Source of the DNA: Candidatus Eiseniibacteriota bacterium
GTDB lineage: Bacteria; Eisenbacteria; RBG-16-71-46
Assembly (NCBI GenBank): GCA_963707915.1
Contig: OY970178.1
Span: 2,112,001-2,176,000 of the forward strand
DNA length: 64,000 bases
Reading direction: 5' to 3'
In this document: in pieces, positions 1-64,000 of the stretch
How the letters are laid out: each line of letters starts with the position of its first letter
Numbering within the stretch: position 1 is the first letter of the stretch
The notes under the pieces: model-generated
The model's database searches: none
What the model was told of the DNA's origin: nothing
What the model saw: the letters and a program-made list of their open reading frames with translations, nothing else
Made by a program: the position numbers and the translations under genes

Positions 1-1618
1 ACACGATGTCGGTCGGGATGTCCGCCGAGGCCAGGCCGTCGAGGTCCTTCTTCAGCTGCGGGTCCATCTGGTCGGCCTTGGGCAGGAACGCGTCCACTCC
101 GGCGTAGTCGCCGTTCCCCTGGAGCGTCAGCACCTTCGCCGAGAACGCGTCCACCGCGGCCTGCATCTTCGCGGGGTCCACGCGGTAGGTGCCGCGGGTC
201 GAATCGCGCGAGAAGGCCCCCTGTTCCTTGAAGAAGGCGAACTCGGCGAGGTTCGCGCGGCCGTGGGCGCTGGCGGACCCGAAGCGCACCGAACGGAACA
301 GCCCCGCCAGGTAGGTGACGTAGTTGTCCATCAGGTCGGCGTCCGGCAGCTCGCCCATCGCCTTGAGCCGGGTGATCATGAACAGGCCCAGCACGTCGGC
401 CTTGCCCTCCTCGAGCGCGCCGCCCAGGTCCTTCAGCGCGTCGCGCACGGTGCCCTTGCCGTCGAGCGTGTTCTTGATGCCGAGCCCGTGCGAGACCTCG
501 TGGAACATCACGTTGGCGAAGAACGCGTCGAACTGGATGTTCGGCTTCTGGTCCGTCGCGATCAGCCGGTCGGCGATCGGCGTGAGGATCTTGTCGAACT
601 TGGCGCGCATGGCGTTCTTGAGTTGCAGGCGCCGCGAGCCCTTCTCGAGCTGCACGGTCTCGTCGTTGGGCAGGTTGATGGCGATGGTCTTGGAGCCGGC
701 GTTGCAGTCGCCGGCGTAGTAGACCACGTCGTAGGCGCCGAGGTCCGAGTTGCTGCCGGGCGATTCCTTCTTGTACGGCCCGGTCACCGGCAACTGCTTC
801 TGCAGCGCACCGAGCAGCTTCGCGTAGCGGGCGAGCCTGCCGCTCCACTCCCGGTCCTTGATGAGCACGTAGCCTTCGTGCGTGCTCTTGTAGCCGTACA
901 GCGCGTCCTCGTAGTTCTCGATCGGGCCGATGACGACGTCGATCCCGTTGGCCTTCATGTCCATCCAGGCCATGTCGCTCGGACGGTAGTCGTCGGTGAG
1001 CAGGGCCTGCGCCCGCAGCTCGAGGTACTTGCGCAGCCCCGCGTCCTCGGCGAGCGCGGCGGCTTCGCGCAGCCGGGCCACGGCACGCTCCACCTGCGGC
1101 TTGAACGCCTCGCGGTAGGGCACGGCGACGAGCGCCTTCTGCGCGTCGCGCCGGACGATGGTGTACTGGCCCTTGAGCGCCGCGCCCTTGTCCGGCGCCG
1201 CGGCGACGGCCTTCTCGAACTCCTCCTTCGTGAGGTCCGCCGGGTAGAAGCCGGCGCCGGGAGGCTTGGGCCCCACGCCGGGCAGGAACGGCGCGTTGCC
1301 GTTCAGGCGGTCCCACGGCCCGTAGTTGATCTCGGCGAAGCGGCGCAACCGGGGATCGGCGATGCCCGCGAGGAGCTTCGCCTTGTCGCCATAGGCCTCC
1401 AGCCAGAAGATCTCGTCCATCGCCTGGCAGGCGTCGATCAGGAGCGGGATCATCTGGCGCTCCTTCCCGGTGAGCTTGCCGAGGTCGGCGGTCAGCGTGA
1501 CCTCCGTGTAGGTGCTGAGCTTGGCGCCGGGCGCGGCGCCGGGCTTCGCCTTGGGGGCACACGCCGGCACGACCAGCAGCGCCGCGACGGCCAGACCGAG
1601 CCAGGATGCGTTTCTCAT
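1..1618 (-). CDS. Dipeptidyl peptidase III (peptidase M49) family Zn-hydrolase, probable lipoprotein; 3' end runs off the window
   Basis: Manual translation of the minus strand: MRNASWLGLAVAALLVVPAC (lipobox-like), later FFANVMFHEVSHGLG (HExxH) and ALEEGKADVLGL (EExKAD), the M49 motif pair. AGAGGAG RBS upstream. Not in the ORF track because no stop codon lies inside the window. Confidence 0.85.
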   Translation of the reverse strand, partial: MRNASWLGLAVAALLVVPACAPKAKPGAAPGAKLSTYTEVTLTADLGKLTGKERQMIPLLIDACQAMDEIFWLEAYGDKAKLLAGIADPRLRRFAEINYGPWDRLNGNAPFLPGVGPKPPGAGFYPADLTKEEFEKAVAAAPDKGAALKGQYTIVRRDAQKALVAVPYREAFKPQVERAVARLREAAALAEDAGLRKYLELRAQALLTDDYRPSDMAWMDMKANGIDVVIGPIENYEDALYGYKSTHEGYVLIKDREWSGRLARYAKLLGALQKQLPVTGPYKKESPGSNSDLGAYDVVYYAGDCNAGSKTIAINLPNDETVQLEKGSRRLQLKNAMRAKFDKILTPIADRLIATDQKPNIQFDAFFANVMFHEVSHGLGIKNTLDGKGTVRDALKDLGGALEEGKADVLGLFMITRLKAMGELPDADLMDNYVTYLAGLFRSVRFGSASAHGRANLAEFAFFKEQGAFSRDSTRGTYRVDPAKMQAAVDAFSAKVLTLQGNGDYAGVDAFLPKADQMDPQLKKDLDGLASADIPTDIV

Positions 1619-1796
1619 CGGGACTCCTCTCAGAGGATCGTGGGGATCGCTCCCGGAGGCCGGCACGCGGACCGGACGGCCGCGCCAGCGTCCGACGGAC
1701 GGGACGGAGACTAAGCCCGGAGCCGCATCGCGGCAACGGCGCGGGGCCGGGCGCGGCCCGGGAGGCGACGGGCGGGCCCGCCGCCGGGGACGCGGC

Positions 1797-2801
1797 TCAG
1801 CGCCTCGACGACTCCAGCAGGTCGCGGACCGCTTCCGGGGCGATATCCTGCATGCACCCGCACCGCCCGCCCTTGCGGCAATCGCTGCACTCGCGGTCCA
1901 CGACCAGCACGTGGGCGTCCGTGCCGAGCGGCGCCCAGCGGCCCGGATGCATGGGACGGATCGGCGGGTAGAGACCGATGGCCCGCTTGCCCAGCGCCGC
2001 GGCGACGTGGAGCGGCCCGGTGCTGGCGGCGACCAGGGCGTCGGCCTGCCCGATGAAGGAGACCAGCTCCCCGAGCGCGAACCGGCCGGTCACGTCCTCG
2101 ACCTGGGGAAGGTCGAACAGCCCGGAGCCGCGCAGGCTCTCGCCCTCCTCCCGGCTGCCGGTGACGCTGATGCGGTAGCGGTGCGCGGGGAGCAGCTCGA
2201 TCAGCCTGCGGAAGTTCTCCGTTCCCCATTCCCGGGCGCTCCCCTTCGAGCGGGGATGGAGGATGACGTGCATCTTCCTTCCGGCCTCGTCCGCCGGACC
2301 CGGGGCCCGGACGGCAGGCTGGATGCCGTAGTAGCGGGGCAGCTCGTCCAGACGGAAGGACCGGTCGATGCCCAGGGGCCGCAGGAGCTTCAGGTTGAGC
2401 TGCGCCTCGTGGAGGTCGGACCGCTTCCGCGAGAAGCGGACCCGCCGGTTGCACGTGGTCCAGTGCTGGAGCCGCCCGGCGGTGCCGATGCGGACGGGGA
2501 TCCCCGCGCGACGGGCCAGCCCCGCGATCTCCGCCCGCGGGAACGCGTGGACGATGCAGTCCGCCCCGAGTTCGCGGATCGCCCGCTCCTGCGCGCCCCG
2601 GTCCAGCGCGCGGAGCGCGGTCCAGTCGACGAATCGGTCCACGTGGCGGGACAGCTCGACCACGGGACGCACGTAGGCCGAGCCCAGGAACAGGACGTGG
2701 CAGTCCGGGAACCGTTCCTTGAGCACGCCGGCGAGCGGCAGCGTCAGCACCACGTCGCCGATACCGTCGCTCCGGGAGACGACGATCCTGGTCGGCGTCA
2801 C
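1797..2801 (-). CDS. Glycosyltransferase family 9 (ADP-heptose:LPS heptosyltransferase-like)
   Basis: SRSDGIGDVVLTLP N-terminal motif, STGPLHVAAALG, C-terminal Cys cluster typical of GT9. Confidence 0.85.
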   Translation of the reverse strand: MTPTRIVVSRSDGIGDVVLTLPLAGVLKERFPDCHVLFLGSAYVRPVVELSRHVDRFVDWTALRALDRGAQERAIRELGADCIVHAFPRAEIAGLARRAGIPVRIGTAGRLQHWTTCNRRVRFSRKRSDLHEAQLNLKLLRPLGIDRSFRLDELPRYYGIQPAVRAPGPADEAGRKMHVILHPRSKGSAREWGTENFRRLIELLPAHRYRISVTGSREEGESLRGSGLFDLPQVEDVTGRFALGELVSFIGQADALVAASTGPLHVAAALGKRAIGLYPPIRPMHPGRWAPLGTDAHVLVVDRECSDCRKGGRCGCMQDIAPEAVRDLLESSRR

Positions 2802-2841
2802 GATCGTTCCCCGGGCCGGCCCGGCGCCGGCGCGGCCGTCC

Positions 2842-3615
2842 TCATCGTGACGCCCCGCGCCAGAGCCGATCGAGCTTGAGGTACTTCATCCGCGTCGCGC
2901 GCGCCGAGATGCGCGCGATCCGGAAGCCCGCGGCCCCGTCGAGGAATCCCAGCCGGAGACCGTAGTCGAGGACGAACTTCCAGGCCGGGCTCAGGACGAG
3001 GCGCAGGGCCCCCGCCTTCTTCCCGCGCCGGAAGAGCTCCTCGGCCGCGAGGGTCGTGAACCGGTCGGCCTGGCGATGGTGGTCCTCCAGCGTGGCGTAC
3101 GAATAGTGCAGGCAGTCGCCCGCCAGCAGGACGACCTCGCCCGGGGCGAACCCCCGAAGTTCCTCGTGGAGCTCTCCCACCCACCGCGTCGTCCGGCGGT
3201 CGAACATCCGCACCTTGCGGTCGGGATACCACCCGCCGTGTCGCACCCAGTGCCCGCAGTAGTTGGTCATCCGCGCGAAGCGGCAGACCCGGAGCGTCCC
3301 CCTGCCCTTGACCTCGACGATGGCGCGCCGCAGCTCCTCGGACAGCGCCTCGTCCGCGTCGAGCGAGAGGATCCAGTCGTGCCGGGCGTGCCCGTTCGCG
3401 AGGTTCTTCTGCGCGGAGTAGCCGAGCCAGTCCTGCCGGACGAAGGTCGCCCCGTGCGAGCGGCAGATCTCCTCGGTCCGGTCGCGGGAGCCGGAATCGA
3501 CCACCACGAGGTCGTCCGCGACGCCGCGCAGGCTCTCGAGGCAGCGGCCGATGTTCCGCTCCTCGTCGCGCGTGATGACGACGGCGGACAGGGGAAGCGA
3601 AGCGGTCGTTCCCAT
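2842..3615 (-). CDS. Glycosyltransferase family 2 (beta-1,4-glucosyltransferase-like, LPS core)
   Basis: LSAVVITRDEERNIGRCLESL, VVDSGSRDRT, WILSLDADE, GWYPD, LGFLDG motifs. Start set at ATG 3615 (MGTTASLP). Confidence 0.85.
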   Translation of the reverse strand: MGTTASLPLSAVVITRDEERNIGRCLESLRGVADDLVVVDSGSRDRTEEICRSHGATFVRQDWLGYSAQKNLANGHARHDWILSLDADEALSEELRRAIVEVKGRGTLRVCRFARMTNYCGHWVRHGGWYPDRKVRMFDRRTTRWVGELHEELRGFAPGEVVLLAGDCLHYSYATLEDHHRQADRFTTLAAEELFRRGKKAGALRLVLSPAWKFVLDYGLRLGFLDGAAGFRIARISARATRMKYLKLDRLWRGASR

Positions 3616-3629
3616 GGTCCAGGCCGGGG

Positions 3630-4472
3630 TCAGGAGCCCAGCATCAACGCCGTCACCCGGACGAACGACATCACCACGGCGAAGGCCGTGAGCGCCAGCA
3701 GCGCGAGGGCCAGGATCTGCACCAGCGGGGTCTCGCGCTTCTCGTCGTCGAAGCGCATGGCGGTCGCCGCGCCCCAGCCGCCAGCGAAGCCGCCGAGGTG
3801 CGCCCAGTTGTTCACGCCCGACATCATGAAGCCCATCACGAACATGATGATGGCCCACTGCCAGAGCTGGGTGCTCAGCATCGCGATGCGGCGGCGCCGG
3901 CTGTAGACGATGAGCGCGGCGAGCAGGCCGAAGATGCTGCCGGAGGCGCCCATCGTGGGCGCGCCGCTCAGCAGGTTCGAGGCGACGAACCCGGCCGCGC
4001 CGCCGACGGTGAAGATGATGAACGCACGTGCCGGCCCGTAGACCTCGGTGACGTTCGGGCCCAGCTGCCGGACCCACATCAGGTTGAAGAAGATGTGGAG
4101 CAGGCTGCCGTGCAGGTAGATGGCGCTGAACACGGTCCACCACCAGCCCTGGTGCCAGGCGATGCCGCCCGTCATGCCGAGCTGGTAGAGGGCGCGGGAG
4201 CCGGGCGAGAGGAAGTTGAAGAGCGCGCCGAACGCGCCGCCCCCGCCGGAGGGCTGGAGGATCGCACCGGGCTGGAGCGCGAGCGAGACGACGTAGAGCG
4301 CCACGCAGGCGCCGAAGATCACGGCGTTGAGGTCGAGCCTGCGGCCGAAGAGGCGCTGCAGCTTCGGCGTCAGGCCGTAGAACCCGGGACGCCAGGCGCC
4401 GCAGAACGGGCAGCGCTCCTCGTCCGTGCCGATGAGCTTCTCGCAGCTGGGGCAGATCATCGCGGGCGACAT
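3630..4472 (-). CDS. Rhomboid family intramembrane serine protease with N-terminal zinc-ribbon-like motif
   Basis: HGSLLHIFFN, catalytic GASG and NNWAHLGG motifs, several TM segments; N-terminal CPSC...CPFC. Confidence 0.85.
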   Translation of the reverse strand: MSPAMICPSCEKLIGTDEERCPFCGAWRPGFYGLTPKLQRLFGRRLDLNAVIFGACVALYVVSLALQPGAILQPSGGGGAFGALFNFLSPGSRALYQLGMTGGIAWHQGWWWTVFSAIYLHGSLLHIFFNLMWVRQLGPNVTEVYGPARAFIIFTVGGAAGFVASNLLSGAPTMGASGSIFGLLAALIVYSRRRRIAMLSTQLWQWAIIMFVMGFMMSGVNNWAHLGGFAGGWGAATAMRFDDEKRETPLVQILALALLALTAFAVVMSFVRVTALMLGS

Positions 4473-4591
4473 GGGGGCAGGATAAGGCAAGCGGACGCCG
4501 GGAGGCGAACGCGACGCCGGCGGCCCGGGCCCGGACGCGGCCGGCCCCGCGGGGAGCGGGGCCGGCGGGATCACCTGGTTCGGAACGGAGC

Positions 4592-5518
4592 CTAGTCTTC
4601 GGCTTCCTCGCCGCCCATCGGGCCGGCCTGGAACTTCTTCAGCTGCTCGGGGGTGAGCAGCGCGCGCACCTCGAGCATGGTCGCGGCGCGCGACTTCTGC
4701 ATCCCGGCCCGCATCTGCGCGACCTTGTCGATCTGCGCGTCGATCTTCGGACGGTCGGGGTTCTCGGCCCGCATCAGCTGCTGCAGGTCCATCGTGGCGA
4801 TGCGGATGTCGGCCTGTGCCTGCACCATCAGCCGCGCCTGCTTCGCGTGGATGGCCTCCACCTTCTTCTGCTGGTCGGCGGTGAGCTCGAGGGCCTTCAG
4901 CATCATCGGTCCGTGGCCCGGACCCATGCCGGCGCCCATCGGGCCGCCCATCGGGCCATCCTCCATGCCCCCGCCGGTCACCATGACCTTCACCTCGCGG
5001 CGCTCCATCCCGCCGCCCTGGGACGCGCAGCCCGCCATGCCCTTGCCGCTCATCTTCGCGCAACCCTTCATCTCGCCATCCGACACGACGCAGACGGCGA
5101 CGTGCTTGCCGCCCTTCATGTCGCAGCCCATCATGTCGCCGGACTTGCAGCACTCCTTGCCCTTGCCGCCCTTCATGTCGCCGGACTTGCAGCACTCCTT
5201 GCCCTTGCCGCCCTTCATGCCGCAGCCCTTCATGTCGCCGGACTTGCAGCACTCCTTGCCCTTGCCGCACTTCGTGCCGCAGCCCTTCATGTCGCAGGAC
5301 TGGCTGCAGCCACCCTTCACCGCCGCGCCCTTCATGGTGCACCCGGGCATCGCGGCGTCGGCGCCCTTCTCGGCACCGGCATGCATGGCGCAGCCCGGCA
5401 TCGCCTGCCCGGCCGGCCCGGTCTCGTCGGACTTGTCGGCTGCCAGCGCGAGGAGTGCGGGCACCGTCATCATGAGCGCGGCGACGACGGCCACGGCCTT
5501 CCAGTGAAGCTTCCTCAT
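4592..5518 (-). CDS. Periplasmic Spy/CpxP/ZraP-like (LTxxQ) protein with a long Cys/Met/Gly/Lys-rich repeat region
   Basis: Signal peptide MRKLHWKAVAVVAALMMTVPALLALAA; LELTADQQKKV and LLTPEQLKKF LTxxQ motifs; 17 Cys in the N-terminal half; GGAGGAAG RBS. Confidence 0.75.
   Translation of the reverse strand: MRKLHWKAVAVVAALMMTVPALLALAADKSDETGPAGQAMPGCAMHAGAEKGADAAMPGCTMKGAAVKGGCSQSCDMKGCGTKCGKGKECCKSGDMKGCGMKGGKGKECCKSGDMKGGKGKECCKSGDMMGCDMKGGKHVAVCVVSDGEMKGCAKMSGKGMAGCASQGGGMERREVKVMVTGGGMEDGPMGGPMGAGMGPGHGPMMLKALELTADQQKKVEAIHAKQARLMVQAQADIRIATMDLQQLMRAENPDRPKIDAQIDKVAQMRAGMQKSRAATMLEVRALLTPEQLKKFQAGPMGGEEAED
5132..5268. repeat. Intragenic tandem repeat: three identical 38-nt units (CATGTCGCCGGACTTGCAGCACTCCTTGCCCTTGCCGC) encoding GKGKECCKSGDM
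   Basis: Copies start at 5132, 5174 and 5231; spacings of 42 and 57 nt are both multiples of 3. Confidence 0.9.
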
Positions 5519-5805
5519 GGACTTCCTCCGTTGTGGGCAGCGCCCGCGCAATCGCGCAGGTTCGCCGTCCTGCCTGGTACCGAACCCCCTCCCGCCGAGC
5601 CGATCGCGTGCGACGTACGGAGAGCGTTTCAATGGTCGCAGGCCCGATCCTCGCGGCGCAAGTGCAAACGCACGCGGCGACGCCATTTCCGTGCACGCCA
5701 CCCGCGATCGGGCGGGCGCCCTGACACGGCCCGGACATCCGCCTGACGAAGGCTTGCGTTTCGGCGCCGGTCGCGGCATCTTGGTCCGGTCCGCTGCGAG
5801 GCGGG

Positions 5806-5898
5806 CGCGTCGTTAGGGGTGGTCGGCCGGAACCGGCGCCGACCTGAGAGCAAACCCTCTGAACCTGATCTGGCCAAGACCAGCGTAGGGAAACGGCG
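5806..5898 (+). ncRNA. TPP (thiamine pyrophosphate) riboswitch
   Basis: TAGGGGTG...CTGAGAG...ACCCTCTGAACCTGATCTGGCCAAGACCAGCGTAGGGAA matches the THI-box consensus. P1 can pair CGTCGTT with AACGGCG. Lies directly upstream of transport genes. Confidence 0.93.
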
Positions 5899-6028
5899 AA
5901 GACAAACGAGCTCTCCGCTTGCCTTCGTGCCGTCCCTGCGCGGACGGCATCTCCGTTCCGGGCTGCACGGGCGCCGAGTCCCGCGTTCCACGCGGCCCGC
6001 GAAGAGAGCCCCCGCCGCGGGATCGCAC

Positions 6029-7432
6029 ATGTTCAGCACGAGCCCCCTCGACTGGGGGCTGATCCTCCTCTATTTCGGCTTCCTCGCCGCGGTCTGGGCG
6101 GGCGCCTTCGGGCGCCGGCTCGGGGCGCTCGACTACCTCGTGGCCGGGCGCCGGGTCACGCTGCCCGCGCTGGTCGCCACGCTGGTCGCCACCTGGTACG
6201 GCGGCATCCTGGGAGTGGGCGAGTACTCGTGGCGCTACGGGCTCGCCAACTGGCTGGTCTTCGGCGTGCCCTACTACCTCGGCGCGCTGCTCTTCGCCGT
6301 GCTCTTCGCGAAGCGCGCCCGGGACACCCGCCTCTACACCCTGCCCGACCTGCTCGACCGGGCCTACGGCCGCGGGCCCGCGTTGATGGGCGCGCTCGCG
6401 GTCTTCGTCGTGGCACAGCCCGCGGCCTACGTGCTCATGCTGGGCACGCTCTTCGCTGCCATGTTCGGGCTGCCGCTGGCGCCCTGCATCCTGGCCGCCG
6501 CACTGCTCTCGGTCTTCTACATCGACAAGGGCGGGCTCCGGGCGGTGGTCTTCACCGACCAGGTGCAGTTCGTGCTGATGTACCTGGGCTTCGCGCTGCT
6601 GCTGGTCTTCCTGGTCGCGCAGCACGGCGCGCTGCCGTTCCTGCGCGCGCACCTGCCGCCCGGCCACTTCACCTGGCACGGCGGCAATCCGCCGCAGGCC
6701 ATCTTCGTCTGGTACTTCATCGCGCTCTCGGCGCTCGTCGACCCCGGCTTCTGGCAGCGCGCCTACGCCGCCCGCGACCCGAAGGTCGCCCGCAACGCCG
6801 TGCTCTGGTCGGTCGCGTGCTGGGCGGTGTTCGACTTCATGACCACGATGGCCGGCCTCTACGCCCGCGCCCTGCTGCCCCGGCTCGCGGACCCGGTGTT
6901 CGCCTTCCCGGAGGTCGCCCGCATCACCCTGCCGCCTTTCGCGCTCGGCCTGTTCTACGTGTCCATGATCGCCACGGTGATGAGCACCATCGATTCCTAC
7001 GGGTTCATCGCCGCGGCAACCCTGAGCCGCGACGTGGCCTGGCGCATCGTGCGCGGCGACGAGGACCGCGTGGCGGGCTGGACGCGCGTCGGCCTGTGGT
7101 TCACCGCCGGCTTCGCCGCGCTGCTCGCGCTCGCCAACCCCAGCGTGATCGCGCTGTGGCACGACCTGGGCTCCATCGTCACCCCTACGCTGCTGCTGCC
7201 GGTGGGTTGCGCGCTGCTCCAGCGCGGCCGGCTGGGCCCGCGCTGGACGCTGGCGGCGATGGTCGCGCCATTCGCCTGCTCCCTCGTCTGGGTGCTGCTC
7301 GAGGCCTTCCCGCCGCCCGGTGCGACGGCGGCCTACCCCTGGTCGATCGAACCCATCTACGTCGGTCTCACCGTCTCGCTGCTGGTCTACGGCGCGGGGT
7401 GGCTCTGGCCGAAGACGGAGGTCACCCGATGA
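6029..7432 (+). CDS. Sodium:solute symporter (SSS) family, probable thiamine or thiamine-precursor transporter
   Basis: DYLVAGRR, ATWYGG, GGLRAVVFTDQVQF, WQRAYAA, MSTIDS SSS motifs; many TM helices; downstream of the TPP riboswitch. Confidence 0.85.
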   Translation: MFSTSPLDWGLILLYFGFLAAVWAGAFGRRLGALDYLVAGRRVTLPALVATLVATWYGGILGVGEYSWRYGLANWLVFGVPYYLGALLFAVLFAKRARDTRLYTLPDLLDRAYGRGPALMGALAVFVVAQPAAYVLMLGTLFAAMFGLPLAPCILAAALLSVFYIDKGGLRAVVFTDQVQFVLMYLGFALLLVFLVAQHGALPFLRAHLPPGHFTWHGGNPPQAIFVWYFIALSALVDPGFWQRAYAARDPKVARNAVLWSVACWAVFDFMTTMAGLYARALLPRLADPVFAFPEVARITLPPFALGLFYVSMIATVMSTIDSYGFIAAATLSRDVAWRIVRGDEDRVAGWTRVGLWFTAGFAALLALANPSVIALWHDLGSIVTPTLLLPVGCALLQRGRLGPRWTLAAMVAPFACSLVWVLLEAFPPPGATAAYPWSIEPIYVGLTVSLLVYGAGWLWPKTEVTR

Positions 7433-9783
7433 GGACACCCACGCTCGCGGCCGCGCTCGCGCTCGCGCTTCTCGCACCGGGGCCCGCGGCCCCGGCGCCG
7501 CCGGTCGCGCCTGCTGCGGCCCGCCACGCGGCCCCGCGTCCCGACGACGCGCCGCAGGACACGCTGCGGCGGATCGTGCCGCTGGCCGAGGTGGTGGTGA
7601 GCACCACCCGGACCGGCGACCGCGCGCCACTGGCGCGCGCGGTGCTCGAGCGCGACGAGCTGGCGCGGCGCAACACCGGGCAGGACACCCCCATGCTGCT
7701 GGCGACGCTGCCCGGCGCCTACGCCTACTCCGACGCCGGCAACGGCATCGGCTACTCCTACCTCTCGGTGCGCGGCTTCCCCCAGCGCCGCATCAGCGTG
7801 CTCGTCAACGGCGTGCCGCTCAACGACCCCGAGTCCCACGAGGTCTACTGGATCGACCACCCGGACCTGATGGCATCGACCAGCGAGGTGCAGCTGCAGC
7901 GCGGCGTGGGCTCGGCCCTCTACGGCGGCGCCTCGCTCGGCGGCACGGTCGCGGTCGAGACCGCGCCCTTCGGCGAGGCGCCACACGCCTCCGCCACCGT
8001 GGCCTGCGGCTCGTGGGAGACCCGGCGGACCATGCTCGAGACCGACTCCGGGCGACTGCCGGGCGGCTGGAACTTCTACGGCCGGTACTCCCGCATCGAG
8101 ACCGCGGGCTACCGCGCGCAGTCCGGCTCGGATCTCTGGTCCTACGCGTTCGCCGCGCGGCGCACGCTCGGCAGCCAGTCGTTCCGCCTCAACCTCTACG
8201 GCGGGCCCGAGGAGACGCACCTCGCCTACCTCGGCGTGCCGCTCGCGTACCTGGAGGGCAGGATCAGCGGCGACGCCGACCGCGACCGCCGCTTCAACCC
8301 GCTCACCTACGACGGCGAGCGCGACCATTTCTTCGAACCGCACTACGAGTTCATCCACAACTGGGCGCCCCGCGCCGGCCTCACGGTCTCGCAGACCTGG
8401 TTCTGGTTCGACGGCGCCGGCTACTACGACGAACAGCGCGCCGGGCGCAGCCTGGAGCAGTACCGGCTCGCCCCGTGGTGGACCGCGGACTCCGCCCTCG
8501 TCCCGCGTGGCTACTACGCGCAGGACGGGGCGGGGAACCTGGTGCGCGACTCGCTGGGCCGGGCCCAGGTCACGCGCGCCGACCTGGTGCGCCGCCGCAA
8601 CGTGGCCAACCGGCACTACGGCTGGATCCCCCGGGTGCGCGTCGCGCACGCGGGCGGCACGCTCACGGCGGGCGGCGAGCTGCGCGCCCACGACGGCAGG
8701 CACTGGGGCGAGATCGTGTCCGGCGACGGGCTGCCCCCGGGCACCGCGCCGGACCGCGCCTACTACGACTACCACCCGCGCACGCTCTCGGCGTCGTTGT
8801 TCGTGCGCGAGCAGTGGCAGGCCGCTCCGCGGCTGCTCGTGACCGCCGACCTGGCGTGGCGGCACCAGGCCTACCGCATGCGCGGCGACCGCTTCGACGG
8901 CATTCGCTTCGACCAGGACTACGACTTCCTGCTGCCCCGTCTCGGGGCGAGCTTCACGCCCCGGCCCTCGACGACGCTGTTCGCCTCGTTCGCCGTGTCG
9001 GGCCGCGAGCCCGCCTTCCGCGACCTGTACGACGCCGAGGGCGTGGGCAGCGCGCCGCTCTACCGCGTCCGCGACGCGGCCGCCCAGCGCTACGAGGACC
9101 CGCTCATCCGGCCCGAGCACGTGAGCGACTGGGAGGCCGGCCTCGCCTGGCGCGGCGCGGGGGCGGCCGCCACGGTGAACCTCTTCCGCATGGACCTGCG
9201 CGACGAGCTGGTCTACGCGGGCCAATTCAACACCGACCTGGGCTACCCCATCCTCGGCAACGCGGCGCGCTCGGTGCACCAGGGCGTGGAACTCGCGGCC
9301 CGCGCCCAGCGGGCGCTGCCCGCCGGGCTGCGGCTCGATGTCGACGCGAACGCCACGTTCAGCGACAACCACTTCGTCGAGTACCGCGAGGCGTGGGGCC
9401 CGGGCCCCGGCGACGTCGTCGCCTACGACGGCAAGACGCTCGGACTGTTCCCCGAGGTGCTCGGCAACCTCGCCGCGCGGGTCGACTGGCGCGGGCTCAC
9501 GGCCGGGCTGGAGGCGCAGCACGCCGGCCGCATCTACCTCGACAACAACCAGGACCCGCTGGCCAGCATCGCCCCGCGCACCGTGTGGAACGCCGCCGCA
9601 GGCTGGAGCTTCGCGATCGGCGGGACGTCGCGCGCCGGGCTGACGCTGCGGATCGCGAACCTGTTCGACGAGCGATATTGCACCGGCGGCTACATGGACT
9701 ACGACGCGGAGGGGAACCTCGCGCCGATGTTCCTGCCGGCCGCGACGCGGGGCTGGCTCACGCAGGTGAGCGTGGGATTCTGA
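7429..9783 (+). CDS. TonB-dependent outer-membrane receptor, probable thiamine uptake
   Basis: Signal peptide, TonB-box-like LAEVVVSTTR, plug motif SVRGFPQRRISVLVNGVPLNDPE, GSALYG, NLFD, terminal Phe; ATGA overlap with the SSS gene. Confidence 0.9.
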   Translation: MRTPTLAAALALALLAPGPAAPAPPVAPAAARHAAPRPDDAPQDTLRRIVPLAEVVVSTTRTGDRAPLARAVLERDELARRNTGQDTPMLLATLPGAYAYSDAGNGIGYSYLSVRGFPQRRISVLVNGVPLNDPESHEVYWIDHPDLMASTSEVQLQRGVGSALYGGASLGGTVAVETAPFGEAPHASATVACGSWETRRTMLETDSGRLPGGWNFYGRYSRIETAGYRAQSGSDLWSYAFAARRTLGSQSFRLNLYGGPEETHLAYLGVPLAYLEGRISGDADRDRRFNPLTYDGERDHFFEPHYEFIHNWAPRAGLTVSQTWFWFDGAGYYDEQRAGRSLEQYRLAPWWTADSALVPRGYYAQDGAGNLVRDSLGRAQVTRADLVRRRNVANRHYGWIPRVRVAHAGGTLTAGGELRAHDGRHWGEIVSGDGLPPGTAPDRAYYDYHPRTLSASLFVREQWQAAPRLLVTADLAWRHQAYRMRGDRFDGIRFDQDYDFLLPRLGASFTPRPSTTLFASFAVSGREPAFRDLYDAEGVGSAPLYRVRDAAAQRYEDPLIRPEHVSDWEAGLAWRGAGAAATVNLFRMDLRDELVYAGQFNTDLGYPILGNAARSVHQGVELAARAQRALPAGLRLDVDANATFSDNHFVEYREAWGPGPGDVVAYDGKTLGLFPEVLGNLAARVDWRGLTAGLEAQHAGRIYLDNNQDPLASIAPRTVWNAAAGWSFAIGGTSRAGLTLRIANLFDERYCTGGYMDYDAEGNLAPMFLPAATRGWLTQVSVGF

Positions 9784-9817
9784 CGGCGGGGACGCCGGCC
9801 GGGGCCGGCCGGTCCCG

Positions 9818-10246
9818 TCAGCCCGGCCCGGGCGGGCCCGCCGCCGCCGGGCCGCCGGGTCCGCGCGCCGCGAGCCAGTCCAGCGCGGCCTGCATGGAGC
9901 GGAACACCGCCACGGTCTTGGCGCTGCTCCGGCCCATCGAGCGGTAGGTCTCGAACATGCGGGCGAACCCGTAGACCAGGTCGTGCGGGGCGACGATGGC
10001 CAGCCTCGAGGACACTCCCGGCACGTCCATGGCCGCGGCCAGGTCGGCCAGCGCACGCACGCGCTCGCCCGACGAAACGATCAGTTCTTCGACCGGGCTG
10101 AAGTCGACGATCTCGTCGTAGCCCGCCAGTTCGCCGCGGGACCAGGCCTCGCGCTGATAGGCGAAGACGTCTTCATCCGACAGCGTCCTGGTCGCCGTGG
10201 CGACGACGACTCTGCGCTCCCGGTCGATTCGGTATTCGAGGGGCAT
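9818..10246 (-). CDS. Hypothetical protein, SpoIIAA/STAS-SEC14-like
   Basis: Protein-like composition; pattern EIVDFS...RLAIVAP...YGFARMF...VFRSMQAALDWL resembles SpoIIAA-like small proteins; GGAGG RBS. Confidence 0.6.
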   Translation of the reverse strand: MPLEYRIDRERRVVVATATRTLSDEDVFAYQREAWSRGELAGYDEIVDFSPVEELIVSSGERVRALADLAAAMDVPGVSSRLAIVAPHDLVYGFARMFETYRSMGRSSAKTVAVFRSMQAALDWLAARGPGGPAAAGPPGPG

Positions 10247-10524
10247 CGATACCTCCGACCTTTTCGGCTGCGGCCGGGTCGCGGCCCGGGCGAGCCGCAT
10301 CGGCGAGTCTAGCACCCGGGGCCTGCGGGCTGGTTTGAAAATCGGCAGCCAGCTCCGCGGCTTGACCGACAGGTTGTCGAGGCTGTTGAGGTCGCTCCAG
10401 TGCCTTGGCCATTGGCCGGGCACTGCCAGTTAATACATTGATGGTGAACATGTTACCGCATTTAGCCGACACTCGTCACAGCGCATGAGTCGGCTTGTTT
10501 GCGTCAATGTCCTTGATCCATTAT

Positions 10525-10553
10525 TGTATCACGGTCAATTTTGGCCGCGGTCA
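10525..10553. promoter_or_regulatory. Candidate TetR operator / promoter region
   Basis: AT-rich patch before the TetR gene, with imperfect inverted repeats CGGTCAA-TT-TTGGCCG (10532-10547) and TGGCCGCGGTCA (10542-10553). Confidence 0.4.
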
Positions 10554-10581
10554 TGTTTACATCAAGCCCAAAAGGACACCC

Positions 10582-11184
10582 ATGACTGAAGTCCTGTCCC
10601 GACGAGAGCGCAAGAAGGACGAGACCCGCCACCGGATCTTCCATGCGGCGATCGATCTCTTCCGCGAGAAGGGCTTCGAGCAGACCACGGTGGACGACAT
10701 CACCGAGAAGGCCGACGTCGCGAAGGGCACCTTCTTCAACTACTTCCGCCGCAAGGAGGCCGTGCTCGCGTTCCTCTCCGAGACCCGCCTGCAGGCCATC
10801 GAGGACAACGCCGAGGCCTTCATGGCCGCGGCCGGGCCGGCGCGGGAGAAGCTCACGGAGCTCTACCTGAACGCGGCCTCGGCCTACGAGGAAGAGGACA
10901 GCGAACTGTCGCGTTACGTGCTGCTCGAACTGATGTCGCGCTTGTTCTCTCCCACGGAGGAAGTCGTGATCCGGTGGCACGAGCAGATCGTCCAGCTCGT
11001 CACGCGGGGACAGGGGAACGGGGAGCTCCGGACGGAGCTGGACCCGCTGCGGGTCGAGGCGGTGCTCACCGGCCTCTACTACGCCACGCTCTACGAATGG
11101 GTCTGCAGCGTGCCGCCCGCCTTCTCCGTGGCCGAAGAACTGCGCGCGCGTCTCAACCTGGCGATGGAGGGCATCGCATCGTGA
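10582..11184 (+). CDS. TetR/AcrR family transcriptional regulator
   Basis: RRERKKDETRHRIFHAAIDLFREKGFEQTTVDDITEKADVAKGTFFNYF HTH; AAGGA RBS. Confidence 0.93.
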   Translation: MTEVLSRRERKKDETRHRIFHAAIDLFREKGFEQTTVDDITEKADVAKGTFFNYFRRKEAVLAFLSETRLQAIEDNAEAFMAAAGPAREKLTELYLNAASAYEEEDSELSRYVLLELMSRLFSPTEEVVIRWHEQIVQLVTRGQGNGELRTELDPLRVEAVLTGLYYATLYEWVCSVPPAFSVAEELRARLNLAMEGIAS

Positions 11185-12611
11185 ACCCCCGCACCCGAAC
11201 CGTCCCGTTGCTCCTCGCAGCCGCGCTGCTCCTGCCGGCCGCGGCCCTCGCCCGCCCGGCGCGCACGCCCGCGCCGGTCCCCACCGACACGCTGAGGCTC
11301 TCGCTCGACGACGCGCTGCGGCGCGCGCTGGCCGTCAGCGAGGAGATGCGCGCCGCGCGTGCGCTGGTGAACCAGACCCAGGGCCAGGTGCTCGAACAGC
11401 TCTCCCGCGCCCTGCCGCAGGTCACCGGCATGGTCACCTACAACCGGAAGCTCGAGAGCATCTTCCAGGGCGCGGTCGCCGACACCGGCATCTTCGGGCA
11501 GATCCTGAAGAACAGCTCCTTCGCCGCGGTGCACACCTGGAGCGCGGACCTGACGGCGCAGCAGCTCCTCTGGTCGGGAGGGAAGGTGGGCGCGGCGCTG
11601 AAGACCGCGAAGGCCGCGAACCGCTCGGCGCACGCCTCCGAGCAGGAGACCGCCTCGGACCTGACCTACCAGGTCCGGCAGGCCTACTACGACGCGGTCT
11701 ATGCCGGCCGGCTGGTCGAGATCGCCGAGAGCTCGCTCGCACAGGCCCGCGCGCACCTCGGCCAGGTGCGCTCCGGGCGTCGCGAGGGCAGCCGCTCCGA
11801 GTACGAGGCGCTGCGGGCCGAGGTGGACGCCGCCAACCAGGAACCGCCGGTCGTGGCGGCCCGGAACGGCCTCGATCTCGCCCGCCTCGCGCTCAAGCGC
11901 CTGGTCAACGTGCCACTGGAGCAGCCGGTCGCGCTGGTCACGCCGCTCGCCTCGCCGGACGGCACGGTGCCCGTCGTGACCGACCTCTCGACCGCCATCG
12001 ACCACCGTCCGGCCCTCGCCGCCGCCGAGTTCGAGGTCGAGGCGCGCCGCCAGGCCGTGAAGGTCTATCGCGGGCAGCACTGGCCCGACCTCTACGTCTC
12101 CTCCACGATCTCGCAGCAGGCGTTCCCGCCGGAGCTGTGGCCGAGGCGCAACGAGTTCCGCCGCAACTGGGACGCCACCGTGCGGCTCGAGGTGCCGATC
12201 TTCAGCGGCCTGCGCACCGAGGGCCAGGTGGCCCAGGCGCGGGCCCAGTACGAGACGGCGCGGGCCAGCCGCGACCGCCTGCAGGAAAGCGCCGCGATCG
12301 AGGCCGTCCAGGCCAGGGCCGAGCTCGAGCGCGCGCTCTCCGCGCTGATGGCCCGGCGCGAGACCGTGCGCCAGGCCCAGCGCGCGTGGGAGCTGGCCGG
12401 CGTGCGCTTCACCAACGGCCTGTCCACGCAGGTCGAGGTCTCGGACTCCCGGCTGCAGTTGCAGTCCGCGGAGGTCAACGAAGTGCAGGCCACGCGGGAC
12501 TACCTCGTCGCCATCGCCGCGCTGGAGCGCGCGGTGGGCCATCCGGTCCCGGTCGAGCGCAGGGCCCTCGAAGACGTCACCCCTTCCTCCAACCTTGAAG
12601 GAACTCGCTGA
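11181..12611 (+). CDS. TolC family outer membrane efflux protein
   Basis: Signal peptide, LSLDDALRRAL, two OEP repeats (VRQAYYD; LEVPIFSG); GTGA overlap with tetR. Confidence 0.88.
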   Translation: MNPRTRTVPLLLAAALLLPAAALARPARTPAPVPTDTLRLSLDDALRRALAVSEEMRAARALVNQTQGQVLEQLSRALPQVTGMVTYNRKLESIFQGAVADTGIFGQILKNSSFAAVHTWSADLTAQQLLWSGGKVGAALKTAKAANRSAHASEQETASDLTYQVRQAYYDAVYAGRLVEIAESSLAQARAHLGQVRSGRREGSRSEYEALRAEVDAANQEPPVVAARNGLDLARLALKRLVNVPLEQPVALVTPLASPDGTVPVVTDLSTAIDHRPALAAAEFEVEARRQAVKVYRGQHWPDLYVSSTISQQAFPPELWPRRNEFRRNWDATVRLEVPIFSGLRTEGQVAQARAQYETARASRDRLQESAAIEAVQARAELERALSALMARRETVRQAQRAWELAGVRFTNGLSTQVEVSDSRLQLQSAEVNEVQATRDYLVAIAALERAVGHPVPVERRALEDVTPSSNLEGTR

Positions 12612-13732
12612 TGGATACGCGCCTGATGAAGCGGCTGCTGGTGATGGGTGCGCTGCTCGTCCTCGGGGCCGGTTGCGCCGCGAAACAGGACCCCAGGAAC
12701 GACGATGCGGCGGTGGCCCTGCTCGGACCGCAGGACATCGCGAAGGTGGCGCGCACGGACCTCGCCACGGGCCTGCCCGTCACCGGCACGCTCAAGCCCG
12801 CCATGGACGTGAGCCTCACCGCCCCGTACCCCGAGCTGATCGAGGCGGTGCTGGTGAAGGAGGGCGAGAGGGTCCACAAGGGCCAGCCGCTGGCGCGCCT
12901 GCGCACCGAGTCCCTCGAGCCGGCCGCGGCCGGCGCGGAGGCCCAGCGGCGCAGCGCGGCGGCCGACTACGAGCGCATGAAGAACCTGCTCAAGGAAGGC
13001 GCCGTCTCGCAGCGCGACGTGGAGGGCGCCGAGGCCCAGTTCCGGGGGGCCGAGGCGGCCGCCGCCTACGCCGACAAGCGTCTCCGGGAAGCGACCGTCC
13101 GCGCGCCCTTCGACGGGGTGGTCGCGAAGCGCCTGGTGCAGGGCGGCGACCGCCTGGGCGATGGCGGCGGGATGTTCCGGATCGTCAACACCGCGGAGCT
13201 GGAGCTGGAGGCCAACGTGCCGGGCGAGGCGGTGGGAGCGGTCCGGGTCGGCTCGCCCGTCGTGCTCGCGGCGAGCGGACTCGAGGACGTCGCCATCCGG
13301 GGCCGGGTGGCGCGCGTGAACACGACCGCCGACCCGGCCACGCGCCAGGTCCGTCTCTACGTGACCGTCCCGAACCGCGACGGCCGGCTGTTCGGCGACA
13401 TCTTCGCCAGCGGCCGCGTGCAGCTCGGCCACGTCACCGGCGTGCTCGCGGTGCCCACCACCGGCATCCGCACCGGCACGGACGGAGCGACCTACGCGTG
13501 GTTCATCGTGAACGGCGCCGCCGAGCGGCGGCCCGTCACCGCCGGCCTGCGGGACGAGGTGCGCGACCTCGTCGAGGTCGTCGGCGGCGCGAAGGAAGGC
13601 GAGACGATCATCACCGGCCCGATCGAGACGCTCACCCAGGGACAGCGGATCCAGGTCGTGGAGGACGTCACCGCCGCGCCGGTCGCGAAGCGCGGCACCC
13701 CCCGGAAGAGCACCGCCGGCAAGGGGAAGTAG
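12611..13732 (+). CDS. Efflux RND transporter periplasmic adaptor (MFP) subunit
   Basis: Lipoprotein-like LGAGC, VLVKEGERVHKGQPLARL, TVRAPFDGVV, DPATRQV, LAVPT motifs. Confidence 0.9.
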   Translation: MDTRLMKRLLVMGALLVLGAGCAAKQDPRNDDAAVALLGPQDIAKVARTDLATGLPVTGTLKPAMDVSLTAPYPELIEAVLVKEGERVHKGQPLARLRTESLEPAAAGAEAQRRSAAADYERMKNLLKEGAVSQRDVEGAEAQFRGAEAAAAYADKRLREATVRAPFDGVVAKRLVQGGDRLGDGGGMFRIVNTAELELEANVPGEAVGAVRVGSPVVLAASGLEDVAIRGRVARVNTTADPATRQVRLYVTVPNRDGRLFGDIFASGRVQLGHVTGVLAVPTTGIRTGTDGATYAWFIVNGAAERRPVTAGLRDEVRDLVEVVGGAKEGETIITGPIETLTQGQRIQVVEDVTAAPVAKRGTPRKSTAGKGK

Positions 13733-13734
13733 CC

Positions 13735-16700
13735 ATGTTCCTCAGCGACCTTTCCATCAAGCGGCCGGTCCTCTCCACGATGATGATCCTGGCCCTCGTG
13801 GTGCTGGGACTGTTCTCGTTCCGACGACTCGGCATCGACCTGTTCCCGAACGTCGAGTTCCCGTTCGTGGGCATCCAGACCAACTACCCCGGCGCCTCGC
13901 CCGAGGCGGTCGAGCGCGAGGTCACGAAGAAGATCGAGGAGGCGGTCAACTCGGTCGAAGGGGTCAAGGAGATCACCTCGACCTCGGCCGAGGGCTACTC
14001 GCTCGTCTTCATCCAGTTCCGCCTGAACACGCGGGTCCAGGACGCCCTGGCCGACGTGCGCGCCAAGGTGGACGGGATCCGCCTCGACCTGCCCAAGGAG
14101 ATCGACCCGCCGGTCATCTCGCGCTACAGCACGACCTCCATGCCGATCATGAGCTTCTCGCTGCAGGGCGACGGCTGGGCCCTGCGCGACCTCACCCGGC
14201 TCGCCGAGGAGACCATCAGCCGCCGCCTGGAGAACATCTCGGGCGTCGGCGGCGTGGACGTCGTGGGCGGCGTGCGCCGCGAGATCCACGCACTGCTCAT
14301 CCCGGACCGGATGAACGCGCTGGGCGTCTCCTCCGACATGGTGATCGCGGCGCTCCAGCGCGAGAACGCCGACGTGCCCGCGGGTCGCGTCGAGAAGGGC
14401 GCACGCGAGGACCTGGTGCGCATCAAGGGCCGCATCCGCGACCCGCGCGACTTCGCCCGCATCGTCGTCACCACCCGCGGCGGCACCCCCGTGCACCTCG
14501 ACGACGTCGCCCGGGTCGAGGACTCGCAGGAGGAGGAGCGCGACATCGCGCTGGTGGACGGCCGGCGCACGGTTGCCATCGACATCCGCAAGGTCTCGGG
14601 CGGCAACACGGTGCAGATCGCCGACCAGGTCAACCGGTCCGTCGCCGAGCTCAACCGCACCCTGCCGGGCGGCGTGAAGCTCGCGGTCATCCGCGACAAC
14701 TCGGTCTGGATCCGCCACTCGGTCGAGGACGTGCGCAAGACCCTGGTCGAGGGGGCCATCCTCACGATCCTGGTCGTGTTCCTGTTCCTCAACTCCTGGC
14801 GCTCGACCGTCATCACCGGCCTGACCCTGCCGGTGTCGGTGATCTCCGCGTTCCTCGCCATCTACGCCTTCGGCTTCACGCTCAACATGATGACGCTGAT
14901 GGCCCTGTCGCTGGTCATTGGCATCCTCATCGACGACGCGATCGTGGTGCGGGAGAACATCGTCCGGCACCTCGAGCGCGGCGAGGACCACTTCACCGCC
15001 GCGCGCAAGGGCACCTCGGAGATCGGCTTCGCGGTGGCGTCCACGTCGCTGTCGATCGTCGCGGTGTTCGTGCCGGTGGCGTTCATGGGCGGCATCGTCG
15101 GGCGCATGTTCTACGCCTTCGGCATCACCGTCACCTGCGCGGTGCTGGTGTCGCTGTTCGTCTCGTTCACGCTCGACCCGATGCTCTCGTCGCGCTGGTA
15201 CGATCCGCAGGCCGAGGGCCACGACCAGCACGGCCCGGTGGGCCGGACGCTGCAGCGCTTCAACCGCTGGTTCGAGAAGGTGAGCCAGCGCTACCGCGGG
15301 ATCATCCGCTGGGCGCTCGCGCACCGGCTGCTCACGACCGGCATCGCGACCCTGTCCTTCGTGATCGCCCTGGCGATCCCCATGGTGGGGCTGGTCGGCG
15401 GGCAGTTCATGCCCACCTCCGACGACGAGGAGACCGGCGTCGGCATCGACACGCCGGTGGGCTCGTCGCTCTCCTACACCGAGGCCAAGGCGCGCGACAT
15501 CGTGCGCTACCTCAAGACCCTGCCCGAGGTGGCGTACTGCTACACCACCATCGGCGGACCCGCCTACAGCAACGCGGTGAACCGCGGGCTGGTCTTCGTC
15601 AAGCTCACGCCCAAGCGCGAGCGTCACCGCAGCCAGCGGGACATCGAGGCGCTGATCCGCCACGACCTGCCGCGCTTCAAGGGGGTGACGGCGCGCATCC
15701 TGCTCCTCGGCATGTTCGGCCAGGGCGGGCAGGCCCCCATCCTGCTCAACCTGCAGGGCCCGAACCTCACCGAGCTCGAGCGGCTGTCCGGCGAGGTCAT
15801 GACCGCCGTGCGCGACGTCCCCGGCCTGGTCGAGCTCAAGTCCACGCTCGAGGAGAAGAAGCCCGAGTGGGTGGTGAACGTGGACCGCGGCCTGGCCGCC
15901 GACCTCGGGCTCTCCGTCGGGCAGGTCGGCATGTCCCTGCGGCCGGTGCTCGCCGGGCAGAAGGCCGGGGACTGGGAGGACGAGACCGGGCTCGCCCACG
16001 ACGTGGTCGTCCGCCTCGCCCCGGAGTTCCGCACCTCGCTGGCCGACCTGGTGCGCGTGCCCGTCGCCACCGCCCAGGTGGACCCGCGCACCGGCCAGCC
16101 GGTCATGGTGCCGCTCGGGCAGGTCGCCACGCTCCAGCGCGGCGGCGCTCCCAGCCAGATCGATCACCGCAACCTCGAGCGCGTGGCCACCATCGAGGGC
16201 AACTACGAGGGACGGCCCCTGACCGAGGTTTCGAACGCGGTCACGGCCCGCATCAAGGCCCTCAAGCTGCCGCCGGGCTACCGTTTCAACTTCGGCGGCG
16301 AGCAGCAGGACTTCGTCGAGACCGTGGGATACATCACCGAGTCGCTGGTGATCGCCGTGCTGTTCGTCTACCTCATCCTGGCGGCGCAGTTCGGTTCGTT
16401 CACGCAGCCGCTCGCCATCATGTTCTCGCTGCCGCTCTCGCTGTTCGGCGTCACGCTGGCCCTCGCGCTCATGCGCAGCACGTTCAACATCATGAGCATG
16501 ATCGGCGTCATCATGCTGATGGGGCTGGTGACCAAGAACGCGATCCTGCTGGTGGACTTCGCCAACCAGGCGCGGGCGCGCGGCGTCGACCGCGCCCAGG
16601 CGCTCGTGGACGCGGGGCAACTGCGGCTGCGGCCCATCGTGATGACCACGCTCGCCATGATCTTCGGCATGCTCCCGACCGCGCTCGCGCTGGGCGCCGG

Positions 16701-16941
16701 CTCGGAGTTCCGCGCCCCCATGGCCTACGCCATCATCGGCGGGCTGATCACCTCCACGCTGCTCACGCTGATCGTGGTGCCGGTCGCCTACGCCTACCTG
16801 GACGACTTCAGCACCTGGTTCGGATCGCTCGCCCTGCGGTTCACCAAGTCCCCCGCGGAATACGCGGAGATCGTCGCGCGGCGCGGCAGGCCCACGGCCG
16901 ACGGCCCGCAGGAGCAGCCCGGGCCGACCACCGGGCGGTAG
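13735..16941 (+). CDS. Efflux RND transporter permease subunit (AcrB/AcrD/AcrF family)
   Basis: [12 protein letters not shown] start, [36 protein letters not shown] motifs. Confidence 0.95.
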
Positions 16942-16974
16942 GACCGGGCCGCGGACGGGCGGCGACGAAGGGGC

Positions 16975-16999
16975 CGGGCGGGGCGCTTCCCCGCCCGGC
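16975..16999. terminator. GC-rich hairpin between convergent RND permease and mutY genes
   Basis: CCGGGCGGGG-CGCTT-CCCCGCCCGG perfect 10-bp stem; no U-tract. Confidence 0.4.
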
Positions 17000-18184
17000 T
17001 CATCTCGTCCGGGACCGGGTCGCGCCGGGTGCCGCCGCAGCGCGCGAGACGCCCGGGTCCCGAGCCATCGCGCTCGCGCGCGCCGGGTTCGTGGCGGCCG
17101 GGGAAGGACCCGCGGGGCACGCGGCAGCGCGCGCCCCGGGCCGAAGGGCCGCCCGCAGTCCCGCCACCCGCCGCGCGAGCGCGGTGAGGGCGACGTCGGG
17201 GGCGAGCGGGTCCACCCAGCGCAGCCGCGCCGTGCGCGGCAGGGGACCGGCCAGCTCCCCGCGCCACGCCTCGGCGGTGATGTCGCGGTGGGTGATGGCG
17301 TGGCGGATGGCCGTCCCCGCCGGCGCGAGCCGCGCGCGCAGGCCGAGCTCCCCGAGCCGCGCGACCAGCGCCGCGCGCGCCGACCCGCGCGCCGCCAGTT
17401 CGACGCCGGGCGGCTCCCACAGCCCGGCGAGCAGCGCGCCCTCGCGGCGTGCGACCAGCATGCGGCCCCGCCGCTCGATGAGCACGACCGCTCGGCGCAC
17501 CTTCTCGCCCGCCCGGCGCGCGGGCACCGGCGGGAACTCCGCCACGCGGCCGAGCGCGAGCGCGCGGCACCCGCGCCTCACCGGGCACTCGCCGCAGCGC
17601 GGGGCGCGCGGCGTGCACAGGGTCGCGCCCAGCTCCATCAGCGCCTGGTTCCAGTCGCCGGGCCGTCGCGCCGGGACGAGCTCGTCGGCCAGCGCCCAGA
17701 GCCCCCGCGCCCCCCGCGGCTCGCGCAGGGACACCCGCAGCGCGCCCCAGCGCGACAGGACGCGCGCCACGTTGCCGTCCAGCACCGGCAGGGAGCGGCC
17801 GAAGGCGATCGAGAGCACCGCCCCGGCGGTATAGCGCCCGACACCGGGCAGCCGGGCGAAGGCGGCCGGCTCGGACGGCACGCGGCCCCCGTGCTCGCGC
17901 ATGACCATGCGCGCGGCCTCGCGCAGCTGGCGCGCGCGACGGTAGTAGCCGAGCCCCGCCCAGGCGGTGAGCACGTCCGCCTCGCGGGCCCGGGCCAGCG
18001 AGGCGAGGCTGGGGAAGCGCTCCAGGAAGGCGTGGTAGTACGGCACCGCGGTGGCGACCCGGGTCTGCTGGAGCATCACCTCGGAGAGCCAGACCCGGTA
18101 GGGATCGCGCTCGCCGCGCCACGGCAGCGGCCGGCGGTGCGCGTCGTACCAGCGCAGCAGCGCGCGGCGCAGCGCGGCGGTCAC
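17000..18184 (-). CDS. mutY: A/G-specific adenine glycosylase MutY
   Basis: LPWR, PYRVWLSEVMLQQTRV, WAGLGYYRRAR, LPGVGRYTAGA, DGNVARV, 4Fe-4S motif CTPRAPRCGECPVRRGC. Confidence 0.95.
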   Translation of the reverse strand: MTAALRRALLRWYDAHRRPLPWRGERDPYRVWLSEVMLQQTRVATAVPYYHAFLERFPSLASLARAREADVLTAWAGLGYYRRARQLREAARMVMREHGGRVPSEPAAFARLPGVGRYTAGAVLSIAFGRSLPVLDGNVARVLSRWGALRVSLREPRGARGLWALADELVPARRPGDWNQALMELGATLCTPRAPRCGECPVRRGCRALALGRVAEFPPVPARRAGEKVRRAVVLIERRGRMLVARREGALLAGLWEPPGVELAARGSARAALVARLGELGLRARLAPAGTAIRHAITHRDITAEAWRGELAGPLPRTARLRWVDPLAPDVALTALARRVAGLRAALRPGARAAACPAGPSPAATNPARASAMARDPGVSRAAAAPGATRSRTR

Positions 18185-18197
18185 CGGCCGCCGCCGC

Positions 18198-18401
18198 TCA
18201 GCGCTTCGGCTGGAAGATCGCGGCGGACACGTCCTTGAGGTCCGGCGTCCGGGTCTGTGCGCCGGTCCACGCGCTGGCGAGCGGGGTGCCGCAACGCGGG
18301 CAGGGGATCTTCGCCTCGGCGCCCTCGCCGGCGCTTGGCATCCAGCGCTCGACCTTCACCTGGCAGCCGGACGTCTGACAGAGGTACACGCAGAGAGGCA
18401 T
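18198..18401 (-). CDS. Small zinc-ribbon protein (FmdB-like)
   Basis: MPLCVYLCQTSGC...CPRCG; GGAGA RBS; co-oriented and 13 nt upstream of mutY. Confidence 0.6.
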   Translation of the reverse strand: MPLCVYLCQTSGCQVKVERWMPSAGEGAEAKIPCPRCGTPLASAWTGAQTRTPDLKDVSAAIFQPKR

Positions 18402-18519
18402 CGCTCATCTCCCATCGGACACTCGCCGGCGCGCCGCCACGGCGCGACGGACCACCGGCGCATGATAGCCGAACGGCGCGGCGTCTGTCGCGACCCGGCC
18501 GCGGTCCCGCGGACGGGGC

Positions 18520-19527
18520 TCAGTTCAGCTCCCGGGCCAGCCAGCGCAGGATGTTGAGGGCGAACTGCTGGTTGTCGTCCACGTCCGGCCGGTTGAGGCC
18601 GATCCTCAGGCGCTCCTTCTTCATCTGCCGGGCTTCCAGTCCGAGCACGAACTGGGCGCTGAAGATCGAAGCCTCCCCGATCACCACGACGCGGCCCTTG
18701 CCGAAGCCGAACGCCAGACCCTGGCAGCGATCGACCGCCGTCACCGCCCCGGAGGTCTGCACCACCGACGTGGTGTCGGCCTTCCGGCGCGCCTCCGGTG
18801 TGGCTTCGCGCCGCGAGTCGGGGCTCATCGGCAGGTCCGAGGCCGAGGGGCCGAGCACCAGGAGGCCGGTGCTCCCGCGCGGTCCCGCGAGCGACTGCCC
18901 GGTGAAGGTCACGACCCGCTCGATGCGCTCCGCCTTGTTCCGCCCGCGCATGATCGGGTGGTCGCCCAGCATGCCCAGGGAACGCGTGAACAGGATGCAG
19001 CCCATGTTCCCGGTCTCGGGGTCGACCTGGCGGGTGTCGATCGTTCGACCCTTGCCGAAGTCCACGCCGAAGCGGACGGCGAGGCTGTCCATGGCCGAGC
19101 CGAAGGGCGCATGGTCCGCGATGAGGAGCAGCGAGCCGCCTCGCTTCACCCAGTCACGCACCGCATCGCATTCCGGGGCCCGGAAGGCGGACGCCCGCGC
19201 GGAGGCCGCCAACGGCTCCGCCGAGCCGACCGCGTCGGCGACGACCAGCACCTGGCAGGAGTCGAGCAGCCGGGACGAGAACGCCGCGGTCCCCGGGACC
19301 ACGCGCAGGCCGTCCTGCACGAGCAGGCGGGCGAACACCCGGTACGGCCCCTTCATGGTGAACTGGTTCCGGTGGGCCTCGTCGATCATCACGACCGGGT
19401 GCCGGTCGGTGAAGGCGGGCGTCGCGACCTTCGGTACGAAGGTGCCGTCCTCCACCTGGCGCTGGCCGCTGGGAGGCGCCGCGCCGACCACGAGCAACAG
19501 CCAGGCGAACACGAGTATTCGTCTCAT
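18520..19527 (-). CDS. Secreted DUF4350 / class I glutamine-amidotransferase-like domain protein
   Basis: Signal peptide MRRILVFAWLLLVVGAA; MIDEAHRN, WVKRGGSLLLIADHAPFG, GKGRVVVIGE, DNQQFALNILRWL motifs. Confidence 0.7.
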   Translation of the reverse strand: MRRILVFAWLLLVVGAAPPSGQRQVEDGTFVPKVATPAFTDRHPVVMIDEAHRNQFTMKGPYRVFARLLVQDGLRVVPGTAAFSSRLLDSCQVLVVADAVGSAEPLAASARASAFRAPECDAVRDWVKRGGSLLLIADHAPFGSAMDSLAVRFGVDFGKGRTIDTRQVDPETGNMGCILFTRSLGMLGDHPIMRGRNKAERIERVVTFTGQSLAGPRGSTGLLVLGPSASDLPMSPDSRREATPEARRKADTTSVVQTSGAVTAVDRCQGLAFGFGKGRVVVIGEASIFSAQFVLGLEARQMKKERLRIGLNRPDVDDNQQFALNILRWLARELN

Positions 19528-19710
19528 GCGACGGGCCCCTCCCCGGCGGCGCGGGACGCGCCGACCGAACCCGGACAGTGTAGCCGGTCGGACCGGGCCG
19601 GGTGTGGAGGATCGGTCAAGCATGGTCCCGGCGGCGTCCGCCGCACCGCGGTCGCCGCTTGAGCCGGGCGGGGCGGGCCGACTATGCTTTCCGGTCCAGG
19701 AGCCCATCCC

Positions 19711-20709
19711 ATGCCCGCCTTCGGCACCCTCACAGACACGCAGGGCCGCGTGCTTCGCGACCTGCGCATCTCGGTCACCGACCGCTGCAACCTGCGCTGC
19801 GTCTATTGCATGCCCCGCGAGGGCGTCGCCTGGATGCCGCACACCGACGTGCTGCGCTACGAGGAGATCGTCCGCGTCGCCCGCGTGGCCCTCGGGCTCG
19901 GCGTGACGGGCATCCGGCTCACGGGCGGCGAGCCGACGGTGCGCGCCGGTCTCGAAGTGCTGGTGCGCGCGCTGCGCGACCTCGATCCGGCGCTCGACCT
20001 CTCGCTGACCACCAACGGGCTCAGGCTCGTGACGCTGGCCGGGGTCCTGCGCGAAGCCGGGCTCACGCGCGTCAACGTGAGCCTCGACACGCTGGACCGC
20101 GAGCGCTTCCGGCGGATCGCCCGGCGTGACCGCCTCGCCGAGGTGCTCGCCAGCCTCGAGGCCGCGAAGCGCGCGGGCTTCTTCCCCATCAAGGTCAACG
20201 CCGTGCTGATGCGGGGATTCAACGAAGACGAGGCCGTGCCGCTCGCGCGCTGGGCGCGGGAGCAGGGCTTCGAGCTGCGCTTCGTCGAGTGGATGCCGCT
20301 GGACTCGCAGCGCTCGTGGTCCACCGAACGGCTCGTCCCGGCGGCGGAGATCCTGGCGGCCCTCGCGCGCGAGTTCCCGCTCGATCCCCTGCCGGGCGCC
20401 GACCCGAGCGCCCCCGCCGAGCTCCATCGCTACCGCGACGGCGGCGGCACCGTCGGCGTCATCGGCTCGGTGACGCGACCGTTCTGCCAGCGCTGCGACC
20501 GCATCCGGCTCACCGCCGACGGGCAGATCCGGACCTGCCTGTTCGCGCACCAGGAGCACGACCTGCGCGGCGCCCTGCGGCGCGGCGCGAACGACGAGGA
20601 GATCGCCGCCCTGCTGAAGGCCGCAGCCTGGCGGAAGGAGCCCGGGCACCTCATCAACCAGCCCGCGTTCATGCAGCCCGCCCGCGGGATGAGCCGCATC
20701 GGCGGATAG
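19711..20709 (+). CDS. moaA: GTP 3',8-cyclase MoaA (molybdenum cofactor biosynthesis)
   Basis: LRISVTDRCNLRCVYCMP radical-SAM motif, LTGGEP, FCQRCDRIRLTADGQIRTCLF, C-terminal MSRIGG. Confidence 0.96.
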   Translation: MPAFGTLTDTQGRVLRDLRISVTDRCNLRCVYCMPREGVAWMPHTDVLRYEEIVRVARVALGLGVTGIRLTGGEPTVRAGLEVLVRALRDLDPALDLSLTTNGLRLVTLAGVLREAGLTRVNVSLDTLDRERFRRIARRDRLAEVLASLEAAKRAGFFPIKVNAVLMRGFNEDEAVPLARWAREQGFELRFVEWMPLDSQRSWSTERLVPAAEILAALAREFPLDPLPGADPSAPAELHRYRDGGGTVGVIGSVTRPFCQRCDRIRLTADGQIRTCLFAHQEHDLRGALRRGANDEEIAALLKAAAWRKEPGHLINQPAFMQPARGMSRIGG

Positions 20710-20761
20710 GGGGCCCCGGGCCCGGGCGGAGGGCGTGGTGCCGCTGCTCGTCGGATAGACG

Positions 20762-20891
20762 GGGGGCGCGGGGATGGACCAGGGCCGAGCGCATGGTGCC
20801 TCTGCTCGGCCCTGGTCCATCCCCGCGCCCCCGCGGCGTCCGCCGCTCCATCCCCGCGCCCCCCGCGGCGTCCGCCGCTCCATCCCCGCGC
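20762..20891. repeat. Perfect 29-bp inverted repeat followed by a 31/32-nt tandem repeat, between convergent moaA and murB
   Basis: Arms 20762-20790 and 20804-20832 are exact reverse complements. Unit TCCATCCCCGCGCCCCC(C)GCGGCGTCCGCCGC starts at 20816 and 20847, with a partial copy at 20879. Confidence 0.85.
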
Positions 20892-20894
20892 GCG

Positions 20895-21881
20895 CTACCG
20901 GCCCTCGGAACCCGGCGGCCGCTCGCCGAGGAACATGACCTCCTCCTCGAGCGTGACGCCGAAGCGCTCGCGCACCCGCGACTTCATCTCCTCCGCCAGC
21001 GCCAGCACGTCCGCCGCGCTCGCCCCGCCTGCGTTCACGATGATGTTCGCGTGCTTCGCGAAGACCACCGCGTCCCCCACCCGCAGGCCGCGGCAACCGC
21101 ACTCCTCGAGCAGTTGCCCCGCGGCCACGCGGCGGGTGCCGGGCGAGTGCTGCGCCCCCGGCCGCTGCCACTCGGGCGGCAGGTTCTTGAAGTACGATCC
21201 CGCGGTGGGCTCGAAATGCCAGTCCGGGTGCTTCACCCGGCGGATCTCCAGCTTCTCGTCGATCTCCCGCTGGATGGCAACGCGCTCGCCCGGGGCGAGC
21301 TGCAGCCGGCACGAGAGCAGCACGCGCGGGTCGCGCTTGAGGCGCGAGTCCCGGTAGCCGAACCCGTACCACTCCGCCGGCCGCGTCTCGACCGTGGCGC
21401 CGTCGGGAGTGGCGTGCGTGCAGTCGATGACGCGGGAACCGAGGTCCTGTCCGTAGCAGCCGGCGTTGCCGTACAACGCGCCGCCGATCGTGCCCGGGAT
21501 GCCCGCGGCGAACTCGAGCCCCGCGAGCGAGCGGTCGCGGCAGCGCTCGATGAAACCGAGGAAGTCCGCGCCGCACCCGACGCGGGCCATCGTTCCTTCG
21601 AACTCGACCTCGTCGCAGGCGTTCCGCACGACCAGCCCGCGCACGCCCGCGTCCGACACCAGCAGGTTGCTGCCGCCGCCGAGCACGAAGACCGGCAGGC
21701 CCAGCTCGTGGCCGACCTGCAGGGCCGTCACCAGCCGTTCGGGGCTGCGCGCGGCGTAGAAGAAGTCGGCGGGACCGCCGATGCGCAGCGTGGTGTGGAG
21801 CCGCAGCGGCTCGGCCGTCCGCAGCCCTTCGCCGAGCGCGTGCCGCAGGCGCGCTTCGAGGTTCGGGGCGGGATCGGTCAT
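20895..21881 (-). CDS. murB: UDP-N-acetylmuramate dehydrogenase MurB
   Basis: HTTLRIGGPA, LGGGSNLLVSD, GIPGTIGGA, FGYRDS, AGSYFKN, KHANIIVN, LEEEV motifs. Confidence 0.95.
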   Translation of the reverse strand: MTDPAPNLEARLRHALGEGLRTAEPLRLHTTLRIGGPADFFYAARSPERLVTALQVGHELGLPVFVLGGGSNLLVSDAGVRGLVVRNACDEVEFEGTMARVGCGADFLGFIERCRDRSLAGLEFAAGIPGTIGGALYGNAGCYGQDLGSRVIDCTHATPDGATVETRPAEWYGFGYRDSRLKRDPRVLLSCRLQLAPGERVAIQREIDEKLEIRRVKHPDWHFEPTAGSYFKNLPPEWQRPGAQHSPGTRRVAAGQLLEECGCRGLRVGDAVVFAKHANIIVNAGGASAADVLALAEEMKSRVRERFGVTLEEEVMFLGERPPGSEGR

Positions 21882-22092
21882 GCCTGGGTCTCCGGGGCCG
21901 GGCCGCGGGAGCCGTCGCCCCGGAGCGGCCGATGCAAGGGCTGCATCTTAGCCCGTCGCGCGAAGGCACGGAAACGGGATGGGCCCGACGGCATCCAAAG
22001 GCCTGCGCGGCACCGCCGCGAACGCTGGCCAGCGCCGGGGAACGGGCCTATGGTGGCGATCGGAGTCCGTCCAACCAACCGAGGAGGCCGAT

Positions 22093-22320
22093 ATGAGCAG
22101 GCTGACGATCACCTATTGCGGCCAGTGAGGGTATCTTCCCAGGGCTGCCGGTCTGGCAGCCGAGATCCGTAACGGGCGGGGCATCGAGGCGGAACTGGTG
22201 AAGGGCGCCGGTGGCATCTTCGAGGTCGTCCTCGACGGGAAGACCATCTACTCGAAGCACGAGACCGGGCGATTCCCCGAGCCGGGCGAGGTGCTGGACC
22301 TGATCCCCGCCGCACGCTGA
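22093..22320 (+). CDS. SelT/SelW/SelH (Rdx) family selenoprotein; UGA at 22126-22128 read as Sec
   Basis: GAGGAGG RBS, then MSRLTITYCGQ-U-GYLPRAAGLAAEIRNGRGIEAELVKGAGGIFEVVLDGKTIYSKHETGRFPEPGEVLDLIPAAR (75 aa). Has CxxU plus the GxFEV and GRFP Rdx motifs, and a SECIS-like hairpin downstream of the UGA. Confidence 0.9.
22143..22161 (+). promoter_or_regulatory. Bacterial SECIS-like stem-loop
   Basis: GGCTGCC-GGTCT-GGCAGCC, a perfect 7-bp stem with a G-containing loop, starting 14 nt after the in-frame UGA. Confidence 0.75.
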
Positions 22321-22339
22321 CCCGGCGCCGGTGCCGGAC

Positions 22340-22372
22340 GCGGGCCCGCCCCCTCACGGGAGGCGGGCCCGC
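22340..22372. terminator. Hairpin between the convergent selenoprotein and porin genes
   Basis: GCGGGCCCGCC ... GGCGGGCCCGC, 11-bp perfect stem. Confidence 0.5.
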
Positions 22373-22381
22373 TCGCTTCGC

Positions 22382-23026
22382 TCAGAAGGTCAGGCCCGCC
22401 GTGATCGAGAACAGGTGGTTGATGGATTCGAGGTTGCCGGCGACGTCGTAGATGTCGGCGAAGCCGGTCGTGTAGCGGAACTCGGTGAGGATCCGCCGCC
22501 CGCCGACCTGGATACCGGCCCCGGCGCCCAGCGCGAAGCCCAGGTCCACGGTCTTCAGTTGCGTGAGGTCCTGCGTCTGCCCGCCCGACGCGTCGGTCCG
22601 GACCTCGCCCCCGAGGCTGAACCCGACGGTCGGCCCCAGGTAGTACATGGGCTGGACCACCTCGGTCCGAAGCAGGGTGCCGCGCAGCAACACCGGGATC
22701 TCGAGGTAGTTGACGATCACGAAGCTGTCGTGCGTCCCGCCCACGTTCCCCTCGGTGTCCACGTTCTGAACGGTCGTCTTCATCCCCTTCATGCTGTAGA
22801 GCCCCTCGACCTGGATCGCGAGGTCGGGGGCGAAGCCGAAGGCGACGAACGCTCCGACCACGAGTCCGGCCTTCGTGCTCGTGTTCTGGACGTCGGCGGC
22901 CTGGCCGTGGAAATTGGAGAGGTTCAAGCCGGCCTTCACTCCCTTCTCGATGCCCAGCGCTGCGGCCGGCACCGGGACGAGGAGGACGAGGGCGAGGAAC
23001 GCGGCGGCGATACGGCGATGCGGCAT
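22382..23026 (-). CDS. Outer-membrane beta-barrel (PorT/OmpA-like porin family) protein
   Basis: Signal peptide, GVKAGLNLSN, EGLYSMKG, NYLEIPVLL, alternating beta-strand pattern, terminal Phe. Confidence 0.8.
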   Translation of the reverse strand: MPHRRIAAAFLALVLLVPVPAAALGIEKGVKAGLNLSNFHGQAADVQNTSTKAGLVVGAFVAFGFAPDLAIQVEGLYSMKGMKTTVQNVDTEGNVGGTHDSFVIVNYLEIPVLLRGTLLRTEVVQPMYYLGPTVGFSLGGEVRTDASGGQTQDLTQLKTVDLGFALGAGAGIQVGGRRILTEFRYTTGFADIYDVAGNLESINHLFSITAGLTF

Positions 23027-23073
23027 GGTGGCCTCCGGGTCGGGGCAACGGGTCGGGATTCGTCGGGGGGAAT

Positions 23074-23688
23074 CTAGCCCGAACCCGGGGCGCGTTCCAC
23101 CTTCGGGCGGGGCAACCGCAGCAGCGCCCCCAACCCCGCGTACTGCTCGCCGCCGAGCCGGGCGAGGGGCGCGAGCCTGGTCACGTCGACGCGACCCCCG
23201 GCGAGCACGTCGTCCCTCACGTGGGCGCACAGGATCTCCCCCACGACGAAGCAGGACTCGCCGAGCTCGATCTCGCGGTCGAGCCGGCACTCCAGGCTCA
23301 CGGGCGACTCGGCCACGCGCGGCGGGCGCACGCGGTCGCAGGGCAGGGCGCCGAGCCCGGTGAGCGCCAGCTCGTCCACGTCCGCCGGCCAGTCGCCCGA
23401 GGCCTGCACGACCTGCGCGGCCATCGCCTCGGTCACCACGTTCACCACGAACTCGCGGGTCTCGCGCAGGTTGCGCAGCGTGTCCTTGGGCCCGCCGGCG
23501 CGCGGGCTGATCGAGACCCCCACGAGCGGCGGGCGGGTGGCCAGCCCGCAGAACCACGAGAAGGGCGCCGCGTTCACGCGTCCGGCCGAGTCCACCGTGG
23601 TGACGAACGCGATCGGCCGCGGCACGATGACGCTGTTCATGAAGTGCGCGAAGTGCACGCCGGAGACCGCGGCCGGGTCGATGATCAT
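23074..23688 (-). CDS. Flavin reductase family protein
   Basis: VPRPIAFVTT, NAAPFSWF, KDTLRNL, EFVVNVV, ESPVSLEC, LARLGG motifs. Confidence 0.88.
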   Translation of the reverse strand: MIIDPAAVSGVHFAHFMNSVIVPRPIAFVTTVDSAGRVNAAPFSWFCGLATRPPLVGVSISPRAGGPKDTLRNLRETREFVVNVVTEAMAAQVVQASGDWPADVDELALTGLGALPCDRVRPPRVAESPVSLECRLDREIELGESCFVVGEILCAHVRDDVLAGGRVDVTRLAPLARLGGEQYAGLGALLRLPRPKVERAPGSG

Positions 23689-23990
23689 GACTTGGAGCAG
23701 CCCCGGGGCCGCGCGACCGCGACGAGCAGGTTCCTGAGGACGTTCATGGCATCGCTCCGCGATGGTCAGGGTGCGGGGGCCGACGGGCCGCCCGGTCCGC
23801 GGGAGGCTCCCCGCCCGGGCGGCGGCCCTCGCCGCCGACCCGGGGCGCGTCCTCTCCCGCCCGGACCATAGCACTCCGGCCGGCGCCGGTCAGCGGCCGC
23901 GTGGCGGGCGGCGCCCGACCGGCGCGGCCCTCCCATCGGCGCGTCCCTCCCGCTTCCCTCCCGGCCCTCCGCCCCGTATCCTCCGCGGCC

Positions 23991-24902
23991 ATGACGGTGC
24001 TGCGGGTCGAGGACGCAACGAAGGCCTTCGGGTCGACGCACGCGCTCGGCGGCGTATCCCTCGAGCTCGGCGAGGGGGAACTGCTCGGTCTGCTCGGCCC
24101 CAACGGCGCGGGCAAGACCACGCTGGTGCGGGCGCTGGCCGGGCGCGTGCGGCTGGACGGGGGCACGATCGAGCTGTTCGGCCGCCGGATGTCGGCGACC
24201 GACACCCGCGACGGCCTCGGCGTCGTGCCGCAGGAGATCGCGCTCTATCCGCTGCTCACCGCGCGAGAGAACCTCGAGGCCTTCGGCAGCTTCAACGGGC
24301 TGCGCGGTGCCGCGCTGCGCGACCGCGTGGCGTGGGCGCTCGACTGGACCGGTCTCGCCGAGCGGGCGCACGAGCCGGTCCGGCGCTTCTCGGGGGGCAT
24401 GCGGCGCCGGCTCAACATCGCCTGCGGCGTGCTCCACGAGCCGCGAGTCATCCTGCTCGACGAGCCCACCGTCGGCGTGGACCCGCAGAGCCGGGAGCGC
24501 ATCTACGACATGCTCGACCGCCTCCGCGCGACCGGCGTCTCGATGCTCCTCACCACGCACCAGCTGGACGAGGCCGAGGCCCGCTGCGAGCGCATCGTCA
24601 TCGTGGACCGTGGCCGCGTCATCGCCGCCGGCACGCTGGGCGACCTGGTGCGCGACACGGTCGGCGGCGGGCGCACCGTGACGTTGAAGCTCGACCGGGC
24701 CCCTGCCGCCCCGCTCGAGGGCCTGGCCGCCGAGGGCGACGGCACGGTCTGGCGCGGCGCCGTGCGCGACGTGGACGCGGACCTCGCCGCGGTGCTGGCC
24801 CGGGTGGCCGCCGCGGGACGCAGCGTCGTGGACCTCGAGGTCCGTCGCCCCAGCCTGCAGTCGGTCTTCCTCCACCTGACCGGACGGGAGCTGCGCGAAT
24901 GA
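23991..24902 (+). CDS. ABC transporter ATP-binding protein (ABC-2 type exporter)
   Basis: Walker [10 protein letters not shown], signature FSGGMRRR, Walker B ILLDEPT. Confidence 0.93.
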
Positions 24903-26218
24903 TCCGCACGCTGTTGCGCATCCACTGGACCAACCTGCGACGCGACCGCGTGGCGCAATTGCTGACCTTCGCCGTCCCGATGGCGTTCTTCACGATGTTC
25001 GCGATGATCTTCGGTGGGCGCGGCAACGACGTCACCGGGCGCGTGCACCTCGCGGTCGTGGACGAGAGCCACACCGCCACGAGCCAACGGCTGGTGCGGG
25101 CGCTCCAGGCCGAGAAGAGCCTCGTCGTGCTGACCCGCGCGCGTCGCGACGGCGGCTCGCGCGACACCACCCGGACCCTCCTCGACCGCGCCCGTGCCGA
25201 GCGCCTGGTGCGCGACGGACACGTCCCCGTCGCGCTGGTGCTGCCCGCGGGGCTCGACACCTCGCTCGCGCGCTTCGACGGGCGCGGCGTGCCGCTCCAG
25301 TTGCTCTCCGACCCCTCCGATCCCATCGCCCCGCAGGTGGTCGGCGGGATGCTGCAGAAGATCGTGATGACCGCCATGCCGGACGTGTTCATGCAGGGCG
25401 GCATCGGCGAGTTCGAGCGCTACGCGGGCGGGCTCACACCACGCCAGCAGCAGGCGGTGGACCAGTGGCTGCCGCGGTTGCGCGGCGCGGCGGGGGGCGA
25501 TTCCACCGCCGGCCCGGCCTCCCGCACCGCGGCCGGCGGCGATTCCGCCGCCGGCGCGGCGATGTCCGGCCTGGTGCGGGTCGAGGTCGTGCCGGTGCTG
25601 GGCCGCAAGCAGGACAACAGCATCATCTCCTTCTACGCCGCCGCGATCGCCGTGATGTTCCTGCTGTTCGCCGCCAGCGCGGTGGCGGGCACACTGCTCG
25701 ACGAAGTGGACTCGGGCACGCTCGAGCGCGTGCTCTCGAGCCGCCTGGGCATGACCGGGCTGATGACCGGCAAGTGGATCTACATCACGCTGCTCGGCAT
25801 GCTGCAGATCACCGTGATGTTCGTCTACGGAATGGTCGTCTTCCGGCTCGACCTGCTCCATCACTTGCCGGGCTTCGCGGTGATGACCTTCTTCACCGCC
25901 GCCACGACCGCCGCGTTCGGGCTTCTCCTTGCCTCGCTCTGCCGCACGCGGGCGCAGCTCGCCGGCATCTCGACGCTCGTCATCCTCGTCATGTCGGCAC
26001 TGGGCGGCAGCATGTTCCCCCGCTTTCTCATGACGCCGGGGATGCAGAAGGCCGGGCTCCTGACCTTCAACGCATGGGCGCTCGACGGCTACGTGAAGGT
26101 CTTCTGGCGCGAGGCCCCGCTCACCGCGTTGCTGCCGCAGGTCGGGATGCTGGCCGCCTTCATGGTCGTCTTCCTGGCGGTGGCGCGGCTCCTCGCGCGC
26201 CGCTGGGAGCGGGTGTAG
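24899..26218 (+). CDS. ABC-2 type transporter permease
   Basis: N-terminal TM helix, large extracytoplasmic loop, GTLERVL motif, C-terminal TM bundle; ATGA overlap with the ATPase gene. Confidence 0.88.
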
Positions 26219-26225
26219 CCGCCGC

Positions 26226-26690
26226 TCAGCGCCCCGCTTCCAGCTCCCCCACCGCCCGCAGGGCGCGCTCGCACAGCTCGGGCAGGGCGTCGCGCACCGC
26301 CGGGGTCATGGCGCCGCCGACGGTGTACGGGTCCAGCACCTCGACCGCGATGATCCGCAGCTGCCGCGGAAAGTGCAGCCCGAGGCGCTCGGCCAGGTCC
26401 AGCATCTCGGGGAAGCCGGCGAAGTGCGGCGTGGGGTTCTGGACGCGCGCCAGCGAGGCCGCGGCGATCTCGTGGACCGCGCCCGGCGCGTGGGCACCCG
26501 TGCAGGCGGCGTCGAGCACCACCGCGGCGTCGTAGCCCGCCAGCACGTCGAGCAGCGCCAGGCCGTGCAGCGCGGTGGCCTCGACGTCGGCGCGGCCCGC
26601 CAGGCGCGGCGCCAGCTCCGCCACGGCCAGGTGGCCGATGGCGTCGTCCGCCAGCAGGTCGTTGCCCAGCCCCAGCACGATGATCCTCAT
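26226..26690 (-). CDS. Hydrogenase maturation protease
   Basis: LGLGNDLLADDAIG, VVLDA, PH motif; directly downstream of the [NiFe] large subunit gene. Confidence 0.9.
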   Translation of the reverse strand: MRIIVLGLGNDLLADDAIGHLAVAELAPRLAGRADVEATALHGLALLDVLAGYDAAVVLDAACTGAHAPGAVHEIAAASLARVQNPTPHFAGFPEMLDLAERLGLHFPRQLRIIAVEVLDPYTVGGAMTPAVRDALPELCERALRAVGELEAGR

Positions 26691-26856
26691 GACGGCCGCG
26701 TCCCGCTCATGCGCCTGCCTCCCACGAACGCGGGAGCCGCCGCCGGCGCGGACGCTCCGGCGACGGCCCCCGGCTCAACGGCCGGTCGCCGCGCGGGGTG
26801 CGGCCCCGGACCTGCGAAGATCCGCAGGAGCCCCGCAACGGCGCCGGCCTGCCCGG

Positions 26857-28377
26857 CTATCTCACCTTCGGGTCGCGGCGGATCTCCTGCACCAGCCCAC
26901 GATCCGGACCGTAGAGCCGCGCGATCAGCGGCATCTCCCCCGGCAGCGCGTGCGTGGCACAGCCGAAGCACGGGTCATAGGCGCGGAACGCCATCTCGAC
27001 CATGTTCAGCAACCCGTCGTTGACCTTGCCCTTCGAGATCAGCCCCTTGGCGGCCTTGTCCACGCTCATCGCGATGCGGGCCGCGTTGTTCTGGGTCGCG
27101 ACGATGAGGTTCGCCATCTTGATGATGCCGTTCTCGTCGGTCTCGTAGTGGTGGAACAGCGTGCCGCGCGGGGCCTCGACCGCGCCGATCCCGACCGAGG
27201 GCTTCTTGGTCGGGAGGTTGCGGATGTCCGGGCTCACGATGTCCGGGTCGTTCAGCAGCTCGACCATGCTCTCGGCGGCCTGGAGCAGTTCGACGCAGCG
27301 CGCCCAGTGGTTGGCCAGCGTGTGATGCACCGGCTTCCCGCCGAGCGTGGCGTAGAGCTCTTCGTAGGCCTTCTGCGCCAGCGGCGTGGCCATGCCGTCC
27401 GAAGCGTTCAGCCGCGCCATCGGGGCCACCGCGAACAGGCTGGTGCCCGGCCCATCCACGAAGCCCTTCCAGCCCAGCGGCTTGAGGAACGGGAACTTGA
27501 TGTAGCTCCACTCCTCGACGTGCTCGTCGATGTAGTCGCGGTACTTCTGGGCCGGGAACTTGGCGTACTCCTTGCCGGCCGGGTCCACGACGCGGAGCAG
27601 GCCGTCGTAGAAGTTCACCTTGTTGTTCGCGTCCACCATGCCCATGTAGTGGGTCTTGTGGGTGTAGGCGTCGGACGTGATCAGCTTCACGTACTCCGGG
27701 TTCCCCAGGACGATCTTCTTGAAGACCTCGAGCGTGAATTCGCCGAACCCGACCGCCTCCTGCGCCAGCTCCTTGAACCGCGGCAGGTCGGAGGGCGCCA
27801 GGCCCTTGGCGACGCCGCCGGGCAGGCCGAGCACGGGGTGGATCACCTTGCCGCCGAAGTACGCGATCATCTCGCGCACGCGCCGGCGCATGCTGATGAC
27901 CTGCTTGCCGACGTCGAGCCCGACCGCTTCGATCACGCCCACGACATTGCGCTTCGCGGCGGGCGCGTCCGGCCCGACGATGAAGTCGGGGCCGCCCAGG
28001 ATGTAGACGTGCAGCGCGTGGTCCTCGAACGTGAAGGCGTTGTAGACCAGCTCGCGGATCTTCCTCCCCGCGGGCGGCGGCTCGACCTGGTAGAGGTCGT
28101 CGAGCGCCTTGGTGGCCGCCATGTGGTGCGCGGTCGGGCACACCCCGCAGATGCGGCTGGTGATCTGCGGCATGTCCTCCGCGGGCCGGCCGATGCTGAA
28201 CACCTCGAATCCCCGCAGCTCGGGGATCTGCAGGTAGGCGTGCTCGACGTCGCCCTGCTTGTCCAGGAAGATGTCGATCTTCCCGTGCCCCTCGAGGCGC
28301 GAGATCGGGTCGATGGTGATGCGTCTTCCGGCGGCCCCGGCGTCGCCCTTCGGTACGGTTCCAGTGACTGGGTTCAT
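26857..28377 (-). CDS. mvhA: [NiFe]-hydrogenase large subunit, MvhA/group 3c type
   Basis: PISRLEGHG, L1 RICGVCP, EAPRGTL, L2 RAYDPCFGCATH followed by a cleavable C-terminal extension; mvhD/G and hdrABC in the same operon. Confidence 0.9.
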   Translation of the reverse strand: MNPVTGTVPKGDAGAAGRRITIDPISRLEGHGKIDIFLDKQGDVEHAYLQIPELRGFEVFSIGRPAEDMPQITSRICGVCPTAHHMAATKALDDLYQVEPPPAGRKIRELVYNAFTFEDHALHVYILGGPDFIVGPDAPAAKRNVVGVIEAVGLDVGKQVISMRRRVREMIAYFGGKVIHPVLGLPGGVAKGLAPSDLPRFKELAQEAVGFGEFTLEVFKKIVLGNPEYVKLITSDAYTHKTHYMGMVDANNKVNFYDGLLRVVDPAGKEYAKFPAQKYRDYIDEHVEEWSYIKFPFLKPLGWKGFVDGPGTSLFAVAPMARLNASDGMATPLAQKAYEELYATLGGKPVHHTLANHWARCVELLQAAESMVELLNDPDIVSPDIRNLPTKKPSVGIGAVEAPRGTLFHHYETDENGIIKMANLIVATQNNAARIAMSVDKAAKGLISKGKVNDGLLNMVEMAFRAYDPCFGCATHALPGEMPLIARLYGPDRGLVQEIRRDPKVR

Positions 28378-28437
28378 TGGCTTGCCTTCCCCGGTTTCAA
28401 CCGATCCGCCGTCGGCTTCCTGTGATCTCGCGATGGT

Positions 28438-29328
28438 TCAACGCGCACCTCCGCCGCTCCCCGCGCTGGCGAGCGCCGGCATCGCGTTGACGAGCTCCGA
28501 CCCGATGCCCAGCTTCGCGGGCGAGACGCCGAGCGCCAGCCCGATCAGCTGCGTGAAGTAGAGCACCGGCACGTTGAGGTTCGTCCCGAACTCGCTGTTG
28601 ACCTGCTTCTGGTAGCACTCGAGGTTGACCTGGCAGAGCGGACAGGCGGTGGCGATGATCGCCGCCCCGGACTGCACCGCGTTCTCCAGCAGGTTCCGCA
28701 CCAGGCTGAGCGCGGCCTCGCGGTTGGTGATCAGCAGCGCCCCCCCGCAGCAGCGCAGCTTGAGCCGGTATTCGACCGGCTCCGCGCCGACCGCGGTCAT
28801 CAGGTCCTCGAAGAACCGCGGCGACTCGACGTCCTCGTGGTCCTTCCGGGGCCGCAGGATCTGGCAGCCGTAGTAGGGCGCCACCTTGAGCCCGGCCAGC
28901 GGCCGGCGCACGCGCTTCTTGATCTCCTCGAGGCCGACGTCCTTCACCAGCACGTCGATCAGGTGACGCACCTCGGAGGTCCCCTCGAACCTCAGGTCGT
29001 CCTCGGCCAGGGCCTCGTTGATGTGCTCCTTCAGGTCCGGCTCGTGCGTCAGGTGCTTGCGTGCCGAGTACATGTTCTTGTAGCAGCCGCTGCACGGCGC
29101 GACGACGTCCAGCTTGGTCCGCTCCGCGATCGCCAGGTTGCGCGCCGAGAGCGTGTTCGCCAGCAGCTCGTCGATGTTGAAGTAGGTGGTCGCGCCGCAG
29201 CAGTTCCAGTCCTCGAGCTCCTGGAGCTCGACGTCGAGGGCGCGCGTCGTCTCCAACGCGGACTCGTGGTAGCTCCTCGCCATCTTCTCCAGCGAGCATC
29301 CCGGGAAGTACGCGTACTTCCTGGTCAT
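28438..29328 (-). CDS. hdrB: Heterodisulfide reductase subunit B-like (CCG domains)
   Basis: YFPGCSL, WNCCGA, PCSGC, YYGCQILRP, RCCGG, ACPLCQVNL. Confidence 0.9.
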   Translation of the reverse strand: MTRKYAYFPGCSLEKMARSYHESALETTRALDVELQELEDWNCCGATTYFNIDELLANTLSARNLAIAERTKLDVVAPCSGCYKNMYSARKHLTHEPDLKEHINEALAEDDLRFEGTSEVRHLIDVLVKDVGLEEIKKRVRRPLAGLKVAPYYGCQILRPRKDHEDVESPRFFEDLMTAVGAEPVEYRLKLRCCGGALLITNREAALSLVRNLLENAVQSGAAIIATACPLCQVNLECYQKQVNSEFGTNLNVPVLYFTQLIGLALGVSPAKLGIGSELVNAMPALASAGSGGGAR

Positions 29329-29906
29329 CTCTCCTCCACCGGGACGATCTTCCGGACCATCCGTTTGAAGTTCTCCAGCCGCTTGATCCGCGGCGGCAGC
29401 ACCGGCATGCGGCCCTTCAGCATCAGGCCGGTGGCGGTCGCCGCCTCCTGCAGCATGTCCTGGAAGCCGAAGGAGAACAGGTAGGTCGTCGCCAGCACCG
29501 GCTCGTAGGACCGGCCGCTCTTCATGATGGTCTGGATGAACGTCTCCGAGAACGTCGGGCCGATCAGGTCCTTGCCGTACTCGCTGTGCCAGATCGAGTA
29601 GCGCTTGAGCGCGTACATCAGCTCGGCGATGTCGATCCCCCGCGGGCACCGCACCGTGCACATGTAGCACGACGCGCAATACCAGTAGGTGTTCGCCCGG
29701 AGCGTCTCTTCCTTCCGGTTCGCCCGGATCATCGCGATGATCCGCCGCGGCGTGTGGCTCATGAAGCCGCCGGAGGCCACCGGGCAGGACCCGGAACAGG
29801 TCCCGCACTGGATGCAGGTGTTCACCGGGTTGCCGGTGGAGGCGTGGAGGAGGTTGTCGACCTCCCCGATGAAGTCCAGCCGCTTCTCCATGGTCCCCGT
29901 GCTCAT
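29325..29906 (-). CDS. hdrC: Heterodisulfide reductase subunit C-like (2x4Fe-4S)
   Basis: CIQCGTCSGSCP and CASCYMCTVRCPRGI; ATGA overlap with hdrB. Confidence 0.88.
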   Translation of the reverse strand: MSTGTMEKRLDFIGEVDNLLHASTGNPVNTCIQCGTCSGSCPVASGGFMSHTPRRIIAMIRANRKEETLRANTYWYCASCYMCTVRCPRGIDIAELMYALKRYSIWHSEYGKDLIGPTFSETFIQTIMKSGRSYEPVLATTYLFSFGFQDMLQEAATATGLMLKGRMPVLPPRIKRLENFKRMVRKIVPVEER

Positions 29907-30325
29907 TTCTTCTCGCTTGCCTTCGCGGCCGACGCCTTCAGCAGCGCCTCGATCCGCTCCAGGAGCAACCGCGGCTCGACCGGCTTCTCCATCAACTCGT
30001 CCACCTCGACGAAGTGCGGGTGGAGCGCCTGGCTGCCGAACAGGAAGGCGATCTGCTCGCGGATGCCGGTCATGATCAGGACGGGGATCTCGCGCAGCTT
30101 GGGGTCCCGGCTCATCTTGCGCGCGATCATGACGCCCTCGGCGCCGCGCCCCATCATGATGTCGAGCAGCAGGAGGTCGTACTTCTTCTTCTGCAGCGCC
30201 GCGAGGCCGTCCTTCGGGTTGTGGGCGACGTCGACATCGTACTTCGCGGCCGTCAGGATGGACTTGATGCCATCGACGAAATCGGGATCGTCGTCGATCA
30301 TCAGCAGTTGCTTGCGATCGCTCAT
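29903..30325 (-). CDS. Single-domain response regulator (REC only)
   Basis: MIDDDPDF, LLLDIMM (phospho-Asp), IMTG, EKP; no output domain. Confidence 0.9.
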   Translation of the reverse strand: MSDRKQLLMIDDDPDFVDGIKSILTAAKYDVDVAHNPKDGLAALQKKKYDLLLLDIMMGRGAEGVMIARKMSRDPKLREIPVLIMTGIREQIAFLFGSQALHPHFVEVDELMEKPVEPRLLLERIEALLKASAAKASEKK

Positions 30326-31485
30326 CGCTGGTCTCCGGGATCACGGGTGGTTGGGGCAGCCGGGGCCTCGCCGGCCGGGCGGGTGCTTTCTGCGGTATGC
30401 ACAGGCAGGCGGACGGTGAACGTCGTCCCCCTGCCGATCTCACTCTCGACCGAGATGGTGCCGTGGTGGGCCTCGATGATCCGGCGCGTGAGCGCCAGGC
30501 CCAGCCCGCATCCCGCCTCGGCGTCGGGACCGAGCTTGCCACGGTAGAACGCGTCGAAGACGGAGGGCACGTCCTCCGCCGCGATGCCGATGCCGGTGTC
30601 GGCGACCGCGACCACGACCTGGCCGGCCTCCACCGCGGCGCTCACGGTCACGCGACCCCCCGGGTGCGTGTACTTGACGGCGTTGCCGACCAGGTTGACC
30701 AGCGCCTCGGTCAGGATGGTCTCGTCACCGAGCACCGGCGGCAGCGACCCGGGGGCGGCGTCGGTGATGGTGATGTCCTTGCGGGTCGCGTGCGGCTGCA
30801 CGCTCTCGATCGCGCGGGAGATCGCCGACCGGACCGACACGGGGACGAACTCGCCGCCGATCCCCGCCGCGGGGACCGACACCGCCCGCAGCCAGCTCTG
30901 GATCATCTTGAGCAGGTCGGCGATGCGGACCTTGAGGCGTTCGAGACGCTCCTTCTGCGGCCCGCCGAGCACGGGCTCCAGCTCGGCGGTGAGCACGAAC
31001 AGGTTCTGCTGGACCGCGCTCAGCGGCGAGCGCAGCTCGTGGGAGATGATCGCCGCGAAGTTCTGCTGCAGCATCTCCTTCTCCCGGCGCAGCGAGATGG
31101 CCTCCAGCACCAGGCGCCGGCGCTCGACGCCGCGCTGGACGATCAGGCGGAGCTCGTCGGGCGTGAAGGGCTTGGGCAGGAAGTCGAAGGCCCCGCGCTT
31201 CATCGCCTCGACCGCGGACTCCACCGTCGAGTAGCCGGTGATGACGATGGTCACGATCGTCGGGTCGACCCCACGCATGCCCTCCAGCACCTCGAATCCG
31301 GAGATGCCCGGCATCATCAGGTCCACCAGGACCAGGTCCGGGGCGAACTCCGCCGCCCGCTTCAGGCCCTCGGTCCCGTCCGGGGCGGTGACGATCTCGT
31401 AGCCCCCGCCCTCCAGCACCGCGAGGCAGGAATCGAGGACGATCTCCTCGTCGTCGATGATCAGGATCCGGCTGGGCTTGTCCAC
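30322..31485 (-). CDS. Hybrid response regulator / histidine kinase (REC-HisKA-HATPase), cytoplasmic
   Basis: IIDDEE...DLMMPG...KPF REC domain, ISHELRSPL H-box, NLVGNAVKY, DTGIGI, GLGL; GTG start at 31485. Confidence 0.9.
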   Translation of the reverse strand: MDKPSRILIIDDEEIVLDSCLAVLEGGGYEIVTAPDGTEGLKRAAEFAPDLVLVDLMMPGISGFEVLEGMRGVDPTIVTIVITGYSTVESAVEAMKRGAFDFLPKPFTPDELRLIVQRGVERRRLVLEAISLRREKEMLQQNFAAIISHELRSPLSAVQQNLFVLTAELEPVLGGPQKERLERLKVRIADLLKMIQSWLRAVSVPAAGIGGEFVPVSVRSAISRAIESVQPHATRKDITITDAAPGSLPPVLGDETILTEALVNLVGNAVKYTHPGGRVTVSAAVEAGQVVVAVADTGIGIAAEDVPSVFDAFYRGKLGPDAEAGCGLGLALTRRIIEAHHGTISVESEIGRGTTFTVRLPVHTAESTRPAGEAPAAPTTRDPGDQR

Positions 31486-31487
31486 GT

Positions 31488-33488
31488 CTACGCCGCCTCC
31501 TCCAGCGACACCGGCAGGCGCACCACGAACGTGGTGCCCTCGCCGACCTTGCTCTCGACCGCGATGGTCCCGCGGTGCTCCTTGACGATCCCGTAGCTGA
31601 TCGCCAGTCCCAGCCCTGTCCCGCGGCGGGCCCCCTTGGTGGTGAAGAACGGGTCGAAGATCCGCTCCAGGTCCGCCTCCTTGATGCCGCACCCGGTGTC
31701 GGCGAACTCGAACTCGACGAAGCGGCCCGACGCGTCCACCCGCGTGGTCAGGGTCAGGCGGCCGTCCGCCGGCGTCGCCTCCGCCGCGTTGATGATCAGG
31801 TTCATGAACACCTGCTGCATCTGCGAGGGGTCCATCGGCACCGGCGGCAGGTCCTCGCCGAACCGGCGCACCAGCTCGATGTTGCGGAACAGCGGCTGGT
31901 TGGCCACCAGCGCGACGCACTCCTGCAGCACGGTGTTCACGTTGCACGGGCGCTCGTCGGGCTTGCTCTGGCGCGAGAAGTCCAGCAGCCCGCGGACGAT
32001 CTTGCGGCAGCGGTTCGCCTGGGTGACGATCTTCTGCAGCGACGAGCGCGTCGAGCCCTCGCCCGGGTTCTTCTCGAGCAGCAGCTGCGAGTAGGTCACG
32101 ATGCCGGTCAGCGGATTGTTGATCTCGTGGGCCACGCCGGCGGCCAGCTGCCCAATGAGGGCGAGCCGCTCCGACTCCATGACCTTGCGCGCGGCCTGCT
32201 CCTTGAGCTGCTCGTCCCGCCGCTTCAGGGCCGCGGCCATGCTGTTGAAGCTCTCGGCCAGCTCCTGGAACTCGTCCCCCGAGCGGATCTCGACCCGCTG
32301 GTCCAGGTTCCCGCGGGCGAGCTGGTCCGCGCCGGAGACCAGCTGCTTCAGCGAGCCGGAGATGCGCTGCGACAGGTAGTGGGACAGCGTGAGCGCCAGC
32401 AGCGAGCCGATCAGCGTGACCGCCAGGAACACGATCACGGTGCGGCGGCGGACCTCGACGTACTTCCCCTCCAGCAGCCCCACGTACAGCATGCCGATGA
32501 TGGCGCCGCCGTAGTCGCGGATCGGTTCGTAGGCGGTGATGCGCCAGTCGCGAACGACGTAGGCGCGGCGGATCCACTTCTCGCCGCGCAGCACGACCGC
32601 GTCGTAGACGTTCCGGGCGGCGCGCGTGCCGATCGCCCGCGAGCCGTCCGGGTTCAGGACGTTGGTCGCGATCCGCATGTCGCCCTGGAAGATGGTCGCC
32701 GTCCCCATGTCGCGCCCGCGGTACTGCAGGCCCTGGAACACGGTCTGCTTGATCTTGTCGACGATCTCGTGGTTGCGGTTCAACAGCACGCCGCCGTAGA
32801 CGACACCGATGAAGCGGTGCTCGAAGTCGAACACCGGCGCGGCCGCCTTGAGCGCCATGCCGGTGGTGGAGTACCGCTCGGTCCGCGGCCGGGCCATCTC
32901 GGTCGGGACCAGCTCGATCGTCGCCCGCGCCGCGAGCTCGGGCGAAGTCAGGACCAGCTCCTGGTGAGGGATCAGCACCGTCGCGGCGACCGTCTCGTGC
33001 CGCTCCAGCACCGCCCGCACCAGCTGCTGACGGCTCTGGTCGTCGCCGTACACCCCCGGGTTCGAGGTCCGCAGGATCACGACCCCGCGGGCGTCGGTCA
33101 GGGTCAGGGCGTCGAGGTGCTCCTCCTTGCAGATGCCCGAGAGCCGGCGCAGCAGCCGGTCCCGGCTGCCGGCGTACACGGGCGAGCGGACGAAGTCCCG
33201 GTCCGAGACGAACCGGACCGCGTCGCTGATCCGCAGCAGGTTGTTCTGGTAGATCTCGCGCGCGGAGTTGAGGTCGGTGCCCACCTTCTCCTGGGCCTGC
33301 TCCACGAACCGGTCGCCGATGACCCACGTCCCCACCAGGCTGAGGATCACGCTGATCAGGATGATGATCAGCAGGAAGCTCAGCTCCAGCTTGGCGCCGA
33401 TGCGCAGCCGGAACAGCCGCGCCAGGCCGCCGCCTTCGAGCGGCGGCCCGTTGCGCAGCTTCCCCAGGATGGCGGGCAGGAGGCTCAC
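31488..33488 (-). CDS. Membrane sensor histidine kinase (Cache-HAMP-HisKA-HATPase)
   Basis: Two TM helices flank an extracytoplasmic Cache-like region (ATIFQGDMRIATNV...GSRAIGT...AYEPI...GMLYVG). HAMP DEFQELAESFNSM, GVAHEINNPL, DPFFTTK, GTGLGL. GTGA overlap with mvhG. Confidence 0.9.
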   Translation of the reverse strand: MSLLPAILGKLRNGPPLEGGGLARLFRLRIGAKLELSFLLIIILISVILSLVGTWVIGDRFVEQAQEKVGTDLNSAREIYQNNLLRISDAVRFVSDRDFVRSPVYAGSRDRLLRRLSGICKEEHLDALTLTDARGVVILRTSNPGVYGDDQSRQQLVRAVLERHETVAATVLIPHQELVLTSPELAARATIELVPTEMARPRTERYSTTGMALKAAAPVFDFEHRFIGVVYGGVLLNRNHEIVDKIKQTVFQGLQYRGRDMGTATIFQGDMRIATNVLNPDGSRAIGTRAARNVYDAVVLRGEKWIRRAYVVRDWRITAYEPIRDYGGAIIGMLYVGLLEGKYVEVRRRTVIVFLAVTLIGSLLALTLSHYLSQRISGSLKQLVSGADQLARGNLDQRVEIRSGDEFQELAESFNSMAAALKRRDEQLKEQAARKVMESERLALIGQLAAGVAHEINNPLTGIVTYSQLLLEKNPGEGSTRSSLQKIVTQANRCRKIVRGLLDFSRQSKPDERPCNVNTVLQECVALVANQPLFRNIELVRRFGEDLPPVPMDPSQMQQVFMNLIINAAEATPADGRLTLTTRVDASGRFVEFEFADTGCGIKEADLERIFDPFFTTKGARRGTGLGLAISYGIVKEHRGTIAVESKVGEGTTFVVRLPVSLEEAA

Positions 33489-34456
33489 CCTCGCTTCGGC
33501 ACCTTTCTGCGGAGCAGGGACTTGGCCAGTCCGTAACGGTTGAACGTCCCGACCGGGTCCGGGATGCCCGCGAGGACCAGGTCGATCGCCGCCGCGTCCC
33601 GGGGGCCGACGTTCGAGGCCACCGAGGAGAGGATCTTCGCGCCCTGGTCCTTCACCCGCGAGGTCGCGCCGAAGCAGCCGGTGCACGGCATGTTCCCCTG
33701 GATGCAGACCGCCTCGCAGCCGCCCCGCGTCGCGGGGCCCATGCAGATCACGCCCTGCGCCAGGACGCACTTCTCCGGGTCGATCACCACCTGGTGGGGC
33801 CGCTTGAACTCGGTGAACGCCAGGTCGGTGGGCTTGCTCGCCTTGCGCGGGCACTCGTCGCACAGCGCGATGTCGGGCGCCAGCACGGTCCCCTTCGGCG
33901 GCAACTTGCCCTCCAACAGCGCCCCGACCGCGGCCTTGGTGAGCTTGGGAGTGGGCGGGCAGCCCGGGATGGTGTAGTCGACGTCCACCACCTGGTCGAG
34001 CGACCGCACCATCTCGCGCAACACCGGCAGGTGGAGCGGGTGCCCCGCCTGCGTGGACGAGGACAGCGGGCGCGTCCCCGCCTCGTTCGCCGTGGACGGG
34101 CTGTCGCCGTAGGCGAAGCGGAGGATCTGCTCGAGCGGGAACTGGTTCGCCAGGCCCGGGATGCCGCCCGAGGCGGCGCACGAACCGTAGGCGATCAGGA
34201 CCTGGCTCTTGCGCCGCAGCAGGTGCGCCATCTCCTCCTGCTCGGAGGTGCGCACGGCGCCGTTCAGGAACGTGGCGACGATGGACTTGTCCGCCATCGC
34301 CTCGACGTCCTTCTTCTTGAAGTCCATCGCGCACGGCCAGAAGATGATGTCCACCGCCTCGACCACGCCGAGGATGTCCTCGGCCAGGTCCACGATGGCC
34401 TCTTCGCAGCCACCGCAGGAGGCGCACCAGTAGAACGCGACCTTGGGCTTGCTCAT
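33485..34456 (-). CDS. mvhG: [NiFe]-hydrogenase small subunit, MvhG type
   Basis: WCASCGGC, YGSCA, PGCPP, CDECP, CMGPATRGGC, PCTGCFG. Confidence 0.88.
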   Translation of the reverse strand: MSKPKVAFYWCASCGGCEEAIVDLAEDILGVVEAVDIIFWPCAMDFKKKDVEAMADKSIVATFLNGAVRTSEQEEMAHLLRRKSQVLIAYGSCAASGGIPGLANQFPLEQILRFAYGDSPSTANEAGTRPLSSSTQAGHPLHLPVLREMVRSLDQVVDVDYTIPGCPPTPKLTKAAVGALLEGKLPPKGTVLAPDIALCDECPRKASKPTDLAFTEFKRPHQVVIDPEKCVLAQGVICMGPATRGGCEAVCIQGNMPCTGCFGATSRVKDQGAKILSSVASNVGPRDAAAIDLVLAGIPDPVGTFNRYGLAKSLLRRKVPKRG

Positions 34457-34944
34457 CGGGCCTCCTGCTGTGCGGCGTGGGCGTGAGCCTCCGCTTCGCT
34501 CATCACCTCGCCGTCCCACGACTGGAACTTCCCGGGCAGGTCGAGCGGACCGAGGACCTTGACCTTCTCCACCATGTCGTTGATCACCGACTTGACCTTG
34601 TCGCCCTCGGCGGCCGAGATCCACTCCAGCCGCAGCCGCTCCGGCTCGATGCCCATGTCGGCGAGCATCCGCTGGAGGATCTGGAACCGGCGCAGCATCT
34701 TGTAGTTGCCCTCCCCGTAGTGACAGTCGCCGGGGTGGCATCCGCCGATGAGCACGCCGTCGGCGCCCTTGGCGAAGGCGTCCAGGATGAACTGCGGGTC
34801 CACGCGGCCCGAGCACATCAGCCGGATGGTCCGGACGTTGGCCGCGTACTTCATGCGCGACACGCCGGCCAGGTCCGCCGCCGTGTAGGTGCACCAGTTG
34901 CAGAAGAACGCGACGATCCGCGGCTCCCAGGGTTTGTCATTCAT
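34453..34944 (-). CDS. mvhD: MvhD (hydrogenase iron-sulfur subunit delta, 2Fe-2S)
   Basis: FFCNWCTYTAADLAG, MCSGRVDP, GADGV, GCHPGDCHY, WISAAEG. Confidence 0.93.
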   Translation of the reverse strand: MNDKPWEPRIVAFFCNWCTYTAADLAGVSRMKYAANVRTIRLMCSGRVDPQFILDAFAKGADGVLIGGCHPGDCHYGEGNYKMLRRFQILQRMLADMGIEPERLRLEWISAAEGDKVKSVINDMVEKVKVLGPLDLPGKFQSWDGEVMSEAEAHAHAAQQEAR

Positions 34945-36920
34945 TGGCCAGGATCCCTTCGATCTCGCTGTAGATCTCTTCGTCCTCGAACAGGTTCTGG
35001 ACGATCGAACCGGACGGACAGGAGGCCACGCAGGTCCCGCAGCCCTTGCAGAGCGCTTCGTTGATGACCGCCTTCTTCGTGCTCTCGGCGAACGTGATCG
35101 CGGTGTACGGGCAGAGCGGGATGCAGGACTTGCAGCCCGAGCAGTCCTCCTCGCGGACGTAGGCGGTGTTCGGCTCCTGCTCGATGTGCCCGCGGCAGAT
35201 CAGCGAGTAGGCCTCCGCCGCCGCCGCGCCCGCCTGGGCCACGGTGTCCGGGATGTCCTTCGGCCCCTGGCAGCAGCCCGCCAGGAACACACCGTCGGTG
35301 AAGGTGCTGACCGGCGCCAGCTTCGGGTGCCGCTCGAGGAAGAAGCCCTCGGTGCCGCAGCTCATGTTGAGCATCCGGCGCACGTCCTGCGCGTCGGCCT
35401 GCGGCTCCAGCCCGGTCGCGAGCACCAGCATGTCCACCGGGAACTTGAGCACGCGGCCGAGCAGCGTGTCCTCCGCCTGCAGCAGCAGCCGGTCGCCCTC
35501 GGGGTCGCTCGGGTCGGGGAACACGTCCGCCACCTTGCCGCGGACCATGTGCACGCCCTCGCCGGCGATGCGGTTGTAGAACTCCTCCATGCTCTTCCCC
35601 GGGGTCCGCATGTCGATGTAGAAGTTGTAGACCTCGGCGTGCGTGTGCTCCTTGATCAGGTGCGCGAGCTTCAGCGAGTACAGGCAGCACACCCGCGAGC
35701 ACCACTTGTTGTTGTTCTCGTCGCGCGAGCCGACGCAGTGGACGATGCCCACCGTCTGCGGCTTCTTGCCCTTGCGCGTCACCAGCTCGCCGCCGGTGGG
35801 CCCCGAAGCGTTGACCAGGCGCTCGATCTCGAGCGCGTTGTAGACGTTCGGGTAGCGGCCGTAGCCGTAGAAGGGCATGCGCTTCGCGTCGAAGGTCTTG
35901 AACCCGGTCGCCACGATCACCGTGCCGACCTTGATCTCCTTGAGCTCTTCCTTCTGCGAGAAGTCGATGGCCTTGCGGTCGCCGCAGGCCTTGACGCACG
36001 GCTCCTTGCAGTTCCCGTGCGTCCACACGCGGCAGGTGCCCGGGTCGATCATGACGATCGGCGGCACCGCCTGCGGGAACGGCATGAACACCGGCTTGCG
36101 CTTGCCCAGCCCCTCGTTGAACTCGTCGGCGAAGCGCGGCTCGCGATAGACGCAGGCCTCCACGCACTCGCCGCAGCCGGTGCACAGGTCCTCGACGATG
36201 TAGCGCGGCTTGCGCCGGATCGTGACGTCGTAGTTGCCCACGAAGCCGCTCACCTGGGCGACCTCGGAGTACGATCCACAGCGTGATGTTGGGGTGCGCG
36301 TTCACCTGCGACATCTTGGGCGTGAGGATGCAGGCGGCGCAGTCGAGCGTGGGGAAGGTCTTGTCGAACTTCGCCATGTGCCCGCCGATCGTGGCCTCAC
36401 GCTCGACGAGGTAGACCTTCTGGCCGCCGTCGGCCAGGGTCAGCGCGGCGTGGATGCCGGCGATCCCGCCGCCGACCACCAGCACGGCCGGGTGGATCGG
36501 GACCTTCTTGATCTCGAGCGGCTTGTGGAACGGCACGCGCCGGATGGCGGCCCGGACCAGGGCAAGCGCCTTGCGCGTCGCCTCCGCACCGTCGGTGTGG
36601 ACCCAGGCGTCGTGCTCGCGGATGTTCACCATCTGGAAGAAGAACGGGCTCAGGCCGCCCTTCATGGTGGCCGTGCGGAACGTGCGCTCGTGCAGCAGCG
36701 GCGAGCACGCCGCGACGACCACGCGGTTCAGCTTGTGCTCCTTGATGTCCTGCTGGATCAGCTCCTGGCCCGGATCGGAGCACATGTACTTGTAGTTCCG
36801 GGAGACGGCCACCCCGGGCAACTTGGCCGCGTACTTGGCCACCGCCTCCACGTCCACCATGGCGGCGATGTTGGTGCCGCAGTGACAAACGTAGAACCCG
36901 ATTCTAACGGGCTCGCTCAT
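34937..36920 (-). CDS. hdrA: Heterodisulfide reductase subunit A (FAD, multi-FeS); one frameshift near 36272
   Basis: GFYVCHCGTNI, VVGGGIAG, KTFPTLDCAACILTPK in one frame; CTGCGEC, CVGSRD, CSRVCC, GCCQGPKDI, CKGCGTC in another. Removing one base at TGG-ATCG-TAC-TCC-GAG joins them. Confidence 0.9.
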
Positions 36921-36923
36921 CGG

Positions 36924-38129
36924 TCAACCCTCCAGTGACTCGGCCAGCAGTTCGACCACGTCCCGGACCACCAGCTGTTTGTCGTGGCCGAGCGTCTTCA
37001 CGGCGTCTTCGAAACGGAACAGCTCCAGCGGACAGGAGACGGCCAGCACGTCCGCGCCGGCGGCGACGGCTTCCTTCACCCGCCGTTCGGACAACCGGTC
37101 CATCCCCTTCGACTTGTAGTAGGTGTCCAGCCACATCCCGCCACCGCCGCCGCCACAGCACAGCGAGTTGGCCCGGCTGTGGGCCATCTCGACCAGCGTC
37201 ACGCCCGGGATGGCGCCGAGCAGCTCGCGCGGCTCGTCGTAGCAGCCCATGCCCCGCCCGAGGCAGCAGTTGTCGTGGTAGGCGACCTTGACCTCGAGCT
37301 TCTTCGTGAGCCGGGGCCGCAACGACTCGAGGTACCGCGCCAGGAACGGCGTGGTGTGTTCGACCTCCCAGCCGGCCTCGGCGAACGGGTAGCGGCTGCG
37401 GAAGGCGTTGAAGGCGTGTGGATCCCCGGTCACGACGCGCTTGAACGAGTGCTTGCGCAGCGCCTTCAGGTTCGCCTCGCTGAGCTTCTCGAACAGGCCG
37501 GGCTCCCAGGTCAGGCGCCCGCACTCGCCGGCGCACTGCTCCTCGTGCCCGAGGATGGCGAAGTCCACGCCCAGCGCGTTGAACAGCTTCGCCGTGGCCT
37601 TGCTGTTCGCCTGGCCGCGGGGATAGAAGGAGGTGTAGCACTCCACGAACCACAGCACGTCCACCGGGCCGGGCTTCTCCGCCAGGCTGCGCACCGGCAC
37701 GCCCGCGGTGGCCGCCCAGGCGGCCCGCTTCCGCCCCGACTCGCCCATCGGGTTGCCGTAGCGCGACATGTTCTCGAGCGACTTCTGCAGCTCGCCCGGC
37801 AGCTCCTTCAGGTTGGCCAGCGTCTGCTCCTTGACCAGCGGCAGCAGGACGTCGGTGAGCCGGATGCCGCGCGGGCACTTGCTCAGGCAGGCGTAGCAGG
37901 AGACGCAGCGCAGCAGGCTGCCGGAGGCGATGACCTCGTCGAGCAGGCCCCGCCACAGCATGTTGATGATCGCCCGCGGCGGGTACTCCATGTCCTCCCC
38001 GTACGGGCACGTGCCCGCGCACGTCCCGCACTGCAGACAGGTCATGATCTGCTGGCCCTCGGGTGTGGCCATGAGGGTTTCCAGCGTGGTGTCGGTCGGA
38101 CAGGTGACAGCGCGTTCGACGATGGCCAT
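36924..38129 (-). CDS. HdrD/GlpC-like soluble (Fe-S)-binding oxidoreductase (4Fe-4S dicluster plus CCG domains)
   Basis: CLQCGTCAGTCP, CVSCYACLSKCPRGI, GNPMG, YHDNCCLGR, LCCGGGGG, SCP. Confidence 0.85.
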   Translation of the reverse strand: MAIVERAVTCPTDTTLETLMATPEGQQIMTCLQCGTCAGTCPYGEDMEYPPRAIINMLWRGLLDEVIASGSLLRCVSCYACLSKCPRGIRLTDVLLPLVKEQTLANLKELPGELQKSLENMSRYGNPMGESGRKRAAWAATAGVPVRSLAEKPGPVDVLWFVECYTSFYPRGQANSKATAKLFNALGVDFAILGHEEQCAGECGRLTWEPGLFEKLSEANLKALRKHSFKRVVTGDPHAFNAFRSRYPFAEAGWEVEHTTPFLARYLESLRPRLTKKLEVKVAYHDNCCLGRGMGCYDEPRELLGAIPGVTLVEMAHSRANSLCCGGGGGGMWLDTYYKSKGMDRLSERRVKEAVAAGADVLAVSCPLELFRFEDAVKTLGHDKQLVVRDVVELLAESLEG

Positions 38130-38142
38130 GGATCGTCCCTTC

Positions 38143-40142
38143 CTATCCCTGCATCGCTTCCCAAACCAGTTCGGCGAGGTCTTTGACCACGATCTTCCCC
38201 TCGTTGTCGGTGGTCTTCACGGCATCGCGGAACATGGCGATGTCCTTCGGACAGCTGACCACCAGCGTCGAGACCCCCGGCAGCCCGGCAACCTCGCGGA
38301 TGCGGCTTTCGGCGGGACGCTCCTTGATGCCAGGCACGTCCTCCATCCAGATCCGGCCGCCGCCCGCGCCGCAGCAGTAGCTGCGGTTGCGGCTGCGCGG
38401 CATCTCCACCAGCTCGAGCCCCAGCCCGGCGAGCACGCGGCGCGGCGGGTCGTAGACGCCGTTGTAGCGACCGAGGTAGCAGGGATCGTGATAGGTGACC
38501 CGTCCGGCGAGGCGCTGCTTCAGCGGCAGCCGCCCCTGCGTCAGCAGCTGGTCCAGCAGTTCGGTGTAGTGCAGGACCGGGACCGCGCGGCCGTTCCAGC
38601 GATACTCGTTCTTCAGCGTGTTGTAGGTGTGCGGGTCGGTCGTCACCAGCGTCTTGAACTGGGCCTTCTCCATGACCTGCAGGTTCTTCTCCCGCAGCAT
38701 CTCGAAGAGCCCCTCCTCCCCGATGCGGCGCACGTCGTTGCCGGCGTTGCGCTCGCCCTCGTAGAGCAGGCCGAAGTCCACGCCCGACCGCTGGAGGATC
38801 TCCGCGGTCTTGCGGGTGATGTCCTCGAGCCGCGGGTCGTACGAGGCGTAGTCGCCCACGTACCACAGGACCTCGGCCGGTTCCTTGCGCGCGTCCTTGA
38901 TCTTGGTGGCCAGCGGCTGGGTCCACTTCGCCCGCATCCGGTCCGACTTGCCGAAGGAATTGCCGTAGCGGTTCAGGTTGGCCAGCATGTCCTGGAGCGT
39001 CTTCTCGACCGCGCCCTCGCCGACCAGGTGACGGCGCATCTGCACGACGGTGGGGATCTGCTCGTTCAGGACCGCGCAGCGCTCCATGCAGGACATGCAG
39101 GTCGTGCAGGCCCAGATCTCGGCCTCGGCCACCACGCCGCCGATGAGCGCGGGAGCGGCCTTGCCGGGCTTCGCCAGGCCCGCTTCGAGCGTGTGCTTCT
39201 TGAGCTTCTGGATGATCTGCTGGGGCTCGAGCGGGAAGCCCGAGGTCGTGGCCGGGCAGGCACGGTCGCAGCGGCCGCACTCCGCGCAGGAGAAGCCCCC
39301 GAGCAGCTGCTTCCAGGTGAAGTCGTCCCACTTCGCCGCGCCCGCCGCCGACTCCTCCGTCCCGCCGGCGATGTCCAGGTCGCCCGCTGGGCGGAGGCTG
39401 CCGAAGAGCACGTTGAACGGCGAGGCCAGCAGGTGCAGGTGCTTGGAGTACGGCAGGTAGACGAGGAAGCACAGCACGCCGAAGGTGTGCACCCACCACA
39501 TCGACTTGGCCAGCCCCTCGGCCCGCTCCGCCGTCAGCCCGGAGACCAGCGGGACGAGCAGGCTGGCGAACGGGGCCCAGGCGCTCGACGGGGCGCCCTC
39601 GGCGATCAGCCGGAACGCGCCGCCGAACAGCGAGCTGAGCATCAGGATGCCGATCCAGACCAGGATCAGGTTCGCGTCGATGCTGAGGTGCAGGTGCGGC
39701 GGCGCGAAGAATGCGCGCCGCAGCGCGGAAACGACCAGCGCGGCCAGCACGACGACCGCGAACACGTCCAGGAACAGGGCGACCACGCCGACCGTGTCGG
39801 GGTACGGGAGCGGCAGCCCGGGGAACAGGCCGCGCACCAGCCCCCAGTTGAAGCAGACGACGTAGAGCACGAAGCCCCAGAAGATCAGGAAGTGGGGCAG
39901 CCCGATGGCTCGGCTCGTTGAAGATGCGCGGCTGGAGGAAGACGTGCTTGACCACGTTCAGCGACGCGCTTCGCCGGCTGGTCGAAGCGGTTCTCGGGGC
40001 GGCCCCTGCGCACCAGCCCGACGAGCTGGCTCACCCGCCATCCGAACACGCCGAAGGCCACCAGCGTCGACACCCACAGCACGACGAGCCCCGGCAACCC
40101 CAGGAACGAGACCACGACGGGATCCTGCCCCATGGCGCTCAT
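38143..40142 (-). CDS. Membrane-bound FadF/HdrF/EMO-like oxidoreductase (heme-b TM region, 2x4Fe-4S, CCG); frameshifts near 39905-39960
   Basis: HFLIFWGF, WWVH...LPYSKHLH His ligands, CAECGRCDRACP, CTTCMSCMERC, YHDPCYLGRYN, CCGAGGG; ATGA overlap with etfA. Confidence 0.85.
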
Positions 40143-41110
40143 CCCTTGCGCGCCTTGATCTTCTCGGTCAGCACCGGCAGCAGCTCGAGCACGTCCGCGC
40201 ACACCCCGTACTTCGCGACGTCGAAGATCGGGGCGGCCGCGTCGGTGTTGACCGCCACGATGGTCTGGGAGGCCTGCATCCCCTCGACGTGTTCGGGCGC
40301 GCCGCTGATGCCCAGCGCCAGGTACAGCCGCGGCTTCACGCTCATGCCGGACTTGCCGACCTGGCGGCTCAGGGCCAGCCAGCCCTGGTCGACCACCGGC
40401 CGCGAGCCGCACACCGCCCCGCCCAGCGCCGCCGCCAGCTCCTCGGCCAGCTCGATGTTGTCCTGGGTCTGGATGCCGCGCCCCACCGCCACCAGCACGT
40501 CCTGCTTGGTGATGTCGACGTCGCCGGCCTCGGGCTCGATGAAGCGCTCGAACTTCGACCGCCGGGGCCTCGACCGGCAGCGCGACGGTCTCGACCGTCG
40601 CGGCCTTGTCGGTGCGGCCGGCGTCCGCCGGGAACGCGCCGGCGGAGACGCTGACGATGCCGCGCCCGTCGGCGAGCGCGACGTCGGAGAGGATCTTGCC
40701 GCCGAACAGCTGGCTGGTGACCACCACGCCGCCGCCCTCGGCCCGCAGGCCGCGGCAGAAGTTGACGAACGGCAGGCCGGCCCGCGCCGAGAGCACGGAG
40801 CCCACGCCCATCGCCAGGTTGGTCCAGCCGAGGAACAGCGAGCCCGTCCTGCTTCTGCTCGACCAGCGTCTTGAGCAGGCCCGCCACCGTGCCGGCCGGC
40901 GGGATCTCGGCCGGGAGTCTCGACCGCGAACACCGCGTCCGCCAGGCCGAGCTTCGCCGCCACCGCCGCCGCGTCCTTGCCGATCACCGCCGCGTGCAGG
41001 GGGACCTTCAGCTCGTCGGCCAGCTTGCGGCCCGCGCCCAGCATCTCGAAGGTGATGTCCGCGACCTCGCCCTTGAGGTGCTCCGCGAGGATGAGGATTC
41101 CGTTTGCCAT
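40139..41110 (-). CDS. etfA: Electron transfer flavoprotein alpha subunit; about three internal single-base frameshifts
   Basis: ILILAEH N-terminus; C-terminal VAVGRG, GSRPVVD, QVGKSG, LYLALGISGAPEHVEGM, AVNTDAAAPIF. Frame breaks near 40912, 40848 and 40556. Confidence 0.9.
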   Translation of the reverse strand: MANGILILAEHLKGEVADITFEMLGAGRKLADELKVPLHAAVIGKDAAAVAAKLGLADAVFAVETPGRDPAGRHGGGPAQDAGRAEAGRARCSSAGPTWRWAWAPCSRRGPACRSSTSAAACGPRAAAWWSPASCSAARSSPTSRSPTGAASSASPPARSRRTPAAPTRPRRSRPSRCRSRPRRSKFERFIEPEAGDVDITKQDVLVAVGRGIQTQDNIELAEELAAALGGAVCGSRPVVDQGWLALSRQVGKSGMSVKPRLYLALGISGAPEHVEGMQASQTIVAVNTDAAAPIFDVAKYGVCADVLELLPVLTEKIKARKG

Positions 41111-41122
41111 GGTCGTCACCCC

Positions 41123-41892
41123 CTAGATCAGGCTCTGGTTGGCGAGCAGGTCCACGATGCGGTCCGCCACGTCCTCCGGCGAGCCCTCCAGCATCTCCGC
41201 GCGTCCCGCGGACTCGGGCTTGTACATGCGCTCGATCGCATAGCGGGCCGGGGCGTCGGTCGAGACGTCCACGGTCTCGAGCTTGGAGGACTTCATCGCC
41301 GCGCGGACCTTGGCGATCGGCACGTAGCGCGGCGGCTTCTCGGCCGACTGGATCCCGAGCACCGCGGGCATCGGGCAGGAGAACTCGCCGCGCAGGCCGC
41401 CGGCGAACTCCTTGGTGACCACCACGCCGGCGCCGTCGGGCGCCACACCGGTCACGACGCCGACGTAGGGCAGGCCGAGCTGGTCGGCGAGGTACGGGCC
41501 GATCTCGCCCTCGAGGTCGTCGATCGCCTGGCTGCGGACCAGGATCAGCGTGTCGGCGGGCAGCGGGGCGGCCTTGAGGAAGTCGGCGAACAGCTGCGCG
41601 GCCGCAGAAGCTCTGGACGCCCGGCCAGGTCGCCGGTGAGCTTGACGACGCGGTCGGCGCCCTTGGCGAACGCCATGAACAGCGACTCGTCCAGCTCGGG
41701 GGCGTCCATCGCCACCACCGTGACCGTGCCGCCGTGCTTCTCCTTCAGCAGCAGGGCCTGCTCGAGCGCGTGCTCATCGGCGTCGCTGAGCTTGAACCTC
41801 AGCCACTCCGCGTCCAGCGACTTCTGGTCCGCGGCGACCGTCAGCTCCTCGACCGTATCGGGAACCGTCTTCAGCAGGACGAACAGGTTCAT
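41123..41892 (-). CDS. etfB: Electron transfer flavoprotein beta subunit; frameshift(s) around 41530-41610
   Basis: LLKTVPD, DEHALEQALLLKEKHGG, AKGADR, QAIDD, PRYVPI motifs spread across frames. Confidence 0.88.
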
Positions 41893-42175
41893 GAGCCGAT
41901 ACCTCGCTTTGGCGATCCTTCTGCGACGTGGTCCGTCGAACGACCTGCGGTGTCACGGTCTCGCGCCGCTCCTGGTGCGGACGGAGGCCGGAACGCGAAG
42001 CGACGGCGACGGACCCGTGCTGCCGTCGCCGGCTCGCGACCGGACACTAGCAGCGCAGGCCGCGACGCCCTACCGGCGCGAAGCCGACCCGGGCATCGAG
42101 CCCCGGTCGGCATCTGATCGGCGGCACCGCTCAGCCTGCACCTCGAAGCGGGACAACAGTTCCGCGCTCTCGCCC

Positions 42176-42192
42176 TGCATGGAGGGTGCCAA
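42176..42192 (-). promoter_or_regulatory. Sigma-54 (-24/-12) promoter candidate for the etf-hdr-mvh operon
   Basis: Minus strand reads TTGGCACCCTCCATGCA: TGGCAC-N5-ATGCA with exact GG-N10-GC spacing, facing etfB. Confidence 0.65.
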
Positions 42193-42364
42193 CGTCGGGC
42201 GAGTCTCGTGGGCTCCAGAATCGCGCGCCGGACGGCTTCGAATCGGCCGGACGGTAGCCCTGGAGCTGATCGGACGAAGGCCCGGTCGGCCACCACTTCG
42301 GCCCGGCCGGGGCCGTCCGGACGACATCCCGGCCCGAGGACCCGGCCGGAAACCGGTCGTGTAC

Positions 42365-42386
42365 GCAATAGATTGCCGTTCATCAA
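42365..42386. promoter_or_regulatory. AT-rich patch with an FNR/CRP-like box and a short palindrome
   Basis: TTGCC-GTTC-ATCAA (42373-42386, 8/10 to TTGAT-N4-ATCAA) overlaps GCAAT-AG-ATTGC (42365-42376). Confidence 0.3.
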
Positions 42387-42768
42387 GTTACAAGCTCGGT
42401 CCATGCCACGGACCCGCGCTCCGCCTCTTCGGGGTCGGCCGCCCCGGAGCCGACCGCAGAAGAGCCCGCTCGAGACGCTCCCGCCTACCGTGGCCGGGTG
42501 GAACCGAGGCGCCACGGCATGACGCCCCTGACAGGCATGACAGCCAGACCGACCGGATCCGCGGGCTCTCCGGGACCGGCCGAACGCGCGTGACGCGAGA
42601 CATGGCGCGCCCTGGGGGCGCCTCTCCCGCGCGAAACGAATCCGCCGCGCGACCCGCGGGGAGCGCCCGAGCACGCAGCCTGGTCGCGGCGTTCCACACA
42701 CGCTCGACGCGCGCGCTGGCGCGGCGAAGAGCGGAAACGAATAATGCGCCGGAGCGCTGCACGTGGGC

Positions 42769-42793
42769 GCAACTTCCCGCCGGCTCGCGCGTC
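42769..42793 (+). promoter_or_regulatory. ECF-type promoter candidate (autoregulatory)
   Basis: GCAAC-N16-CGTC about 50 nt upstream of the ECF sigma start codon. Confidence 0.4.
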
Positions 42794-42842
42794 CTTGGAG
42801 GGAGCCCGGCGGACGGGCGGCGAATCGGGGGATCTTCGAGCG

Positions 42843-43395
42843 ATGAGTTCGGACGAGGAGCTCGCGGAAGCCTTCCGCAGCGGGGACGACGGAGCGTTCT
42901 CCACGCTGTACGAGCGCCATCGCCGGTCGCTCTTCGTCTTCGGCGCCCGCATGCTCGGGAGCGCCGAGGCGGCCGGCGACCTGGTGCAGGACACCTTCCT
43001 CGGGATCTACGAGCGGCGGCGCGAGTTGCCGGGCCTGCAGAGCTTCCGCGGCTGGCTCTTCACCGTGGGGCGGAACCGCTGCCTGACGCTGCTGCGCCAG
43101 CAGAAGACACGCGGGCGGCTGATCGACGGCGCGGCCCCCGCGCCGTTGCCGGACGGTCCGGCGACCGCGCTCGAGAACGAGGAGGAGTCGCGGCTGGTGC
43201 GCCGGGCGCTGGCGGCGATGCCGCCCGGAGCACCGGGAGGTCCTGGTCCTGCGCGAGTACCAGGAGCTTTCGTACCGCGAGATCGCGGAAATCACCGGGG
43301 CGACCGAGAGCGCGGTGAAGTCCAGGCTGTTCCGGGCCAGGCAGTCGCTCGCCGACCGGCTGAGACCCGCGTTGACCGGAGGAGACGAGTCATGA
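42843..43395 (+). CDS. ECF RNA polymerase sigma factor; one frameshift near 43225
   Basis: SDEELAE...AFSTLYERH...DLVQDTF...FRGWLFTVGRNRC (region 2). Removing one C gives REVLVLREYQELSYREIAEITG...VKSRLFRAR (region 4). Confidence 0.9.
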
Positions 43396-43883
43396 GCTGC
43401 GAAGCGCACCGGCAGCACCTGAGCCTGATGATGGACGCCGAGACCGAAGACGCGGTGCCGGCCGGACTCTTCGGCCACCTCGAGGGCTGCGCGGAGTGCC
43501 GGCACTTCCTCGACGCGCTGATCCGCTTCCGCGGCGCGGCGCGGCGGGACCGCGAGGAGATCCTGCGGCTGGCGGACGAGTCGCTGCCCGCGAGGTTCCC
43601 GCTGCCCGGGAGGCCGGGAGCCCGGCAGACGCCGCGGACCGGACGGACGGCCTGGTGGCGGCCGGGTCTCCCCGCGCCCGCGGCGGTCGCGCTCGCGGTC
43701 CTGCTGCTCGCGGCGGGTGTCGCCATCGGCACGGGCCTGGGGGTCCGCATCGGCCGCGCGCCGCGCGGCGCTCCCGACGCCGAGGTGGCGAAGCAGCCGC
43801 CCGGCGGAACCACCTACGTCTACGTCTGTTCGATGCCGCAGGTCGACGTCATCGGGAGCCCGATTCCGGCTTCCGGCCAGTGA
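43392..43883 (+). CDS. Zinc-binding (zf-HC2/ZAS) transmembrane anti-sigma factor
   Basis: MSC...HLEGCAEC (HxxxCxxC), one TM helix, short C-terminal tail; ATGA overlap with the sigma gene. Confidence 0.85.
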   Translation: MSCEAHRQHLSLMMDAETEDAVPAGLFGHLEGCAECRHFLDALIRFRGAARRDREEILRLADESLPARFPLPGRPGARQTPRTGRTAWWRPGLPAPAAVALAVLLLAAGVAIGTGLGVRIGRAPRGAPDAEVAKQPPGGTTYVYVCSMPQVDVIGSPIPASGQ

Positions 43884-43917
43884 CCGGGTCGTGAGGATCC
43901 AACCAGGGGAGGAGAGG

Positions 43918-44355
43918 ATGCGAAACCGGAGATGGTTCGTGCTCGTGCTCTGCGCCGGAGCGTTCGCCTGCCTGCTCGCGGGCGCCGCGCGCGCCGGTGG
44001 TGCCCCGGTCGACGCCGGGCAGGCCCCGGACGCCAAGGCCGCCCCCGCCGAGGTGGAGGGGACGGATGGCATGCGGGTCGTGGACGAGCTGCCGAAGATG
44101 CTGAAGCAGGTCGCGCCCCGGTACCCGGCCGGCGCCCGCAAGCGCGGCGAGCAGGGGACCGTCCACGTCCGGGCGCTGGTGAAGAAGGACGGGATGCCGA
44201 CCCGGGTGCAGGTCCCCTCCGGGAAGGGCGTCACGCCCGAGTTGGACCGGGCGGCGATCGAGGCCGTGAGACAGTGGACGTTCGTGCCGGCGCAGAGCGA
44301 GGGCAAGCCGGTCGCCGTCTACGTCGTGATCCCCGTCAAGTTCCAGTTGAAGTAG
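43918..44355 (+). CDS. TonB C-terminal domain protein with signal peptide
   Basis: PRYPAGARKRGEQGTVHVRALVKKDG...LDRAAIEAVRQWTFVPA...GKPV...PVKFQL TonB-CTD; N-terminal hydrophobic stretch ending AARA. Confidence 0.85.
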   Translation: MRNRRWFVLVLCAGAFACLLAGAARAGGAPVDAGQAPDAKAAPAEVEGTDGMRVVDELPKMLKQVAPRYPAGARKRGEQGTVHVRALVKKDGMPTRVQVPSGKGVTPELDRAAIEAVRQWTFVPAQSEGKPVAVYVVIPVKFQLK

Positions 44356-44452
44356 CCCCGCCCTGCCGGGAGGGCGGAGACGCCACGACCCGGGTCGAAC
44401 GACGCGCACGGCGCGGGCCCGGCCCGGGTCGCTCCTCCAGGACCGCCGCGGG

Positions 44453-44920
44453 CTACCCGGACTGGCCGGCGAGGTAGACCTGCAGGCCCATCTGCCCGAT
44501 CTGCGCCCGCTGCACCTCGGCCCAGTCCACGTGCTCCTCCTCCATCTTGAGGATCTTGGTGAGCAGGTCCGCGGTGGCCTGGTCCTCGGCCTCGCGCGCG
44601 ACACGGATCGCGGCGTTGTAGGCGCGCACCGCGTTCAACTCGGCCTCCTCGTCGTTCGCGACCATCTGCGGGACGTCCTTGCCGATCTTCATGGCGTTGA
44701 GCTTGGAGACGACCGGGACGCCGTCGAAGAACAGGATGCGCGCGATGAGCCACTCGGCGTGCTTCATCTCATCCACGGCCTGCTTCTCGATGGCCTTGTG
44801 AAGCTTCTCGTAGCCCCAGCTGTCGCACATCTCGGAGTGCACCATGTACTGGCTGATGGCGGTCAACTCCTCGGCCAGCAGCTCGTTGAGGACGGACAGC
44901 ACCTTGTCGTTGCCCTTCAT
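44453..44920 (-). CDS. bfr: Bacterioferritin
   Basis: MKGNDKV, ELTAISQYMVH, DEMKHA (heme Met and ferroxidase ligands), EEEHVDW. Confidence 0.95.
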   Translation of the reverse strand: MKGNDKVLSVLNELLAEELTAISQYMVHSEMCDSWGYEKLHKAIEKQAVDEMKHAEWLIARILFFDGVPVVSKLNAMKIGKDVPQMVANDEEAELNAVRAYNAAIRVAREAEDQATADLLTKILKMEEEHVDWAEVQRAQIGQMGLQVYLAGQSG

Positions 44921-45003
44921 CGTTCATTCCCTCCTGGCAATGGGAGCGGATCCCGCCCGGTACGGTGCCCGTCCGTGCCCCCGCCGTCAAGACGGCCGGG
45001 CAC

Positions 45004-45585
45004 CTACGACTGCAGGAACGGAGCGCCCAGGGGCAGCACGGCCCGCCCGAACGTGCCGTTGGTCACCTCCGCGATGGCGACATACATCGCGTTGAGACCA
45101 CAGGCCAGCCCGATCCAGCCGCCGAGCCGGCCGCTGCCCAAGCCGAGGTCCCCGCCCGCGAGCAGGAAGAAGGTGATCCAGAGCAGCAGGAACACGCTCC
45201 ACACCGCGCGGTTCGAACGGAACGTGGAGATCCACAGGCCGAAGGTGAAGACGCCCCACATCAGCAGCGTCACCCCCAGGCCGGCGGCGGACGGCGCGGC
45301 GATCAGGCCCGCGCCGACGGTCCACTGCAACAGCGCCCACCACCACCAGAACAGTCCGTAGGACGTGAACGCCACCGCGCCGAAGGTGTTCCCGTTGCGG
45401 TATTCCATCGCGCCGGTCAGGATCTGCGCCACCCCCCCGAACGCGAACGCGAGCGGCACGACCGCCGGCAGGGCGTCCTTCGGCAGCAACCCCGCGTTGA
45501 TCGAACTCAGCACGACCGTCGTCAGCCCGAACCCGGCCAGCCCCAGCGGCGCGGGGTTCGCGACTCTCACCTGTGCGTCTGCCAT
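45004..45585 (-). CDS. satP: Acetate/succinate transporter, SatP (GPR1/FUN34/YaaH) family
   Basis: ANPAPLGLAGFGLTT signature, GNTFGAVAFTSYGLFW, six TM helices. Confidence 0.9.
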   Translation of the reverse strand: MADAQVRVANPAPLGLAGFGLTTVVLSSINAGLLPKDALPAVVPLAFAFGGVAQILTGAMEYRNGNTFGAVAFTSYGLFWWWWALLQWTVGAGLIAAPSAAGLGVTLLMWGVFTFGLWISTFRSNRAVWSVFLLLWITFFLLAGGDLGLGSGRLGGWIGLACGLNAMYVAIAEVTNGTFGRAVLPLGAPFLQS

Positions 45586-45745
45586 TTCGCGGCCTCCCGT
45601 GGATCCACCTCTCCTCGACTCCGGCGCCGGGTCGGCGCCGGCTCACCGCTGTTCCGCACCTCCGCGGTGCGCCGCGTCCCCGCCGGGCAGAAACCGGGGG
45701 CGGAGCCGGAGCCCCGCCCCCTGGCCACGCCGGCGTCACGCGCCT

Positions 45746-46249
45746 TCAGCGTGCCGGGCGCTCCATCAGCAGCCGGCGCGCGTACGGGATCAGGCCGCCC
45801 GCGTCGATGATGGCCTGCCGCGCCTGCGGCAGGGGCTCGATCGCGAACGACTTGCCCGAGGTGCGATTCCAGACCTTGCCATCCTTGATCTCGAGCTCGT
45901 CGCCCTCCGCCGCCTCGATGGCCGGGCAGATCACCATGGCGAGCCCGACGTTGATCGAGTTCTGCAGGAAGATGCGCGCGAAGTTCCGCGCGACGACCGT
46001 GATCTCGTAGCCCTTGATGCACGACGCGGCCTGCTCGCGCGACGAGCCGCAGCCGAAGTTGCCCCCCGCCACGATGAACGAGCCGGGCGGGACCTCCTTC
46101 GCCTTCAGCCGGCGGTTGAACTCCGCGTCGTCCACGAAGGCGAACTGCGGCGTCTCGGTCGGCAGCACCGTCGCCATGAAGCGGCCCGGGTAGATGATGT
46201 CGGTCGAGACGTCGTCGCCGAGCTTGCGCACGACCTTGCCGGTGGCCAT
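45746..46249 (-). CDS. LeuD/homoaconitase-type hydro-lyase small subunit
   Basis: DDVSTDIIYPGRF, NFGCGSSREQAA, FARIFLQNSINVGL, AGGL. Confidence 0.88.
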   Translation of the reverse strand: MATGKVVRKLGDDVSTDIIYPGRFMATVLPTETPQFAFVDDAEFNRRLKAKEVPPGSFIVAGGNFGCGSSREQAASCIKGYEITVVARNFARIFLQNSINVGLAMVICPAIEAAEGDELEIKDGKVWNRTSGKSFAIEPLPQARQAIIDAGGLIPYARRLLMERPAR

Positions 46250-46250
46250 C

Positions 46251-47545
46251 TCAGTCCACTCCTCTCGGGTCGGAGATCACGCCGGTGATCGCGCTGGCCG
46301 CGGCGACCGCGGTCGAGCACAGGTAGACCTCGGCATTCGGGTTGCCCATCCGTCCCTTGAAATTGCGGTTGGTGGTGGCGAGCGCCATCTCGCCGTCGCC
46401 CAGCGCCCCCTGGTGCACGCCCAGGCACGGGCCGCAGCCCGGGTTGCACACCACCGCGCCGGCCGTGACGAGGTCGCGCAGGTAGCCCAGGCGCAGCGCC
46501 TCGGAGTAGATGCGCCACGAGGCCGGGAACACCAGCATGCGCGTGCTGTCCGCCACGCGCTTGCCCTTGAGGATCCTCGCCGCCACCTCGAGGTCGTCGA
46601 GCCGGCCGTTGGTGCACGAGCCGACCACGATCTGCTGCACCTTCTTGCCCTCCACCTCGTCGATCGGCTTGACGTTGTCCACCGTGTGCGGGCAGGCGAT
46701 CTGCGGCCCCAGCGCCGCCGCGTCGATCTCGACCACCCGCTCGTAGACCGCGTCCGCGTCCGGCCCGAACAGGTCGAGCGGCGTCCTTCACGCCGGCCTC
46801 CTCGCGCAGGTAGCGCTCGGTCTCGTCGTCGGGCGGCACGACGCCCGCGGTGGCGCCGGCCTCGACCGTCATGTTGCACAGCACCAGCCGGCCCGAGGTC
46901 GACATGGTCGCTGATGGTCTCGCCGTGGAACTCGATCGACCTTGTAGTTCGCGCCCTCGGCCGTGAGCTTGCCGATGAGGTGGAGGATCAGGTCCTTCGG
47001 GTAGACGCCCGGGGCGAAGCGGCCGTTCACCACGACCTTGATGGTGCCCGGCACCTCGACGTTGAGGATGCTGCCCAGCGCCCAGACCGCCGCCATCTCG
47101 GTGGCGCCGATGCCGAAGGCGAAGGCGCCCAGCGCGCCGTGGGTGGTCGTGTGGCTGTCGGTGCCCACCACCACGTGAGCCCGGCCGCACGTAGCCGTTC
47201 TCGGGCAGGATCTGGTGGCAGATGCCGCCCACGTCGCCGCGGATGTCGTGGAACTTGGTGATGCCCTGCTTCGCGACGAACTCGCGGATCTTCTTCTGGT
47301 TGGTCGCCGTCTTCGAGCGACTCCGCCGGCACGCGGTGGTCGAAGATGATGGCGATGCGCGAGGGGTCCCAGACCTTCGGCTCGCGGCCGGTGCCCTGGA
47401 AGATCTCGTGGAATTGGTTGATGACGAGCGCGCCGTTCTCGTGCGACATCGCCAGGTGGACCGGCGGCTCGAGGACGTCGCCGACCGCCACCGCGGGCTT
47501 GCCGCAGGCGCGGGCCAGCAGTTTCTGCACGTAGGTCATGCCCAT
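46251..47545 (-). CDS. LeuC/homoaconitase-type hydro-lyase large subunit; several frameshifts (about 46780, 46910-46940, 47175, 47318)
   Basis: MSHENG, FDHRVP, GICHQ, GTDSHTTTHGA, LCNM, GSCTNGR, PGCGPCLG, TTNRNFKGRMG motifs distributed over frames. Confidence 0.88.
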
Positions 47546-47574
47546 CGTGTTCCCTTCCTCCCTCAGCGGCCGTG

Positions 47575-48776
47575 TCAGACGATGCCCTTCGACTTGAGCG
47601 CTGCCAGCTCCTCCGGCGTCACCCCGACGCCCGCCAGCACCTCCGCGGTGTGCGCGGAGAGGCGCGGCGGCGCCGACGTGATGTCACCCGGGGTCTTCTC
47701 GAACTTCGCGGTCAGCCCGAAGAGCGGCAACGTGCCGAGCCCCTCCACGGGCACCTCCTTGCAGCGTGCCGCGGTGCCTGATCTGCGGCTGCCGCAGCGC
47801 CTCCTCGAGGCTCAGGATCTCCCCGCTCGGGACGTCCTTCGCGTTGAGCAGCTCCACCCACTCCTTCGTGGGGCGTTCGGCGAGCTTCACCTCGAGCAGC
47901 GGGGTCAGCGCCTTGCGGTTCTTCTTGCGGATGTCGCGCTTCTGGAAGCGCGGGTCGGTCTTGAGCTCGGGCACGCCGAGCACGTCGCAGACCGCCTCCC
48001 ACTGCTCCTGCTTGTTCGCGGCGATGTTGATGTAGCCGTCCTGGGTGCGGAACGTGCCCGACGGCGCCGCGGTGAAGTTGTCGTTGCCCATGAGCACCGG
48101 CTGCTGCTTGCCGATCAGCAGGTTCGCCGCGACCCAGCCCATCAGCGGCATGATGGAGTCGAGCATCGCGACGTCGATGAACTGCCCCTCGCCCGTGCGC
48201 TCGCGGTGGTAGAGCGCGGCCATGACGGCGAAGGCCGCGTTGAGCCCGCCCACCGTGTCGCACACCGGGAAGCCGGCGCGCAGCGGGTTCAGGCGCTCGT
48301 CGCCGTTCACCGCCATCTCGCCGCTCAGGCCCTGGATGATCTGGTCGTAGGCCGGCTTGAACGCGTCCGGCCCGGTCTGCGCCGAAGCCGGAGATGGCGC
48401 AGTAGACCAGCCGCGGGTTGATCTGCCTGAGCACGTCGTAGCCGAGCCCGAGGCGGCCCATCACGTCGGGCCGGAAGTTCTCCACCAGCACGTCGGCGTC
48501 CTGCACCAGCTTCTTGAAGATCTCCTTGCCCTCGGGCGTCTTGGTGTTGAGCGTCACCGACTTCTTGTTGGCGTTCTGGGCCAGGAAGCTGGTGCCCATC
48601 AGCTGCTCGTTCAGCTCGGGCACGATGCCGAGCTTGCGCGCCAGGTCGCCGTCCTTCGGGTTCTCGATCTTGATGACCTCGGCGCCGAGCAGCGCCAGGT
48701 GCAGCGTGGCGAACGGCCCCGCCAGCACGTTGGTGAGGTCGAGCACCCGCATGCCCGAGAGGATGGATCGGCTCAT
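47575..48776 (-). CDS. Family III (CaiB/BaiF) CoA-transferase; frameshifts near 48380 and 47760
   Basis: LSGMRVLDLTNVLAGPFAT, GAEVIKIE, NANKKSVTLN, DVLVENFRP, AYDQIIQGLSG (catalytic Asp region), ERTGEGQFIDVAM. Confidence 0.9.
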
Positions 48777-49689
48777 GATGGCTCCTTCGTCGCGATCGGC
48801 CCCGTCCGGTAGACGTAGCCCTGCATGTCACGTCCGAAATGCGCCGCCACGTCCCGCGCGACCGCGACCAGGCGGTCGAGGCCCACGTCGGTGCGCAGGC
48901 CCTGGCGCTGCAGGGCGTGCACGAAGTCCTCCGTGGCCACGTTGCCGGCCGCCACCTTCGTGAAGGGGCAGCCGCCGAGGCCGGCGAACGGAGGTCTCGA
49001 ACGACGTCACGCCCGCGCGCATGGCGGCGTAGATGTTGGCCATGCCCAGGCCGTAGGTGTTGTGGAAATGACAGGCGCACTCGACCGCGGGGTCGAGCTT
49101 CGAAGACCGCGCCGAACAGCCGCTCGACCTGCGCCGGGTCGGCGTGCCCGGCGGTGTCGGCCAGGCTGATGCTGCGCAGCCCCGCCTCCAGGTAGGCGCG
49201 CACCATGCCGAGCACGCGCTCCTCGGGGACCGGGCCCTCGAAGCCGCAGCCGAAGGCCGACTGCACCGAGACCTGCACCTTCTTCCCCGCCGCCACCGCC
49301 TGCTTCGCCGCGCCGACGATGCGCTGCGTGGCCTCCTCGGTGCCCATGCCGGTGTTCTTGCGGCTGTGGGTCTCGCTCGCCGAGACGCCCATGCAGAACA
49401 TCTCGACGCCGCAGGCCAGCCCGCGCTCGAGCCCCTTCTCGTTCAGCACCAGGCCCGAGAGCGCGGTCGCCGACGTCTTGCCCGCCGTGAGTCGGCGGAA
49501 CAGCTCGTCGGTGTCGGCCATCTGCGGGACCTTCTCCGGGTGGACGAACGAGCCCACCTGGACGATGTCCACGCCGGCCGTCCATCGCGCCGCGGATCCA
49601 GCGCTTCCTTCTGTCTCGAGCGGGACGACCTGCTTCTCCATCTGCAGCCCGTCCCGCGGGCCGACTTCGTGGATGACGATGCGCGTCAT
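48773..49689 (-). CDS. HMG-CoA lyase family (DRE-TIM metallolyase) protein; frameshifts near 49590-49610, 49100 and 48990
   Basis: HEVGPRDGLQME, SFVHPEKVPQMADT, SLADTAG, CHFHNTYG, GLGGCPF...AGNVATED. The GLGGCP motif marks the lyase clade rather than the synthases. Confidence 0.88.
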
Positions 49690-49706
49690 GGTCTCCTCGG
49701 CCGCCC

Positions 49707-50831
49707 CTACAGCTTCGCCGCGATGGCCTGCGCCATCTCCAGGGTCTTCGCCGTGCCGCCCATGTCGTAGGTGCGGACCTTGCCCTCGCGCGACCACCTC
49801 GGCCACCGCCTTCTCGATCCGCGCGCCGGCCTCGGCCAGTCGCCGAGCCAGTCGAGCATCATCTTGGCGGCGAGGATCGTGGCGATCGGGTTGACCTTGT
49901 ACTGCCCGGCGTACTTGGGCGCCGAGCCGTGCGTGGGCTCGAAGACCGCGAGCTTCTCGCCGATGTTGCCCGAGCAGCCGAAGCCCAGCCCGCCGACCAT
50001 CTGGGCGCACAGGTCGGAGATGATGTCGCCGTAGAGGTTCGGCGCCACCAGCACGTCGTAGTTGAACGGGTTCTTGAGCAGCCACATCGTCATGGCGTCG
50101 ATGTTGGCGTCGTCCATGGCGATGCCGGGGAAGTCCTTCGCCACCGCCTTCGCCGTCTCGAGGAACAGCCCGTCGGTGGCGCGCACCACGTTCGCCTTGT
50201 GGACCACCGTGACCTTCTTGCGGCCGAACTTCTGCGCGAACTCGAACGCCGCGCGGACGATGCGCTCCGAGCCCTTGCGCGTGTTGATCTTGCAGGAGAT
50301 CGCGTACTGGTCGCCCGGCAGGTCCTTGAACGCCTTGAACGGCGGCGACAGCTCGGCGAGCGTGTCGCGCAGCTTGTCCGGCACGGTGTTGAACTCGACG
50401 CCGGCGTAGAGGTCCTCGGTGTTCTCGCGGAACACGACGAGGTCGATGCCCTCCTTGAAGTTGAGCGGGTTCTGCGGGTACGCCTTGCAGGGGCGCAGGC
50501 AGATGTAGAGATCGAAGAGCTGCCGCATGCGCACGATCGGCGAGCGGTAGACCAGGCCCTTGCCCTGCAGCTCGGGGACCAGCTCCTTCTCGGCCGCCTT
50601 CACCGGCTTCGAGGTGATGGCGCCGAACATCGCGGCGTCCACGCTCTTCAGCAGTTCGATGGTGCGCTGCGGGAAGGCGTCGCCCTCCTTGCACCAGAAC
50701 TCCCAGCCGATGTCGCCGTGGATGTACTCGGCGTCGAGCCCGACCTTGTCGAGCACGAGCTTCGCCGCTTCCATCACTTCGATGCCGACGCCGTCGCCGG
50801 GCAACCACGCGATCTTGAACTTCCTGGCCAC
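49707..50831 (-). CDS. Isocitrate/isopropylmalate/homoisocitrate dehydrogenase family protein
   Basis: LPGDGVGIEV, FGAITS, YRSPIVRMRQLFDLY..LRP, RENTEDLY, VHKANV, NLYGDIISD, FEPTHGSAP. GTG start with GAGGAGG RBS; local compensating frameshifts near 49790-49840. Confidence 0.92.
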   Translation of the reverse strand: MARKFKIAWLPGDGVGIEVMEAAKLVLDKVGLDAEYIHGDIGWEFWCKEGDAFPQRTIELLKSVDAAMFGAITSKPVKAAEKELVPELQGKGLVYRSPIVRMRQLFDLYICLRPCKAYPQNPLNFKEGIDLVVFRENTEDLYAGVEFNTVPDKLRDTLAELSPPFKAFKDLPGDQYAISCKINTRKGSERIVRAAFEFAQKFGRKKVTVVHKANVVRATDGLFLETAKAVAKDFPGIAMDDANIDAMTMWLLKNPFNYDVLVAPNLYGDIISDLCAQMVGGLGFGCSGNIGEKLAVFEPTHGSAPKYAGQYKVNPIATILAAKMMLDWLGDWPRPARGSRRRWPRWSREGKVRTYDMGGTAKTLEMAQAIAAKL

Positions 50832-51092
50832 GGGGTGACCTCCTCGTTGGGCTCTGCGCTGCCGTTCCGGACACATCCACGGGTGCTGCGGGCCGGGCGG
50901 GACCTGGACGCCCCGCCCGCAATCGAGTGCGGGGGACTCTAAGGCCTCGGACGACCGGTGGACAATGCGCCGAGCGGGCCAGGAGGCCGTATTTCATTCG
51001 GTCCAAGCGGGCCCGGCACGGGGGCGCCGCGGGGGAGCCACAAGCCCGGCAAGGACCTGCGGGAGCGGGCCCGCACCGCGCCGGCAGCCCGG

Positions 51093-51560
51093 CTACCGGT
51101 CCCCGCCGATCTTCCGGCTCCGGTACGACTCGTAGTCGGGCACGAGCCGCTCGTAGTCGCCGTCCATCAGCGGGGAGGAGACCATGAAGTCGGCGGTCGC
51201 CCGGTTGCAGGCGGTCGGGATGTTCCACACCACCGCCATCCGCAGGAGCGCCTTGACGTCCGGATCGTGGGGCTGCGGTTCGAGCGGGTCCCAGAAGAAG
51301 ACCAGGAAGTCGACCTCGTTGTCGGCGATCTTGGCGCCGATCTGCTGGTCGCCTCCCAGCGGCCCGCTGTGGAGGACGTTCACCTCGAGGCCCACTTCCC
51401 GGGCCAGCAGCTCGCCGGTGGTCCCCGTCGCGTAGATCCTGTGGTGCGCCAGCAGCACGCGGTTGTACTTCGCCCAATCGAGCAGGTCGCGCTTCATGTT
51501 GTCGTGCGCGACCAGGGCGATCCGCTTGTCGTTCTCCATCGCGATCTTGCGGTGCTTCAC
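51093..51560 (-). CDS. mgsA: Methylglyoxal synthase
   Basis: IALVAHDNMK, ATGTTG, SGPLGGDQQIGA, FFWDPLEPQPHDPDVKALLR. Confidence 0.96.
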   Translation of the reverse strand: MKHRKIAMENDKRIALVAHDNMKRDLLDWAKYNRVLLAHHRIYATGTTGELLAREVGLEVNVLHSGPLGGDQQIGAKIADNEVDFLVFFWDPLEPQPHDPDVKALLRMAVVWNIPTACNRATADFMVSSPLMDGDYERLVPDYESYRSRKIGGDR

Positions 51561-51600
51561 GAGTCCTCCTCCTCTTCCGTGCGACGGTGATCGGTCCTGG

Positions 51601-51987
51601 TCAGGCGAGGTCCGCTCCGTGCTCCAGCAACAGCGCCCTCAGCACCGAGCGGTGGCAGCGCGCCTCTTCCGCACAGTAGCAGCCCACGGAGAGGTCGGTC
51701 CGGTGCGAGAGCGCCGCCAGGAGCGCGAGCAGGCGCGCGGCCTCGGGTCGCTTCATCTCGGCGCGGTAGCGCGTCACGAAGCGGCGCCACGCCCGCTCGT
51801 CGGCCGCGTGCAGCCCCTCCTTGACCAGGCCTTCCGAGGGCGCGAGGTCCGGGAGCCACGCGTCGTAGAAGTCGCGCGACGCATGCTCGGTCCGGGGCAC
51901 ACCGCGCGGCGGACGACGCACGGTGCCCACGCGCAGGCCTTCGCCGCGTGTCCTCGGGCTTCCCAGCCGAACGATACGGATCGACAT
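51601..51987 (-). CDS. DUF488 family protein
   Basis: GLRVGTVRRPPRGV, WLPDLAPS, RYRAEM, CYCAEEARCHRSVL. Confidence 0.8.
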   Translation of the reverse strand: MSIRIVRLGSPRTRGEGLRVGTVRRPPRGVPRTEHASRDFYDAWLPDLAPSEGLVKEGLHAADERAWRRFVTRYRAEMKRPEAARLLALLAALSHRTDLSVGCYCAEEARCHRSVLRALLLEHGADLA

Positions 51988-52035
51988 TCGAACCACCTCC
52001 CTCCTCGCCGCACCCGCGGCGGCGGTCCCCGAGGA

Positions 52036-52377
52036 CTAGCGGTAGCCCCGCTCGCCCGGCCGGCCGAGCTTCTCGAGCCACATCCGCTCCAGCGTCCGCA
52101 GGTCCGCGGCCGGGTCATGGCCCGGTTCCTTCGACGCGTCGAGCGTGTCGAGCGTCTCGAACTCGAAGGCCGCCGGGCCGAGGTCCTTCCAGTCCTGCTG
52201 GAGCGCCCGATCGGGATGCCCGCCGGCCACCAGCTGGAAGCGCTGCCGGTTGAGCATCGCCGGCACGTCCACGCTCGTGCCGATCAGCGACCTCCCGTTC
52301 ACCGTGTTCCGCACGCGGAAGACCCCCATCGGCCGCGGGGCTTCCTTGTACGCGCGGATCCGTGCCTTGCGGTCCAT
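52036..52377 (-). CDS. Small GIY-YIG-like protein
   Basis: MDRKARIRAYKE..PMGVFRVRNTVNGRSLIG...NRQRFQL..G.H....LQQDW...G..AFEFE pattern of stand-alone GIY-YIG-like proteins. Confidence 0.7.
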   Translation of the reverse strand: MDRKARIRAYKEAPRPMGVFRVRNTVNGRSLIGTSVDVPAMLNRQRFQLVAGGHPDRALQQDWKDLGPAAFEFETLDTLDASKEPGHDPAADLRTLERMWLEKLGRPGERGYR

Positions 52378-52384
52378 GCAGCGA
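52315..52384. repeat. Direct repeat copy A (5' end of the GIY-YIG-like gene)
   Basis: 61/70 identical to 56238-56307 by manual alignment; the first 26 nt are identical. Confidence 0.85.
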
Positions 52385-52799
52385 ATGTCCCCCTTCCGCG
52401 GCGGCAGCGCCAGCAGGACGGCCGGAGACCATCGCGGAGCGGGGTGCCGTCCCTGCGGCCCGTCAGGACGCACCCCGCCCGCAGGACGTCACCCGGACCG
52501 TCCCGGGGCCGCGAGCCGCCTTGAAGTTCGCGGCCCGGGCATCGAAACGGCACCTGCGGACCCCCGCGGAAGTCCCCTTGCGCGGGGCAGGGCGAGTGAA
52601 TAGGCTCCGTTCGGATTCTGGAACTGCCTCCAGGGCTGCATCGAGACTGAGCGAGCCCATTCCGAGTGTGGCGATTCCGCGAGTTCCCTCCCCCCGCTCG
52701 CGTCGCCCCCGATGAGGACGGGCCTCGTCTTGGCCCATCCGAACCCGTTCCGCGAACCGGATGCTCCCCAGTACGTGGCCCGACACCTTCGAGGAGACC

Positions 52800-55145
52800 A
52801 TGGGACCTGGACATGATGCGAACACCATCGACGATGGGACCGCCCTGATGCCGACCTGCAGCCGGTCCTCGAGGGGACTGCGGACCTCGTGGCTCGCGGT
52901 GCCGGCTCTTGCTGCGATGCTCGCGGCGGCACCGGTGCTCGCACAGGTGAGGACTGCGACGTTGGCGCCGGTGTCGCTGACGCTGCCGGCGGATCTCAGC
53001 TTCAATCCGGCGAGCATCCGGCTGGTCGCGGGCGCGAGCCCCACGGTCGTCGCCCTGGGTGGGACGGCGGCGCTGCCCATCACGGCCGTCGCGGTGGCGC
53101 GCGGCGGCGTGCGGGACACCATGGTCACGGCGACGCTCGTGCAGCCGTGGCCCGCCTCGCGCAAGATCGCGTTCCAGGCCCGCAGGGGCGCGACCCTCGC
53201 CGCCGACTACCAGCTCCGTGCCCTGGGGTCGGTGAGGGGGCGCCCCGTCAGTGTCGACGTTCCGAGGGCGCTGCTGGGCATCGCGGTCGCAGGCACCGCG
53301 GTGACGGGCCCGGCGCAGGGGGGCCGGCCGCCCTTGTCCGGGACGGCCACGGCACCGCAAGGCTCCACGCCGGGAGCGGGCACTTCCACGCCGCCCCAGA
53401 CCACGCCCGTCATCCGCGCGGTTCGTCCGTCCTGCGACCGCTACGAGATCGCGGGTGCCGGTTTCGGCAGCAACCCGAGCCTCGTGACGGTGCGGGAGTA
53501 CTGCTCCACCACTCCCAACTCCGCCACCGTCGCGGTGCCGGCGACTGCCGTCACGCTCGTCAGCGACACGGTCATTCGCGTGAACCGTCTGCCGGCGTCA
53601 TCGGCCAACTCCAGCAGATTCGACCTCACCGTCCGGGTCGGAACGCTGTCCGCGGGCATGACAGGAACGTGGTTCTACTTCGCCCCGGTCATCAGCGCCC
53701 TGACCTTCGACCCGAACGGCTGGACCGTGCGCGGATCGCATCTGGATGCCGGCCGGTATCTGGTCGATGGAGTCCCCGACCCGGTCGCCAGCTCCGCCGC
53801 AAGCCCCGACTCGATCCGTGTCCTCCGTCATCTTCCCCCCGGGCCTCACGTTCACCGGGTGGAGCTGCTCAATCCCGCCCCGAATCCCGGTGGATGCGCG
53901 ACGTTCAACTCCTTCACCGCGACCCATCCGGAGCCGGAGCCGGGAGCCATCGGCGGCTTCGGCATCCGGCTCCCGCCGCCGGGGACCACGTCACCGGGGA
54001 AGATGGCGGCCATCACGTTCTCCGGCGGCAATCGGCTGGGGCCCTGGCGTGAACTGCTCTCGCTGCGGCTCGTGGAGGCGAACCGCCCCCTGCCGGTCCT
54101 TCCCAACGGCCTCACCGTCGGGCCCGCGGACATCCTGCAGGCTGCGGTCCAGATCCCGGCGGATCTGCCCTTCGGTCCGCACACCGTCGAGGCGACCGTC
54201 GGGTATCAGTCCGCGCGCGGCGGGATGTACGTCGTGCCCAATCCCGCGCCGGCGCTGGTCGTCGCGCCTTCGCGCCGGGTCAAGGCCGGCGATCACGTGG
54301 CCCTCGCCACCACCGGGCGATTCGATTACGCCAGGGTCGCGATCACGGTAAAGGACCCGACGAACGGCCGCGGCACTTCGAGCGAGGCCACGCTGAGGCC
54401 GGATGCGAACGGCGTGCTCGACTACCAGGTGGCGAGCTTCAACACGGTCAAGCCGCTGGCCGGCCCGTCCACGATCGACGTGGTGTTCTACCTGGACGCT
54501 CCGCCCCCGGCGGGGCTCGGCGCCCCGCCTTACCAGGCGGTCGGCGGGACACCTGCGGACTACGTGAACGTGCCCATCCTGGCTTCCGCCGGAACGCCGG
54601 GCAAACCGGTCATCCCGGGATACGAGGACGTCGTATTCCCCAGCGTGCCTTTCGAGATCATCGGCAGTCAACTCATGGTGCCGGGGGTCGCGGGGACGGT
54701 CGGCGTGCTCAACGCTCAGCCGTTCGAGATCCTCCCCGGAAGCACCCCGACCAAGCTCATCGTGCGCGTGCCGCCCTCGTCTTCGTCGACGGGCGGGTCC
54801 CTGACCGTGAACAACGGGTTCCTCTCGAGCCTGGGGCCCAGCTCTGCCTGGGGATCGAACGTGTATGTGAACGTGCGCCGTCCTGACATCCAGAGCATCG
54901 AGCCGGATATCATCAGCCGCGCGGGCACCCGTCCCACCGTGAAGATCAACGGAATGTTCCTCGGCTTCCTTGCGGACTCGGCAAGCCTCAACGGCGTCGA
55001 GGGGACCATCGAGAGCCGTGCGACGACATCCATCACCGTGAGCTTCCCCAGCTCGATCGTGACCGGCAGCATCCTGCTGAAGACCCGGGCGGGAGAAGCG
55101 ACCCCGATCACCCAGTCCTCGAACTACCTCAAGGTGATCCCCTAG
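52800..55145 (+). CDS. Large secreted Pro/Thr/Ser/Gly-rich beta-sandwich (IPT/TIG-like) repeat protein, function unknown
   Basis: GAGGAG RBS; signal-like LAVPALAAMLAAAPVLAQ; recurring P.I..V.P / I.G..FG / T.I.V..P strands typical of IPT/TIG-like modules. The start could instead be 52848. Confidence 0.6.
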   Translation: MGPGHDANTIDDGTALMPTCSRSSRGLRTSWLAVPALAAMLAAAPVLAQVRTATLAPVSLTLPADLSFNPASIRLVAGASPTVVALGGTAALPITAVAVARGGVRDTMVTATLVQPWPASRKIAFQARRGATLAADYQLRALGSVRGRPVSVDVPRALLGIAVAGTAVTGPAQGGRPPLSGTATAPQGSTPGAGTSTPPQTTPVIRAVRPSCDRYEIAGAGFGSNPSLVTVREYCSTTPNSATVAVPATAVTLVSDTVIRVNRLPASSANSSRFDLTVRVGTLSAGMTGTWFYFAPVISALTFDPNGWTVRGSHLDAGRYLVDGVPDPVASSAASPDSIRVLRHLPPGPHVHRVELLNPAPNPGGCATFNSFTATHPEPEPGAIGGFGIRLPPPGTTSPGKMAAITFSGGNRLGPWRELLSLRLVEANRPLPVLPNGLTVGPADILQAAVQIPADLPFGPHTVEATVGYQSARGGMYVVPNPAPALVVAPSRRVKAGDHVALATTGRFDYARVAITVKDPTNGRGTSSEATLRPDANGVLDYQVASFNTVKPLAGPSTIDVVFYLDAPPPAGLGAPPYQAVGGTPADYVNVPILASAGTPGKPVIPGYEDVVFPSVPFEIIGSQLMVPGVAGTVGVLNAQPFEILPGSTPTKLIVRVPPSSSSTGGSLTVNNGFLSSLGPSSAWGSNVYVNVRRPDIQSIEPDIISRAGTRPTVKINGMFLGFLADSASLNGVEGTIESRATTSITVSFPSSIVTGSILLKTRAGEATPITQSSNYLKVIP

Positions 55146-55206
55146 CCCGAGCCCGCGAACCACGCGATTCGCCGTCCCGTCAGACCCGCCCAAAGGAGAG
55201 GTGATC

Positions 55207-56232
55207 ATGCGTTCCCGCCTGACCTTGTCATTCGCCGTGGCTGTCCTGTTCTGCGGTTCCGTCGCGCACGCCCAGGTCCAGGCGGCGCGGCCATCGGCCC
55301 CGCCGACCATCCAGAAGCCCGTCGCGCCTTCGAAGGTCGATGGGTTCCTCAAGATCGTCCAGAACGCGGCCACTCTGGCGGAGGTCCAGAAGGCGTTCGA
55401 CGGGGCCGGCTTCACCAAGGCCGAGGTCGAACAGGTGAAGAAGCGGACCGACGAGTCTCCGCAGCTCAAGGCGAAGCTGGAAGATCTCCTGAAGCAATCT
55501 CAGGCTGCAAGGAAGGCACAGGTCGCCGAGTTCGAACGGGGGTCGGGCGTCAGGATGGCAGCCCTCTCGAAGAAGCTGAACGAGCAACGCATCGCGAAGT
55601 TCAAGACGACCATCGCCTCCGCCAGACAGCAGATCGGTACGAAGCCGCCCGACCCGGCGACGACGTGCAAGGCGGACGCCCCGGCGGTCAAGTCGGTGTC
55701 CTCCGTGACGCCAGGTGTCGAATTCGCCGTCCAGGGGGTCGGGTTCGGGGAATACCCCGGGACCGTCGAGCTGAGCACCGGCGGGAAGGTGTTCGGCGCC
55801 CGCGTCAACGGATGGAACTCGTGCGTCATCTACGCCGTGGTGGGGGACGACGTCTCTGGCGTTGGTGCCAACGCGCAGGCTTCCGTCTCCGTCAGAACCA
55901 CCGAGGGCAAACTGACCCGCGGGCTGACCGGCTTCACGCCGAGCCTCGAGACGGCCGAACAGTCCGCGAACGACGCAGCCGTCGGCTACTACCTGGGCCG
56001 CAGCAAGGACTGGAAGTACTGGGACTACGTGTTGAAGAACGACTGGTACGTCGTGGATACGAAGCTCGAACACTTCCACATGGGTCACGCGGAGATCACT
56101 TCGGCGCCGCCGAACAACGTCCCGAATGCCTTCGCCCGGACGTACGTGCACGCCGGGGTCGCCGGGCTCGGGGCCAGCGAGTTCACCGTGACCCAGTCGC
56201 TCGCGGGCCCGAAGGGACTGCAGTACAAGTGA
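55207..56232 (+). CDS. Secreted hypothetical protein (helical N-terminal region plus IPT/TIG-like domain)
   Basis: AAGGAG RBS; signal peptide ending AHA-Q; PAVKSVSSVTPGVEFAVQGVGFGEYPGTV...WNSCVI is IPT-like. Confidence 0.65.
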   Translation: MRSRLTLSFAVAVLFCGSVAHAQVQAARPSAPPTIQKPVAPSKVDGFLKIVQNAATLAEVQKAFDGAGFTKAEVEQVKKRTDESPQLKAKLEDLLKQSQAARKAQVAEFERGSGVRMAALSKKLNEQRIAKFKTTIASARQQIGTKPPDPATTCKADAPAVKSVSSVTPGVEFAVQGVGFGEYPGTVELSTGGKVFGARVNGWNSCVIYAVVGDDVSGVGANAQASVSVRTTEGKLTRGLTGFTPSLETAEQSANDAAVGYYLGRSKDWKYWDYVLKNDWYVVDTKLEHFHMGHAEITSAPPNNVPNAFARTYVHAGVAGLGASEFTVTQSLAGPKGLQYK

Positions 56233-56237
56233 CGCTG

Positions 56238-56307
56238 GCGGAAGACCCCCATCGGCCGCGGGGATTCCTTGTAGGCGCACGTCAGCGCTTTGCGGTCCAT
56301 GCCGCGA
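56238..56307 (-). pseudogene. Orphan 5' fragment (MDRKALTCAYKESPRPMGVFR) of the GIY-YIG-like gene; direct repeat copy B
   Basis: Similarity to 52315-52384 stops abruptly 5 nt after the stop codon of the 55207-56232 gene. Confidence 0.75.
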
Positions 56308-56352
56308 GTCTCTCCCGTCTCTCGAACATCCACCAGCCGGACGATGCGCCCC

Positions 56353-57003
56353 TCAGCCCGAGTACCTCAGGACGGCGACGAAGTGGCACGCCGTGCCCGT
56401 CAGCACGAACAGGTGCCAGACGAAGTGGGCGTAGCGCATCCGGCGCGCCACGTAGAACCCCACGCCCGCCGTGTACGCGACCCCGCCGGCCGCGAGCCAG
56501 AAGAGCCCCCACGGCGGCATCGCGTGCCACAGCGGCCGTGCCGCGGCCAGGATCAGCCACCCCATCGCCACGTACAGCGCGGTCGACAGCCGCGGGTGTC
56601 GCACGCCACCGACCGCCTTGAGGACGATCCCCGCCACGGCGAGGGCCCAGATCGACCCGAAGAGCGTCCACCCCCATGGCCCCCGCAGCACGCCCAGCGT
56701 GAAGGGCGTGTAGGTCCCGGCGATGAGCAGGTAGATCGCCCCGTGGTCGAGGACGTGGAACACCCGCTTGGCGCGATTCGGGGCCAGCGCATGGTAGAGC
56801 GTCGACGTGAGATAGAGGAGTGCCATCGTCGCGGCGAAGACCGCCGCCCCCACGATCGCCGCCGCGCCGTGTCCGACCGCGCCGTGCACCAGCACCGGCA
56901 GGGCGATCAGCGCAGCGAGGAAGCCCGTGCCATGACTGATGCTGTTGGCGATCTCCTCCCCGGCGGATTGTGCCCGGTGCCAGGCGGCCGGCGTTTCGGC
57001 CAT
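56353..57003 (-). CDS. trhA: Hemolysin III / PAQR family membrane protein (TrhA-like)
   Basis: EEIANSISHG, STLYH, LDHGAIYLLIAGTYTPF, YVAMGW, HFVWHLFVL...H motifs. Confidence 0.9.
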   Translation of the reverse strand: MAETPAAWHRAQSAGEEIANSISHGTGFLAALIALPVLVHGAVGHGAAAIVGAAVFAATMALLYLTSTLYHALAPNRAKRVFHVLDHGAIYLLIAGTYTPFTLGVLRGPWGWTLFGSIWALAVAGIVLKAVGGVRHPRLSTALYVAMGWLILAAARPLWHAMPPWGLFWLAAGGVAYTAGVGFYVARRMRYAHFVWHLFVLTGTACHFVAVLRYSG

Positions 57004-57231
57004 GGGGTCTCCTTCGACGCGCGAAGCGACGCGCACCGCTCACAAGGTCGTCCGTGGACGGAGATTGCGGCAGGCTCCCGGGTTCCGCAAGACGGGGTCG
57101 CGCGCCCCTCCTCGCGGGCGTCGCCCGCTCGGGACGGGTCCACGGCCCGCCGCCGGGGACGTGGTTCCCGGAGGGCCCCGGCTTGCCGTACCATGCGGCG
57201 GTCGCCCGCCGTCCACCCGGAGGAGGTCCCC

Positions 57232-58374
57232 GTGCGCTTCGCGCTCACGTTGTCCCTGGCGCTCGCGGCGTGTCCGCCCGCGTTCGGCCAGGCCGCGCTG
57301 CAACCGCAGGCCGCGGCCCCGCCCACGCTCGAGCAGGTCCGCGCCGGGATGAACATCCCATCGCGCTCGCTCGACCTGCGCGGCCAGATGGACTCCGTCG
57401 GCTTCGCCTCGACCGCCGCGCAGATGGCGAAGGTCTGGGAGCTCTCGGCCACGCCGCCCGCGCCCGACACGTTCGCCGTGCTCCCCGCCCCCGGCGTGGC
57501 GGCGGTCGTCTGCCCGCACGACGACTACCTCTACGCCGGGCGCGTCTACCGGCGCGTGCTGCCGCTGGTCACCGCGCGCCGCGTGATCCTGGTGGGCGTG
57601 TTCCACCGCTACCGGCGATTCGGCGCGCACGACCGGCTGGTCTTCGACGACTACCGGGCGTGGCGCACGCCCGACGGTCCGGTGCCGGTCTCGAGCCTGC
57701 GCGAGGCGCTGCTCGCCCACCTCTCGCCCGACGACTTCGTGCGGAGCGCCGCCATGTACGATTCCGAGCACTCGCTCGAGGCGCCGCTGTACTGGCTGCG
57801 GCACCTCCGCCCCGACCTGGAGATCGTGCCGATCATCGTCCCGGCCGCGCCGTTCGACCGCCTCGAGGAGCTGGCCGGCCACCTCGCCGCGGCGCTCGGC
57901 ACCACGATGATGGCGCGCGACTGGCGACTGGGGCGCGATGTGGCCGTCGTGATCTCCACCGACGGCGTGCACTACGGGACGGACTTCAAGTACGCGCCCT
58001 ACGGCGACGGCGGGATCACGGCCTACCAGCGGGCGACGGAGCGGGACCGCGCGCTGCTGGCCGGACCGTTGAGCGGCACGCTCACGACCGGGAAGGTGCG
58101 CGACCTCTACGCGGCCTTCGTGAATCCCGCGCGACCGGACGAGTACCGCCTGACGTGGTGCGGCCGCTTCGCCCTGCCGCTGGGCCTGCTGCTGCTCGAG
58201 CGCCTGTCGCGCGACCTGGGCCCGCTCGCCGGCCACCCGGTCGCCTACGCGACGTCGGTCGGCTGGCCCGAGCTGCCGGTGCGCGACCTCGGCATGGGCG
58301 CCACGGCTCCGGCCAGCCTGTACCACTTCGTCTCGTACCCGGCCGTGGCGTTCACTCCGGGGCGCGGGAAGTAG
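57232..58374 (+). CDS. Memo / AmmeMemoRadiSam protein B family homologue with N-terminal signal peptide
   Basis: CPHDDYLYAG, GVFH, WRTPDG.V, EHSLE, IVPII, ISTDGVHYG, TWCG, YATS correspond to Memo-family motifs; GGAGGAGG RBS before GTG. Confidence 0.8.
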   Translation: MRFALTLSLALAACPPAFGQAALQPQAAAPPTLEQVRAGMNIPSRSLDLRGQMDSVGFASTAAQMAKVWELSATPPAPDTFAVLPAPGVAAVVCPHDDYLYAGRVYRRVLPLVTARRVILVGVFHRYRRFGAHDRLVFDDYRAWRTPDGPVPVSSLREALLAHLSPDDFVRSAAMYDSEHSLEAPLYWLRHLRPDLEIVPIIVPAAPFDRLEELAGHLAAALGTTMMARDWRLGRDVAVVISTDGVHYGTDFKYAPYGDGGITAYQRATERDRALLAGPLSGTLTTGKVRDLYAAFVNPARPDEYRLTWCGRFALPLGLLLLERLSRDLGPLAGHPVAYATSVGWPELPVRDLGMGATAPASLYHFVSYPAVAFTPGRGK

Positions 58375-58534
58375 CGCGGACGGGCGCGGGGCGCGCCGAC
58401 GTGCCGGCCTGGCCACGCCCACCTCGTCCCCCGGCTTCCCGCGTTCGTCACGTTCGGCTCGGGACCCCGGCCCCGAAGGACTAAGGTCGCGCGGCTTCGC
58501 ACCGTCCCACCTCCCACCCCGTCAGGAGCCCGAT

Positions 58535-60571
58535 ATGAACCGGCTGACCCGTCTCACGCTCGTCTCGACGCTGCTGGTCCTCGGCCTGCCCGCCCTCGCA
58601 GCGGCGCAGGACCCGGGACCACGGCGGGCCTACATGGACACCACCTGCGCGCCCTGCAAGGACTTCTTCCAGTACGCCAACGGCACCTGGCTCGCCACCG
58701 TGCAGATCCCGCCCGCCTACCCCGCCATGGGCATGGGCCGGGAGATCTTCGACCGCAACCAGGAGACGCTCACCCGCGTGCTCGGGCGGCTGGCCTCCGA
58801 GGCCGGCGAGCAGAAGGACGCCACGCTGCAGAAGGTCGGGTGGCTCTACGCGGCGCTCATGGACTCCGCCCGCGCCGACCGCGAGGGGCTCGCGCCCGTC
58901 CAGGCGGACCTGGCGCGGATCGACGGCCTCCGCACGAAGGAGGACCTGCGCCGCGAGTTCGCGCGGGTGAGCGGGTTCTCGCCGTTCGCGTTCTCCACCG
59001 AGGCGGACCCCGGGCAGAGCACGATGAACATCGGCCAGGTGTCGCAGGGCGGCCTCGGCCTGCCCGACCGCGACTACTACTTCCGCACCGACGCCAAGTC
59101 GGAGGACCTGCGCACGTTCTACGTGGGCCACGTCGCCCGCGTGCTGGAACTGCAGGGGATGGCGCCCGACCAGGCGAAGGACGCCGCCGGCCGGATCATG
59201 AAGCTCGAGACCGCGCTGGCCGAGTCGTCGCTCTCCGTCACCGAGCAGCGCGAGCCCGAGAAGCTCTACCACAAGATGACCGTGAAGCAGCTCCAGGCGC
59301 TCGCGCCGGCGATCGACTGGGTGGCGTTCTTCAGCGAGTCGGGGGTGAAGTCGATGGCCGGCCCGTCCGCGCCGGTGGACGTCTCGATGCCGGCGTTCAC
59401 GCGCCGGCTGAGCCGGCTGATCGAGACCACGCCGATCGCGGACTGGCGCCTCTACCTGCGTTTCCACACCGTGCGCGGCGACCTGCCGTGGCTGGGGCAG
59501 GCCGCCTACGCCGAGGCGTTCGCGTACAGCGCGAAGCTCACCGGGCAGAAGGCGCCCAGCCCGCGCTGGAAGCGCGCCGCCAACATCATGGACAACGCCA
59601 TGGGCGAGGCGCTGGGCAAGGCCTACGTCGCGACCGAGTTCCCGCCGTCGTCCAAGGCGCGCATGGTCGAGCTGGTGAACAACCTGCGCGCCGCCCTCAA
59701 GGAGCGCATCGAGACGCGGCCCTGGATGGGCGAGGCGACCCGGAAGCAGGCGCTGGTCAAGCTGGACGCCATCCTCCAGAAGATCGGCTACCCGGACAAG
59801 TGGCTCGACTACTCCGCGCTGAAGATCGACCCGCAGGGGTCGGCGGACGCCGGCCTGCGCCGCGCGCAGGAGTTCGAGCGCGTGCGCCAGCTGGCCAAGA
59901 TCGGCAAGCGCGTGGATCGCAACGAGTGGCAGATGAGCGCGGCCACGGTGAACGCCTACTACAACCCGCCGACCAACGAGATCTGCTTCCCCGCCGGCAT
60001 CCTGCAGCCGCCCATGTTCGACCCGAAGGCCGACGACGCCGCGAACTACGGGGCCATCGGCGCCGTGATCGGGCACGAACTGACCCACGGCTTCGACGAC
60101 CAGGGGCGCAAGTACGACGCGCAGGGCAACCTCAAGGACTGGTGGACCGAGCAGGACGGCAAGGAGTTCGAGGCGCGCACCCAGAAGCTCGTCGACCAGT
60201 ACGACGGCTACGTCGTCGAGGACACCCTCCACGTGAACGGCAGGTTCACGCTGGGCGAGAACCTGGGCGACCTGGGCGGCATCACCGTGGCCTACGAGGC
60301 CTGGAAGCTGTCGCTCAAGGGCAAGCCGGCGCCACCGACCATCGGCGGCTTCACGCCCGAGCAGCGCTTCTTCCTCAGCTTCGCCCAGATCTGGCGGAAC
60401 GTGTACCGTCCGGAGCTGACGCGGCTCGTCTCCCTGACCGACCCGCACTCGCTGCCGCGGTGGCGCGTCGTCGGCACGCTCGGGAACGTGCCCGAGTTCG
60501 CCAGGGCGTTCGGCTGCCAGTCCGGCGACGCGATGATCATCACCCCGGAGAAGCGCACCGACGTGTGGTAG
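58535..60571 (+). CDS. M13 family (neprilysin/PepO) metallopeptidase, secreted
   Basis: PCKDFFQYANG, GLGLPDRDYY, KIGYPD, VNAYY, GHELTHGFDDQG (HExxH), GENLGDLGG, DPHS. Confidence 0.95.
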   Translation: MNRLTRLTLVSTLLVLGLPALAAAQDPGPRRAYMDTTCAPCKDFFQYANGTWLATVQIPPAYPAMGMGREIFDRNQETLTRVLGRLASEAGEQKDATLQKVGWLYAALMDSARADREGLAPVQADLARIDGLRTKEDLRREFARVSGFSPFAFSTEADPGQSTMNIGQVSQGGLGLPDRDYYFRTDAKSEDLRTFYVGHVARVLELQGMAPDQAKDAAGRIMKLETALAESSLSVTEQREPEKLYHKMTVKQLQALAPAIDWVAFFSESGVKSMAGPSAPVDVSMPAFTRRLSRLIETTPIADWRLYLRFHTVRGDLPWLGQAAYAEAFAYSAKLTGQKAPSPRWKRAANIMDNAMGEALGKAYVATEFPPSSKARMVELVNNLRAALKERIETRPWMGEATRKQALVKLDAILQKIGYPDKWLDYSALKIDPQGSADAGLRRAQEFERVRQLAKIGKRVDRNEWQMSAATVNAYYNPPTNEICFPAGILQPPMFDPKADDAANYGAIGAVIGHELTHGFDDQGRKYDAQGNLKDWWTEQDGKEFEARTQKLVDQYDGYVVEDTLHVNGRFTLGENLGDLGGITVAYEAWKLSLKGKPAPPTIGGFTPEQRFFLSFAQIWRNVYRPELTRLVSLTDPHSLPRWRVVGTLGNVPEFARAFGCQSGDAMIITPEKRTDVW

Positions 60572-60766
60572 GGACGGAAGACGGGGCCTGCACGGGGCGG
60601 AGGGCGACACGCGGTTCGCGGCGCCCTCCGCCCGGTCCGAGCCCCGCCACTCCTGCACGAGACGAGGACGGGGCCACCGACGCGACCGTCGATGCCCGGC
60701 ACCGCTCGACGCTCGAGTCCAGCGGCCGCCGGCGGCCGTCCGCTGGGGGGTTGGAGCGCCGCCCGG

Positions 60767-61213
60767 CTACCCCGGGATCTCGGGTTCGACCAGCGTCGCA
60801 AGCTGCGCCAGCGACTCCTGCCAACCGAGATGGCACATCTCGACGGGGATCACCTCCGGCAACCCTTCCTGCACGACGGTCAAGTCGGTTCCGCAGGACA
60901 CCCGCTTCAAGGACACCGTCGTCTGCATTCCTCCGGACAGGTTCGGATCCTCGAACCGGTCCGTGTAGCGAATGAGCTCGTTCGGGACCAGTTCCAGGTA
61001 CTCCCCGGCGAAGGAGTGCCCCTGCCCCGTCCCGAAGTTCGCGAACGACATCCGGTAGGTTCCGCCGACCTTCGCGTCCATGTGATGGACCTTGCAGGTG
61101 AAGCCGTACGGCGGAAGCCACTTGGCCATCGCATCGGCATCGAGGAACGCCCGGTAGACGCGTTCCGGCGCTGCGCGGAGGATGCGGTGAAGCCGGACGG
61201 CACCCGTGGCCAT
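60767..61213 (-). CDS. SRPBCC / AHSA1 family protein
   Basis: VRLHRILRAAPERVYRAFLD..AMAKWLPP, GGTYRMSF, GEYLELVP, GWQESLAQL. Confidence 0.88.
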   Translation of the reverse strand: MATGAVRLHRILRAAPERVYRAFLDADAMAKWLPPYGFTCKVHHMDAKVGGTYRMSFANFGTGQGHSFAGEYLELVPNELIRYTDRFEDPNLSGGMQTTVSLKRVSCGTDLTVVQEGLPEVIPVEMCHLGWQESLAQLATLVEPEIPG

Positions 61214-61619
61214 GATCGTGTCTCCTTTCGATTCCCGGCGGGCAGGGAGCCGCGCGCGCGAACCGGCGCGTCCCCCCCATCGGTGCGTCGTGTCGCCCGG
61301 CATGAAGCGGGCGGTTCCACGTGTTCGGATGCGGTCCGGGGCGTCGTCGATGCGGCGATGGCCGCCGGGCGCTTCGGCCGCGCGCTCACGCCCCCTTCCC
61401 TGCCCCCGGCCGAGGCGGGGTCGCCCCGGACCGTCCGCGGGCGCTCGCGCTCCACGCGGTCCGCCGCTGCGAAGCACTCGACCGTTGACGCCCCCCACCG
61501 CGGTCATTATGGTCTGCTCGCCCTCACGGGACCCGCGGTCGCGATCGGCCCGAGCCCGGTCCTGGCCCGCGAGGCGATCCGGCAGTCCGCGCCCACGCAG
61601 AAGCCATCCGGGAGCATCC

Positions 61620-63122
61620 ATGGCCCACCCGCTCTTCGCGACCAAGCCGCTCAGCCTGCTGCTCGAGGAGATGAGGGGCGAGAACCGGCTCCGCCGCGTC
61701 CTCGGCCCCATCCAGCTCACCAGCCTCGGCGTCGGCGCCGTCATCGGGGCCGGCATCTTCGTGGCCACCGGCGCGGCCGCCCACAACGTGGCCGGCCCCG
61801 CGCTGATGCTCTCGTACGTGATCGCGGGCATCACCTGCATCTTCGCCGCGCTGTGCTACGCCGAGTTCGCCTCGATGGTCCCGGTCGCCGGCTCGGCCTA
61901 CACCTACGCCTACGCCACGCTCGGGGAGCTCTTCGCCTGGATCATCGGCTGGGACCTGGTGCTGGAGTACGCCGTCGGCAGCGCCACCGTCGCCACCGGC
62001 TGGTCGGGCTACTTCCAGAACGTGCTGCTCAAGCTGAACGTCCAGCTCCCGCTGGCCCTGCGCGAGTCCCCGTGGAAGTACGACGTCGTCACCGGCAACT
62101 TCATCGCCACGAACTCGCTGATCAACCTGCCCGCCATCATCATCGTCTGCATCGTCACCGCCGTCCTGGTCAAGGGCATCCAGGAGAGCGCCAACTTCAA
62201 CGCGACCATGGTGGGCATCAAGCTGGCGGCGGTGCTGTTCGTCATCGGGGTCGGCGTGTTCTACCTGAACCCGGCGAACTGGCACCCGTTCGCGCCCTAC
62301 GGCTGGACCGGCCTGAACTTCTTCGGCCACCACGTGTCGGGCCAGACCGACCCGCAGGGGGCGCCGCTCGGCATGCTCGCGGGGGCGGCGATCATCTTCT
62401 TCGCCTACATCGGCTTCGATTCGGTCTCGACCCACGCCGAGGAGGCGCGCGTCCCGCAGCGCGACGTGCCGATCGGCATCATCGCCTCGCTGCTGATCTG
62501 CACCGTGCTCTACATCCTGGTCGTCGCGATCCTCACCGGCATGGTGCGCTACGACCAGCTCGACACCGCCGCCCCGGTCAGCATGGCTTTCCGGCAGGCG
62601 GGCCTGGGCTGGGCGGAAGGCATCATCGCCGCCGCCGGCGTGGCCGGCATCACCTCGGTGCTGCTGGTGATGATGCTCTCCGGCCCGCGCGTGTTCCTGG
62701 CGATGGCGCGCGACGGCCTCGTCCCCCCGAGCTTCTTCGGCGCCGTGCACCCGCGGTTCCGCACCCCCTACAAGACGACGATGCTGATCGGCGTGTTCGT
62801 CGCGGTGCTCGCCGGCCTGCTGCCGATCGACGCGCTCCTGCACCTGACCAACATCGGCACGCTGCTCGCCTTCGTGATCGTGTGCGCCGCCGTGCTGATC
62901 ATGCGCGTCAAGCACCCCGAGGCCGAGCGTCCGTTCAAGGCGCCCTTCTACCCGTTCGTCCCCATCCTCGGCATCCTCTGCTGCCTGCTGCTGATGTTCT
63001 CGCTGCCGGTCGCCAACTGGTGGCGGCTGTTCGTCTGGCTGGGGATCGGCTTCGTCATCTACTTCGCCTACGGACGGCGCCACAGCGTCATGGCGAAGGC
63101 CCGCGCCGCCGCCGGGCGCTGA
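61620..63122 (+). CDS. APC family amino acid permease (cationic amino acid transporter-like)
   Basis: LRRVLG, GAVIGAGIF, CYAEFASMVPVAGSAYTY, FFAYIGFD, AEE, AMARDGL, NIGTL. Confidence 0.93.
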   Translation: MAHPLFATKPLSLLLEEMRGENRLRRVLGPIQLTSLGVGAVIGAGIFVATGAAAHNVAGPALMLSYVIAGITCIFAALCYAEFASMVPVAGSAYTYAYATLGELFAWIIGWDLVLEYAVGSATVATGWSGYFQNVLLKLNVQLPLALRESPWKYDVVTGNFIATNSLINLPAIIIVCIVTAVLVKGIQESANFNATMVGIKLAAVLFVIGVGVFYLNPANWHPFAPYGWTGLNFFGHHVSGQTDPQGAPLGMLAGAAIIFFAYIGFDSVSTHAEEARVPQRDVPIGIIASLLICTVLYILVVAILTGMVRYDQLDTAAPVSMAFRQAGLGWAEGIIAAAGVAGITSVLLVMMLSGPRVFLAMARDGLVPPSFFGAVHPRFRTPYKTTMLIGVFVAVLAGLLPIDALLHLTNIGTLLAFVIVCAAVLIMRVKHPEAERPFKAPFYPFVPILGILCCLLLMFSLPVANWWRLFVWLGIGFVIYFAYGRRHSVMAKARAAAGR

Positions 63123-63129
63123 GCGCGTG

Positions 63130-64000
63130 ATGGAGACCGTCCGCGAGTTCAAGCGGGAGCTCCGGCTGCTCGACTCGACCATGATCGTGATCGGATCCAT
63201 GATCGGGTCGGGCATCTTCATCGTCAGCGCCGACATCGCCCGCACCGTCGGCGGGCCCGGCTGGATGCTGATGTCCTGGCTGGTCGCCGGGGTCATCACG
63301 ATCATCGGCGCCCTCTCCTACGGCGAGCTCGCCGGCATGATGCCGCGCGCCGGCGGGCAGTACGTCTACCTGCGCGAGGCCTACAACCCGCTCGTCGCCT
63401 TCCTCTACGGCTGGACCCTGTTCACGGTGATCCAGACCGGCACCATCGCGGCCGTGGCCGTGGCCTTCGCCAAGTTCACGGCCGTGCTGCTGCCCGGGCT
63501 GGGCGAGAACGTCGTGGTCTTCGACGCCGGGCTCTTCCAGGTGACCGCCGCGCGCCTCGTCGCCATCGCCAGCATCGTGGTGCTGACCGCGGTCAACCTT
63601 CGCGGGCTGCACGGCGGCCGGCTGGTGCAGAACGTCTTCACGGTCGCCAAGATCGCCGCCGTGCTCGGCCTGGTCGTGCTGGGGCTCGCGCTCGGGCGCA
63701 ACGCGCAGGCCATCGCGGCCAACTTCGCCGACTTCTGGCGCGCGAGCTGGACGCACGTCGCGGACGGCGTGGTCACGTCGGTCGAGCCGCTGGCCGGCCT
63801 CGCGCTGCTCGGCGCGCTGGGGGCCTCGATGGTCGGATCGCTGTTCGCCAGCGACGCCTGGAACAACATCACCTTCACCGCCGGCGAGGTGGTCGAGCCC
63901 AGGCGGAACGTCCCGCGGAGCCTCGCGCTGGGGACCGGCGCGGTCGTCCTGCTCTACCTGCTCGCGAACGTCGCCTACATCCGCATGCTGCCCGTGGGGG
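63130..64000 (+). CDS. APC family amino acid permease (partial, runs off the window)
   Basis: Manual translation METVREFKRELRLLDSTMIVIGSMIGSGIFIVSADIART...ALSYGELAGMMPRAGGQYVYLREAY...SDAWNNITFTAGEV; no stop before the window end. Confidence 0.9.
   Translation, partial: METVREFKRELRLLDSTMIVIGSMIGSGIFIVSADIARTVGGPGWMLMSWLVAGVITIIGALSYGELAGMMPRAGGQYVYLREAYNPLVAFLYGWTLFTVIQTGTIAAVAVAFAKFTAVLLPGLGENVVVFDAGLFQVTAARLVAIASIVVLTAVNLRGLHGGRLVQNVFTVAKIAAVLGLVVLGLALGRNAQAIAANFADFWRASWTHVADGVVTSVEPLAGLALLGALGASMVGSLFASDAWNNITFTAGEVVEPRRNVPRSLALGTGAVVLLYLLANVAYIRMLPVG

Follow-up and report, generated by a model that had tools for sequence, protein, structure and literature searches.

Signalling genes inside an Hdr-Mvh operon form a conserved module with their own HdrCB clade and may gate the enzyme by protein contact

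What does a chain of signalling proteins do in the middle of an Hdr-Mvh operon if none of its members carries an output domain? The question is raised by a 64,000-nucleotide stretch of bacterial DNA (the window), in which the original prediction placed three signalling genes between mvhG and hdrC and read them as a phosphorelay that either feeds a distant sigma-54 activator or acts directly on the Hdr-Mvh complex. Sequence and Pfam analyses confirm the coordinates, minus strand and overlaps of this block (Table 1), and Pfam likewise finds no DNA-binding or enzymatic output domain in any of the three proteins. The neighbours hdrA, mvhD, mvhG, hdrC, hdrB and mvhA are identified by Pfam and NCBIfam as had been described. 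The term phosphorelay proved loose: the chain consists of three proteins, but Pfam finds no Hpt domain among them, and a REC-regulated kinase occupies the middle position.

In the membrane kinase, a transmembrane segment, a tandem PDC/Cache periplasmic domain (approximately residues 57-349) and a second transmembrane segment lead into HAMP, HisKA and HATPase domains, with AHEINNPL as the H-box (structure model pLDDT 92.2). The second kinase has an N-terminal receiver and the H-box SHELRSPL, and Pfam detects no sensor domain in it beyond this receiver. The single-domain receiver (REC) has a complete phospho-acceptor set in alignments (D11-D13, D55, T86, K114) and the motifs MMGRGAEG and REQ.AF.F are invariant among its orthologs; one ortholog (locus L020) has Asn in place of the phospho-acceptor residue. 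The junctions mvhG/kinase, kinase/REC-kinase, REC-kinase/REC and REC/hdrC measure -4, +2, -4 and -4 nt. The overlaps are GTGA at 33485-33488 and ATGA at 30322-30325 and 29903-29906, and at the remaining junction the TAG of the kinase is followed after 2 nt by the GTG of the REC-kinase at 31485, with GGAGGAGG upstream. ATGA overlaps also join mvhD to mvhG and hdrC to hdrB (29325-29328), and mvhA begins 60 nt after hdrB. All four junctions of the signalling block are spanned by RNA-library contigs from three studies (~90-93% identity), which may include DNA and are no proof of one transcript. Internal promoters or terminators that might separate the signalling genes are not in excess in a consensus scan of positions 25500-43000 (promoter-like sites 1 versus 0.7 by shuffle, terminator-like sites 4 versus 5.8).

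Table 1. Features of the operon, in order of transcription
Feature	Coordinates	Strand	Length	Evidence and remarks
sigma-54-type -24/-12 element TGGCACCCTCCATGC	42177..42191	-		285 nt upstream of etfB
etfB	41123..41892	-		Pfam ETF, frame plot, tblastn to relatives; frame break near 41575
etfA	40139..41119	-		Pfam ETF_alpha on C-terminal part, frame plot; frame changes near 40870 and 40570
membrane-bound HdrD-like iron-sulfur protein (EtfD/HdrF type)	38143..40131	-		Pfam Fer4 and CCG
soluble HdrD-like protein	36924..38129	-		Pfam Fer4 and 2 CCG; NCBIfam TfrB/HdrC-like matches below cut-off
hdrA	34937..36920	-		Pfam FAD/Fer4; split over two frames
mvhD	34453..34944	-		Pfam FlpD, E 5.8e-56
mvhG, hydrogenase small subunit	33485..34456	-		Pfam Oxidored_q6; NCBIfam VhuG 208 bits (cut-off 450)
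sensor histidine kinase	31488..33488	-	666 aa	Pfam sCache_3_3 (E 1.9e-31), HAMP, HisKA, HATPase_c
REC-HisKA-HATPase kinase	30322..31485	-	387 aa	Pfam Response_reg, HisKA, HATPase_c
single-domain receiver (REC)	29903..30325	-	140 aa	Pfam Response_reg only
hdrC, module-linked clade	29325..29906	-		Pfam Fer4; PDB HdrC E 1.9e-21
hdrB, module-linked clade	28438..29328	-		Pfam CCG x2; PDB HdrB E 2.7e-65
mvhA, NiFe hydrogenase large subunit	26857..28377	-		Pfam NiFeSe_Hases; NCBIfam VhuA 390 bits (cut-off 800)
HycI-type hydrogenase maturation protease	26226..26690	-		Pfam HycI

We compared the operon to MvhADG-HdrABC of methanogens (5ODC/5ODH, 7BKB, 8RVU). HdrB aligns over its full length (7bkb_B, E 2.7e-65; 5odc_B, E 9.6e-58), both its CCG motifs and all ten cysteines are retained in alignments, and judged by these ten cluster cysteines it looks catalytically whole. 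The ferredoxin domain of HdrC (E 1.9e-21) and homologs of MvhD, MvhG, MvhA and HdrA are also shared. The cluster differs in that its NCBIfam matches all lie below the equivalog cut-off, in that it adds EtfAB, EtfD (a protein described in PMC13083937) and a soluble HdrD, and in that three signalling proteins, which sequence search did not find beside solved Hdr chains, are encoded together with its HdrCB. The EtfD-type gene has frame breaks at ~39900-39960 in its N-terminal membrane part, and hdrA, a single frame in relatives, carries an uncompensated 1-nt insertion near 36274 (placed against relative G004). Bacteria are not known to synthesize CoM-S-S-CoB.

The gene order is common to six related genomes, five with the whole block and one with a truncated contig, and the junction pattern recurs in relatives, with the 4-nt REC/hdrC overlap in 5/5. 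A survey of gene neighbourhoods, as the original prediction had suggested, retrieved 80 metagenome loci by REC alignment (REC 66-96% identical, locus GC 0.41-0.70), with neighbours counted wherever the contig left room. REC is followed by hdrC and preceded by the REC-kinase in 77/77 loci each, the Cache kinase precedes the REC-kinase in 55/55, and hdrB comes after hdrC in 62/62, a linkage of a kind that can persist through co-inheritance alone. The flanks vary (mvhG|module|mvhA, EtfD|module|hdrA, other|module|etfB), and etfBA, EtfD, hdrD, hdrA, mvhDG and mvhA are found in at least three different orders around the module. This fixed core between shuffled flanks indicates that kinase, REC-kinase, REC, HdrC and HdrB make up one five-gene module; the signalling genes and their own hdrCB clade are a conserved block that moves as a unit. 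The projected REC-hdrC gap is at most 4 nt in 53 of the 77 loci and 17-138 nt in the other 24, and overlap is thus not what keeps the two genes together. As the loci were retrieved with REC itself, they are uninformative on the number of Hdr clusters without REC. Mean column identity is highest for REC among the module proteins (81%; HdrC 71%, HdrB 72%). Recurrence in relatives and metagenomes speaks against a misassembly, a recent insertion or an arrangement unique to this assembly. The view of the signalling genes as an integrated part of the operon thus holds, but they are better read as belonging to a module with its own hdrCB clade than as a relay within an Hdr-Mvh operon.

HdrC at least 73% identical to that of the window occurs in 6/206 genomes of the phylum, each time with REC and REC-kinase upstream (6/6). 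No REC ortholog is present at 21 loci (18 genomes, same phylum) where the genes stand in the canonical order hdrC-hdrB-hdrA and HdrC is 27-44% identical. At four canonical loci with wide flanks, HdrA, MvhD and MvhG are 63-75% identical to the window, and HdrC and HdrB 32-45%. By sequence comparison, module HdrCB is a clade separate from canonical HdrCB; canonical HdrC has lost the motif NLL[HY]A by deletion, and canonical HdrB has other residues in place of DELL and DLAEH.

We modelled REC with Hdr subunits, another check the original prediction had proposed. The complex of HdrC, HdrB and REC scored 0.79 and the best of three controls 0.00, the score being a model confidence and the controls including neither another receiver domain nor canonical HdrCB. 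The mark used is reached by 116/157 solved complexes and 2/215 mismatched pairs, benchmark counts that apply here only roughly, since the run took custom alignments and three chains; tests of this kind are also known to let through close cousins of true partners. Runs share at least 79% of contacts, with partner pLDDT of at least 81. REC is predicted to dock on HdrC-HdrB via its phosphorylation-site face, with contacts from the loops next to Asp55 and the beginning of helix 1, a surface used by kinases in receivers, and Asp55 lies inside the predicted interface. The solved structures of HdrB and HdrC relatives that sequence searches retrieved include no REC-Hdr complex. By hand count, 16/29 REC contact residues are invariant among 52 sequences, compared with 29/111 elsewhere. 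At contact positions conserved in the module clade, canonical HdrC and HdrB match the consensus in 7/52 and 6/32 cells, against 194/356 and 400/652 at non-contact positions, a comparison that sets surface contacts against every remaining position, buried cluster-binding residues among them, and whose cells are not independent. As judged from these alignments, the predicted REC-contact residues of HdrCB are specific to the module clade.

Profile comparison of the Cache region retrieves the formate-bound domains 8py1_A (E 2e-9) and 8py0_A (E 7e-7) at 24% identity, and Foldseek matches of the sensor are tandem-PDC sensors. Formate is coordinated by Thr, Arg and Tyr in 8PY1/8PY0 (PMC11804620); the aligned residues of the sensor, T265, R272 and Y320, lie in the membrane-side Cache module and are invariant in 54/54 sequences. 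The sCache_3_3 HMM match and the Thr/Arg/Tyr alignment connect the sensor to known formate-sensing Cache domains, a group that includes PacF (Cache_3-Cache_2) and the sCache_3_3 domains 8PY1/8PY0. PacF, however, binds formate in its distal module, whereas the matching module here is membrane-side, follows an extra N-terminal PDC and leads into TM2; and 8PY1/8PY0 are chemoreceptor domains, whereas the output here is a histidine kinase. The pocket points to a small carboxylate, most likely formate, as the ligand, which sharpens the earlier expectation that the Cache domain binds carboxylates to a predicted formate-type pocket. In favour of formate, the module is followed at locus L147 by a gene resembling Fdh-alpha (566 bits against a cut-off of 666). 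Against it, such a neighbour was seen at 1/87 loci, and the best Fdh-alpha match in the window's genome (369 bits) stays below the curated cut-off.

We propose, tentatively and with a probability of roughly 0.45, that the relay responds to formate and that its terminal REC gates HdrCB post-translationally. The periplasmic tandem Cache of the membrane kinase would sense a small carboxylate, most likely formate, via its Thr/Arg/Tyr pocket. The kinase would then transfer phosphate to the receiver of the soluble REC-HisKA-HATPase kinase, which in turn would phosphorylate the 140-residue REC-only protein, the putative output of the relay. Unphosphorylated REC would dock its phosphorylation-site face onto a joint HdrC-HdrB surface, a contact that would be altered or released once Asp55 is phosphorylated. 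The relay would in this way gate the heterodisulfide-reductase arm of an H2/Etf-linked, HdrA-based and presumably electron-bifurcating complex, an enzyme that may be switched by direct protein contact, not by gene control. Transcriptional control could operate in addition, the sigma-54 promoter being conserved in the genus.

Both outputs named in the original prediction are possible, and the evidence leans toward direct action, given that REC is linked to hdrC in 77/77 loci, that the complex model passes its controls, and that neither the sigma-54 consensus nor activator genes were found in other lineages. We consider it rather unlikely that the Cache kinase, the REC-kinase serving as a second input, instead phosphorylates an NtrC-type activator encoded elsewhere, which would act on the etfB sigma-54 promoter and render the operon self-induced, with REC as a sink or modulator. 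The predicted -24/-12 element does exist. It is the only window match at ≤1 mismatch, and with 3.47 matches expected by chance is not significant alone, but it recurs 241-313 nt upstream of etfB in 4/4 same-genus relatives and is an invariant island across five genomes of the genus, in an intergenic alignment of 61% mean identity; a sigma-54 promoter thus appears conserved within this genus only. A transcriptional output would also fit the 17 strong sigma-54 activator matches in the genome (zero of them in the window), a kinase core most like AtoS and ZraS (NCBIfam), whose partners are sigma-54 activators, and homologs named 'NtrC family sensor kinase' by JGI. In Planctomycetota (locus L031), a REC plus sigma-54 AAA+ regulator comes after a homologous Cache kinase, with hdrD-etfBA-EtfD-hdrA behind it. 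A precedent is the D. vulgaris response regulator DVU2394, which regulates the adh/hdr operon DVU2405-2397 (PMC3333781); this too is a two-component system dedicated to an Hdr-containing energy operon, but DVU2394 is DNA-binding and encoded beside its operon, whereas the module here has no DNA-binding protein and its receiver is REC-only. Against a transcriptional route, a sigma-54 activator gene lies near the module at just 2/82 loci, and the one examined (L151) is XylR/V4R-type and not itself a response regulator. At 20 loci of other arrangements, no sigma-54 consensus (≤1 mismatch) is found in ~330-450 nt upstream of the first gene, and a CRP/FNR-type palindrome is present in 9/10 loci of one arrangement; the promoter type thus changes while the module stays constant. 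The constant travel of the three genes with their own hdrCB clade would be left unexplained. The transcriptional route and gating of HdrCB by REC are compatible and can coexist.

HdrCB might also be the input: its redox or substrate state would set REC sequestration and, as bound REC hides its phosphorylation site, tune how much phosphate the two kinases pass on to an unlinked output. A signal from outside the cell (Cache) and a redox signal from inside it (HdrCB) would then converge in one relay. We regard this as improbable, even if the predicted interface covers the kinase-used surface of REC, the REC-kinase lacks any sensor domain besides its receiver, and strict linkage ties the module to an HdrCB clade of its own. 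No output protein is identified for it, HdrB appears catalytically whole, and the module is found within HdrA, Mvh and Etf clusters, as would suit a working subunit pair; present data cannot separate this reading from gating of HdrCB by REC. Co-inheritance of neighbours with no direct functional tie, the relay controlling an unrelated process or being a generic phosphate sink, seems to us very improbable. Overlapping stop/start codons do make separation of the genes costly, most REC-only proteins have no known function, and neighbourhood alone is weak evidence for binding. The module, however, occupies at least three different positions while other blocks are shuffled, REC stays beside hdrC across the wider gaps of 24/77 loci, the HdrCB clade has its own residues at the predicted contact, and the complex model passed its controls.

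Gating of HdrCB by REC would have relatives among single-domain response regulators that work by contacting another protein, such as CheY-FliM, CpdR-ClpXP and DivK. REC resembles these in being REC-only, with a complete phospho-acceptor set, a predicted protein partner and no DNA; it differs in having an iron-sulfur redox enzyme as predicted partner and in a predicted contact that uses the phosphorylation-site face and not just the alpha4-beta5-alpha5 face. HoxJ/HoxA (HupT/HupR), which sense H2 with the regulatory hydrogenase HoxBC through a soluble PAS kinase and a DNA-binding activator, likewise couple a two-component system to a hydrogenase-type redox protein, a coupling that is predicted here; unlike in HoxJ/HoxA, the sensor lies in the periplasm, and contact with the redox protein would be made by the receiver. 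RedCDEF of Myxococcus, a multi-kinase chain, shares a membrane kinase, a second kinase, a stand-alone receiver and a cluster without a DNA-binding domain, but its domain orders differ and its module contains no metabolic enzyme.

The window's minus strand carries 14 tightly packed genes, from 41892 down to 26226, in the order etfB, etfA, a membrane HdrD-like gene (EtfD type), soluble hdrD, hdrA, mvhD, mvhG, three signalling genes, hdrC, hdrB, mvhA and a gene for a HycI-type protease. The six subunits of MvhADG-HdrABC are encoded together and HdrB contains two CCG motifs; the scores stay below the NCBIfam cut-offs for equivalogs of the methanogen enzymes (HdrB, 238 bits versus 345; HdrC, 72 versus 160; VhuA, 390 versus 800; VhuG, 208 versus 450). 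The signalling genes lie exactly where the original prediction placed them, and their junctions are as it described: GTGA at 33485-33488, TAG followed by 2 nt and GTG at 31485, and ATGA at both 30322-30325 and 29903-29906. Overlaps of 4 nt are also found at mvhD/mvhG and hdrC/hdrB. In a consensus scan, promoter-like and terminator-like sites were not above shuffle expectation. Metatranscriptome contigs from three studies, ~90-93% identical to the window, bridge the module junctions. A 2257-nt contig covers 29300-31449 (hdrC, REC and REC-kinase), a 3490-nt contig covers 31429-32927 and 33153-34494 (start of REC-kinase, Cache kinase, mvhG and the end of mvhD), and shorter contigs of other runs bridge REC/hdrC, REC-kinase/REC and mvhG/kinase. 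Some stretches, such as 32954-33127, have little cover by RNA libraries. These contigs are consistent with co-transcription; such libraries may hold DNA, and the contigs are no proof of a single transcript.

Signalling genes between mvhG and hdrC (window coordinates)
Gene product	Position	Strand	Length	Pfam domains
Cache kinase	31488-33488	minus	666 aa	sCache_3_3, HAMP, HisKA, HATPase_c
REC-kinase	30322-31485	minus	387 aa	Response_reg, HisKA, HATPase_c
REC-only protein (REC)	29903-30325	minus	140 aa	Response_reg

Both kinases match the Pfam HisKA and HATPase_c families, and their sequences show the H-boxes AHEINNPL and SHELRSPL together with N, G1 and G2 motifs. The notion of a phosphorelay in its classical His-Asp-His-Asp form did not hold, with the Hpt family absent from the Pfam matches of the three proteins (E<=0.001) and the middle protein consisting of a receiver domain followed by a complete kinase. 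The terminal REC has the receiver residues Asp-11 to Asp-13, Asp-55, Thr-86 and Lys-114-Pro-115. Among 52 aligned sequences Asp-11 to Asp-13, Thr-86 and Lys-114 are invariant, and Asp-55 is kept in at least 90%. The REC ortholog of metagenome locus L020:13138-13560, with Asn in place of the phospho-acceptor Asp (LLLLNVMM), is the single exception among these sequences. A DNA-binding response regulator of the OmpR/PhoB or NtrC type is ruled out for REC, a 140-residue protein with Response_reg as its only family; NCBIfam PhoB/OmpR models match its receiver part alone and far under the cut-off. Orthologs are 130-155 residues long among the 120 listed. A fusion of REC to HdrC or another partner was also considered and rejected: four longer proteins were found at E<=1e-30, and the two inspected (P0242 and P0243; the others are P0244 and P0245) are frameshift read-throughs.

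We compared the gene neighbourhoods of REC in metagenomes. Scanning with the REC alignment yielded 80 loci, in which REC is 66-96% identical and locus GC ranges from 0.41 to 0.70; the window proteins were mapped onto these loci, and a locus was counted where its contig had room. The gene after REC is hdrC in 77/77 loci and the gene before it is REC-kinase, again in 77/77; Cache kinase precedes REC-kinase in 55/55, and hdrB follows hdrC in 62/62. The flanks of this five-gene unit vary. The window arrangement, mvhG and mvhA, is seen at both ends in 7 loci and at one end in 7 more; EtfD and hdrA flank the unit at both ends in 13 loci and at one end in 11 more; unrelated DNA and etfB do so in 7 and 9 loci, respectively. 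One locus (L123) has a HycI-like gene upstream of the module, and two further loci have other neighbours.

Because these loci had been found with REC itself, we made the converse test and searched 206 genomes of the phylum with HdrC. Copies at least 73% identical occur in six genomes, with REC and REC-kinase upstream in all six. Copies that are 27-44% identical occur at 21 loci in 18 genomes, in the canonical order hdrC-hdrB-hdrA; a REC ortholog is absent from all 21, and three of them have a weak kinase-like match 1.3 kb upstream. At the four canonical loci with wide flanks, HdrA, MvhD and MvhG are 63-75% identical to the window proteins, HdrC and HdrB only 32-45%. These findings together indicate that the signalling genes travel with an HdrCB clade of their own, and that the module replaced canonical hdrCB. 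The original prediction had pictured a relay embedded in an Hdr-Mvh operon: the neighbourhood survey bears out a conserved arrangement, and the unit is instead a five-gene module with its own HdrCB. Nor is it a misassembly of this genome. Full-length Cache kinase orthologs, 82-85% identical, are present in 5 of 7 other genomes of the genus, and another (67% identical) in a genome of the same order but another family; all six relatives have the same gene order, one contig stopping inside REC-kinase, and the REC/hdrC overlap of 4 nt is preserved in 5/5. Counts over 41 relatives take in one unpublished genome (G026), which adds only a negative.

The REC ortholog family comprises 2650 protein clusters at E<=1e-35. 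Named orthologs come from metagenome genomes of Verrucomicrobiota, Anaerolineales and Ignavibacteria, and homologs of the Cache kinase are labelled Gemmatimonadales, Bacteroidota and Chloroflexota, the nearest named homolog bearing the Gemmatimonadales label; no cultured carrier was found among the named homologs. Several protein clusters (P0124, P0126, P0138 and others), which are ~140-aa orthologs with a receiver domain alone, bear the JGI names 'DNA-binding response OmpR family regulator' or 'PhoP'. REC-only proteins are currently labelled as OmpR/PhoP DNA-binding regulators, so that recognition of a module-type HdrCB clade would bring corrections both to annotation and to metagenome-based metabolic reconstructions.

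We next consider a contact between REC and HdrCB. A complex model of HdrC, HdrB and REC, built with 50-52 alignment rows per chain, scores 0.79, and the best of three controls, which included neither another receiver nor canonical HdrCB, scores 0.00. Of 157 solved complexes, 116 reach this mark, as do 2 of 215 mismatched pairs; both counts hold only roughly here, because the alignments were our own and the model had three chains. At least 79% of contacts are shared between model runs, with a partner pLDDT of at least 81. The model thus supports binding of REC. Its predicted contact surface (residues 12, 14, 17-18, 35-39, 56-63, 65-66, 69-70, 73, 88, 90-92 and 94-96) is formed by loops around the phospho-acceptor Asp-55 and by the start of helix 1, and would face residues 52-56 and 98-105 of HdrB and 9-22, 99-108, 121-128 and 186-190 of HdrC. 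By a hand count over 52 sequences, 16 of 29 REC contact residues are invariant, versus 29 of 111 others. The HdrC and HdrB contact residues are kept within the module clade and differ in canonical HdrCB and in methanogen HdrB: outside the module clade the HdrB motif DELL becomes DETK, DEDK, NKLT or DQDA and DLAEH is lost, and the HdrC motif NLL[HY]A is deleted. Canonical proteins match the module-conserved contact cells in 7/52 (HdrC) and 6/32 (HdrB) cases, compared with 194/356 and 400/652 elsewhere, in a comparison where contact residues are surface residues and the cells are not independent. REC has no cysteine and is for this reason not itself a redox substrate. Its mean column identity is 81%, above the 72% of HdrB and 71% of HdrC.

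The input end of the chain offers a ligand candidate. The periplasmic part of the Cache kinase (residues 57-349) is predicted to form one long helix and, after it, two PDC modules (pLDDT 92.2), and Foldseek ranks the tandem-PDC sensors vpHK1S-Z8, PctA/PctB, LuxQ and DctB highest, with 7-15% identity. The sCache_3_3 HMM (PF17202) is matched by the second module, the one running into TM2 (E 1.9e-31, 109 bits versus a cut-off of 28.8), and Cache_3-Cache_2 (PF17201) is matched at E 7.8e-22 over profile positions 74-192 of 299. By profile, this module also matches two chemoreceptor domains solved with formate bound (8py1_A, E 2e-9; 8py0_A, E 7e-7), and Foldseek superimposes 8py1_A with 24% identity and an rmsd of 1.9 over 117 columns. 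The formate-binding residues of these domains are given in the source paper as T105/R118/Y167 and T100/R111/Y160 (PMC11804620). In HMMER alignments to both chains the coordinating Thr, Arg and Tyr align to Thr-265, Arg-272 and Tyr-320 of the kinase, the paper's numbering being converted to chain index by apparent constant offsets of 12 and 8. All three residues are invariant in 54/54 sequences and belong to only 14 invariant columns of the sensor domain. On the other side, Fdh-like genes are found neither in the window nor in 86 of 87 fetched loci, and the window's genome has no Fdh-alpha match (TIGR01591) above the curated cut-off. Formate is thus a specific, though unproven, candidate for the ligand of the Cache kinase. 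In the remaining locus, L147:3741-11800, the genes after the module encode an Fdh-alpha-like molybdoenzyme (566 bits, cut-off 666), ShyB/ShyC-like electron-transfer subunits and complex-I/group-4-hydrogenase-like membrane subunits; hdrA and mvh genes were not seen there.

A contig scan with the full-length kinase alignment was dominated by generic AHEINNPL H-box matches, and only ~25 of its 80 loci hold full-length relatives. Five loci (L027, L028, L029, L038 and L041) encode more distant Cache kinases of the same family, matched over their full length at 34-44% identity, that adjoin small and large subunit genes of other NiFe hydrogenases or a HycI-like gene and have no hdrCB. The sensor family may be tied to hydrogen metabolism more widely.

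We propose, at a probability of about 0.45, that a formate-responsive kinase chain acts on the enzyme itself: the formate signal would pass through the kinases to the terminal REC, whose docking on HdrC-HdrB would depend on its phosphorylation state, and docked REC would gate the arm of the Hdr-Mvh-Etf complex that reduces disulfide. More tentatively, REC may be a phospho-switchable regulatory subunit by which extracellular formate, via two kinases, opens or closes this arm of an HdrA-based bifurcating hydrogenase/Etf complex, carried by a mobile five-gene module in metagenome genomes labelled Gemmatimonadota, Verrucomicrobiota, Bacteroidota and Chloroflexota. It is less likely, although compatible with such gating, that the chain works through transcription by way of an unlinked sigma-54 activator. 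In favour of this route, the kinase core is AtoS/ZraS-like, some Planctomycetota loci have an adjoining NtrC-type regulator, and a sigma-54 promoter is conserved at genus level: the element TGGCACC[C/G]TCCATGC (GG-N10-GC) is present in 5/5 genomes of the genus, 241-313 nt upstream of etfB, as an invariant island in a poorly conserved intergenic region. The genome encodes 17 candidate sigma-54 activators, none of them in the window and none so far tied to the relay. The original prediction suggested looking for a co-occurring activator; such a gene lies near the module in only 2 of 82 loci (L123 and L151, the latter of the XylR/V4R type), and no DNA-binding protein belongs to the module.

Outside the genus, in 20 loci of other arrangements, the stretch of ~330-450 nt preceding the first gene contains no match to the sigma-54 consensus at up to one mismatch; sigma-54-like matches within hdrA reflect a coding motif. 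Of 10 loci arranged hdrD-etfBA-EtfD-module-hdrA, 9 (L131, L141, L153, L154, L155, L159, L167, L175 and L183) have a CRP/FNR-type palindrome, TGTGA-N6-TCACA with up to one mismatch, upstream of the first gene, at a distance of 170-271 nt from hdrD; the background is 0.03 per 400 nt. The sigma-54 element in the genus versus the palindrome elsewhere thus suggests that the promoter type varies by lineage and the module is constant. Two other readings are less probable still. HdrCB might be a redox input that sequesters REC, which we regard as improbable, and that co-inheritance alone keeps the module together appears the least probable of all.

In bacteria, Hdr-Mvh clusters of group 3c occur widely in sediments, wetlands and soils. 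A sensor constantly paired with HdrCB provides an experimental handle: its ligand, for which formate is the candidate, would reveal the conditions under which the enzyme operates. The predicted REC-HdrCB contact is a specific, testable proposal of post-translational control of an electron-bifurcating complex and, if true, would place two-component control of flavin-based electron bifurcation directly at the protein level. Taken one by one, the parts (Cache kinases, REC-kinases, REC-only regulators and Hdr-Mvh) belong to known kinds. In Desulfovibrio vulgaris, a two-component system controls an hdr operon via a DNA-binding regulator (PMC3333781), whereas the module described here has no DNA-binding protein as output. 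Nearest to the present arrangement is a figure legend in the Desulfobacterium autotrophicum genome paper, which places a response regulator, a histidine kinase and a CheY-like regulator at hdr loci, with no analysis in the legend (PMC2702500). Otherwise, searches of main texts in non-subscription journals gave no description of signalling genes within hdr-mvh operons; in the same literature we found no conserved kinase-kinase-REC-HdrC-HdrB module, no receiver contacting heterodisulfide reductase and no account of an electron-bifurcating complex controlled post-translationally by a contact of the REC-HdrCB kind. Direct gating, if proved true, would go beyond a variant of known systems.

Several smaller features were noted. 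In a Planctomycetota MAG (L031:13387-14460), an NtrC-like receiver is fused to a GcvH-like domain, in which a clear lipoyl-lysine motif was not seen; the fusion lies between an NtrC-type regulator and hdrD-etfBA-EtfD-hdrA, with a homologous Cache kinase upstream. An AT-rich stretch, GTAACTGATTGA...GGCAATATATTA, at 42330-42400 on the window's minus strand (columns about 150-190 of A2, the alignment of etfB-upstream intergenic regions), is common to 4/5 genomes, lies ~170-200 nt upstream of the -24/-12 element and could be an activator or IHF site. Uncompensated frame breaks occur in hdrA (a 1-nt insertion near 36274, measured against the related genome G004), in etfA/etfB (40570, 40870 and 41575) and in the EtfD N-terminus (39900-39960), and aconitase and CoA-transferase are fragmented at 46251-48316. 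Most likely these stem from an assembly prone to indel errors, not from a large number of pseudogenes. All three signalling genes are intact, since every indel in them relative to the closest relative is compensated within 9 nt. Divergent from the operon's 950-nt upstream region are genes on the plus strand for an ECF-type sigma factor (42843-43883, Sigma70_r2), whose coding frame seems shifted, and for a TonB C-terminal domain protein (43891-44355).
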